Source of the DNA: Mobula hypostoma
Lineage: Eukaryota
Direction: 5' to 3'
Assembly: GCF_963921235.1 (NCBI RefSeq)
Contig: NC_086097.1
Span: 105,836,001 to 105,900,000, forward strand
Length of the DNA stretch: 64,000 nucleotides
In this document: one piece after another, positions 1-64,000 of the stretch
Position numbering within the stretch: the first letter of the stretch is position 1
Layout: each line of letters opens with the position of its first letter
Notes under the pieces: model-generated
Told to the model about the DNA's origin: nothing
What the model saw: the letters and a program-made list of their open reading frames with translations, nothing else
Database searches by the model: none
Made by a program: the position numbers and the translations under genes

Positions 1-3000
1 ATACTACTTTTATGTCAAAGCATTGTATTCACTGAGAAAACAACTTTTTTGTCTTGCTGTGCAGAGGCATGAAACAACTTTCAAACTACTCATAATCATG
101 TGGGAAATTAACCTAAGTTGTTTCCACCAGGTTTGCAGTAAGTTCTTTGGAGTAAAACTCTAATGTATACTATTTGTTTTATCAAAGCATTGTATGCACT
201 GATAAAACTACTTTTTTGTCTTGCTGTACAGAGGCATCAAACAACGTTCAAAGAACTCCAAATCATGTGGGAAGTTAACTTAAAATTTTCCATCAGGTTT
301 GCAATCTGCACTTTGGTGTAAAATTGAACTGTATACTACTTGAATGTCAGAACATTGTATGCACTGAGAAAGCAACTTTTTCGTCTTGATGAGCAGAGTC
401 ATGAAACAACTTTCAAACTACTCAGTATCATGTGGGAAGTTAACCTTAGTTGTTTTCATTAGGTTTGCAGTCAGGACTATTGAGTACAATTGAAATGTAT
501 ACTACTTTTATGTCAAAGCATTGTATTCACTGAGAAATCAACTTATTTCTCTTTATGTGCAGAGGCGTGATACAACTTTCAGACATCTCAGAATCATGTG
601 GGAATTTAACCTAAGGTGTTTCCATTAGGTATGCAGTAAGTACTTTGGTGTGAAATGGAAATGTATACTATTTGTATTGTCAAAGCTTTGTATGCACTGA
701 GATAACAACTTTTTTTCTTGATGTGTGGAGGCATGAAACAACTTTCAAACTACTCATAATCATGTGGGAAGTTAACCTGAGTTGTTTCCATTAGGTTTGC
801 AGTAAGTACTTTGGTGTAAAATTGAAATGTATTGTCAAAGCTTTGTATGCACTGAGATAACAACTTTTTTGTCTTGATGTGTAGAGGCATGAAACAACTT
901 TCAGACATCTCAGAATCATGTGGGAAGTTAACCAAAGGTGTTTCCATCAGGTATGCAGTAAGTACTTTGGTGTAAACTTGAAATGTATACAACTTTATTG
1001 TCAGAATGTTGTATGCACTGAGAAAGCAACTTTTTTGTCTTGATGTGTAGAGGCATTAAACAACTTTAACACTACTCATAATCATGTGGGAAGTTAACTT
1101 AAAATGTTACCATCAGGTTTGCACTCTGCACTTTGGTGGAAAATTGAAATGTATACTACATGAATGTCAAAACATTGTACGCACTGAGAAAGCAACTTTA
1201 TTGTCTTGATGAGCAGAGTCATGAAACAACTTTCAAACTGTTCATAATCATGTGGGAAGTTAACCAAAGGTGTTTCCATTAGGTTTGCAGTAAGTCCTTT
1301 GGTGTAAAATTGAAATGTATACTATTTGTATTGTCAAAGCTTTGTATGACTGAGATAACAACTTTTTTGTCTTGATGTGTAGAGGCATGAAACAACTTTC
1401 AAACTACTCGTAATCATGTGGAAAGTTAACCTGAGGTGTTTCCATTAGGTTTGCATTCAGTACTTTGGTGTAAAATTGAAGTGCATACTAATTGTATTGT
1501 CAAAGCTTTGTACGCACTGAGATAACAACTTTTTTGTCTTGATGTGTAGAGGCATGGAAGAACTTTCAAACTGCTCATAATCATGTGGGAAGTTAACTTA
1601 AAATGATTCCATCAGGTTTGCACTCTGTACTTTGGTGGAAAATTGAAATGTATACTACTTCAATGTCAGAACATTGTACGCACTGAGAAAGCAACTTTTT
1701 TGTCTTGATGAGCTTTGTCATGAAACAACTTTCAAACTACTCATAATCATGTGGGAAGTTAACCAAAGGTGTTTCCATTAGGTTTGCAGTCAGGACTTCT
1801 CAGTACAATTGAAATGTACACTAGTTTCGACAAAGCATTGTATTCACTGAGAAATCAAGTTTTATGTCTTTATGTGCAGAGGCATGAAACAACTTTCAGA
1901 CATCTCAGAATCATGTGGGAAGTTAACCTAATGTGTTTCCATTAGGTTTGCAGTCAGTACATTGGGGTAAAATTGAAGTGCATACATATTGTATTGTCAA
2001 AGGTTTGTACGCACTGAGATAACAACTTGTTTGTCCTGATGTGTAGAGGCATGAAACAACTTTCAAACTACTCATAATCATGTGGGACGTTAACCTCAGG
2101 TGTTTCCATTAGGTTTGCAGTAAGTACTTAGGTGTAAAATTGAAGTACATACTAATTGTATTGTCAAAGCTTTACATAGAAACATAGAAAATAGGTGCAG
2201 GAGTAGGCCATTCGGCCCTTTGAGCCTGCACCGCTATTTATTATGATCATGGCTGATCATCCAACTCAGAACCCAGCCTTCCCTCCATACCCCCTGACCC
2301 CTGTAGCCACAAGGGCCATATCTAACTCCCTCTTAAACATAGCCAATGAACTGGCCTCAACAGTTTGCTGTGGCAGAGAATGCCACATATTCACCACTCT
2401 CTGTGTGAAGAAGTTTTTCCTAATCTCGGTCCTAAAAGGCTTCCCCTCTATCCTCAAACTGTGACCCCTCGTTCTGGACCTCCCCAACATCGGGAACAAT
2501 CTTCCCGCATCTAGCCTGTCCAATCCCTTTAGGATCTTATACGTTTCAATCAGATCCCCCTCAATCTTCTAAATTCCAACGAGTACAAGCCCAGTTCATC
2601 CAGTCTTTCTTCATTGAAAGACCTGACATCCCAGGAATCAAACTGGTGAACCTTCTTTGTACTCCCTCTATGGCAAAGATGTCTTTCCTCAGATTAGGGG
2701 ACCAAAACTGCACACAATACTCCAGGTGTGGTCTCACCAAGGCCTTGTACAACTGCAGTAGTACCTCCCTGCTCCTGTACTCGAATCCTCTCGCTATAAA
2801 TGCCAGCATACCATTCGCCTTTTTCACCGCCTGCTGTACCTGCATGCCCACTTTCAATGACTGGTGTATAATGACACCCAGGTCTCGTTGCACCTCCCCT
2901 TTTCCGAATCGGCCACCATTCAGATAATAATCTGTTTTCCTATTTTTGCCACCAAAATGGATAACTTCACATTTATCCACATTAAATTGCATCTCCCATG

Positions 3001-6000
3001 AGTTTGCCCCCTCACCCAACCTATCCAAGTCACCCTGCATCCTCTTAGCATCCTCCTCACTGCTAACACTGCCACCCAGCTTCGTGTCATCCGCAAACTT
3101 GGAGATGCTGCATTTAATTCCCTCATCCAAGTCATTAATATATATTGTAAACAACTGGGGTCCCAGCACTGAGCCTTGCGGTACCCCACTAGTCACCGCC
3201 TGCCATTCTGAAAAGGTCCCGTTTATTCTCACACTTTGCTTCCTGTCTGCTAACCAATTCTCCACCCACACCAATATCTGAGATAACAACGTTTTTGTCT
3301 TGATGTGTAGAGGCATGAAGCAACTTTCAAACTACTCATAATCATTTGGGAAGTTAACTTAAAATGTTTCCATCAGGTTTGCACTCTGCACTTTGGTGGA
3401 AAATTGAAATGTATGCTACTTGAATGTCAGAACATTGTACGCACTGAGAAAGCAACTTTTTTGTCTTGATGAGCAGAGTCATGAAACAACTTTCAAAGTA
3501 CTCATAATCATGTGGGAAGTTAACCAAAGGTGTTTCCATGAGGTTTGCAGTCAGGACTTTGGAGTCAATTGAAATGTATACTACTTTTGCCAAAGCATTT
3601 TATTCACTGAGAAATCAAATTTTATGCCTTTATGTGCAGAGGCATGAGACAACTTTCAGACATCTCAGAATCATGTGGGAAGTTAACCTAATGTGTTTCC
3701 ATTAGGTTTGTAGTCAGTACTTTGGTGTAAAATTGAAGTGCATACTAATTGTATTGTCAAAGCTTTGTACGCACTGAGATAACAACTTTTTTGTCTTGAT
3801 TTTTAGAGGGATGAAACAACTTTCAAACTACTCATAATCATGTCAGAAGTTAACTTAAAATGTTTCCATCAGGTTTGCACTCTGCACTTTGATGTAAAAT
3901 TGAAATGTATACTACTTGAATGTCAGAACATTGTATGCACTGAGACAGCAACTTTTTTCTCTTGTTGAGCAGAGGCATGAAACAACTTTCAAAGAACTCA
4001 GAATCATGTGGGAACGTAACTTAAAATGCTTCCATCAGGTTTGCACTCTGCACTTGTAAAATTGAAATGTACACTATTTGTATTGTCAAAGCTTTGTATG
4101 CACTGAGATAACAACTTTTTTGTCTTGATGTGTAGAGGCATGAAACAACTTTCAGACATCTCAGAATCACGTGGGAAGTTAACCTAAGGTGTTTCCATCA
4201 GGTTTGCAGTAAGTACTTTGGTGTAAAATTGAAGTGCATACTAATTGTATTGTCAAAGCTTTGAACGCACTCAGGTAACAACTTTTTTGTCTTGATGTGC
4301 AGAGGCATGAAACAACTTTCAAACTACTCATAATCATGTGGGAAGTTAACTTACAGTGTTTCCATCAGCTTTGCACTCTGTACTTTGGTGGAAAATTGAA
4401 ATGTATACTACTTCAATGTCGGAACATTGTATGCACTGAGAAAGCAATTTTTTTGTCTTGATGAGCAGAGTCATGAAACAACTTTCAAACTATTTATAAT
4501 CATGTGGGAAGTTATCAAAGGTGTTTCCATTAGGTTTGCACTCAGGACTTTTGAGTACAATTGAAATGCATACTACTTTTATGTCAAAGCATTGTATTCA
4601 CTGAGAAAACAACTTTTTTGTCTTGCTGTGCAGAGGCATGAAACAACTTTCAAACTACTCATAATCATGTGGGAAATTAACCTAAGTTGTTTCCACCAGG
4701 TTTGCAGTAAGTTCTTTGGAGTAAAACTCTAATGTATACTATTTGTTTTATCAAAGCATTGTATGCACTGATAAAACTACTTTTTTGTCTTGCTGTACAG
4801 AGGCATCAAACAACTTTCAAAGAACTCCAAATCATGTGGGAAGTTAACTTAAAATGTTTCCATCAGGTTTGCAATCTGCACTTTGGTGTAAAATTGAACT
4901 GTATACTACTTGAATGTCAGAACATTGTATGCACTGAGAAAGCAACTTTTTCGTCTTGATGAGCAGAGTCATGAAACAACTTTCAAACTACTCAGTGTCA
5001 TGTGGGAAGTTAACCTTAGTTGTTTTCATTAGGTTTGCAGTCAGGACTATTGAGTACAATTGAAATGTATACTACTTTTATGTCAAAGCATTGTATTCAC
5101 TGAGAAATCAACTTATTTCTCTTTATGTGCAGAGGCATGATACAACTTTCAGACATCTCAGAATCATGTGGGAAGTTAACCTAAGGCGTTTCCATTTGGT
5201 CTGAAGTCAGTACTTTGGTGTAAAATTGAAATGTATACTATTTGTATTGTCAAAGCTTTGTATGCACTGAGATAACAACTTTTTTGTCTTGATGTGTAGA
5301 GGCATGAAACAACTTTCAAACTACTCATAATCATGTGGGAAGTTAACCTGAGTTGTTTCCATTAGGTTTGCAGTAAGTACTTTGGTGTAAAATTGAAATG
5401 TATACTATTTGTATTGTCAAAGCCTTGTATGCACTGAGATAACAACTTTTTTGTCTTGATGTGTAGAGGCATGAAACAACTTTCAGACATCTCAGAATCA
5501 TGTGGGAAGTTAACCAAAGGTGTTTCCATCAGGTATGCAGTAAGTACTTTGGTGTAAACTTGAAATGTATACAACTTTAATGTCAGAACTTTGTATGCAC
5601 TGAGAAAGCAACTTTTTTGTCTTGATGTATAGAGGCATGAAACAACTTTAAAACTACTCATAATTATGTGGGAAGTTAACTTAAAATGTTTCCATCAGGT
5701 TTGCACTCTGCACTTTGGTGAAAAATTGAAATGTATACTACTTGAAAGTCAAAACATTGTATGCACTGAGAAAGCAATTTTTTTGTCTTGATGAGCAGAG
5801 TCATGAAACAACTTTCAAACTACTTATAATCATGTGGGAAATTATCAAAGGTGTTTCCATTAGGTTTGCACTCAGGACTTTTGAGTGCAATTGAAATGCA
5901 TACTACTTTTATGTCAAAGCATTATATTCACTGAGAAAACAACTTTTTTGTCTTGCTGTGCAGAGGCATGAAACAACTTTCAAACTACTCATAATCATGT

Positions 6001-9000
6001 GGGAAATTAACCTAAGTTGTTTCCATCAGGTTTGCAGTAAGTTCTTTGGAGTAAAACTCTAATGTATACTATTTGTTTTGTCAAAGCATTGTATGCACTG
6101 AGAAAACTACTTTCTTGTCATGCTGTACAGAGGCATGAAACAACTTTCAAAGAACTCAGAATCATGTGGGAAGCTAGCCTAAGGTGTTTCCATTAGGTAT
6201 GCAGTAAGTAGGTTAGTGTAAAATGGAAATGTATACTATTTGTATTGTCAAAGCTTTGTGTGCACTGAGATAACAACTTTTTTGTCTTGATGTGTAGAGG
6301 AATGAAACAACTTTCAAACTACTCATAATCATGTGGGAAGTTAGCCTGAGCTGTTTCCATTAGGTTTGCAGTAAGTACTTTGGTGTAAAATTGAAATGTA
6401 TTGTCAAAGCTTTGTATGCACTGAGATAACAACTTTTTTGTCTTGATGTGTAGAGGCATGAAACAACTTTCAGACATCTCAGTATCATGTGGGAAGTTAA
6501 CCAAAGGTGTTTCCATTAGGTTTGCAGTAAGTACTATGGAGTAAAATTGAAATGTATACTATTTGTATTGTCCAACCTTTGTTATCACTGAGATAACAAC
6601 TTTTTTGTCTTGATGAGTGGAGGCATGAAACAACTTTCAAACTACTCATAATCATGTGGGAAGTTAACCAAAGGTGTTTCCATTAGATTTGCAGTAAGTA
6701 CTTTGGTGTAAAATTGAAATGTATACTATTTGTATTGTCAAAGCTTTGTATGACTGAGATAACAACTTTTTTGTCTTGATGCGTGGAGGCATGAAACAAC
6801 TTTCAAACTACTCATAATCATGTGGAAAGTTAACCTGAGGTGTTTCCATTAGGTTTGCACTCTGCACTTTGATGTAAAATTGAAATGTATACTACTTGAA
6901 TGTCAGAACATTGTCCGCACTGAGAAAGCAACTTTTTTGTCTTGATGAGCAGAGTCATGAAACAACTTTCAAACTACTCATAATCATGTGGGAAGTTAAC
7001 CAAAGGTGTTTCCATTAGGTTTGCAGTCAGTACTTTGGGGTAAAATTGAAGTACATACTAATTGTATTGTCAAAGGTTTGTACGCACTGAGATAACAATT
7101 TTTTTGTCCTGATGTGTAGAGGCATGAAACAACTTTCAAACTACTCATAATCATGTGGGAAGTTAACCAAAGGTGTTTTCGTTAGGTTTGCATTCAGTAC
7201 TTTGGTGTAAAATTGAAGTGCATACTAATTGTATTGTCAAAGCTTTGTTCGCATTGAGATAACAACTTCTTTGTCTTGATGTGTAGAGGTATGAAGCAAC
7301 TTTCAAACTACTCATAATCATTTGGGAAGTTAACTTAAAATGTTTCCATCAGGTTTACACTCTGCACTTCGGTGGAAAATTGAAATGTATACTACTTGAA
7401 TGTCAGAAGATTGTACACACTGAGAAAGCAACTTTTTTGTCTTGATGAGCAGAGTCATGAAACAACTTTCAAAGTACTCATAATCATGTGGGAAGTTAAC
7501 CAAAGGTGTTTCCATGAGGTTTGCAGTTAGGACTTTGGAGTACAATTGAAATGTATACTACTTTTGCCAAAGCATTTTATTCACTGAGAAATCAAATTTT
7601 ATGTCTTTATGTGCAGAGGCATGAGACAACTTTCAGACATCTCAGAATCATGTGGGAAGTTAACCTAATGTGTTTCCATTAGGTTTGCAGTCAGTACTTT
7701 GGTGTAAAATTGAAGTGCATACTAATTGTATTGTCAAAGCTTTGTATGCACTGAGATAACAACTTTTTTGTCTTGATTTGTAGAGGCATGAAACAACTTT
7801 CAAACTACTCATAATCATGTCAGAAGTTAACTTAAAATGTTTCCATCAGGTTTGCACTCTGCACTTTGATGTAAAATTGAAATGTATTCTACTTGAATGT
7901 CAGAACATTGTATGCACTGAGAAAGCAACTTTTTTGTCTTGATGAGCAGAGGCATGAAACAACTTGGGAATCATGTGGGAAAGTAACTTAAAATGCTTCC
8001 ATCAGGATTTCACTCTGCACTTTGGTTTAAAATTGAAATATATACTATTTGTATTGTCAAAGCTTTGTATGCACTGCGATAACAACTGTTTTGTCTTGAT
8101 GTGTAGAGGCATGAAACCACTTTCAGACATCTCAGAATCATTTGGGAAGTTAACCTAAGGCGTTTCCATTAGGTTTGCAGTAAGTAGTTTGGAATAAAAT
8201 TGAAATGTATACTACTTGTATTGTCAAAGGTTTGTATGCACTGAGACAACAACTTTTTGGTCTAGATGTGCAGAGGCATGAAACAGATTTTAAACTACTC
8301 ATAATCATGTGGGAAGTTAACCTGAGGTGTTTCCATTAGGTTTGCAGTAAGTACTTTGGTGTAAAATTGAAATGTATACTACTTGTACTGTCAAAGCTTT
8401 GTATGCACTGAGGTAACAACTTTTTTGTCTTGTGTGCAGAGGCATGAAACAACTTTCAAAGCACTCAGAATCATGTGGGAAGTTACCCTAAAATGTTTCC
8501 ATCAGGTTTGCACTCTGTACTTTGGTGGAAAATTGAAATGTATACTACTTGAATGTCAGAACATTGCATGCACTGAGAAATCAACTTTTTTGTCTGGATG
8601 AGGAGAGTCATGAAACAACTTTCAAACTACTCATAATCATGTGGGAAGTTAACCAAAGGTGTTTCCATTAGGTTTTCAGTCTAGACTTTTGAGTACAATT
8701 GAAATGTATACTACTTTTGCCAAAGCATTTTATTCACTGAGAAATCATATTTTATGTCTTTATGTGCAGAGGCATGAGACAACTTTCAGACATCTCAGAA
8801 TTATGTGGGAAGTTAACCTAATGTGTTTCCATTAGGTTTACAGTCAGTACTTTGGTGTAAAATTGAAGTGCATACTAATTGTATTGTCAAAGCTTTGTAC
8901 GCACTGAGATAACAACTTTTTTGTCTTGATTTGTAGAGGGATGAAACAACTTTCAAACTACTCATTATCATGTCAGAAGTTAACTTAAAATGTTTCCATC

Positions 9001-12000
9001 AGGTTTGCACTCTGCACTTTGATGTAAAATTGAAATGTATACTACTTGAATGTCAGAACATTGTATGCACTGAGAAAGCAACTTTTTTGTCTTGATGAGC
9101 AGAGGCATGAAACGACTTTCAAAGAATTCAGAATCATGTGGGAAGGTAACTTAAAATGCTTTCATCAGGTTTGCACTCTGCACTTTGGTGTAAAATTGAA
9201 ATTTATACTGTTTGTATTGTCAAAGCTTTGTATGCACTGAGATAACAACTTTTTTGTCTTGATGTGTAGAGGCATGAAATAACTTTCAGACATCTCAGAA
9301 TAACGTGGGAAGTTAACCTAACGTGTTTCCATCAGGTTTGCAGTAAGTACTTTGGTGTAAAATTGAAGTGCATACTAATTGTATTGTCAAAGCTTTGAAC
9401 GCACTCAGATAACAACTTTTTTGTCTTCATGTGCAGAGGCATGAAACAACTTTCAAACTGCTCATAATTATGTGGGAAGTTAACTTGCAGTGTTTCCATC
9501 AGGTTTGCACTCTGTACTTTGGTGGAAAATTGAAATGTATACTACTTCAATGTCGGAACATTGTATGCACTGAGAAAGCAACTTTTTTGTCTTGATGTGT
9601 AGCGGCATGAAACAACTTTCAAACTACTCATAATCATGTGGGAAATTAACCTAAATTGTTTCCATTAGGTTTGCAGTAAGTTCTTTGGAGTAAAGCTCTA
9701 ATGTATACTATTTGTATTGTCAAAGCATTGTATGCACTGAGAAAACTACTTTTTTGTCTTGCTGTACAGAGGCATGAAACAACTTTCAAAGAACTCAGAA
9801 TCATGTGGGAAGTTAACTTACAGTGTTTCCATCAGGTTTGCACTCTATACTTTGGTGGAAAATTGAAATGTATACTACTTCAATGTCGGAACATTGTATG
9901 CACTGAGAAAGCAACTTTTTGTCTTGATGAGCAGAGTCATGAAACAACTTTCAAACTACTCATAATCATGTGGGAAGTTAACCAAAGGTGTTTCCATTAG
10001 GTTTGCAGTAAGTACTTTGGTGTAAAATTGAAATGTATACTATTTGTATTGTCAAAGCTTTGTATGCACTGAGATAACAACTTTTTTGTCTTGATGTGTA
10101 GAGGCATGAAACAACTTTCAAACTGCTCATAATCATGTGGGAGGTTAACTTGAAATGTTTCCATCAGGTTTGCACTCTGCACTTTGGTGGAATTGAAATG
10201 TATACTACTTGAATGTCAGAACATTGTACGCACTGAGAAAGCAACTTTTTTGTCTTCATGAGCAGAGTCATGAAACAACTTTCAAACTACTCATAATCAT
10301 GTGGGACGTTAACCAAAGGTGTTTCCATTAGGTTTGCAGTCAGGACTTTTCAGTACAATTGAAATTTACACTACTTTTGCCAAAGCATTGTATTCACTGA
10401 GAAATCAAGTTTTATGTCTTTATGTGCAGAGGCATGAAACAACTTTCAGACATCTCAGAATCGTGTGGGAAGTTAACCTAATGTGTTTCCATTAGGGTTG
10501 CAGTCAGTACTTTGAGGTAAAATTGAAGTGCATACTAATTGTTTTGTCAAAGGTTTGTACGCACTGAGATAACAACTTTTTTGTCCTGATGTGTAGAGGC
10601 ATGAAACAACTTTCAAACTACTCATAATCATGTGGGACGTTAACCTGAGGTGTTTCCATTATGTTTGCAGTAAGTACTTAGGTGTAAAATTGAAGTGCAT
10701 ACTAATTGTATTGTCAAAGGTTTGTACGCACTGAGATAACAACTTTTTTGTCTTGATTTTTAGAGGGATGAAACAACTTTCAAACTACTCATAATCATGT
10801 CAGAAGTTAACTTAAAATGTTTCCATCAGGTTTGCACTCTGCACTTTGATGTAAAATTGAAATGTATACTACTTTAATGTCAGAACATTGTATGCACTGA
10901 GAAAGCAACCTTTTTGTCTTGATGAGCAGAGGCATGAAAGGACTTTCAAAGAACACAGAATCATGTGGGTAGGTAACTTAAAATGCTTCCATCAGGTTTG
11001 CACTCTGCACTTTGGTGTAAAATTGAAATGTATACTATTTGTATTGTCAAAGCTATGTATGCACTGAGATAACAACTTTTTTGTCTTGATGTGTAGAGGG
11101 ATGAAACAAATTTCAGACATTTCAAATCATGTGGGAAGTTAACCTAAGGTGTTTCCATCAGGTTTGCAGTAAGTACTTTGGTGTAAAATTGAAGTGCATA
11201 CTAATTGTATTATCAAAGCTTTGAACGCTCTCAGATAACTACGTTTTTCTCTTGATGTGCAGAGGCATGAAACAACTTTCAAACTACTCATAATCATGTG
11301 GGAAGTTAACTTACAGTGTTTCCATCAGGTTTGCACTCTGTACTTTGGTGGAAAATTGAAATGTATACTACTTCAATGTCGGAACATTGTATGCACTGAG
11401 AAAGCAACTTTTTTGTCTTGATGAGCAGAGTCATGAAACAACTTTAAAACTACTTATTTTCATGTGGGAAGTTATCAAAGGTGTTTCCATTAGGTTTGCA
11501 CTCAGGACTTTTGAGTACAATTGAAATGCAGACTACTTTTATGTCAAAGGATTGTATTCACTAAGAAAACAACTTTTTTGTCTTGCTGTGCAGAGGCATG
11601 AAACAACTTTCAAACTACTCATAATCATGTGGGAAATTAACCTAAATTGTTTCCATTAGGTTTGCAGTAAGTTCTTTGGAGTAAAGCTCTAACGTATACT
11701 ATTTGTATTGTCAAAGCATTGTATGCACTGAGAGAACTACTTTTTTGTCTTGCTGTACAGAGGCATGAAACAACTTTCAAAGAACTCAGAATCATGTGGG
11801 AAGTTAACTTAAAATGTTTCCATTAGGTTTGCACTCTGCACTTCGGTGGAAAATTGAACTGTATACTACTTGAATGTCAGAACATTGTATGCACTGAGAA
11901 AGCAACTTTTTCGTCTTGATGAGCAGAGTCATGAAACAACTTTCAAACTAGTCAGTATCATGTGGGAAGTTAACCTCAGTTGTTTTCATTAGGTTTGCAG

Positions 12001-13177
12001 TCAGGACTATTGAGTACAATTGAAATGTATACAACTTTAATGTCAGAACTTTGTATGCACTGAGAAAGCAACTGTTTTGTCTGGATGTGTAGAGGCATGA
12101 AACAACTTTAAAACTACTCATAATCATGTGGGAAGTTAACCAAAGGTGTTTCCATTAGGTTTGCAGTCAGGACTTTTCAGTACAATTGAAATGTACACTA
12201 CTTTTGCCACAGCATTGTATTCACTGAGATATCAAGTTTTATGTCTTTATGTGCAGAGGCATGATACAACTTTCAGACATCTCAGGATCATGTGGGAAGT
12301 CAACCTAATGTTTTTCCATTAGGTTTGCAGTCAGTACTTTGGGGTAAAATTGAAGTACATACTGATTGTATTGTCAAATGTTTGTACGCACTGAGATAAC
12401 AACTTTTTTGTCCTGATGTGTAGAGGCATGAAACAACTTTCAAACTACTCATAATCATGTGGGAAGTTAACCTGAGGTGTTTCCATTAGGTTTGCTGTAA
12501 GTACTTAGGTGTAAAATTGAAGTGCATACTAATTGTATTGTCAAAGCTTTGTTCGCACTGAGATAACAACTTTTTTGTCTTGATGTGTAGAGGTATGAAG
12601 CAACTTTCAAACTACTCATAATCATTTGGGAATTTTACTTAAAATGTTTCCATCAGGTTTGCACTCTACACTTTGGTGGAAAATTGAAATGTATACTACT
12701 TGAATGTCAGAACATTGTATGCACTGAGAAAGCAACTTTTTTGTCTGCATGAGTAGAGTCATGAAACAACTTTCAAAGTACTCATAATCATGTGGGAAGT
12801 TAACCTAGGGTGTTTCCATTAGGTTTGCAGTAAGTACTTTGGTGTCAAATTGAAATGTATACTATTTGTATTGTCAAAGCTTTGTATGCACTGAGAAAAC
12901 AACTTTTTTGTGTTTATGTGCAGAGGCATGAAACAACTTTCATACTACTCATAATCATGTGGGAAGTTAACTTAAAAGGTTTCCATCAGATTTGCGCTCT
13001 GCACTTTGGCGTAAAATTGAAATGCATACTACTTGAATGTCAGAACATTGTATGCACTGAGAAAGCAACTTTGTTGTCTTGATGAGCAGAGTCATGAAAC
13101 AACTTTCAAACTACTCATAATCATGTGGGAAGTTAACCAACTGTGTTTCCACTAGTTTGCAGTCAGGACTTTTGAGT
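1..13177 (+). repeat. Satellite array, subfamily A, ~166-167-bp monomer (roughly 70 monomers); runs off the left edge of the window; interrupted by a CR1 at 2174-3276
   Basis: The anchor ACTGA recurs at 31, 198, 363, 529 and 696 (period 165-167). Typical monomer: actgagataacaacttttttgtcttgatgtgtagaggcatgaaacaactttcaaactactcataatcatgtgggaagttaacctaaggtgtttccattaggtttgcagtaagtactttggtgtaaaattgaaatgtatactatttgtattgtcaaagctttgtatgc. Confidence 0.97.
2174..3276 (-). mobile_element. CR1-clade non-LTR retrotransposon (HER1-like), 5'-truncated, copy 1; ORF2 frameshifted
   Basis: Minus-strand ORFs carry the RT motifs GVPQGSVLGP and FADD and a CR1 C-terminus (RTRGHSL...FFTQRVV). The 3' UTR and a (TTTCTATG)-type tail end at 2174. 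Near-identical to 14335-15440, with a 1-bp deletion at ~2615 relative to that copy. Confidence 0.96.
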
Positions 13178-13886
13178 TCGCAAACATCTCAGAATCATTC
13201 ATGGAATATGTTAAGATGTTTGCATCAGGTTTGCCGTCAGTGCATTTGAGTAAAATGGAAATGTATACTTGATTCAATGACAATGCTCTGCATGCACTGA
13301 GAAATCAACTTTTTTATCTTGAATACCTGAGTGATATAACAGGTGTCAAACATCCCAGGATCAGGTGGGGAGTAATGTTAAGATGTTTCCATAAGGTTTG
13401 CAGTCAATACTTTAGAGTAAAATTGAAATATTTACTTTTAGTGCCAATGCACTGCATGCATTGAGAAATCAACTTTTTTTGTCTTGAATAGCTGACTGAT
13501 ATAACAGGTGTCAAACATCATAGGATCATGTGGGGGGTTATATTAACATGTTTCCATAAGGTTTGCAGTCAGTACCTTTGAGTAAAATTAAAATGTATAC
13601 TTGATTCAATGCCAAAGCTCTGCATGCACTGAGAATTCAACTTTTAAATCTTGAATACCTGAGTGATATAACAGGTGTCAAACATCTCAGGATCATGTGG
13701 GGAATTATGTTAAGATGTTTCCATTAGGTTTGCAGTTAGTACTATTGAGTAAAATTGAAATATATACAACTTTTAATGCCATACCATTGTCTGCACAGAG
13801 ATATCAACTTTTTAATCTTTAATACCTGAGTGATATAACAGGTGTCAAACATCTCAGGATAATGTGGGGAGTTATGTTAAGATGTT

Positions 13887-15347
13887 ATGTTAAGAGTGCT
13901 TAAGGAAGTAGCCCAAGAAATAGTGGATGCATTAGTGATAATTTTTCAAAACTCGTTAGATTCTGGACTAGTTCCTGAGGATTGGAGGGTGGCTAATGTA
14001 ACCCCACTTTTTAAAAAAGGAGGGAGAGAGAAACCGGGGAATTATAGGCCGGTTAGCCTAACGTCAGTGGTGGGGAAACTGCTGGAGTCAGTTATCAAGG
14101 ATGTGATAACAGCACATTTGGAAAGCGGTGAAATGATTGGACAAAGTCAGCATGGATTTGTGAAAGGAAAATCATGTCTGACGAATCTCATAGAATTTTT
14201 TGAGGATGTAACTAGTAGAGTGGATAGGGGAGAACCAGTGGATGTGGTATATTTGGATTTTCAAAAGGCTTTTGACAAGGTCCCACACAGGAGATTAGTG
14301 TGCAAACTTAAAGCACACGGTATTGGGGGTAAGGTATTGGTGTGGGTGGAGAATTGGTTAGCAGACAGGAAGCAAAGAGTGGGAATAAACGGGACCTTTT
14401 CAGAATGGCAGGCGGTGACTAGTGGGGTACCGCAAGGCTCAGTGCTGGGACCCCAGTTGTTTACAATATATATTAATGACTTGGATGAGGGAATTAAATG
14501 CAGCATCTCCAAGTTTGCGGATGACACGAAGCTGGGTGGCAGTGTTAGCAGTGAGGAGGATGCTAAGAGGATGCAGGGTGACTTGGATAGGTTGGGTGAG
14601 TGGGCAAACTCATGGCAGATGCAATTTAATGTGGATAAATGTGAAGTTATCCACTTTGGTGGCAAAAATAGGAAAACAGATTATTATCTGAATGGTGGCC
14701 GATTAGGAAAAGGGGAGGTGCAACGAGACCTGGGTGTCATTATACACCAGTCATTGAAAGTGGGCATGCAGGTACAGCAGGCGGTGAAAAAGGCGAACGG
14801 TATGCTGGCATTTATAGCGAGAGGATTCGAGTACAGGAGCAGGGAGGTACTACTGCAGTTGTACAAGGCCTTGGTGAGACCACACCTGGAGTATTGTGTG
14901 CAGTTTTGGTCTCCTAATCTGAGGAAAGACATCTTTGTCATAGAGGGAGTACAAAGAAGGTTCACCAGATTGATTCCTGGGATGGCAGGTCTTTCATATG
15001 AAGAAAGACTGGATGAACTGGGCTTGTACTCGTTGGAATTTAGAAGATTGAGGGGGGATCTGATTGAAACGTATATGATCCTAAAGGGATTGGACAGGCT
15101 AGATACGGGAAGATTGTTCCCAATGTCGGGGAGGTCCAGAACGAGGGGTCACAGTTTGAGGATAGAGGGGAAGCCTTTTAGGACCGAGATTAGGAAAAAC
15201 TTCTTCACACAGAAAGTGGTGAATCTGTGGAATTCTCTGCCACAGCAAACTGTTGAGGCCAGTTCATTGGCTATGTTTAAGAGGGAGTTAGATATGGCCC
15301 TTGTGGCTACAGGGGTCAGGGGGTATGGAGGGAAGGCTGGGTTCTGA
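13887..15347 (+). CDS. Uninterrupted 486-aa ORF: CR1 ORF2 reverse transcriptase domain and C-terminus, with no endonuclease; the ATG comes from satellite-derived junction sequence
   Basis: Motifs NYRPVSLTSVVGK, QHGF..GKSCLTNL, YLDFQKAFDKVPH, GVPQGSVLGP, FADD, RDLGV and RPHLEYC, with no stop or frameshift. Expression is unknown. Confidence 0.85.
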   Translation: MLRVLKEVAQEIVDALVIIFQNSLDSGLVPEDWRVANVTPLFKKGGREKPGNYRPVSLTSVVGKLLESVIKDVITAHLESGEMIGQSQHGFVKGKSCLTNLIEFFEDVTSRVDRGEPVDVVYLDFQKAFDKVPHRRLVCKLKAHGIGGKVLVWVENWLADRKQRVGINGTFSEWQAVTSGVPQGSVLGPQLFTIYINDLDEGIKCSISKFADDTKLGGSVSSEEDAKRMQGDLDRLGEWANSWQMQFNVDKCEVIHFGGKNRKTDYYLNGGRLGKGEVQRDLGVIIHQSLKVGMQVQQAVKKANGMLAFIARGFEYRSREVLLQLYKALVRPHLEYCVQFWSPNLRKDIFVIEGVQRRFTRLIPGMAGLSYEERLDELGLYSLEFRRLRGDLIETYMILKGLDRLDTGRLFPMSGRSRTRGHSLRIEGKPFRTEIRKNFFTQKVVNLWNSLPQQTVEASSLAMFKRELDMALVATGVRGYGGKAGF

Positions 15348-15456
15348 GTTGGATGATCAGCCATGATCATAATAAATGGCGGTGCAGGCTCGAAGGGCCG
15401 AATGGCCTACTCCTGCACCTATTTTCTATGTTTCTATGTTTCTATGTTTCTATGTT
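13893..15456 (+). mobile_element. CR1-clade non-LTR retrotransposon (HER1-like), 5'-truncated, copy 2
   Basis: Begins in ORF2 just upstream of the RT domain (RVLKEVAQEIVDAL), runs to the native stop at 15347, then a short 3' UTR with a stem-loop and four TTTCTATG tail units merging into satellite. Confidence 0.97.
15381..15419 (+). other. CR1 3' UTR stem-loop (putative RT recognition element)
   Basis: GGTGCAGG (15381-15388) pairs with CCTGCACC (15412-15419), enclosing the inner hairpin GGCC-GAAT-GGCC. Present in all three young copies. A conserved 3' stem-loop before a tandem-repeat tail is established for CR1/L2-type LINEs and their partner SINEs. Confidence 0.8.
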
Positions 15457-18400
15457 TCCATTAGGTTTGCAGTAAGTACTTTGGTGTAAAATTGAAATGT
15501 ATACAACTTTTAATGCCATAGCACTGTCTGCACTGAGATATCAACTTTTTTCTCTTGAAGAGCTGAGTGATATAACAGGTGTCAAACATCTCAGAATCAT
15601 GTGGGGAGTTATATTAAGATGTTTCCATAAGGTTTGCATTCAGTACTTTAGAGTAAAATTGAAATATATACTTTTGATGCCAAAGCACTGTATGCACTGA
15701 GAAATCAACTTTTTTGTCTTGAATACCTAAGTGATATAACAGGTCTCAAACATCTCAGGATCATTTAGGGAATATGTTAAGATGTTTGCATCAGGTTTGC
15801 AGTCAGTGCCTTTGAGTAAAATGGAAATGTATACTTGATTCAATGCCAATGCACTGCATGCACTGAGAAATCAACTTTTTTATCTTGAATACCTGAGTGA
15901 TATAACAGGTGTCAAACAACCCAGGATCATGTGGGGAGTTATGTTAAGATGTTTCCATTAGGTTTGCAGTCAGTACTATTGACTAAAATTGAAATAAATA
16001 CTGAACTTAATAACAAAGCACTGCATGCACTGAGAAAACAACTTCTTTGTCTTGAATAGCAGAGTGATATAACAGGTGTCAAACATCTCAGAATCATGTG
16101 GGGAGTTATATTAAGATGTTTACATAAGGTTTGCAGTCAGTACTTTAGAGTAAAATTGAAATATATACTTCTTTCAATGCCAAAGCACTGCATGCACTGA
16201 GAAATCAACTTTTTTGTCTTGAATATCTGAGTGATATAACAGGTGTCAAACATCTCAGGATCATGTGGAGAAGTTACATTAAGATGTTTCCATAAGGTTT
16301 GCAGTCAGAACCTTTGAGTAAAATTGAAATGTATACTTCTTTCAATGCCAAAGCACTGTATGCACTGAGAAATCAACTTTTTTATCTTGAATACCTGAGT
16401 GATATAACAGGTCTCAAACATCTCAGAATCATGTGGGGAGTTATATTAAGATGTTTCCATAAGGTTTGCATTCAGAACTTTAGAGTAAAATTGAAATATA
16501 TACTTTTAATGCCAAAGCACTGCATGCACTGAGAAATCAACTTTTTTGTCTTGAATAGCTGAGTGATATAACAGGTGTCAAACATCTCAGGATCATGTGG
16601 GAAGTTATGTTAAGATGTTTCCATTAGGTTTGCAGTCAGTACTATTGAGTAAAATTGAAATACATACTTAGCTGAATAACAAAGCACTGCATGCACTGTG
16701 AAATCAACTTTTTTATCTTGAAGAGCAGAGTGATATAACAGGTGTCAAACATCATAGGATCATGTGGGGAGTTATATTAAGATGTTTCCATAAGGTTTGC
16801 AGTCAGTACCTTTGAGTAAAATTGAAATGTATACTTGATTCAATGCCAAAGCACTACATGCACTGAGAAATCAACTTTTTTATCTTGAATACCTGAGTGA
16901 TATAACAGGTGTCAAACATCTCAGGATCATGTGGGGAGTTATGTTAAGATGTTTCCATAAGGTTTGCAGTCAGTACTATTGAGTAAAATTGAAATACATA
17001 CACCTTTTAATGCCAAAGCACTGTCTGCACTGAGATATCAACTTTTTTATCTTGAAGAGCTGAGTGATATAACAGGTGTCAAACATCTCAGAATCATGTG
17101 GGGAATTATATTAAGATGTTTCCATAAGGTTTGCAGTCAGTACCTTTGAGTAAAATTGAAATGTATACTTGATTCAATGCCAATGCACTGCATGCACTGA
17201 GAAATCAACTTTTTTATCTTGAATAGCTGAGTGATATAACAGGTGTCAAACATCTCAGAATCATGTGGGGAGTTATATTAAGATGTTTCCATAATGATTG
17301 CATTCAGTACTATTGAGTAAAATTGAAATACATACTTCTTTTAATGCCAAAGCACTGTATGCACTGAGAAATCAACTTTTTTATCTTGAATAGCAGAGTG
17401 ATATAACAGGTGTCAAACATCTCAGGATCATGTGGGGAGTTATGTTAAGATGTTTCCATAAGGTTTGCAGTCAGTACCTTTGAGTAAAATTGAAATGTAT
17501 GCTTCTTTGAATGCCAAATCACAGTATGCACTGAGAATTCAACTTATTAATCTTGAAGAACTGAGTGATATAACAGGTGTCAAACATCTCAGAATCATGT
17601 GGGGAGTTATATTAAGATGTTTCCATAAGGTTTGCATTCAGTACTTTTGAGTAAAATTGAAATATATACTTCTTTCAATGCCAAAGCACTGTATGCACTG
17701 AGAAATCAACTTTTTTGTCTTGAATAGCTGAGTGATATAACAGGTGTCAAACATCTCAGAATCATGTGGGGAGTTATGTTAAGATGTTTCCATCAGGTTT
17801 GCATTCAGTACTATTGAGTAAAATTGAAATGTATACTTCTTTCAATGCCAAAGCACTGTATGCACTGAGAAATCAACGTTTTTATCTTGAATAGCTAAGT
17901 GATATAGCAGGTGTGAAACATCTCAGAATCATCTGGGGAGTTATGTTAAGATGTTTCCATTAGGTTTGCAGTCAGTACTTTTCAGTAAAATTGAAATACA
18001 TACTTCTTTCAATAAGAAAGCACTGCATGCACTGAGAAATCAACTTTTTTATCTTGAATAGCAGAGTGATATAACAGGTGCCAAACAGCTCACAATCATC
18101 GGGGGAGTTATGTTAATATGTTTCCATCAGGTTTGCTGTCAGTACCTTTCAGTAAAATTGAAATGTATACTTCTTTCAATGCCAAAGCACTGTATGCACT
18201 GAGAAATCAACTTTTTTATCTTGAATAGCTGAGTGATATAACAGGTGTCAAACATCTCAGAATCATGTGGGGAGTTATGTTAAGATGTTTCCATAAGGTT
18301 TGCAGTCAGTACTATTGAGTAAAATTGAAATACATACTTCTTTTAATGCCAAAGCACTGTATGCACTGAGAAATCAACTTTTTTATCTTGAATAGCTAAG

Positions 18401-19126
18401 TGATATAACAGGTGTCAAACATCTCAGAATCATGTGGGGAGTTATGTTAAGATGTTTCCATCAGGTTTGCAGTCAGTACCTTTGAGTAAAATTGAAATGT
18501 ATACTTCTTTCAATGCCAAAGCACTGTATGCACTGAGAAATCAACTTTTTTATCTTGAATAGCTGAGTGATATAACAGGTGTCAAACATCTCAGAATCAT
18601 GTGGGGAGTTATGTTAAGATGTTTCCATCAGGTTTGCAGTCAGTACCTTTGAGTAAAATTGAAATGTATACTTCTTTCAATGCCAAAGCACTGCATGCAC
18701 TGAGAAATCAACTTTTTTATCTTGAATAGCTAAGTGATATAACAGCTGTCAAACATCTCAGAATCATGTGGGGAGTTATGTTAAGATGTTTTCATAAGGT
18801 TTGCATTCAGTACTTTAGAGTAAAATTGAAATATATACTTTTAATGCCAAAGCACTGTAAGCAAAGAGAAATCAACTTTTTTTTATCTTGAATAGCTAAG
18901 TGATATAACAGGTGTCAAACATCTCAGAATCATGTGGGGAGTTATGTTAAGATGTTTCCATCAGGTTTGCATTCAGTACTTTTGAGTAAATTGGAAATGT
19001 ATACTTGATTCAATGCCAATGCATGCATGCACTGAGAAATCAACTTTTTTATCTTGAATACCTGAGTGATATAACAGGTGTCAAACATCTCTGATCATGT
19101 GGGGAGTTATGTTACGATGTTTTATG

Positions 19127-19294
19127 GAAACATAGAAACATAGAAAATAAGTGCAGGATTAGGCCATTCGGCCCTTCGATCCTGCACCGCCATTTATTAT
19201 GATCATGGCTGATCATCCAACTCAGACCGCCGCCCCAGCCTTCCCTCCATACCCCCTGACCCCCGTAGCCAAAAGGGCCATATCTAACTCCCTC
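19127..19294 (-). mobile_element. CR1 copy 3, ~170-bp 3'-terminal fragment of the same family
   Basis: Matches 2174-2332 and the reverse complement of ~15281-15445: last ORF2 codons, 3' UTR stem-loop and tail GAAACATAGAAACATAGAAAA. Confidence 0.95.
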
Positions 19295-22200
19295 ATTAGG
19301 TTTGCAGTCAGTACTATAGAGTAAATTTGAAATGCATACATAGCTTAATAACAAAGCACTGCATGCACTGAGATATCAACTTTTTTATCTTGAATAGCTG
19401 AGTGATACAACAGCTGTAAAACATCTGAGAATCATGTGGGGAGTTATATTAATATGTTTCCTTAAGGTTGGCAGTCAGTACCTTTGAGTAAAATTAAAAT
19501 GTATACTTGATTCAATGCCAAAGCTCTGCATGCACTGAGAATTCAACTTTTAAATCTTGAATACCTGAGTGATATAACAGGTGTCAAAGATCTCAGGATC
19601 ATGTGGGGAGTTATGTTAAGATGTTTCCATTAGGTTTGCAGTCAGTACTATTGAGCAAAATTGAAATACATACTTATCTGAATAAGAAAGCACTGCATGC
19701 ACTGAGAAATCAACTGTTTTATCTTGAATAGCTGAGTGATATACAGGTGTCAAACATCATAGGATCATGTGGGGAGTTATATTAAGATGTTTCCATAAGG
19801 TTTGCAGTCACTAACTTTGAGTAAATTTAAAATACATACACCATTTACACCATAGAAATGTCTGCACTGAGAGATCAACTTCTTTATCTTGAAGAGCTGA
19901 GTGATATAACAGGTGTCAAACATCCTAGAATCATGTGGGGAATTATATTAAGATGTTTCCATAAGGTTTGCAGTCAGGTACTTTTGAGTAAAATTGAAAT
20001 GTATACTTCTTTCAATGCCAAAGCACTGTATGCACTGAGAAATCCACTTTTTTATCTTGAATATCTAAGTGCTATAACAGGTGTCAAACATCCTAGGATC
20101 ATGTGGGGATGTTATATTAAGATGTTTCCATAAGGTTTGCAGTCAGTACCTCAGAGTAAAATTAAAATGTATACTTGGTTGAATGCCAATGCACTGCATG
20201 CACTGAGAAACCAACTCTTTTATCTTGAATAGCATGTCATCTAGCAAGAGAAATCAATGAATACTAAATATAACAGGTGTCAAACATCTCAGAATCATGT
20301 GGGGAGTTATGTTAAGATGTTTCCATCAGCTTTGCAGTCAGTACTTTTGAGTAAAATTGAAAAGTATACTTCCGTGGATGTCAAATCACTGTATGCACTG
20401 AGAAATCAACTTTTTTATCTTGAATAGCTAAGTGATATAACAGGTGTCAAACATCTCAGAATCATCTGGCGAGTGATGTTAAGATGTTTCCATCAGGTTT
20501 GCATTCAGTACTTTAGAGTAAAATTGAAATATATACTTTTAATGCCAAAGCACTGTATGCACTGAGAAATCAACTTTTTTATCTTGAATAGCTAAGTGAT
20601 ATAACAGGTGTCAAACATCTCAGAATCATGTGGGGAGTTATGTTAAGATGTTTCCATCAGGTTTGCAGTCAGTACTTTTGAGTAAAATTGAAATGTATAC
20701 TTCTTTCAATGCCAATGCACTGTATGCACTGAGAAATCAACTTTTTTATCTTGAATAGCTAAGTGATATAACAGGTGTCAAACATCTCAGAATCATGTGG
20801 GGAGTTATGTTAAGATGTTTCCATAAGGTTTGCATTCAGTACTATTGAGTAAAATTGAAATATATACTTTTATGCCAAAGCACTGTATGCACTGAGAAAT
20901 CAACTTTTTTATCTTGAATAGCTAGTGATATAACAGGTGTCAAACATCTCAGAATCATGTGGGGAGTTATGTTAAGATGTTTCCATCAGGTTTGCAGTCA
21001 GTACTTTTGAGTAAAATTGAAATGTACGCTTCTTTCAATGCCAAAGCACTGTATGCACTGAGAAATCAACTTCTTTATCTTGAAGAGCTAAGTGATATAA
21101 CAGGTGTCAAACATCTCAGAATCATGTGGGGAAATATATTAAGATGTTTCCATAAGGTTTGCATTCAGTACTATTGAGTAAAATTGAAATGTACGCTTCT
21201 TTCAATACTAAAGCACTGTATGCACTGAGAAATCAACTTTTTTCATCTTGAAGAGCCTAGTGATATAACAGGTGTCAAACATCTCAGAATCATGTGGGGA
21301 GTGATGTTAATATGTTTGCATCAGGATTGCAGTCAGTACTGTTAAGTAAAATTGAAAAGTATACTTCTTTCAATGCCAATGCACTGTATGCACTGAGAAA
21401 TCAACTTTTTTATCTTGAATAGCTAAGTGATATAACAGGTGTCAAACATCTCAGAATCATGTGGGGAGTTATGTTAAGATGTTTCCATCAGGTTTGCAGT
21501 CAGTACCTATGAGTAAAATTGAAATGTATACTTCTTTCAATGCCAGTGCACTGTATGCACTGAGAAATCAACTTTTTTATCTTGAATAGCTAAGTGATAT
21601 AACAGGTGCCAAACAGCTCAGAATCATGTGGGGAGTTATGTTAAGATGTTTCCATCAGGTTTGCAGTCAGTACCTTTGAGTAAAATTGAAATGTATACTT
21701 CTTTCAATGCCAATGCACTGTATGCACTGAGAAATCAACTTTTTTATCTTGAATAGCAAAGTGATATAACAGGTGTCAAACAGCTCAGAATCATGTGGGG
21801 AGTTATATTAAGATGTTTCCATAAGGATTGCATTCAGTACTATTGAGTAAAATTGAAATACATACTTCTTTTAATGCCAAAGCACTGTATGCACTGAGAA
21901 ATTAACTTTTTTATCTTGAATAGCTAAGTGATATAACAGGTGTCATACATCTCAAAATCATGTGTGGAGTGATGTTAACATGTTTCCTTCCTGTTTTCAT
22001 TCAGTACTTTTGAGTAAAATTGAAAAGTATACTTCTTTTAATGCCAAAGCACTCTATGCACTGAGAAATCAACTTTTTTATCTTGAATAGCTAAGTGATA
22101 TAACAGGTGTCAAACAGCTCAGAATCATGTGGGGAGTTATGTTAAGATGTTTCCATCAGGTTTGCAGTCAGTACCTTTGAGTAAAATTGAAATGTATACT

Positions 22201-25200
22201 TCTTTCAATGCCAAAGCACTGTAAGCACTGAGAAATCTACTTATTTATCTTGAATAGCTGAGTGATGTAACAGGTCTCAAACAACTCAGGCTCATATGGG
22301 GAGTTATGTTAAGATGTTTCCTTCAGGTTTGCATTCAGTACTTTTTAGTAAAATTGAAATGTATACCTGATTCAATGCCAAAGCACTGCATGCAGTGAGA
22401 AATCAACTTTTTTATCTTGAACCCCTGAGTGATATAACAGGTGTCAAACATCTCAGAATCATGTGGGGAATTATATTAAGATGGTTCCATAAGGTTTGCA
22501 TTCAGAAGTGTAGAGTAAAATTGAAATATATACTTTTAATGCCAAAGCACTGTATGCACTGAGAAATCAACTTTTTGTCTTGAATACCTAAGTGATATAA
22601 CAGTTGTCAAACATCTCAGAATCATGTGGGGATTATGTTAAGATGTTTCCATCAGGTTTGCAGTCAGTACCTTTGAGTAAAATTGAAATGTATACTTGAT
22701 TCAATGCCAATGCACTGAATGCACTGAGAAATCAACTTTTTTATCTTGAATACCTGAGTGATATAACAGGTGTCAAACATCTCAGAATCATGTGGGGAGT
22801 TATGTTAAGATGTTTCCATAAGGTTTGCAGTCAGTACTTTGAGTAAAATTGAAATGTATACTTGTTCAATGCCAATGCACTGCATGCACTGAGAAATCAA
22901 CTTTTTTATCTTGAATAGCTGAGTGATATAACAGGTGTCAAACATCTCAGAATCATGTGGGGAGTTATACTAAGATGTTTCCATAAGGTTTGCAGTCAGT
23001 ACTTTGAGTAAAATTGAAATATATACTTCTTTAATGCCAAAGCACTGCATGCACTGAGAAATCAACTTTTTTGTCTTGAATAGCTAAGTGATATAACAGG
23101 TCTTAAACAACTCAGTATCATTTGGGGAGTTACGTTAAGATATTCCCATCAGGTTTGCATTCAGTACTTTTGAGTAAAATTGAAATACATACTTCTTAAT
23201 GCCAAAGCACTGCATGCACTGAGAAATCAACTTTTTTATCTTGAATAGCTAAGTGATATAACAGCTCTCAAACATCTCAGAATCATGTGGGGAGTTATAT
23301 TAAGATGTTTCCATAAGGTTTGCAGTCAGTAGTTTTGAGTAAAATTGAAATGATACTTCTTTCAATGCCAAAGCACTGTATGCACTGAGAAATCAACTTT
23401 TTTATCTTGAATAGCTAAGTGATATAACAGGTGTCAAACATCTCAGAATCATGTGGGGAGTTATGTTAAGATGTTTCCATTAGGTTTGCAGTCAGTAGTT
23501 TTGAGTAAAATTGAAATGTGCAGTCTTTCAATTCCAATGCTCTGTCTGCACTGAGAATTCTACTTTTTTATCTTGAAGAGCTGAGCGATGTAACAGGTGT
23601 CAAACATCTCAGATTAATGTGGGGAGTGATGTTAGGATATTTCCATCAGGTTTGCATTCAGTACTATTGAGTAAAATTGAAATATATTTCTTTTAATGCC
23701 AAAGCACTGTATGCACTGAGAAATCAACTTTTTTATCTTGAATAGCTAAGTGATATAACAGGTGTCAAACATCTCAGAATCATGTGGGGAGTTATGTTAA
23801 GATGTTTCCATTAGGTTTGCAGTCAGTACCTTTGAGTAAAATTGAAATGTATATTTCTTTCAATGCCAATGCACTGTATGCACTGAGAAATCAACTTTTT
23901 TATCTTGAATAGCCAAGTGATATAACAGTTCTCAGACAACTCAGAATCATATGAGGAGTTATAATAAGATGTTTGCCATAAGGTTTGCATCAGTAGTTTA
24001 GAGTAAAATTGAAATATATATTTCCTTTAATGCCAAAGCACTGTATGCACTGAGAAATCAACTTTTTTATCTTGAATACCTAAGTGATATAACAGGTGTC
24101 AAACATCTCAGAATCATGTGGGGAGTTATGTTAAGATGTTTCCATCAGGTTTGCAGTCAGTAGTTTTGAGTAAAATTGAAATGTATATTTCTTTCAATGC
24201 TAATGCACTGATGCGCTAAGAAATAACTTTTTTTATCTTGAATACCTTCGTGATATAACAGGTGTCAAACATCTCAGAATCATGTGGGGAATTATGTTAT
24301 GATGTTTCCATCAGGTTTGCAGTCAGTACCTATGAGTAAAATTGAAAAGTATACTTCTTTCAATGCCAAAACACTGTATGCACTGAGAAATCAACTTTTT
24401 CTCTTGAATACCTAAGTGATATAACAGGTCTCAAACATCTCAGAATCATGTGGGGAGTTATGTTAAGATGTTTCCATCAGGTTTGCAGTCAGTACTTTTG
24501 AGTAAAATTGAAATGCATACTTCTTTCAATGCCATGCACTGTATGCACTGAGAAATCAACTTTTTTATCTTGAATACCTGACTGATATAACAGGTGTCAA
24601 ACATCTCAGGATCATGTGGGGAGTTATGTTAAGATGTTTCCATCAGGTTTGCAGTCAGTAGTTTTGAGTAAAATTGAAATGTATACTTCTTTCAATGCCA
24701 ATGCACTGTATGCACTGAGAAATCAACTTTTTTATCTTGAATAGCTAAGTGATATAACAGGTGTCAAACATCTCAGGATCATGTGGGGAGTTATGTTAAG
24801 ATGTTTCCATAAGGTTTGCAGTCAGTAGCTTTGAGTAAAATTGAAATGTATACTTTTCAATGCCAATGCACTGCATGCACAGAGAAATCAACTTTTTTGT
24901 CTTGAATACCTGAGTGATATAACAGGTGTCAAACATCTCAGGATCATGTGGGGAGTTATGTTAAGATGTTTCCATCAGGTTTGCAGTCAGTACCTTTGAG
25001 TAAAATTGAAATGTATACATCTTTCAATGCCAGTACACTGTATGCATGAGAAATCAACTTTTTTGTCTTGATTATCTGAGTGATATAGCAGGTGTCAAAC
25101 ATCTCAGAATCATGTGGGGAGTTATGTTAAGATGTTTGCATTAGGTTTGCAGTCAGTACTTTTGAGTAAAATTGAAATTTATTCTTGTTTCAATGCCAAA

Positions 25201-28200
25201 GCAGTGTATGCAATGAGAAATCAACTTTTTTGTCTTTAATATCAAAGTGATATAACAGGTGTCAAACATCTCAGAATCATATGTGGAGTTATGTTATGAT
25301 GTTTCCATCAGGTTTGCATTCAGTACTTTAGAGTAAGATTGAAATATATACTTCTTTCAATGCCAAAGCACTGTATGCACTGAGAAATCAACTTTTTTAT
25401 CTTGAATAGCTAAGTGATATAGCAGGTGTGAAACATCTCAGAATCATCTGGGGAGTTATGTTAAGATGTTTCCATTAGGTTTGCAGTCAGTACTTTTCAG
25501 TAAAATTGAAATGTATACTTCTTTCAATGCCAATGCACTGTATGCACTGAGAAATCAACTTTTTTATCTTGAATAGTAAGTGATATAACAGGTGTCAAAC
25601 ATCTCAGAATCATGTGGGGAGTTATGTTAAGATGTTTCCATTAAGTTTGCAGTAAGTAGTTTTGAGTAAAATTGAAATGTATGCTTCTTTCAATGCCAAA
25701 GCACTGTATGCACTGAGAAATCAACTTTTTTTATCTTGAATAGCTAAGTGATATAACAGGTGTCAAACATCTCAGAATCATGTGGGGAGTTATGTTAAGA
25801 TGTTTCCATCAGGTTTGCAGTCAGTACCTTTGAGTAAAATTGAAATGTATACTTCTTTCAATGCCAATGCACTGTATGCACTGAGAAATCAACTTTTTTA
25901 TCTTGAATAGCTAAGTGATATAACAGGTGTCAAACATCTCAGAATCATGTGGGGAGTTATGTTAAGATGTTTCCATCAGGTTTGCAGTCAGTACTATGGA
26001 GCAAATTTGAAATGTATACTTCTTTCAATGCCAATGCACTGTATGCCCTGAGATATCAACTTCTTTGTCTTGAAGAGCTGAGTGATATAACAGGTGTCAA
26101 ACATCTCAGATTCATGTGGGGAGTGATGTTAAGATGTTTCCATCAGGTTTGCATTCAGTACTATTGAGTAAAATTGAAATACATACTTCTTTTAATGCCA
26201 AAGCACTGTATGCACTGAGAAATCAACTTTTTTATCTTGAATAGCTAAGTGATATAACAGGTGTCAAACATCTCAGAATCATGTGGGGAGTTATGTTAAG
26301 ATGTTTCCATCAGGTTTGCAGTCAGTACCTTTGAGTAAAATTGAAATGTATACTTCTTTCAATGCCAATGCACTGTATGCACTGAGAAATCAACGTTTTT
26401 ATCTTGAATAGCTAAGTGATATAACAGGTGTCAAACATCTCAGAATCATGTGGGGAGTTATGTTAAGATGTTTCCATAAGGTTTGCATTCAGTACTATTG
26501 AGTAAAATTGAAATATATACTTCTTTCAATGCCAAAGCACTGTATGCACTGAGAAATCAACTTTTTTATCTTGAATAGCTAAGTGATATAACAGGTGCCA
26601 AACAGCTCAGAATCATGTGGGGAGTTATGTTAAGATGTTTCCATCAGGTTTGCAGTCAGTACTTTTGAGTAAAATTCAAATGTATACTTCTTTCAATAAC
26701 AAAACACTGCATGCAATGAGAAATCAACTTTTTTGTCTTGATTATCTGAGTGATATAACAGGTGTCAAACATCTCAGAATCATGTGGGGAGTTATATTAA
26801 GATATTTCCATCAGGTTTGCAGTCAGTACTTTTGAGTAAAATTGAAATATACTTCTTTCAATGCCAATGCACTGTATGCACTGAGAAATCAACTTTTTTA
26901 TCTTGAATAGCTAAGTGATATAACAGGTGTCAAACATCTCAGAATCATGTGGGGAGTTATATTAAGATGTTTCCATCAGGTTTGCAGTCAGTACTTTTGA
27001 GTAAAATTGAAATCATACTTCTTTCAATGCCAATGCACTGTATGCACTGAGAAATCAACTTTTTTATCTTGAATAGCTAAGTGATATAACAGGTCTCAAA
27101 CATCTCAGAATCATGTGGGGAGTTATATTAAGATGTTTCCATCAGGTTTGCAGTCAGTACTTTTGAGTAAAATTGAAATGTATACTTCTTTCAATGCCAA
27201 AGCACTGTATGCACTGAGAAATCAACTTTTTTATCTTGAATAGCTAAGTGATATAACAGGTGTCAAACATCTCAGAATCATGTGGGGAGTTATGTTAAGA
27301 TGTTTCCATCAGGTTTGCAGTCAGTACTTTTGAGTAAAATTGAAATGTATACTTCTTTCAATGCCAATGCACTGTATGCACTGAGAAATCAACTTTTTTA
27401 TCTTGAATAGCAAGTGATATAACAGGTGTCAAACATCTCAGAATCATGTGGGGAGTTATGTTAAGATGTTTCCATCAGGTTTGCATTCAGTACTTTAGAG
27501 TAAAATTGAAATATATACTTCTTTCAATGCCAAAGCACTGTATGCACTGAGAAATCAACTTTTTTATCTTGAATAGCTAAGTGATATAACAGGTGTCAAA
27601 CATCTCAGAATCATGTGGGGAGTTATGTTAAGATGTTTCCATCAGGTTTGCAGTCAGTACTTTGAGTAAAATTGAAATGTATACTTCTTTCAATGCCAAA
27701 GCACTGTATGCACTGAGAAATCAACTTTTTTATCTTGAATAGCTAAGTGATATAACAGGTGTCAAACATCTCAGAATCATGTGGGGAGTTATGTTAAGAT
27801 GTTTCCATCAGGTTTGCAGTCAGTACCTTTGAGTAAAATTGAAATGTATACTTCTTTCAATGCCATTGCACTGTATGCACTGAGAAATCAACTTTTTTAT
27901 CTTGAATAGCTAAGTGATATAACAGGTGTCAAACATCTCAGAATCATGTGGGGAGTTATATTAAGATATTTCCATCAGGTTTGCAGTCAGTACTTTTGAG
28001 TAAAATTAAAATGTATACTTCTTAGAATGTCAAAGCACTGTAAGCACTGAGAAATCTACTTATTTATCTTGAATAGCAAAGTGATATAACAGGTGTCAAA
28101 CAGCTCAGAATCTGGTGGGGAGTTAAATTAAGATGTTTCCATAATGATTGCATTCAGTACTATTGAGTAAAATTGAAATGTATACTTCTTTCAATGCCAA

Positions 28201-31200
28201 AGCACTCTAAGCACTGAGAAATCAACTTTTTCATCTTGAACAGCTAAGTGATATAACAGGTGTCAAACATCTCAGAATCATGTGGGGAGTGATGTTAATA
28301 TGTTTGCATCAGGATTGCAGTCAGTACTGTTAAGTGAAATTGAATTGTATATTTCTTTCTATGTCAATGCACTGCATGCTCTGAGAAATCAACTTTTTTA
28401 TCTTGAATAGCTAAGTGATATAACAGGTGTCAAACATCTCAGAATCATGTGGGGAGTTATGTTAAGATGTTTCCATAAGGTTTGCATTCAGTACTATTGA
28501 GTAAAATTGAAATACATACTTCTTTCAATGCCAAAGCACTGTATGCACTGAGAAATCAACTTTTTTATCTTGAATAGCTAAGTGATATAACAGGTGTCAA
28601 ACATCTCAGAATCATGTGGGGAGTTATGTTAAGATGTTTCCATCAGGTTTGCAGTCAGTACTTTTGAGTAAAATTGAAATGTATGCTTCTTTCAATGCCA
28701 AAGCACTGTATGCATGGAGAAATCAACTTTTTTATCTTGAAGAGCTAAGTGATATAACAGGTGTGAAATATCTCAGAATCATGTGAGGAGTTTTGTTAAG
28801 ATGTTTCCATCAGGTTTGCAGTCAGTACCTTTGAGTAAAATTGAAGTGTATACTTCTTTCAATGCTAAGCACTGTATGCACTGAGAAATCAACTTTTTTA
28901 TCTTGAATAGCTAAGTGATATAACAGGTGTCAAACATCTCAGAATCATGTGGGGAGTTATGTTAAGATGTTTCCATCAGGTTTGCAGTCAGTAGTTTTGA
29001 GTAAAATTGAAATGTATACTTCTTTCAATGCCAATGCACTGTATGCACTGAGAAATCAACTTTTTTATCTTGAATAGCTAAGTGATATAACAGGTGTCAA
29101 ACATCTCAGAATCATGTGGGGAGTTATATTAAGATGTTTCCATCAGGTTTGCATTCAGTACTATGGAGTAAAATTGAAATACATTTTTCTTTCAATGCCA
29201 AAGCACTGTATGCACTGAGAAATCAACTTTTTTATCTTGAAGAACTGAGTGATATAACAGGTGTCAAACATCTCAGAATCATGTGGGGAGTTATGTTAAG
29301 ATGTTTCCATCAGGTTTGCAGTCAGTACCTTTGAGTAAAATTGAAATGTATACTTCTTTCAATGCCAATGCACTGTATGCACTGAGATATCAACGTTTTT
29401 TATCTTGAACAGCTAAGTGATATAACAGGTGCCAAACAGCTCAGAATCATGTGGGGAGTTATGTTAAGATGTTTCCATCAGGTTTGCAGTCAGTACCTTT
29501 GAGTAAAATTGAAATGTATGCTTCTTTCAATGCCAAATCACAGTATGCACTGTGAAATCAACTTTTTTTAATCTTGAATAGCTGAGTGATATAACAGCTG
29601 TCAAACATCTCAGAATCATGTGGGGAGTTATGTTAAGATGTTTCCATCAGGTTTGCAGTCAGTACTTTGGAGTAAAATTGAAATGTATTCTTCTTTCAAT
29701 GCTAATGCAGTGTATGCACTGAGAAATCAAATTTTTTATCTTGAATAGCAAAGTGATATAACTGGTGTCAAACAGCTCAGAATCATGTGGGGAGTTATGT
29801 TAAGATGTTTCCATCAGGTTTGCATTCAGTACTATTGAGTAAAATTGAAATAGATACTTCTTTCAATGCCAAAGCACTGTAAGCCCTGAGAAATCAACTT
29901 TTTTATCTTGAACAGCTAAGTGATATAACAGATGTCATACATCTCAGATTCATGTGGGGAGTGATGTTAAGATGTTTCCTTCAGGTTTGCAGTCAGTACT
30001 TTTGAGTAAAATTGAAATGTATACTTCTTTCAATGCCAATGCACTGTATGCACTGAGATATCAACTTCTTTGTCTTGAAGAGCTGAGTGATATAACAGGT
30101 GTCAAACATCTCAGATTCATGTGGGGAGTGATGTTAAGATGTTTCCATCAGGTTTGCATTCAGTACTATTAGAGTAAAATTGAAATATATACTTCTTTCA
30201 ATGCCAATGCACTGTATGCACTGAGAAATCAACTTTTTTATCTTGAATAGTTAAATGATATAACAGGTGTCAAACATCTCAGAATCATGTGGGGAGTTAT
30301 GTTAAGATGTTTCCATCAGGTTTGCAGTCAGTACTTTTGAGTAAAATTGAAATGTATACTTCTTTCAATGCCAATGCACTGTATGCACTGAGAAATCAAC
30401 TTTTTTATCTTGAATAGCTAAGTGATATAACAGGTGTCAAACAGCTCAGAATCATGTGGGGAGTTATGTTAAGATGTTTCCATCAGGTTTGCAGTCAGTA
30501 CCTTTGAGTAAAATTGAAATGTATACTTCTTTCAATGCCAAAGCACTGTATGCACTGAGAAATCAACTTTTTTATCTTGAATAGCTAAGTGATATAACAG
30601 GTGTCAAACAGCTCAGAATCATGTGGGGAGTTATGTTAAGATGTTTCCATCAGGTTTGCAGTCAGTACCTTTGAGTAAAATTGAAATGTATACTTCTTTC
30701 AATGCCAATGCACTGTATGCACTGAGAAATCAACTTTTTTATCTTGAATAGCTAAGTGATATAACAGGTCTCAAACATCTCAGAATCATGTGGGGAGTTA
30801 TGTTAAGATGTTTCCTTCAGGTTTGCATTCAGTACTTTTTAGTAAATTTGAAATATATACTTCTTTTAATGCCAAAGCACTGTATGCACTGAGAAATCAA
30901 CTTTTTTATTTTGAATAGCTAAGTTATATAATAGGTGTCAAACATCTCAGAATCATGTGGGGAGTTATGTTAAGATGTTTCCATCAGCTTTGCAGTCAGT
31001 ACCTTTGAGTAAAATTGAAATGTATACTTCTTTCAATGCCAATGCACTGTATGCACTGAGAAATCAACTTTTTTATCTTGAATAGCTAAGTGATATAACA
31101 GGTGTCAAACATCTCAGAATCATGTGGGGAGTTATGTTAAGATGTTTCCATCAGGTTTGCAGTCAGTACCTTTGAGTAAAATTGAAATGTATACTTCTTT

Positions 31201-34200
31201 CAATGCCAAAGCACTTTATGCACTGAGAAATCAACTTTTTTATCTTGAATAGCTAAATGATATAACAGGTGTCAAACATCTCAGAATCATGTGGGGAGTT
31301 ATATTAAGATATTTCCATCAGGTTTACAGTCAGTAGTTTTGAGTAAAATTGAAATCAATACTTCTTTCAATGCTAATGCACTGTATGCACTGAGAAATCA
31401 ACTTTTTTATCTTGAATAGCTAAGTGATATAACAGGTGTCAAACATCTCAGAATCATGTGGGGAGTTATATTAAGATGTTTCCATAAGGTTTGCATTCAG
31501 TACTATTGAGTAAAATTGAAATATTATACTTCTTTTAATGCCAAAGCACTGTATGCACTGAGAAATCAACTTTTTTATCTTGAATAGCTGAGTGATATAA
31601 CAGGTGCCAAACATCTCAGAATCATGTGGGGAGTTATGTTAAGATGTTTCCATCAGGTTTGCAGTCAGTACTTTTGAGTAAAATTGAAAAGTATACTTCT
31701 TTCAATGCCAATGCACTGTATGCACTGAGAAATCAACTTTTCTATCTTGAATAACCGAGTGATATAACAGGTGTTTACATCTTAGAATCATGTGGGAAGT
31801 TACGTTAAGATGTTTCCATAAGGTTTGCATTCAGTACTATTGAGTAAAATTGAAATACACTGTATGCACTGAGAAATTAACTTTTTTTATCTTGAATAGC
31901 TAACTGATATAACAGGTGACAAACATCTGAGAATCTTGTAGGGAGTGATGTTAAGATGTTTCCATCAGGTTTGCAGTCAGTAGTTTTGAGTAAAATTGAA
32001 ATGTATACTTCTTTCAATGCTAATGCACTGTATGCACTGAGAAATCAACTTTTTTTTATCTTGAATAGCTAAGTGATATAACAGGTGTCAAACATCTCAG
32101 AATCATCTGGGGAGTTATGTTAAGATGTTTCCATCAGGTTTGCAGTCAGTACCTTTGAGTAAAATTGAAGTGTATACTTCTTTCAATGCCATTGCACTGT
32201 ATGCACTGAGAAATCAACTGTTTTATCTTGAATAGCTAAATGATATAACAGGTGTCAAACATCTCAGAATCATGTGGGGAGTTATATTAAGATATTTCCA
32301 TCAGGTTTACAGTCAGTAGTTTTGAGTAAAATTGAAATCAATACTTCTTTCAATGCTAATGCACTGTATGCACTGAGAAATCAACTTTTTTATCTTGAAT
32401 AGCAAAGTGATATAAAAGGTGCAAACAGCTCAGAATCATGTGGGGAGTTATGTTAAGATGTTTCCATCAGGTTTGCATTCAGTACTTTGAGTAAAATTGA
32501 AATATATACTTCTTTCAATGCCAAAGCACTGTATGCACTGAGAAATCAACTTTTTTATCTTGAATAGTTAAATGATATAACAGGTGTCAAACATCTCAGA
32601 ATCATGTGGAGAGTTATGTTAAGATGTTTCCATCAGGTTTGCAGTCAGTAGTTTTGAGTAAAATTGAAATGTATACTTCTTTCAATGCCAATGCACTGTA
32701 TGCACTGAGAAATCAACTTTTTTTTATCTTGAATAGCTAAGTGATATAACAGGTGTCAAACATCTCAGAATCATGTGGAGAGTTATGTTAAGATGTTTCC
32801 ATCAGGTTTGCAGTCAGTACCTTTGAGTAAAATTGAAATGTATACTTCTTTCAATGCTAATGCACTTTATGCACTGAGAAATCAACTTTTTTATCTTGAA
32901 TAGCTAAGTGATATAACAGGTGTCAAACATCTCAGAATCATGTGGGGAGTTATATTAAGATTTTTCCATCAGGTTCGCAGTCAGTACTTTTGAGTAAAAT
33001 AGAAAAATTCCAAAGCACTGTATGCACTGAGAAATCAACTTTTTTATCTTGAATAGCAAAGTGATATAACAGGTCCGAAACAACTCAGAATCATGTGGGG
33101 AATTATATTAAGATGTTTCCATAAGGATTGCATTCAGCACTATTGAGTAAAATTGAAATACACTGTATACACTGAGAAATTAACTTTTTTATCTTGAATA
33201 GCTAACTGATATAACAGGTGTCAAACATCTCAGAATCTTGTAGGGAGTGATGTTAAGATGTTTCCATCAGGTTTGCAGTCAGTAGTTTTGAGTAAAATTG
33301 AAATGTATACTTCTTTCAATGCTAATGCACTGTATGCACTGAGAAATCAACTTTTTTATCTTGAATAGCTAAGTGATATAACAGGTCTCAAACATCTCAG
33401 AATCATGTGGGGAGTTATGTTAAGATGTTTCCATCAGGTTTGCAGTCAGTACCTTTGAGTAAAATTGAAGTGTATACTTCTTTCAATGCCAAAGCACTGT
33501 ATGCACTGAGAAATCAACTTTTTTATCTTGAATAGCTAAATGATATAACAGGTGTCAAACATCTCAGAATCATGTGGGGAGTTATGTTAAGATGTTTCCA
33601 TCATGTTTTGATTCAGTACTATTGAGTAAAATTGAAATGCATACTTCTTTCAATTCCAAAGCACTGTATGCACTGAGAAATCAACTTTTTTATCTTGAAT
33701 AGCTAAGTGATTTAACAGGTGTTATACATCTCAAAATCATGTGTGGCGTGATGTTAAGATGTTTCCTTCATGTTTTCATTTAGTACTTTTGAGTAAAATT
33801 GAAATATATACCTCTTTCAATGCCAAAGCAATGTAAGCCCTGAGAAATCAACTTTTTTATCTTGAATAGCTAAATGATATAACAGGTGTCAAACATCTCA
33901 GAATCATGTGGGGAGTTATGTTAAGATGTTTCCATCAGGTTTGCAGTCAGTAGTTTTGAGTAAAATTGAAATGTATACTTCTTTCAATGCTAATGCACTG
34001 TATGCACTGAGAAATCAACTTTTTTTATCTTGAATAGCTAAGTGATATAACAGGTGTCAAACATCTCAGAATCATGTGGGGAGTTATGTTAAGATGTTTC
34101 CATCAGGTTTGCAGTCAGTACCTTAGAGTAAAATTGAAATGTATACTTCCTTCAATGCTAAGCACTGTATGCACTGAGAAATCAACTTTTTTATCTTGAA

Positions 34201-37200
34201 TAGCTAAATGATATAACAGGTGTCAAACATCTCAGAATCATGTGGGGAGTTATATTAAGATGTTTCCATCAGGTTTGCAGTCAGTAGTTTTGAGTAAAAT
34301 TGAAATGTATACTTCTTTCAATGCCAAAGCACTGTATGCACTGAGAAATCAACTTTTTTTTATCTTGAATAGCTAAGTGATATAACAGGTCTCAAACATC
34401 TCAGAATCATGTGGGGAGTTATATTAAGATATTTCCATCAGGTTTGCAGTCAGTAGTTTGAGTAAAATTGAAATGTATACTTCTTTCAATGCTAATGCAC
34501 TGTATGCACTGAGAAATCAACTTTTTTATCTTGAATAGATAAGTGATATAACAGCTCTCAAACAACTCAGAATCATGTGGGGAGTTATATTAAGATGATT
34601 CCATAAGTTTGCATTCTGTACTTTAGAGTAAAATTGAATATATGCTTTTAATGCCAAAGCACTGTGTGCACTGAGAAATCAACTTTTTATCTTGAATAGT
34701 TAAATGATATAACAGGTGTCAAACATCTCAGAATCATGTGGGGAGTTATATTAAGATATTTCCATCAGATTTACAGTCAGTAGTTTTGAGTAAAATTGAA
34801 ATCAATACTTCTTTCAATGCTAATGCACTGTATGCACTGAGAAATCAACTTTTTTATCTTGAATAGATAAGTGATATAACAGCTCTCAAAAAACTCAGAA
34901 TCATGTTTGGAGTTATATTAAGATGTTTCCATAAGATTTGCATTCAGTACTACGGAGTAAAATTGAAATATATACTTTTAATGCCAAAGCACTCTATGCA
35001 CTGAGAAATCAACTTTTTTATCTTGAATAGCTAAGTGATATAACAGGTGTCAAACATCTCAGAATCATGTGGGGAGTTATGTTAAGATGTTTCCATCAGG
35101 TTTGCAGTCAGTAGTTTTGAGTAAAATTGAAATGTATACTTCTTTCAATGCTAATGCACTGTATGCACTGAGAAATCAACTTTTTTATCTTGAATAGCTG
35201 AGTGATATAACAGGTGTCAAACATCTCAGAATCATGTGGGGAGTTATGTTAAGATGTTTCCATCAGGTTTGCAGTCAGTACCTTTGAGTAAAATTGAAAT
35301 GTATACTTCTTTCAATGCCAATGCACTGTATGCACTGAGAAATCAACTTTTTTTATCTTGAATAGCTAAGTGATATAACAGGTGTCAAACATCTCAGAAT
35401 CATGTGGGGAGTTATGTTAAGATGTTTCCATCAGGTTTGCAGTCAGTAGTTTTGAGTAAAATTGATATGTATACTTCTTTCAATGCCAAAGCACTGTATG
35501 CACTGAGAAATCAACTTTTTTATCTTGAATAGCTAAGTGATATAACAGGTGTCAAACATCTCAGAATCATGTGGGGAGTTATGTTAAGATGTTTCCATAA
35601 GGTTTGCATTCAGTACTTTTGAGTAAAATTGAAATACATACTTCTTTCAATGCCAAAGCACTGTAAGCCCTGAGAAATCAACTTTTTTATCTTGAAGAAC
35701 TGAGTGATATAACAGGTGTCAAACATCTCAGAATCATGTGGGGAGTTATGTTAAGATGTTTCCATCAGGTTTGCAGTCAGTAGTATGGAGTAAAATTGAA
35801 ATGTATACTTCTTTCAATGCCAATGCACTGTATGCACTGAGAAATCAACTTTTTTATCTTGAATAGCTAAGTGATATAACAGGTGTCAAACATCTCAGAA
35901 TCATGTGGGGAGTTATGTTAAGATGTTTCCATCAGGTTTGCAGTCAGTACCTTTGAGTAAAATTGAAATGTATACTTCTTTCAATGCCAAAGAACTGGAA
36001 GCCCTGAGAAATCAACTTTTTTATCTTGAATAGCTAAATGATATAACAGGTGTCAAAGATCTCAGTATCATGTGGGGAGTTATATTAAGATATTTCCATC
36101 AGGTTTGCAGTCAGTAGTTTTGAGTAAAATTGAAATGTATACTTCTTTCAATGCCATTGTGCTCTATGCTTAGAGAAATCAACTTTTTTTATCTTGAATA
36201 GCTAACTGATATAACAGCTCTCTGACAACTCAGAATCATGTGGGGAGTTATATTAAGATATTTCCATCAGGTTTGCAGTCAGTAGTATTGAGTCAAATTG
36301 AAATGTATACTTCTTTCTATGCTAATGCACTGTATGCACTGAGAAATCAACTTTTTTATCTTGAATAGATAAGTGATATAACAGCTCTCAAAAAACTCAG
36401 AATCATGTTTGGAGTTATATTAAGATGATTCCATAAGTTTGCATTCTGTACTTTAGAGTAAAATGGAGATATATGCTTTTAATACCAAAGCACTGTGTGC
36501 ACTGAGAAATCAACCTTTTTATCTTGAATAGTTAAATGATATAACAGGTGTCAAACATCTCAGAATCATGTGGGGAGTTATATTAAGATGTTTCCATCAG
36601 GTTTGCAGTCAGTACTTTTGAGTAAAATTGAAATGTATACTTCTTTCAATGCCAATGCACTGTATGCTCTGAGAAATCAACTTTTTTATCTTGAATAGAT
36701 AAGTGATATAACAGCTCTCAAAAAACTCAGAATCATGTTTGGAGTTATATTAAGATGATTCCATAAGTTTGCATTCTGTACTTTAGAGTAAAATGGAGAT
36801 ATATGCTTTTAATACCAAAGCACTGTGTGCACTGAGAAATCAACTTTTTTATCTTGAATATCTAAGTGATATAACAGGTGTCTAACAACTCAGAATCATG
36901 TGAGGAGTTATGTTAAGATGTTTCCATTAGGTTTGCAGTCAGCAGTTTTGAGTAAAATTGAATTGTATACTTCTTTCAATGTTAATGCACTCTATGCTCT
37001 GAGAAATCAACTTTTTTTTATCTTGAATAGCTAAGTGATATAACAGGTGTCAAACATCTCAGAATCATCTGGAGAGTTATGTTAAGATGTTTCCATCAGG
37101 TTTGCAGTCAGTACCTTTGAGTAAAATTGAAGTGTATACTTCTTTCAATGCTATTGCACTTTATGCACTGACAAATCAACTGTTCTATCTTGAATAGCTA

Positions 37201-40200
37201 AATGATATAACAGGTGTCAAACATCTCAGAATCATGTGGGGAGTTATATTAAGATGTTTCCATCAGGTTTGCAGTCAGTACTTTTGAGTAAAATTGAAAT
37301 GTGCATGTCTTTCAATGCCAAAGCACTGTATGCACTGAGAAATCAACTTTTTTATCTTGAATAGCTAAGTGATATAACAGGTGTCAAACATCTCAGAATC
37401 ATGTGGGGAGTTATATTAAGATGATTCCATAAGTTTGCATTCAGTACTTTAGAGTAAAATGGAGATATATGATTTTAATGCCAAAGCACTGTATGCACTG
37501 AGAAATCAACTTTTTTATCTTGAATAGCTAAGTGATATAACAGGTGTCAAACATCTCAGAATCATGTGGGGAGTTATGTTAAGATGTTTCCATCAGGTTT
37601 GCAGTCAGTAGTTTTGAGTAAAATTGAAATGTATACTTCTTTCAATGCTAATGCACTGTATGCACTGAGAAATCAACTTTTTTATCTTGAAGAACTGAGT
37701 GATATAACAGGTGTCAAACATCTCAGAATCATGTGGGGAGTTATGTTAAGATGATTCCATAAGTTTGCATTCAGTACTTTAGAGTAAAATGGAGATATAT
37801 GCTTTTAATACCAAAGCACTGTGTGCACTGAGAAATCAACTTTTTTATCTTGAATAGTTAAATGATATAACAGGTGTCAAACATCTCAGAATCATGTGGA
37901 GAGTTATGTTAAGATGTTTACATCAAGTTTGAAGTCAGTAGTTTTGAGTAAAATTGAAATGTATACTTCTTTCAATGCCAAAGCAATGTATGCACTGAGA
38001 AATCAACTTTTTTATCTTGAATAGCTAAGTGATATAACAGGTGTCAAACATCTCAGAATCATGTGGTTAGTTATGTTAAGATGTTTCCATCAGGTTTGCA
38101 GTCAGTACCTATGAGTAAAATTGAAATGTATACTTCTTTCAATGCCAATGCACTGTATGCACTGAGAAATCAACTTTTTTTATCTTGAATAGCTAAGTGA
38201 TATAACAGGTGTCAAACATCTCAGAATCATGTGGGGAGTTATATTAAGATGTTTCCATCAGGTTTGCAGTCAGTAGTTTTGAGTAAAATTGAAATGTATT
38301 CTTCTTTCAATGCCAATGCACTGTATGCACTGAGAAATCAACTTTTTTATCTTGAATATCTATGTGATATAACAGGTGTCAAACATCTCAGAATCATGTG
38401 GGGAGTTATGTTAAGATGTTTCCATCAGGTTTGCATTCAGTACTTTAGAGTAAAATTGAAATATATACTTCTTTCAATGCCAAAGCACTGTATGCACTGA
38501 GAAATCAACTTTTTTATCTTGAATAGCTAAGTGATATAACAGGTGTCAAACATCTCAGAATCATGTGGGGAGTTATGTTAAGATGTTTCCATCAGGTTTG
38601 CAGTCAGTAGTTTTGAGTAATATTGAAATTTATACTTCTTTCAATGCCAATGCACTGTATGCACTGAGAAATCAACTTCCTTATCTTGAATAGCTAAGTG
38701 ATATAACAGGTGTCAAACATCTCAGGATCATGTGGGGAGTTATGTTAAGATGTTTCCATAAGGTTTGCATTCAGTACTTTTGAGTAAAATTGAAATATAT
38801 ACTTCTTAATGCCAAAGCACTGTATGCACTGAGAAATCAACTTTTTTATCTTGAATAGCTAAGTGATATAACAGGTGTCAAACATCTCAGAATCATGTGG
38901 GGAGTTATGTTAAGATGTTTCCATCAGGTTTGCAGTCAGTACCTTTGAGTAAAATTGAAATGTATACTTCTTTCAATGCCAATGCACTGTATGCACTGAG
39001 AAATCAACTTTTTTATCTTGAATAGCTAAGTGATATAACAGGTGTCAAACATCTCAGAATCATGTGGGGAGTTATATTAAGATGTTTCCATCAGGTTTGC
39101 AGTCAGTACCTTTGAGTAAAATTGAAATGTATACTTCTTTCAATGCCAAAGCACTGTATGCACTGAGAAATCAACTTTTTTATCTTGAATAGCTAAGTGA
39201 TATAACAGGTGTCAAACATCTCAGAATCATGTGGGGAGTTATATTAAGATGTTTCCATAAGGTTTGCATTCAGTGCTATTAGAGTAAAATTGAAATATAT
39301 ACTTTTAATGCCAAAGCACTGTATGCACTGAGAAATCAACTTTTTTATCTTGAATAGCTAAGTGATATAACAGGTGTCAAACATCTCAGAATCATGTGGG
39401 GAGTTATGTTAAGATGTTTCCATCAGGTTTGCAGTCAGTAGTTTTGAGTAAAATTGAAATGTATACTTATTTCAATGCCAATTGCCTGTATGCACTGAGA
39501 AATCAAATTTTTTATCTTGAATAGCTAAGTGATATAACAGGTGTCAAACATCTCAGAATCATGTGGGGAGTTATATTAAGATGTTTCCATAAGGTTTGCA
39601 TTCAGTACTTTAGAGTAAAATTGAAATATATACTTCTTTTAATGCCAAAGCACTGTATGCACTGAGAAATCAACTTTTTTATCTTGAATAGCTAAGTGAT
39701 ATAACAGGTGTCAAACATCTCAGAATCATGTGGGGAGTTATATTAAGATGTTTCCATCAGGTTTGCAGTCAGTAGTTTTGAGTAAAATTGAAATGTATAC
39801 TTCTTTCAATGCCAATGCACTGTATGCACTGAGAAATCAACTTTTTTATCTTGAATAGCTAAGTGATATAACAGGTGTCAAACATCTCAGTATCATGTGG
39901 GAAGTTACATTAAGATATTTCCATCAGGTTTGCAGTCAGTAGTTTTAAGTAAAATTGAAATCAATACTTCTTTCAATGCTAATGCACTGTATGCACAGAG
40001 AAATCAACATTTTTATCTGAATAGTAAGTGATATAACAACTCTCAAACAACTCAGAATCATGTGGGGAGTTATATTAAGATGTTTCCATCAGGTTTGCAG
40101 TCAGTACTATTGAGTAAAATTGAAATGCATACTTCTTTTAATGCCAAAGCACTGTATGCACTGAGAAATCAACTTTTTTTATCTTGAATAGCTAAGTGAT

Positions 40201-43200
40201 ATAACAGGTGTCAAACATCTCAGAATCATGTGGGGAGTTATATTAAGATGTTTTCATAAGGTTTGCAGTCAGCAGCTTTGAGTAAAATTGAAATGTATAC
40301 TTCTTTCAATGTCAAAGCACTGTATGCAGTGAGAAATCAACTTTTTTATCTTGAATAGCTAAGTGATATAACAGGTGTCAAACATCTCAGAATCATGTGG
40401 GGAGTTATGTTAAGATGTTTCCATCAGGTTTGCAGTCAGTAGTTTTGAGTAAAATTGAAATGTATACTTCTTTCAATGCCAATGCACTGTATGCACTGAG
40501 AAATCAACTTTTTTATCTTGAATACCTAAGTGATATAACAGGTGTCAAACATCTCAGAATCATGTGGGGAGTTATATTAAGATGTTTCCATAAGGTTTGC
40601 ATTCAGTACTATTGAGTAAAATTGAAATACATACTTCTTTTAATGCCAAAGCACTGTATGCACTGAGAAATCAACATTTTTTATCTTGAATAGCTAAATG
40701 ATATAACAGGTGTCAAACATCTCAGAATCATGTGGGGAGTTATGTTAAGATGTTTCCATCAGGTTTGCAGTCAGTAGTTTTGAGTAAAATTGAAATGTAT
40801 ACTTCTTTCAATGCCAATGCACTGTATGCGTTGAGAAATCAACTTCTTTATCTTGAAAAACTAAGTGATATAACAGCTCCCAGACAACTCAAAATCATGT
40901 GGGGAGTTATATTAAGATGTTTTCATAAGGTTTGCATTCAGTACTTTAGAGTAAAATTGAAATATATACTTTTAATGCCAAAGCACTGTATGCACTGAGA
41001 AATCAACTTTTTTATCTTGAATAGCTAAGTGATATAACAGGTGTCAAACATCTCAGAATCATGTGGGGAGTTATGTTAAGATGTTTCCATCAGGTTTGCA
41101 GTCAGTACCTTTGAGTAAAATTGAAATGTATACTTCTTTCAATGCCAATGCACTGTATGCACTGAGAAATCAACTTTTTTATCTTGAATAGCTAAGTGAT
41201 ATAACAGGTGTCAAACATCTCAGAATCATGTGGGGAGTTATGTTAAGATGTTTCCATCAGGTTTGCAGTCAGTACTTTTGAGTAAAATTGAAATGTATAC
41301 TTCTTTCAATGCCAATGCACTGTATGCACTGAGAAATCAACTTTTTTATCTTGAATAGCTGAGTGATATAACAGGTGTCAAACATCTCAGAATCATGTGG
41401 GGAGTTATATTAAGATGTTTCCATAAGGTTTGCATTCAGTACTTTAGAGTAAAATTGAAATATATACTTTTAATGCCAAAGCACTGTATGCACTGAGAAA
41501 TCAACTTTTTTGTCTTGAATAGCTAAGTGATATAACAGGTGTCAAACATCTCAGAATCATGTGGGGAGTTATGTTAAGATGTTTCCATCAGGTTTGCAGT
41601 CAGTAGTTTTGAGTAAAATTGAAATGTGTACTTCTTTCAATGCCAAAGCACTGTATGCACTGAGAAATCAACTTTTTTATCTTGAATAGCTAAGTGATAT
41701 AACAGCTCTCAGACAGCTCAGAATCATGTGGGGAGTTATATTAAGATGTTTCCATAAGGTTTGCATTCAGTAGTTTAGAGTAAAATTGAAATATATGCTT
41801 CTTTCAATGCCAAAGCAGTGTATGCACTGAGAAATCAACTTTTTTATCTTGAATACCTGAGTGATATAACAGGTGTCAAACATCTCAGGATCATGTGGGG
41901 AGTTATGTTAAGATGTTTCCATTAGGTTTGCAGTCAGTAGTTTTGAGTAAAATTGAAATGTATACTTCTTTCAATGCCTATGCACTGTATGCACTGAGAA
42001 ATCAACTTTTTTATCTTGAATAGCTAAGTGATATAACAGGTGTCAAACAACTCAGAATCATGTGGGGAGTTATATTAAGATGTTTCCATCAGGTTTGCAG
42101 TCAGTAGTATTGAGTAAAATTGAAATGTATACTTCTTTCAATGCCAAAGCACTGTATGCACTGAGAAATCAACTTTTTTATCTTGAATAGCTAAGTGATA
42201 TAACAGGTGTCAAACATCTCAGAATCATGTGGGGAGTTATATTAAGATGTTTCCATCAGGTTTGCAGTCAGTAGTTTTGAGTAAAATTGAAATGTATACT
42301 TCTTTCAATGCCAATGCACTGTATGCACTGAGAAATCAACTTTTTTATCTTGAATAGCTAAGTGATATAACAGGTGTCAAACATCTCAGAATCATGTGGG
42401 GAGTTATGTTAAGATGTTTCCATCAGGTTTGCAGTCAGTAGTTTTGAGTAAAATTGAAATCAATACTTCTTTCAATGCTAATGCACTGTATGCACTGAGA
42501 AATCAAATTTTTTATCTTGAATACCTTGGTGAAATAACAGGTGTCAAACATCTCAGAATCATGTGGGGAGTTATATTAAGATGTTTCCATAAGGTTTGCA
42601 TTCAGTACTTTAGAGTAAAATTGAAATATATATTTCCTTTAATGCCAAAGCACTGTATGCACTGAGAAATGAACTTTTTTATCTTGAATAGCTAAGTGAT
42701 ATAACAGGTGTCAAACATCTCAGAATCATGTGGGGAGTTATGTTAAGATGTTTCCATCAGGTTTGCAGTCAGTAGTTTTGAGTAAAATTGAAATGTATAC
42801 TTCTTTCAATGCCAAAGCACTGTATGCACTGAGAAATCAACTTTTTTATCTTGAATAGCAAAGTGATATAACAGCTCCCAGACAACTCAGAATCATGTGG
42901 GGAGTTATATTAAGATGTTTCCATAAGGTTTGCATTCAGTACTTTAGAGTAAAATTGAAATGTATGCTTCTTTCAATGCCAAAGCACTGTAGGCACTGAT
43001 AAATCAACTTTTAATCTTGAATTGCTCAGTGATATAACAGCTGTCAAACATCTCAGAATCATTTTGGGGGTTAAGTTAAGATGTTTCCATCAGGTTTGCA
43101 GTCAGTACCTTTGAGTAAAATTGAAATGTATACTTCTTTCAATGCCAAAGCACTGTATGCACTGAGAAATCAACTTTTTTATCTTGAATAGCTAAGTGAT

Positions 43201-46200
43201 ATAACAGGTGTCAAACATCTCAGAATCATGTGGGGAGTTATATTAAGATGTTTCCATCAGGTTTGCAGTCAGTAGTTTTGAGTAAAATTGAAATGTATAC
43301 TTCTTTCAATGCCAATGCACTGTATGCACTGAGAAATCAACTTTTTTATCTTGAATAGCTAAGTGATATAACAGGTGTCAAACATCTCAGAATCATGTGG
43401 GGAGTTATATTAACATGTTTCCATCAGGTCTGCATTCAGTACAATTGAGTAAAATTGAAATGCATACTTCTTTTAATACCAAAGCCCTGTGAGCACTGAG
43501 AAATCAACTTTTTGATCTTGAATAGCTAAGTGATATAACAGGTGTCAAACATCTCAGAATCATGTGGGGAGTTATGTTAAGATGTTTCCATCAGGTTTGC
43601 AGGCAGTATCTTTGAGTAAAATTGAAATGTATACTTCTTTCAATGCCAAAGCACTGTATGCACTGAGAAATCAACTTTTTTATCTTGAATAGCAAAGTGA
43701 TATAACAGCTCCCAGACAACTCAGAATCATGTGGGGAGTTATATTAAGATGTTTTCATAAGGGTTGCAATCAGTACTTTAGAGTAAAATTCAAGTATATA
43801 CTTTTAATGCCAATGCACTGAATGCACTGAGAAATCAACTTTTTTTATCTTGAATAGCTAAGTGATATAACAGGTGTCAAACATCTCAGAATCATGTGGG
43901 GAGTTATGTTAAGATGTTTCCATCAGGTTTGAAGTCAGTGCCTTTGAGTAAAATTGAAATGTATACTTCCTTCAATGTCATTGCACTGTAAGCTCTGAGA
44001 AATCAACATTTTTTATCTTGAATAGCTAAGTGATATAACAGGTATCAAACATCTCAGAATCATGTGGGGAGTTATATTAAGATGTTTCCATAAGGTTTGC
44101 ATTCAGTACTATTGAGTAAAATTGAAATCAATACTTCTTTCAATGCCAATGCACTGTATGCACTGAGAAATCAACTTTTTTATCTTGAATAGCAAAGTGA
44201 TATAACAGCTCCCAGACAACTCAGAATCATGTGGGGAGTTATATTAAGATGTTTCCATAATGTTTGCATTCAGTACTTTTGAGTAAAATTGAAATATATA
44301 CTTCTTTCAATGCCAAAGCACTGCATGCACTGAGAAATCAACTTTTTTGTCTTGAATAGCTAAGTGATATAGCAGGTGTCAAACATCTCAGAATCATGTG
44401 GGGAGTTATGTTAAGATGTTTCCATCAGGTTTGCAGTCAGTACCTTTGAGTAAAATTGAAATGTATACTTCTTTCAATGCCAATGCACTGTATGCAATGA
44501 GAAATCAACTTTTTTATCCTGAATAGATAAGTGATATAACAGCTCTCAAAAAATTCAGAATCATGTTGGGAGTTATATTAAGATGATTCCATAAGTTTGC
44601 ATTCTGTACTTTAGAGTAAAATGGAGATATATGCTTTTAATGCCAGATCAGTGTATGCACTGTGAAATCAACTTTTTTTTTATCTTGAATAGCTAAGTGA
44701 TATAACAGGTGTCAAATATCTCAGAATCATGTGGGGAGTTTTATTAAGATATTTCCATCAGGTTTGCAGTCAGTAGTTTTGAGTAAAATTGAAATCAATA
44801 CTTCTTTCAAAGCTAATGCACTGTATGCACAGAGAAATCAACATTTTTATCTGAATAGTAAGTGATATAACAACTCTCAGACAACTCAGAATCATGTGGG
44901 GAGTTATATTAAGATATTTCCATCAGGTTTGCAGTCAGTAGTATTGAGTCAAATTGAAATGTATACTTCTTTCTATGCTAATGCACTGTATGCACTGAGA
45001 AATCAACTTTTTTATCTTGAATAGATAAGTGATATAACAGGTGTCAAACATCTCAGAATCATGTGGGGAGTTATGTTAAGATGTTTCCATCAGGTTTGCA
45101 GTCAGCAGCTTTGAGTAAAATTGAATAGTATACTTCTTTCAATGCCAATGCACTGTATGCACTGAGAAATCAACTTTTTTATCTTGAATAGCTAAGTGAT
45201 ATAACAGGTGTCAAACATCTGAGAATCATGTGGGGAGTTATGTTAAGATGTTTCCATCAGGTTTGCAGTCAGTAGTTTTGAGTAAAATTGAAATCAATAC
45301 TTCTTTCAATGCTAATGCACTGTATGCACTGAGAAACCAACTTTTTTATCTGAATAGTATGTGCTATAACAGCTCTCAGACATCTCAGAATCGTGTTGGG
45401 AGTTATATTAAGATGATTCCATAAGTTTGTATTCAGTACTTTAGAGTAAAATGGAGATATATGGTTTTAATGCCAAAGCACTGTATGCACAGAGAAATCA
45501 ACTTTTTTCTCTTGAATAGCTAAGTAATATAACAGGTGTCAAACATCTGAGAATCATGTGGGGAGTTATGTTAAGATGTTTCCATCAGGTTTGCAGTCAG
45601 TAGTTTTGAGTAAAATTGAAATGTATACTTCTTTCAATGCCAATGCACTGTATGCACTGAGAAATCAACTTTTTTTATCTTGAATAGCAAAGTGATATAA
45701 CAGCTCCGAGACAACTCAGAATCATGTGGGGAATTATATTAAGATGTTTCCATAAGGTTTGCATTCAGTACTTTAGAGTAAAATTGAAATATATACTTCT
45801 TTTAATACCAAAGCATTGTAGGCACTGAGAAATCAACTTTTTTATCTTGAATAGCTAAGTGATATAACAGGTGTCAAACATCTCAGAATCATGTGGGGAG
45901 TTATGTTAAGATGTTTCCATCAGGTTTGCAGTCAGTACCTTTGAGTAAAATTGAAATGTATACTTCTTTCAATGCCAATGCACTGTATGCACTGAGAAAT
46001 CAACTTTTTTATCTTGAATAGATAAGTGATATAACAGCTCTCAAAAAACTCAGAATCATGTTTGGAGTTATATTAAGATGTTTCCATAAGGTTTGCATTC
46101 AGTACTTTAGAGTAAAATTCAAGTATATACTTTTAATGCCAAAGCACTGTATGCACTGAGAAATCAACTTTTTTATCTTGAATAGCTAAATGATATAACA

Positions 46201-49200
46201 GGTGTCAAACATCTCAGAATCATGTGGGGAGTTATATTAAGATGTTTCCATCAGGTTTGCAGTCAGTAGTTTTGAGTAAAATTGAAATGTATACTTCTTT
46301 CAATGCTAATGCACTGTATGCACTGAGAAATCAACTTTTTTATCTTGAATAGCTAAGTGATATAACAGCTCCCAGGCAACTCAGAATCATGTGGGGAGTT
46401 ATATTAAGATATTTCCATCAGGTTTGCAGTCAGTAGTATTGAGTCAAATTGAAATGCATACTTCTTTCTATGCCAAAGCACTGTATGAACTGAGAAATCA
46501 ACTTTTTTCTCTTGAATAGCAAAGTAATATAACAGGTGTCAAACATCTGAGAATCATGTGGGGAGTTATGTTAAGATGTTTCCATCAGGTTTGCAGTCAG
46601 TAGTTTTGAGTAAAATTGAAATGTATACTTCTTTCAATGCTAATGCACTGTATGCAATGAGAAATCAACTTTTTTATCTTGAATAGCTAAGTGATATAAC
46701 AGCTCCCAAAAAACTCAGAATCATGTTTGGAGTTATATTAAGATGATTCCATAAGGTTTGCATTCAGTACTTTAGAGTAAAATTGAAATATATGCTTTTA
46801 ATGCCAAAGCACTGTATGCACTGAGAAATCAACATTTTTTATCTTGAATACCTAAATGATATAACAGGTGTCAAACATCTTAGAATCATGTGGGGAGTTA
46901 CGTTAAGATGTTTCCATCAGGTTTGCAGTCAGTACCTTTGAGTAAAATTGAAATGTATACTTCCTTCAATGCTAATGCATTGTATGCACTGAGAAATCAA
47001 CTTTTTTATCTTGAATAGCAAAGTGATATAACAGGTGTCAAACATCTCAGAATCATGTGGGGAGTTATATTAAGATATTTCCATCAGGTTTGCAGTCAGT
47101 AGTTTTGAGTAAAATTGAAATCAATACTTCTTTCAATGCTAATGCACTGTATGCACTGAGAAATCAACTTTTTTATCTTGAATAGCAAAGTGATATAACA
47201 GCCCTCAAAAAGCTCAGAATCATGTTTGGAGTTATATTAAGATGATTCCATAAGTTTGCATTCTGTACTTTAGAGTAAAATGGAGATATATGATTTTAAT
47301 GCCAAAGCACTGTATGCACTGAGAAATCAACTTTTTTGTCTTGAATAGCTAAATGATATAACAGGTGTCAAACATCTCAGGATCATGTGGGGAGTTATGT
47401 TATGATGTTTCCATCAGGTTTGCAGTCAGTACCTTTGAGTAAAATTGAAATGTATACTTCTTTCAATGCCAATGCACTGTATGCACTGAGAAATCAACTT
47501 TTTTATCCTGAATAGATAAGTGATATAACAGCTCTCAAAAAACTCAGAATCATGTTTGGAGTTATATTAAGATGATTCCATAAGTTTGCATTCTGTACTT
47601 TAGAGTAAAATGGAGATATATGCTTTTAATACCAAAGCACTGTATGCACTGAGCAATCAACTTTTTAATCTTGAATTGTTAAGTGATATAACAGGTGTTA
47701 AACATCACAGAATCATGTGGGGTGTTATGTTAAGATGTTTCCATCAAGTTTGCAGTCAGTACCTTTGAGTAAAATTGAAATGTATACTTTTTTTAATGCC
47801 AAAGCACTGTATGCACTGAGAAATCAACTTTTTTCATCTTGAATAGCTAAGTGATATAACAGGTGTCAAACATCTCAGAATCATGTGGGGAGTTATGTTA
47901 AGATGTTTGCATTAGGTTTGCAGTCAGTACTTTTCAGTAAAATTGAAATGTATACTTCTTTCAATGCAAAGCACTGTATGCAATGAGAAATCAACTTTTT
48001 TATCTTGAATAGCTAAGTGATATAACAGCTCTCAAAAATCTCAGAATCATGTTTGGAGTTATATTAAGATGATTCCATAAGTTTGCATTCAGTACTTTAG
48101 AGTAAAATGGAGATATATGCTTTTAATGCCAGAGCAGTGTATGCACTGAGAAATCAACTTTTTTATCTTGAATAGCTAAATGATATAACAGGTGTCAAAG
48201 ATCTCAGTATCATGTGGGGAGTTATATTAAGATATTTCCATCAGGTTTGCAGTCTGTAGTTTTGAGTAAAATTGAAATCAATACTTCTTTCAAAGCTAAT
48301 GCACTGTATGCACAGAGAAATCAACATTTGTATCTGAATAGTAAGTGATATAACAACTCTCAGACAACTCAGAATCATGTGGGGAGTTATATTAAGATGT
48401 TTCCATCAGGTTTGCATTCAGTACTATTGAGTAAAATTGAAATGTATACTTCTTTCTATGCCAATGCACTGTATGCACTGAGAAATCAACTTTTTTATCT
48501 TGATAGCTAAATGATATAACAGGTTTCAAACATCTCAGAATCATGTGGGGAGGTATATTAAGATATTTCCATCAGGTTTACAGTCAGCAGTTTTGAGTAA
48601 AATTGAAATCAATACTTCTTTCAATGCTAATGCACTGTATGCACTGAGAAATCAACTTTTTTATCTTGAATATCTAAGTGATATAACAGGTGTCAAACAT
48701 CTCAGAATCATGTGGGGAGTTATGTTAAGATGTTTCCATTAGGTTTGCAGTCAGTAGTTTTGAGTAAAATTGAAATGTATACTTCTTTCAATGCCAAAGC
48801 ACTGTATGCACTGAGAAATCAACTTTTTTATCTGAATACTAAGTGATATAACAGCTCTCAGACATCTCAGAATCGTGTTGGGAGTTATATTAAGATGATT
48901 CCATAAGTTTGCATTCAGTACTTTAGAGTAAAATGGAGATATATGATTTTAATTCCAAAGCACTGTATGCACTGAGAAATCAACTTTTTTCTCTTGAATA
49001 GCTAAGTAAAATAACAGGTGTCAAACATCTGAGAATCATGTGGGGAGTTATGTTAAGATGTTTCCATCAGGTTTGCAGTCAGTAGTTTTGAGTAAAATTG
49101 AAATGTATACTTCTTTCAATGCCATTGTGCTCTATGCTTAGAGAAATCGACTTTTTTTATCTTGAATAGCTAACTGATATAACAGCTCTCTGACAACTCA

Positions 49201-52200
49201 GAATCATGTGGGGAGTTATATTAAGATATTTCCATCAGGTTTGCAGTCAGTAGTATTGAGTCAAATTGAAATGTATACTTCTTTCTATGCCAATGCACTG
49301 TATGCACTGAGAAATCAACTTTTTTATCTTGAATAGCTAAATGATATAACAGGTGTCAAACATCTCAGAATCATGTGGGGAGTTATATTAAGATATTTCC
49401 ATCAGGTTTACAGTCAGTAGTTTTGAGTAAAATTGAAATCAATACTTCTTTCAATGCTAATGCACTGCATGCACTGAGAAATCAACTTTTTTATCTGAAT
49501 AGTAAGTGATATAACAGCTCTCAGACATCTCAGAATCGTGTTGGGAGTTATATTAAGATGATTCCATAAGTTTCCATTCAGTACTTTAGAGTAGAATGGA
49601 GATATATGATTTTAATGCAAAGCACTGTATGCACTGAGAAATCAACTTTTTTCTCTTGAATAGCAAAGTAATATAACAGGTGTCAAACATCTGAGAATCA
49701 TGTGGGGAGTTATGTTAAGATGTTTCCATCAGGTTTGCAGTCAGTAGTTTTGAGTAAAATTGAAATGTATACTTCTTTCAATGCTAATGCACTGTATGCA
49801 ATGAGAAATCAACTTTTTTATCTTGAATAGCTAAGTGATATAACAGCTCCCAAAAAACTCAGAATCATGTTTGGAGTTATATTAAGATGATTCCATAACT
49901 TTGCATTCAGTACTTTAGAGTAAAATGGAGATATATGCTTTTAATGCCAGAGCAGTGTATGCACTGAGAAATCAACTTTTTTTATCTTGAATAGCTAAAT
50001 GATATAACAGGTGTCAAACATCTCAGAATCATCTGGGGAATTATGTTAAGATGTTTCCATCAGGTTTGCAGTCAGTACCTTTGAGTAAAATTGAAGTGTA
50101 TACTTCCTTCATTGCTATTGCATTGTATGCACTGAGAAATCAACTTTTTTATCTTGAATAGCAAAATGATATAACAGGTGTCAAAGATCTCAGTATCATG
50201 TGGGGAGTTATATTAAGATATTTCCATCAGGTTTGCAGTCAGTACTTTTGAGTAAAATTGAAATCAATACTTCTTTCAAAGCTAATGCACTGTATGCACA
50301 GAGAAATCAACTTTTTTATCTGAATAGTAAGTGATATAACAGCTCTCAGACATCTCAGAATCGTGTTGGGAGTTATATTAAGATGATTCCATAAGTTTGT
50401 ATTCAGTACTTTAGAGTAAAATGGAGATATATGGTTTTAATGCCAAAGCACTGTATGCACAGAGAAATCAACTTTTTTGTCTTGAATAGCTAAATGATAT
50501 AACAGGTGTCAAACATCTCAGAATCATGTGGGGAGTTATGTTAAGATGTTTCCATCAGGTTTGCAGTCAGTACCTTTGAGTAAAATTGAAATGTATACTT
50601 CTTTCAATGCTAATGCACTGTATGCACTGAGAAATCAACTTTTTTATCTTGAATAGATAAGTGATATAACAGCTCTCAAAAAACTCAGAATCATGTTTGG
50701 AGTTATATTAAGATGATTCCATAAGTTTGCATTCTGTACTTTAGAGTAAAATGGAGATATATGCTTTTAATACCAAAGCACTGTGTGCACTGAGAAATCA
50801 ACTTTTTTATCTTGAATAGTTAAATGATATAACAGGTGTCAAACATCTCAGAATCATGTGGAGAATTATGTTAAGATGTTTCCATCAGGTTTGCAGTCAG
50901 TAGTTTTGAGTAGAATTGAAATGTATACTTTTTTTCAATGCAAAGCACTGTATGCACAGAGAAATCAACTTTTTTCATCTTGAATAGCTAAGTGATATAA
51001 CAGGTGTGAAACATCTCAGAATCATCCGGAGAGTTATGTTAAGATGTTTCCATCAGGTTTGCAGTCAGTAGTTTTGAGTAAAATTGAAATGTATACTTCT
51101 TTCAATGCTAAAGCACTGTGTGCAATGAGAAATCAACTTTTTTATCTTGAATAGCTAAGTGATATAACAGCTCTCAAAAAGCTCAGAATCATGTTTGGAG
51201 TTATATTAAGATGATTCCATAAGTTTGCATTCTGTACTTTAGAGTAAAATGGAGATATATGCTTTTAATGCCAGAGCAGTGTATGCACTGAGAAATCAAC
51301 TTTTTTATCTTGAATAGCTAAATGATATAACAGGTGTCAAAGATCTGAGTATCATGTGGGGAGTTATATTAAGATATTTCCATCAGGTTTGCAGTCAGTA
51401 GTTTTGAGTAAAATTGAAATCAATACTTCTTTCAAAGCTAATGCACTGTATGCACAGAGAAATCAACATTTTTATCTGAATAGTAAGTGATATAACAACT
51501 CTCAGACAACTCAGAATCATGTGGGGAGTTATATTAAGATATTTCCATCAGGTTTGCAGTCAGTAGTATTGAGTCAAATTGAAATGTATACTTCTTTCTA
51601 TGCCAAAGCACTGTATGAACTGAGAAATCAACTTTTTTATCTTGATAGCTAAATGATATAACAGGTTTCAAACATCTCAGAATCATGTGGGGAGTTATAT
51701 TAAGATATTTCCATCAGGTTTACAGTCAGCAGTTTTGAGTAAAATTGAAATCAATACTTCTTTCAATGCTAATGCACTGTATGCACTGAGAAATCAACTT
51801 TTTTCTCTTGAATATCCAAGTAATATAACAGGTGTCAAACATCTGAGAATCATGTGGGGAGTTATGTTAAGATGTTTCCATTAGGTTTGCAGTCAGTAGT
51901 TTTGAGTAAAATTGAAATGTATACTCTTTCAAAACCAATGCACTGTATGCACTGAGAAATCAACTTTTTTATCTGAATAGTAAGTGATATAACAGCTCTC
52001 AGACATCTCAGAATCGTGTTGGGAGTTATATTAAGATGATTCCATAAGTTTGCATTCAGTACTTTAGAGTAAAATGGAGATATATGCTTTTAATGCCAAA
52101 GCACTGTATGCACTGAGAAATCAACTGTTTTATCTTGAATAGCTAAATGATATAACAGGTGTCAAACATCTCAGAATCATGTGGGGAGTTATATTAAGAT

Positions 52201-53214
52201 ATTTCCATCAGGTTTACAGTCAGTAGTTTTGAGTAAAATTGAAATCAATACTTCTTTCAATGCTAATGCACTGTATGCACTGAGAAATCAACTTTTTTAT
52301 CTGAATAGTAAGTGATATAACAGCTCTCAGACATCTCAGAATCGTGTTGGGAGTTATATTAAGATGATTCCATAAGTTTCCATTCAGTACTTTATAGTAG
52401 AATGGAGATATATGATTTTAATGCCAAAGCACTGTATGCACTGAGAAATCAATTTTTTTCTCTTGAATAGGTAAGTAATATAACAGGTGTCAAACATATG
52501 AGAATCATGTGGGGAGTTATGTTAAGATGTTTCCATCAGGTTTGCAGTCAGTAGTTTTGAGTAAAATTGAAATGTATACTTCTTTCAATGCTAATGCACT
52601 GTATGCAATGAGAAATCAACTTTTTTATCTTGAATAGCTAAGTGATATAACAGCTCTCAAAAAACTCAGAATCATGTTTGGAGTTATATTAAGATGATTC
52701 CATAAGTTTGCATTCTGTACTTTAGAGTAAAATGGAGATATATGCTTTTAATACCAAAGCACTGTGTGCACTGAGAAATCAACTTTTTTATCTTGAATAG
52801 TTAAATGATATAACAGGTGTCAAACATCTCAGAATCATGTGGAGAGTTATGTTAAGATGTTTCCATCAGGTTTGCAGTCAGTAGTTTTGAGTAAAATTGA
52901 AATGTATACTTCTTTCAATGCTAATGCACTGTATGCACTGAGAAATCAACTTTTTTTTATCTTGAATAGCTAAGTGATATAACAGGTGTCAAACATCTCA
53001 GAATCATCTGGAGAGTTATGTTAAGATGTTTCCATCAGGTTTGCAGTCAGTACCTTTGAGTAAAATTGAAGTGTATACTTCTTTCAATGCTATTGCACTT
53101 TATGCACTGACAAATCAACTGTTCTATCTTGAATAGCTAAATGATATAACAGGTGTCAAACATCTCAGAATCATGTGGGGAGTTATATTAAGATGTTTCC
53201 ATCAGGTTTGCAGT

Positions 53215-56200
53215 CACTACCTTTTAGTAAAATTTACCTGTATTCTCCATTGAATGCGAAAGCAATGTATGCTTTGAGAAGCCAACATTTTTTATCTTGA
53301 ATACCTAAGTTATATAATAGCTCTCACACATCTCAGGATCATGTGGAGAGTTATGTTAAGATATTTCCATTAGGCTTGGAGTGAGTAGTTTTGAGTAAAA
53401 TTGAAATGTATACTCTTTCAATACTAATGCACTGTATACGCTGAGAAATCAACTTTTTTATCTTGAACAGCTAAGTGATATAACAGGTGTCAAGCATCTC
53501 AGAATCATGTAGGGAGTTATGTTAAGATGTTTCCATCAGGTTTCCAGTCACTACCTTTCAGTAAAATATACATGTATTCTCCTTTGAATGCAAAAGCACT
53601 GTATGCTTTGAGAAACCAACATTTTTATCTTGAATACCTAAGTTATATAATAGCTCTCACACATCTCAGGATCATGTGGGGAGTTATGTTAAGCTATTTC
53701 CATTAGGCTTGGAGTCAGTAGTTTTGAGTAAAATTGAAAGGTATACTCTTTCAATACTAATGCACTGTATGCACTGAGAAATCAACTTTTTTATCTTGAA
53801 TAGCTAAATGATATAACAGGTGTTAAACATCTGAGAATCATGTGGCGGGTTATGTTAAAATGCTTCCATCAGGTTTGCAGTCAGTACCTTTGAGTAAAAT
53901 ATACATGTATTCTCCTTTGAATGCGAAAGCACTGTATGCTTTGAGAAACCAACTTTTTTATTTTGAATACCTAAGCTATATAATAGCTCTCACACATCTC
54001 AGGATCATGTGGGGAGTTATGTTAAGATATTTTCTATAGGCTTGGAGTCAGTAGTTTTGAGTAAAATTGAAATGTATTCTCTTTCAATACTAATGCACTG
54101 TATGCGCTGAGAAATCAACTTTTTTATCTTGAACAGCTAAGTGATATAACAGGTGTCAAACATCTCAGAATCATGTGGCGAGTTATGTTAAGATGTTTCC
54201 ATCAGGTTTGCAGTCAGTAGTTTTGAGTAAAATTGAAATGTATACTTCTTTCAATGCTAATGCACTGTATGCACTGAGAAATCAACTTTTTTTTATCTTG
54301 AATAGCTAAGTGATATAACAGGTGTCAAACATCTCAGAATCATCTGGAGAGTTATGTTAAGATGTTTCCATCAGGTTTGCAGTCAGTACCTTTGAGTAAA
54401 ATTGAAGTGTATACTTCTTTCAATGCTATTGCACTTTATGCACTGACAAATCAACTGTTCTATCTTGAATAGCTAAATGATATAACAGGTGTCAAACATC
54501 GCAGAATCATGTGGGGAGTTATATTAAGATGTTTCCATCAGGTTTGCAGTCACTACCTTTTAGTAAAATTTACCTGTATTCTCCATTGAATGCGAAAGCA
54601 ATGTATGCTTTGAGAAGCCAACTTTTTTTATCTTGAATACCTAAGTTATATAATAGCTCTCACACATCTCAGGATCATGTGGAGAGTTATGTTAAGATAT
54701 TTCCATTAGGCTTGGAGTGAGTAGTTTTGAGTAAAATTGAAATGTATACTCTTTCAATACTAATGCACTGTATACGCTGAGAAATCAACTTTTTTATCTT
54801 GAACAGCTAAGTGATATAACAGGTGTCAAGCATCTCAGAATCATGTAGGGAGTTATGTTAAGATGTTTCCATCAGGTTTCCAGTCACTACCTTTCAGTAA
54901 AATATACATGTATTCTCCTTTGAATGCAAAAGCACTGTATGCTTTGAGAAACCAACATTTTTATCTTGAATACCTAAGTTTTATATAATAGCTCTCACAC
55001 ATCTCAGGATCATGTGGGGAGTTATGTTAAGCTATTTCCATTAGGCTTGGAGTCAGTAGTTTTGAGTAAAATTGAAATGTATACTCTTTCAATACTAATG
55101 CACTGTATGCGCTGAGAAATCAACTTTTTTTATCTTGAACAGCTAAGTGATATAACAGGTGTGAAACATCTCAGAATCATGTGGCGAGTTATGCTAAGAT
55201 GTTTCCATCAGGTTTGCAGTCACTACCTTTTAGTAAAATATACATGTATTCTCCTTTGAATGCGAAAGCACTGTATGCTTTGAGAAACCAACTTTTTTAT
55301 TTTGAATACCTAAGCTATATAATAGCTCTCACACATCTCAGGATCATGTGGGGAGTTATGTTAAGATATTTTCTATAGGCTTGGAGTCAGTAGTTTTGAG
55401 TAAAATTGAAATGTATTCTCTTTCAATACTAATGCACTGTATGCGCTGAGAAATCAACTTTTTTATCTTGAACAGCTAAGTGATATAACAGGTGTCAAAC
55501 ATCTCAGAATCATGTGGCGAGTTATGTTAAGATGTTTCCATCAGGTTTGCAGTCACTACCTTTTAGTAAAATTTACCTGTATTCTCCATTGAATGCGAAA
55601 GCAATGTATGCTTTGAGAAGCCAACTTTTTTTATCTTGAATACCTAAGTTATATAATAGCTCTCACACATCTCAGGATCATGTGGAGAGTTATGTTAAGA
55701 TATTTCCATTAGGCTTGGAGTGAGTAGTTTTGAGTAAAATTGAAATGTATACTCTTTCAATACTAATGCACTGTATACGCTGAGAAATCAACTTTTTTAT
55801 CTTGAACAGCTAAGTGATATAACAGGTGTCAAGCATCTCAGAATCATGTAGGGAGCTATGTTAAGATGTTTCCATCAGATTTCCAGTCACTACCTTTCAG
55901 TAAAATATACATGTATTCTCCTTTGAATGCAAAAGCACTGTATGCTTTGAGAAACCAACATTTTTATCTTGAATACCTAAGTTATATAATAGCTCTCACA
56001 CATCTCAGGATCATGTGGGGAGTTATGTTAAGCTATTTCCATTAGGCTTGGAGTCAGTAGTTTTGAGTAAAATTGAAATGTATACTCTTTCAATACTAAT
56101 GCACTGTATGCGCTGAGAAATCAACTTTTTTTATCTTGAACAGCTAAGTGATATAACAGGTGTGAAACATCTCAGAATCATGTGGCGAGTTATGCTAAGA

Positions 56201-56571
56201 TGTTTCCATCAGGTTTGCAGTCACTACCTTTTAGTAAAATATACATGTATTCTCCTTTGAATGCGAAAGCACTGTATGCTTTGAGAAACCAACTTTTTTA
56301 TTTTGAATACCTAAGCTATATAATAGCTCTCACACATCTCAGGATCATGTGGGGAGTTATGTTAAGATATTTTCTATAGGCTTGGAGTCAGTAGTTTTGA
56401 GTAAAATTGAAATGTATTCTCTTTCAATACTAATGCACTGTATGCGCTGAGAAATCAACTTTTTTATCTTGAACAGCTAAGTGATATAACAGGTGTCAAA
56501 CATCTCAGAATCATGTGGCGAGTTATGTTAAGATGTTTCCATCAGGTTTGCAGTCACTACCTTTTAGTAAA
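53215..56571 (+). repeat. Terminal higher-order repeat of satellite B: alternating dimer organised as a ~1.0-kb 6-mer
   Basis: cactaccttttagtaaaatttacctg occurs at ~53215, ~54551 and ~55554, with a truncated start at ~56556. Identical spurious ORFs at 55181 and 56182 are offset by 1001 bp. Confidence 0.88.
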
Positions 56572-58088
56572 GTGGTCACCCAATTTACGTTGGGTTTCAC
56601 CTATGTAGAAGAGGCTGTATTAGGATCACTGGATACAGTGGACAACCTCAACAGATTCATAGGTGAAGTGTTGCCTCGATCGGAAGGACTGTTTGGGAGG
56701 TGAATGGACAGGTGTACCATTTCTGCCACTCGCAGGGATATGTGCAAAGAGGAGGATTATTGGTGAGACAAGGGAATCTTGGGAGGAGGGATCCCTGCAG
56801 AAAGGAAGTAAAGATGTGGTTGGTGGTAGGGTCCCGTGAAAGATGGTGGAAGTACAGAGAATATTGTGTTAGATGCAGAGACTCATGTGCTGGTAGATAA
56901 GGACAAGAGCAACTGTATCCCTGTTAAGATGGCATGAAGATGAGATGAGTGCCGATATATGGAAAATGGTGGAGATGCAGGTGAAGCCAACATCAATGGT
57001 AGAGGAAGGGAAACCCTGTTCTTTGAAGAAGGTGGACATCTCTGATATCCTAAAAAGGGAAGCCTCCTCCAAGGAAGAGATGCGGATGAATGTACAGATA
57101 AACTGAGAAAAGGGACTGACATTCTTACAGGAGGGTGGGAAGAGGTATCGTCAAGGTAGCCATGGGAATCAGTAGGTTTATAAAAGATATGGGTAGTTTG
57201 TCTCCAGAGATAGAGACAGAGAGATTGTGAAAGGGGAGAGAGGTATCAGAAATGGACCACGTGAATTAAGGGCAGGGTGGAAGTTGCAGGCAAAGTTGAT
57301 GAAATTGGTGTGTGAAATTGGCATGGGTGTATGAAGCAGCACCAGTGCAGTCATCCATATAGCACTGAAAGAGTTGGGTAGTATTATCAGGGAAGGTTAG
57401 GAAGATGGACTGTTCCACGAAGCCATCTAAAAGGCAGGCATAGCTGGGGCCCATGTGGGTACGCATGGTTACCACCTGAATTTGCAGAAAGTGGGAGCTG
57501 AAAAAAAAAATTTTGAAGGTCAGTTCTGGCAGACAGAGAATGGTGGTAGTGGAGAGGAACTGATTGAGTCTGTTGTCAAGAAAGAAACAGGGAGCTTTTT
57601 CATGGTGTATAGGAACTGAACATCTATGGTGAAAGTAAGGCAGTCAGGGCAAGGGAATTGAAAGTTACTGAGGAGATTGAGAGCACGTGAAGTGTCCCAG
57701 ATGTAGGTGGCAAGGGACTGAACGAAAGAGAATAGAATATTGAGATATGCGGCCAGAAGTTCAGTGGGAGAGAAACAATGGGCCGACCTGGACAGTAAGG
57801 TTTGTAGATCTTGGGTAGGAAACATGGACAAGCAGTGCAGGGTAAGGGAGCTATGAAGTCAGTGGCAGTGGATGGTAGATCTCTGGAGTTGATTGTGTTG
57901 GAGACAATTTTCTGATGGTGCAAAGTGGGCTGCTTTCCAAGGGATAAGTAAGAAAGGGTGTCTGAGAGTTGCCACCTGGCCTCAGCAAGGTAGAGGGAGA
58001 GGTCAGTCCGTCACACTACAAAGGCATTCCCTTTTCTGCGGGTTTGGTGGTGAGATTGGGACTGGTGCAGAAAGTGTGGAGGGAGTGC
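56572..58088 (-). mobile_element. Decayed Penelope-like retroelement (RT plus start of GIY-YIG endonuclease), truncated at both ends
   Basis: Minus-strand frames give NLTTKPAEKG, LPKIYKPYCPGRPIVS, TIDVQFLYT, MGPSYACL, YMDD and EMSTFFKEQGFPSSTI. At ~56572-56680 they give RQHFTYESVEVVHCIQ*...LFYIGETQRKLGDH (YIG motif). Many stops and frameshifts. Confidence 0.9.
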
Positions 58089-58894
58089 TTTAAACTAATA
58101 TGGCAGGGGCATGGGAACCGGTATGATAGAGTTGAGGATGAGCCAGCATTACAAGTAGATGATAGACGAATGTAAGGAAGGAAAAGCCAATGATTGGGTA
58201 CAAATGCAGACAGAACAAAGAGTTAAATTGTACCACAGAGGCAAAATTCAGAAGGACGAAGGATGCAAGACTGAAGGTTTTGTTTTAAAATGCATGTAGT
58301 ATTTGGAATAAGGTGGATGAACCCGTGACACAATTAGAGATTGGTTGTTATGACATTATGGGCATCACTGAGTTGTGATTGAAAGAAGGCCATAGTTGGG
58401 AGCTTAACGTCAAAGGATATACTTTGTATTGAAAGGACAGGCAGGAAGGCATAGGTGGTTGTGTGGCTCTGTTGGTAAGAGATGGAACTACATCTCTGGA
58501 AAGAGGTGACATAGGTCAGAGAATGTTGAATCTTTATAGGTGGAGTTAAAAAACTGCAAGAGTGAAAAACCATTATGGAATCATGTATAGGCCTCCAAAT
58601 AATAGCCAAGATGTGGGGTTCAGAACGCAAAGGGAACTGGAAAAGGCAAGTAATAACGGTAACGTCACAATTGTAATGGGGGACTTCAAAATGCAAGGGG
58701 ATTGGGAAAAGCAGGTTGGTGTTGGATCACAAGAGGGGAAATGTGTTGAGTGCCCATGAGATGGCTTTTTAGAGCAGCTTGTGCACGAGCCTACTCGGGA
58801 AAGGCTATTCCCAAGGTGTTGTGTAATAACCCAGATCTTATTAAGGAGATTAATGTAAAGGAACCCTTAGGAGGCAGTGATCATAATATGATTG
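58089..58894 (+). mobile_element. Old CR1 fragment: inter-ORF region and ORF2 AP-endonuclease domain
   Basis: Degenerate translation NACSIWNKVDE...YDIMGITE...KDRQEGIGGCVAL...YRPPN...MGDF...FLEQLVHEPTR...PLGGSDHNMI, with internal stops. Confidence 0.88.
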
Positions 58895-58957
58895 GAAGGA
58901 CTAGATAGGATGGATGTGGAGAGGATGTTTCCTATGGTGGGGTATCCAGAACTAGAG
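58895..58957 (+). mobile_element. Short CR1 ORF2 C-terminal fragment
   Basis: GLDRMDVERMFPMVG followed by SRTR in a shifted frame, homologous to GLDRLDTGRLFPMSGRSRTR of copy 2. Confidence 0.75.
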
Positions 58958-59257
58958 ACCTCGCAGATTTCGGGCACACTGCTCGTGCCTTCCACAGTGA
59001 AGACTCATGCAAAATACCCATTAAGTTCATCTGCCATTTCTCTGTCTCCCATTACTACATCACCAGCGTCATTTTCCAGTGGTTCAATATCAACTCTCAC
59101 CTCCCCTTCCCTCTTTATATAACTGAACTTTAAGTATCCTCCTTTATATTATTGGCTAGTCTGCCCTCATAGTTCTTCTTTTCCTTTCTTATTGCTTTTT
59201 TAGTTGCCTTTTGTTGGATTTTAAAAGCTTCCTAATCATACAACTTTCCACACACTT
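58958..59257 (-). mobile_element. Old CR1 ORF2 tether-region fragment, inverted
   Basis: Reverse complement reads WEAFKIQQKATKKAIRKEKKNYEGRLANNIKEDT...EMADELNGYFA*VFTVE, typical of the CR1 region between endonuclease and RT. Confidence 0.82.
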
Positions 59258-60839
59258 AAAACACCTCAATCAGTCCCAGCCCGTGTATCGGTCATTAAAA
59301 TGAACATCTTACCCTGCATTAATTTTATCAGCTCAATGACCCCACTTGCACCTCCAGCAGGATATTGGGAAAAACTGGACTCCTTATTCTGATGCTATGT
59401 TTGGAATGGTAATCGACCCAATATAAAGTGGTCAGCTTCTACAATTCAAAAAGTCGGATGGGGGATTGGCATGTCCAAATTTTAAATTGTATCACTGGGC
59501 ATTTGTTTTAAAAAGTCTTAGCTATTGGATGGAGGAGGATAAAGTTTCATCATGGAAAAATATAGAACAAGAGCTAATAGCACCAATAAAGTTGAAGGGC
59601 CTTCTCCTTGTGGGTATGTCTACCAAAAAATGTGATTTGTATTACAGTCCAATTTTAACCCATATGCTACAAGTGTTTAGAGCAGCAGAAAAATTCCTGA
59701 AATTTAAAAGCGTATGGTGCAATTATCTCCAATATGGAACAATAATCATTTTCTATCTTGGGGGAAACCATTCCCTAACAGAACTTGGGAGGATAAAGGT
59801 ATTACTACTCTTCAAGATATTAATGGGACAAGTACTATCCTTAGCCTTCAAGAACTGATATCTCAATATAATATAATATAATATAAACACTCTCTTTTCT
59901 TCTACTTTAGAGTAAGATCAGCTTGTAAAGCCTATGGCATTCCCTGGGGGTCAGATTTAAAGGACCATCCCACTTTAAGTTGGATACAGTGGTCCAGGAC
60001 AGATAGTGCCATATATCTATGATAAATAAAACTCCCAGAAATATATGCCCACATCAGAAATGAAAGCCTGGGATAGGGACATATCTGAATTGGGACAAGA
60101 CTAAGTCTGGGATGCAATTTGGGATAATGCTGCCGGTGCTTCGAAAAGTCCAAATCATTGGTATATACACTTGAAATTTTGTCATAGAGCATATTTAACA
60201 CTGAGAATTAGACATCAAATGGGACTGGTTCCTGACCCTTATTGCTCATTTTGCCCCCACGGAACCATTGGCTCTTTTATACATGTTGTATGGGAATGTC
60301 CAGGGGTTTTTGGTTTGCGGGGGAAGGTGATCAGTACTCTTACAGAACCAACGGGGGTACAATTACCAATGGACCCCACTGTACATCTTCTAAATGATGA
60401 CTCCCACCTTTCCCTTATGGAAAAAACACGCAAAGTCTGGCTGGCAGGCCTGACTTCAGCTAAGAAGATTGTAGTCCAGCATTGGAAACCTCCCCATGAT
60501 GTTTCAAATATTCACTGGCTTCGGAGCTTTTTGGACATTTCTTACCTGGAACTTGCATCAGCAAGAGTAAGTGATGCACGGCCAAACATAATTTTAATGT
60601 GGACAAATTTTGATATCTAACTTAAAAGATCTTTTGTTAAAATAGGAATGCTTTGTCTGTGTATGCACTACTATCCAGTTGGTTAGTGGAGGGGAGAGGG
60701 ATGGGTGGGAGAGAGGGGTGGAGGGGGGATGGTAGTGAAGGTTGGAGGGTGGCTGGGTTAAAGTCAAAATGTAATTGGCAATTCGTTGTATTGAATATCA
60801 TTTGTTGGTGTTGCAATAAAATTTAGTAATTAAAAAAAA
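59258..60839 (+). mobile_element. L1-clade (L1/Tx1-like) LINE, 5'-truncated 3' portion: ORF2 C-terminus with CCHC knuckle, 3' UTR and short poly(A)
   Basis: RVSVIKMNILP, GGLACPNFKLYHWA and KFCHRAYLT...CSFC...HVVWEC; stop at ~60620; G-rich UTR; AATAAA at 60815-60820; A8 at 60832-60839. Frameshifted. Confidence 0.88.
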
Positions 60840-61135
60840 CCTCATTAACTCAATCAAATTCATGAGACCCATTTTCCATGAACAAAGTCATGTTGATTAT
60901 TCCGAATCAGTCCCTGCCTTTCAGACAGATAGATCCAATCAGTCAGAATCTCACCATAACGGATATTAGGCTCACGAGCTGGTGTTTCCCGGACTGTTAA
61001 TGCAGCTTTCCCTAAATAAAGGCACAACATTTGTTACAGTCCCATCTTCTAGTACCTCAGCCATGGTGAATGGAGATACAATCATCTCTGCCATTGCTCA
61101 AGCAGTTTGTTCCTTTGCTTTACACAACATCCGTG
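60840..61135 (-). mobile_element. Highly decayed CR1 RT N-terminal fragment
   Basis: Reverse complement resembles EVLEDGTVTNVVPLFRES...PGN...LIRNNQHDFVHGK, compared with VPEDWRVANVTPLFKKG...PGN...QSQHGFVKGK in copy 2. Confidence 0.7.
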
Positions 61136-61140
61136 GGAAA

Positions 61141-63372
61141 ATTTTTCAAGATGGTGCCGGTATCTGGTGATTCTGCGTGTGCTCTCCCGAGCAAACTGCC
61201 CTCCACACTATCCTATATCTAAGAAACCCTTCTAAACCTCCGATCTGCTACATCTAGCTGGAGATCACCACGCCAGAATTGCTTCTTAAACTCCGGACCG
61301 CACCTGGACCCGACCAGCGAGACCTGGTCCGAGGCCCACCACATTCCCGGACACCGCACCTGGACCTGACCAGTGAGACCTGGTCCGAGGCCCACCACGT
61401 TCCCGGACACCCGTGGTCTGCTACCATGCCAGAGAGCTTGGAGACGTGGCCCATTCCGACCAGTACCTCTCCGGAACAGATGACCACACAGAAGTGATGT
61501 CGGAGACCTCAAGGTGCCCCAAGGTTCGGAAATAGAGCCGAGGCATGGCTGGAGAGGAGGCCTCCGCAACCTTGACTCAGCTCATGGACTTATTCAGCCA
61601 GGAGCCTGGCCCTCCCGGATTATGTGTCGGCTTTGCGGCCCGACCCATTCGACAGCCCAGGCCCCTGGTGACTGGAAGTTGCAATGGAGCCTCCCCTGTC
61701 ACACGGCCCGACCCGGAGCGCCCAACGACGCAACCCACTGACTGATCCCCGCAGGACGCGTCCACCAACCTCAAAGAGCTGACAACAACACACTGCATCA
61801 ATGGAAACCTGGAAAGATGCACTATTTACCGAGGAAGCGTGGGAAAAGAACTGGGCTGCTGGTCAGATTGAAGCTGAGAGGCTTCAGGGTCCCTATGCCC
61901 ACCATCCTACTAGCTAATGTGCAAGCCATAGAGAACAAGGTGGATGATCTTATCGGGAGACTCACCTACTGCAGGGAGATGCAGAACTGCTGTGTATTCT
62001 GTTTCACCAAGACCTGGCTCTCCCCTGCCACCCCCGACTGTGCCATCCAACCGGAGAGATTTTCGATCCATTGGATGGACCGCACGGTGTTTCCGGGCAA
62101 GATGAGGGGAGGTGGTGTCTGTCTACTGATCAACATTGTGTGGTGCTTGGACACAGTGGCACTGACAAGATCCTGCAGCCCGGACCTGGAACACCTGTCC
62201 GTGAAGTGTCCTCCGTACTATCTGCCACGGGAATGCACCTCAGTCATACTGACAGCAGTCTACATTCCCCGCACCCTCCCGAGGTGGACGTGGAGTGTAT
62301 TCTGAACATACTGTATGCCAACATCAGTGAACTTGAGACGAGGTATCCGGAGGCTTTGCTCGTTACAGCCGGGGACTTTAACCAGGCCATCCTCAGAAAG
62401 GCGCTGCCAAAGTCATACCAACATGTCTCCTGCCCCACTAGAGGCCCGAATATACTTAACCACTGCTACACAGCAGTCAAGGATGCCTACCGTTCCGTCC
62501 CATGACCTCACTTCGGAAAATTGGACCATCAGGCCGTACTCCTCCTCCCAGCTTACAAACAGAAACTGAAGCAGGAGGACACGGTGTCAAGAGTGGTGTT
62601 GCGTTGGACGGAGGAAACGGATGAGGTCCTCCATGACTTCTTTGAATCGGTGGACTGGTTAGTATTCAAGGACTCGGCAGCTAACCTCGATGAGTATGCC
62701 CTAGCTGTCACAGACTTCATCTGGAAATGCACAGAGGACTGTGTGTCTCGAAGGATGATCAGGGTATTCCCTAACGGGAAACCTAGGATGAATTATGAGG
62801 TCAAGTCCCTTTTGAAGGCTAGAGCTGCAGCTTTTAGGTCCGGGGATACCAGTCGCTACACGGAATCCAGGCACAAACTCCAGAAAGCCATTAAGGGCGC
62901 CAAGAGGCAATATTAATCCAAGTTGGAAGCCCAGGCTAACCAGAGGGATGCCGGTAAACTATGGCAGGGTCTAAATGAGACCACTGGGCGCAATGAAAAG
63001 GCTGGGAATATCAATAACTGTGGCGCTTCTCTTCCTGACGAACCTAACGTATTCTACGCAAAATTCGAACAGAAGAGGAGCATTCCGCTCCCTCCAGATG
63101 AACCGGAGCTGATGGCATTGAAATTCATCATCACTGAGGAGGACGTTAGAAGGGCCTTCCTGAAGATAAATCCAAGGAAGGCGACGGGCCCAGATGGCGT
63201 CCCGGGACAGGTTCTCTGGGCCTATGCAAGCGAGCTAGCTGGAGTGTTTGCTGACATCTTCAACTGCTCCTTGCTTCAGTCTAAGATCCCCTCGTGTTTT
63301 AAGAAGGAAACAACAATCCCGGTGCCGAAGAAGAGCAAGGTGGTATGCCTAAATGACTATCCACTTGTGGCA
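61141..63372 (+). mobile_element. Rex1/Babar-like non-LTR retrotransposon: 5' leader, AP endonuclease, tether and beginning of RT; 3'-truncated and pseudogenised
   Basis: PTILLANVQAIENKVDDL, CCVFCFTKTWL, GKMRGGGVC, AVYIP, AGDFNQA, TRGPNILNHCYT, DHQAVLLLPAYKQKLK, KINPRKATGPDGVPG and IPVPKKSK...LNDY. One frameshift near 62270 and stops at ~62503 and ~62914. Clade assignment is from motif recognition; the 5' boundary is approximate (aagatggtgccg at 61148). Confidence 0.85.
61298..61409 (+). repeat. Two tandem copies of a 56-bp GC-rich unit in the Rex1-like 5' leader
   Basis: ccgcacctggaccYgaccagYgagacctggtccgaggcccaccacRttcccggaca at 61298 and 61354, with 3 mismatches. Confidence 0.92.
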
Positions 63373-64000
63373 ATATAACAAGCAATGCTTCTGCTGGAGA
63401 AACAACAAGATTGCTTTAGATAGAAACTTGTTTCGCTCCTAACATAAACCTCTGGCTTTCTGCCAACCAATATACATTCCTGCTTACTGCTTCCTGACTG
63501 CACAGGAAGTGACCTAATACAGATCTGAAACTGCTCTTTAAAATAAAAGTAGAACATGGTTAATCACAAAGAAAAACATAAATGCCTTGCTCAAATGGCA
63601 GAAGAGAGATAGATCTCTTATTTTGTAACACTGCAGAATAAACTGTAAAAGCTACCAAAGAAATTAATTGCAGGAAAACAATAAAGTATAAGCTTATAAT
63701 AAGGTAGATTTTGAAGTCAAGGGTCCACCTTATCACAAAAGAGGTTTATTCAAAAACATAACCACTGGAAGATCCAGGATAGTGTTAAAGACAAAGAGTA
63801 AAAACTATCAAGAAAATATCCTAGAAGATTAAAACATCCAATATGCCTTGACATTTATAAATATTATCTGAATGCAGTTAGACTTATCTTTATGAATAAC
63901 ATTTGTTAACTTGCTAATGTTATTCATTTGCCTTATTTTTAAAGAGGAAGTCATGTGGTGTTTGCTTCCAACCTGCTAGGTGCAATAACTAACAACAGGT

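Follow-up and report, generated by a model that had tools for sequence, protein, structure and literature searches.

Two separate CR1-type LINE insertions at the same tail-like site of a 167-bp satellite monomer in Mobula hypostoma

Introduction

The closest described systems are the L2/CR1-type LINEs of zebrafish and amniotes, and the statements made here about published systems refer to the available parts of the papers cited. In zebrafish, ZfL2-2 has microhomology at about 80% of its 3′ junctions (PMC2666801), and the target duplications of CR1/L2 elements peak at 3–5 bp, with 5′ extra bases derived from the flank (PMC4245944). Tail-target microhomology is thus known in CR1/L2, and the basic event described below is ordinary. 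CR1 is the dominant LINE of birds and turtles (PMC4316615). Targets of human L1 can show local inversions and inverted duplications, and hairpins can be ligated there (PMC11702581). The Tx1 clade, the R1 clade and RLE groups such as Utopia and YURE are known to insert repeatedly into a single position of a multicopy repeat, as seen here; in those families most copies lie at the target, whereas the CR1 here is dispersed and one of the three local copies is off-site (PMC4640811). Our literature search, mostly of openly accessible papers, turned up no report on the 167-bp satellite or on phased CR1 insertions within satellite DNA.

Results

The satellite array and its three CR1-type copies

The window, i.e., the whole stretch of 64,000 nucleotides that was analysed, contains a 56.6-kb satellite array of about 322 monomers, inside which three CR1-type copies lie.

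1..13180, forward strand: 167-bp satellite, subtype A (boundary approximate)
13181..56571, forward strand: 167-bp satellite, subtype B, the array that hosts copies 2 and 3
2174..3277, reverse strand: CR1-type copy 1, 5′-truncated and frameshifted, at monomer phase 74/82
13893..15458, forward strand: CR1-type copy 2, 5′-truncated, with an RVT_1 domain, an open frame to the stop at 15345–15347 and the octamer tail at 15419–15458
19127..19293, reverse strand: CR1-type copy 3, the last 167 nt of the element, without the 6-bp deletion that copies 1 and 2 carry

Monomer phase 1 was set at the A of ATGTTTC. The consensus sequences of the two subtypes are 81% alike, and exact ATGTTTC occurs in 159 of the 198 regular monomers of subtype B. 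Of the 67 regular monomers of subtype A, 11 have it at phase 1 and 53 have TGTTTC. The sequence ATGTTTCCAT is present at 174 of 225 anchored satellite sites. The array ends near phase 39, and an Rfam search over 12500–20500 gave no match.

The reverse transcriptase (RT) domain of copy 2 was recognized as RVT_1 with an E value of 3.9e-34. The best 120 of 5222 longer homologues were mostly bird or turtle RT proteins with about 50–57% identity, and this range also held for most of the stork, crane and turtle RT or APE-RT proteins listed. From this likeness, and from the dominance of CR1 in such hosts, the LINE probably belongs to the CR1 clade; the homologue database entries themselves carry no CR1 label. 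The closest longer homologues among those listed, P0029 (71%) and P0040 (67%), both have PF03372 and PF14529, and all three copies in the array are truncated downstream of the N-terminal apurinic-type endonuclease of ORF2. The 3′ tail is an octamer repeat, (TTTCTATG)n, with a period of 8 and 5.1 copies in copy 2 (15419–15458), and the same octamer unit ends copies 1 and 3. A stem-loop in the 3′ UTR of copy 2 was predicted in both the MFE and the centroid structures, with z = -0.96, and 36 of 200 shuffled sequences folded equally well. The octamer tail and the strong 5′ truncation resemble those of amniote CR1, which is described with a 3′ hairpin and an octamer microsatellite, although the octamer and the host are different here (PMC4316615). 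When viral contigs, metagenome contigs and prokaryote genomes were scanned for the pattern of the LINE 3′ end, no locus matched.

Copies 1 and 2 belong to the same young subfamily (97.9% identical over 1108 nt). The 6-bp deletion that they share marks about 7% of the depth in organism A, whereas organism B shows none of it; depth is not treated here as copy number. Copy 1 lies at a different site from the other two, as the initial annotation had pointed out, and its junction has a 7-nt target deletion and no overlap with the tail. Short target truncation of this kind is likewise described for zebrafish L2/CR1-type LINEs. The target changes are short at all three copies: the 7-nt loss at copy 1, at most 5 bp duplicated at copy 2, where the duplication overlaps the tail, and a loss of 0–1 nt at copy 3.

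Copy 2 shares its tail end with the target

The junctions of copy 2 contain the following features.

13882..13886, forward strand: likely 5-bp target duplication ATGTT, left copy (right copy at 15452–15456)
13887..13895, forward strand: nine extra nucleotides identical to the flank 13874–13882, within a 13-nt unit repeated 1.9 times at 13871–13895
15452..15461, forward strand: target decamer, phases 1–10, with 7 nt common to the tail and a 9/10 match to the tail repeat

The ATGTTTC at 15452–15458 is tail end and satellite sequence alike, in agreement with the overlap claimed beforehand, and the satellite goes on at 15459. Since the right copy of ATGTT is also tail sequence, the length of the duplication is ambiguous. 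The last three of the extra nucleotides (AGA) double as the codon for a conserved Arg of the RT motif and may represent a 3-nt microhomology that joined the flank-copied bases to the LINE. Copy 2 is a textbook insertion with a 7-nt 3′ overlap, a likely 5-bp duplication and flank-templated 5′ extra bases. These properties and its 5′ truncation agree with ZfL2-1 and ZfL2-2 (PMC2666801, PMC4245944, PMC4760211). Unlike zebrafish L2 as described, the overlap motif here is repeated in every satellite monomer.

The junctions are consistent with the following course. A nick made by the endonuclease in the bottom strand, immediately before phase 1, would free a 3′ end able to pair with the tail RNA over 7 bp, or 10 bp with one G-U wobble, and to prime reverse transcription. 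At copy 2, a top-strand cut 5 nt downstream would produce the 5-bp duplication; the free end may then have moved back by 13 nt and been extended by 9 flank-templated nucleotides before it was linked to the cDNA through the 3-nt microhomology.

Copy 3 is headed by an inverted copy of the target

Copies 2 and 3 break the monomer at phases 5–8, only 1–2 nt apart, and their junction sequences confirmed that they use the same position of the 167-bp unit. Copy 3, however, is antisense.

19117..19123, forward strand: left flank of copy 3, made up of phases 1–6 and a T in place of the satellite's C (T is rare at phase 7)
19124..19133, reverse strand: inverted copy of target phases 1–10, the exact reverse complement of the decamer, overlapping the tail end

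Antisense LINE sequence continues up to 19293, and the satellite restarts at 19294 with a 1-nt overlap (C) at the 5′ junction. Because an antisense copy cannot pair with the pad, as we call the tail-like site at phase 1, tail pairing alone cannot account for copy 3. The argument that the monomer mimics the LINE tail thus stands for copy 2 and fails, in its first form, for copy 3, unless copy 3 was flipped. Since copy 3 starts with the inverted 10-nt target, priming likely took place on the same strand as for copy 2 and was followed by a flip. This reading depends on two bases: 19124–19133 differs from plain tail by one base, or by two when 19123 is included, and the T at 19123 may be a satellite variant. 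Against the flip, the inverted stub including 19123 reads as the CATAA monomer variant, and the flank resumes as CATTA. In such a course, the same primer strand with its cDNA would be joined to the top-strand end, giving an antisense insert headed by inverted target; the joining may have proceeded by hairpin or flap inversion, or by copying of the flank before the jump to the RNA. Target ends at human L1 retrotransposition can similarly self-anneal, be hairpin-ligated or be inverted (PMC11702581). Those cases come from cultured cells and are mostly kb-scale foldbacks or involve the reciprocal end, whereas here only 10 nt of inverted target stand before the tail, and all 167 nt of the insert are antisense. 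Flank-like bases at the 3′ junction, inverted, also set copy 3 apart from the zebrafish L2 elements as described. Canonical antisense priming of copy 3 on a 3-nt ATG with a CAT duplication was considered and rejected, since three changes would be required inside a 6-nt stretch.

Copies 2 and 3 are separate insertions

The initial annotation had named descent from a single ancestral insertion, amplified with the satellite, as a test of its proposal. Copies 2 and 3 are 92.4% identical and are separated by the 6-bp subfamily deletion, and their host monomers are only 85.7% alike, each being nearer to other monomers (91–92%). They differ in subfamily, with the derived deletion in the longer copy, they point in opposite directions, and their host monomers are unrelated; they are thus separate insertions and not one copy amplified with the satellite. 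None of the listed read contigs spans copy 3, which would suit a misassembly of this copy; we regard misassembly or common descent as scarcely credible.

We consider it probable that a dispersed CR1 inserted twice, independently, at the best tail-matching position of the monomer and so gave copies 2 and 3, both likely tail-primed and copy 3 likely flipped. Apart from one odd junction, this is ordinary CR1 insertion guided by microhomology, and the case rests on three insertions.

Tail likeness and chance

To the tail, the sense strand of phases 1–10 is the best pairing site of the monomer, ranking first of 334 strand-positions, which together with the 9/10 match bears out the claimed mimicry. 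The mean pairing energy at phase 1, sense, was -8.3 kcal/mol, as against -4.3 for the best unrelated site, calculated with RNA parameters as a proxy on every fourth of 115 regular monomers. When the monomer was shuffled 5000 times, 1184 of the products had a tail match of at least 7 nt; among 3000 shuffles examined for a match at 9 of 10 nt, 366 had one. As such matches are common in shuffled monomers, the pad by itself is unsurprising. The 9/10 match, the flank-templated insert at 13887–13895 and the inverted target at 19124–19133 had gone unmentioned in the initial annotation.

For three insertions, the probability that some pair falls within ±1 nt is 0.054 (exactly the same position, 0.018), or 0.10 when the element at the array end is included as a fourth insertion. 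The probability that at least two of three fall in a 3-nt window named beforehand is 0.00096, and 0.005 for a 7-nt window. The share of copies at the pad, 2/3, has a 95% interval of 9–99%, or 1–91% when copy 3 is not counted.

The chance of such a pair leaves room for a coincidence, in which copy 2 was primed by microhomology and copy 3 was a blunt antisense chance hit on a monomer with T at phase 7, its tail later changed by a transition. That variant exists at 4 of 225 other satellite sites, one of them at 18788, copy 3 has private changes (5 in 160, about 3%), and copy 1 shows that insertion without overlap occurs. The coincidence nevertheless requires that the insertion struck the pad, that the monomer had a rare variant and that a transition happened to rebuild the target decamer exactly; for two later substitutions at named sites in copy 3, the probability is at most about 0.001. 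We judge it unlikely, yet worth keeping in mind.

A preference of the endonuclease for nicking would yield the same picture as tail pairing. Cutting might favour the motif or the DNA shape of the pad, with tail likeness secondary: the putative top-strand breaks, after phase 5 and after phase 6, are 1 nt apart, and both interrupted monomers carry the minority variant CATTA, which tail pairing leaves unexplained. This variant occurs at 5 of 34 other local sites and 19 of 198 array-wide, giving post hoc p values of 0.02 and 0.009, respectively. However, the endonuclease is missing from the truncated copies, the site of copy 1 lacks such a motif, the tail flanks in the sequencing runs are mixed, and it is from the early-branched, Tx1 and R1 groups that families with target specificity have been reported (PMC4640811). 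A nick preference as the main cause appears improbable to us. With regard to the traits of target-specific families, the off-site position of copy 1 and the mixed read-contig flanks disagree with most copies lying at one target, and copies 2 and 3, opposite as assembled, disagree with a fixed orientation and an exact 3′ junction there. Their orientations would agree only under the flip of copy 3.

Copy 3 might instead be a patch made at the DNA level, by inverted copying of a CR1 3′ end that already stood in sense at a CATAA-type pad. The stub including 19123 fits the CATAA variant, which 18 of the 34 local sites have, and copy 3 has overlaps of only 1 nt at each end. The window, with its three copies only, contains no donor, and the patch leaves the same-phase break unexplained and still implies a second sense insertion at the pad; we give it little credence.

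The array does not behave as a sink for the LINE

The pairing model favoured above predicts a bias within the monomer, without raised insertion density in the array and without targeting by the family. A larger proposal had been made beforehand, namely that the array is a phased sink, which would gather this LINE more densely than the rest of the genome through a pad in every monomer. The 187 exact decamers in about 322 monomers and the two of three copies at the pad are in line with it. Only three copies have accumulated in 56.6 kb, however, and the last 37 kb, downstream of copy 3, holds 153 intact decamers, all without an insertion.

Read contigs gave the same picture. Reads came from 4 of 24 runs, X1 and X2 representing one sample, which may be that of the window, and run X21 was left out (20 reads, all less than 90% alike). 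The results cover 15 of the 34 joints and 20 of the 662 rows of loose ends, together with 24 of the roughly 46,370 pieces, and the contigs are too short for counting rare junctions. From the tail, 102 contigs (X1) and 75 contigs (X5) exit into mixed non-satellite DNA. Loose ends past the tail had a consensus agreement of 0.42 and a median length of 255 nt, and none was on a satellite stretch among the 20 of 662 rows. The 15 of 34 joints listed were all satellite to satellite; a LINE-satellite joint was absent among these, as was copy 2's own, which is expected as a strand change. A true sink is very improbable on these data, and this part of the proposal was not upheld.

A narrower form is a tentative possibility, that the 10-nt tail mimic is a strong genome-wide phased hotspot taking a large share of the CR1 insertions in arrays, with copy 3 as a frozen flipped intermediate. 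If so, some antisense LINE insertions record sense-strand priming, and arrays would be a natural assay with many near-identical targets for gauging how far tail pairing steers CR1. Should a genome-wide peak exist, a satellite with a tail mimic could measure pairing against nicking in the site choice of CR1, and such a peak would also be a caution that insertions at one site of an array may have arisen independently. A flipped copy, if recurrent, would extend the retrotransposition model by one more repair outcome.

Other properties of the satellite at the insertion site

Special constraint on the pad was rejected by its conservation, which ranks 62 of 167 windows. A generic fragile site was also rejected: in the aligned intervals of irregular monomers, eight bore indels, and none broke at phases 1–10. 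The indel breaks fell at phases 37, 47–48 (five times), 113–119 and 130, and some of the five at phases 47–48 are likely copies of one event.

CR1-type copies in the 167-bp satellite

The following features were located in the window.

1-56571, 167-bp satellite, two subtypes
1 to ~13180, satellite subtype A
~13180 to 56571, satellite subtype B
2174-3277, minus strand, LINE copy 1
13887-15451, plus strand, LINE copy 2
19123-19293, minus strand, LINE copy 3

The consensus units of the two subtypes are 81% alike, and the array interior contains only three large interruptions, all from one LINE family. The frame of copy 2 is open up to its stop and has an RVT_1 match, and its longer relatives are mostly RT or endonuclease-RT proteins of birds and turtles. 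With the octamer tail in which the family ends, these properties appear to fit CR1. ATGTT flanks copy 2 on either side, the right-hand one doubling as the tail end. Nine additional bases duplicate sequence of the upstream flank, and the last three of them also read as the conserved Arg of an RT motif. This arrangement matches the 3-5 bp duplications and 5' extra bases of flank origin outlined for CR1/L2-type elements (PMC4245944). Copy 2 is an ordinary insertion.

The shared insertion site

The initial annotation placed copies 2 and 3 at the same site of the monomer, and its junction descriptions were borne out on re-inspection of both. Counting phase 1 from the A of ATGTTTC, the monomer is broken after phase 5 by copy 2 and after phase 6 by copy 3, while copy 1 removed phases 75-81 and has no tail overlap. 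With three insertions, chance alone put some pair within 1 nt in 5.4% of trials and two of them in a 3-nt window named beforehand in 0.1%. The window can fairly be named beforehand, because the literature describes 3' microhomology in related LINEs (at about 80% of ZfL2-2 3' junctions, as reported in PMC2666801) and the pad (phases 1-10) is the best tail match of the monomer (9 of 10 nt; a duplex-energy proxy ranks it first among 334 strand-positions). The shared site is real and is most likely explained by the tail-target microhomology known from CR1/L2-type LINEs; a coincidence of insertion site, the main rival, seems unlikely. The tail match itself needs no explanation, since 366 of 3000 shuffled monomers carried one as good and the pad has no special conservation (rank 62 of 167 windows). 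A minority CATTA variant in both interrupted monomers (15459-15463 and 19294-19298; post hoc p 0.01-0.02) might hint at a nick preference. A literature search reaching few subscription papers found no publication on the 167-bp satellite or on phased CR1 insertion.

The antisense junction of copy 3

The initial annotation passed over a consequence of the antisense orientation of copy 3. Such a copy is unable to pair with the pad, because the top strand has the sequence of the tail RNA and not its complement. Positions 19124-19133 are the exact reverse complement of phases 1-10, and therefore the tail, in LINE sense, enters CAT as in copy 2. Copy 3 may have been primed by the same strand as copy 2, and the primer and cDNA would then have become attached to the end of the top strand, either through inversion of a hairpin or flap or because the flank was copied before synthesis jumped to the RNA. 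For L1, end processing of a related kind is reported (PMC11702581). However, the stub of copy 3 differs from a plain tail by only two bases, one of them open to reading as a variant of the satellite (seen at 4 of 225 sites), copy 3 carries about 3% private changes, and none of the listed contigs from the public runs spans it. This inverted target at the tail of copy 3, a single, putative event, is the only unusual feature.

Independence of copies 2 and 3

Copies 1 and 2 share 97.9% identity and a 6-bp deletion. This deletion (scored on 19227-19228) marks a young CR1 subfamily, because in organism A (runs X1 and X2, one sample) it accounts for about 7% of the depth, and it was not seen in the contigs of organism B (run X5); the satellite is present in both. 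Descent of the two copies from a single insertion amplified with the satellite is contradicted, since copy 3 lacks the deletion and is 92% identical to copies 1 and 2, and since its host monomer resembles that of copy 2 (85.7%) no more than monomers typically resemble each other.

Distribution of insertions

The proposal that the array is a phased sink, collecting one LINE, was not supported. Only three copies occur in about 322 monomers, all within the first 31% of the satellite, all 153 intact decamers downstream of copy 3 are empty, copy 1 lacks the overlap, and 102 contigs in X1 and 75 in X5 leave the tail into mixed DNA other than this satellite. No LINE insertion was found in the 37 kb of satellite at 19294-56571. 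The contigs that arrive at 19294 from its left side (83 in X1, 90 in X2 and 76 in X5) have satellite as consensus, and the 15 joints examined, of 34, all run from satellite to satellite. Pattern scans of viral contigs, metagenome contigs and prokaryote genomes gave no further junctions of the LINE 3' end with the satellite. The data argue against a family landing mostly on the satellite, in the way described for Tx1, R1 and RLE-type elements at their own targets (PMC4640811). A modest phased excess at the pad is compatible with the data, since the public-run contigs are too short for counting single-copy junctions.

The array and its surroundings

The switch from subtype A to B is abrupt (~12977-13216), its junction carries a ~92-nt deletion, and copy 2 lies four monomers downstream. 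Among subtype B monomers, uniformity is highest at 25-45 kb (95-96% to consensus) and divergence is highest at the two ends (89-91%), as expected for turnover in mid-array. Deletions of 11-22 nt start recurrently at phase 47-48 in both subtypes (782-938, 6351-6507, 31810-31956, 32960-33258), some probably being copies of one event. The 195-bp monomer at 20122-20317 contains ~28 inserted nt, in part like a neighbouring satellite segment.

The array stops abruptly near phase 39, and the remaining 7.4 kb is other DNA, older retroelement fragments among it. A purine-rich element outside the CR1 family of copies 1-3 adjoins the array end (56572-58100). Decayed, older CR1-like ORF2 pieces lie at 58211-59249, an endonuclease region on the plus strand (58211-58893) and the adjoining downstream piece on the minus strand (59249-58912), possibly a 5' inversion. 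A 56-bp tandem duplication (61297-61411) precedes a decayed element at 61700-63380, whose frames resemble, by eye and with no Pfam hit, a non-LTR endonuclease and the start of an RT.
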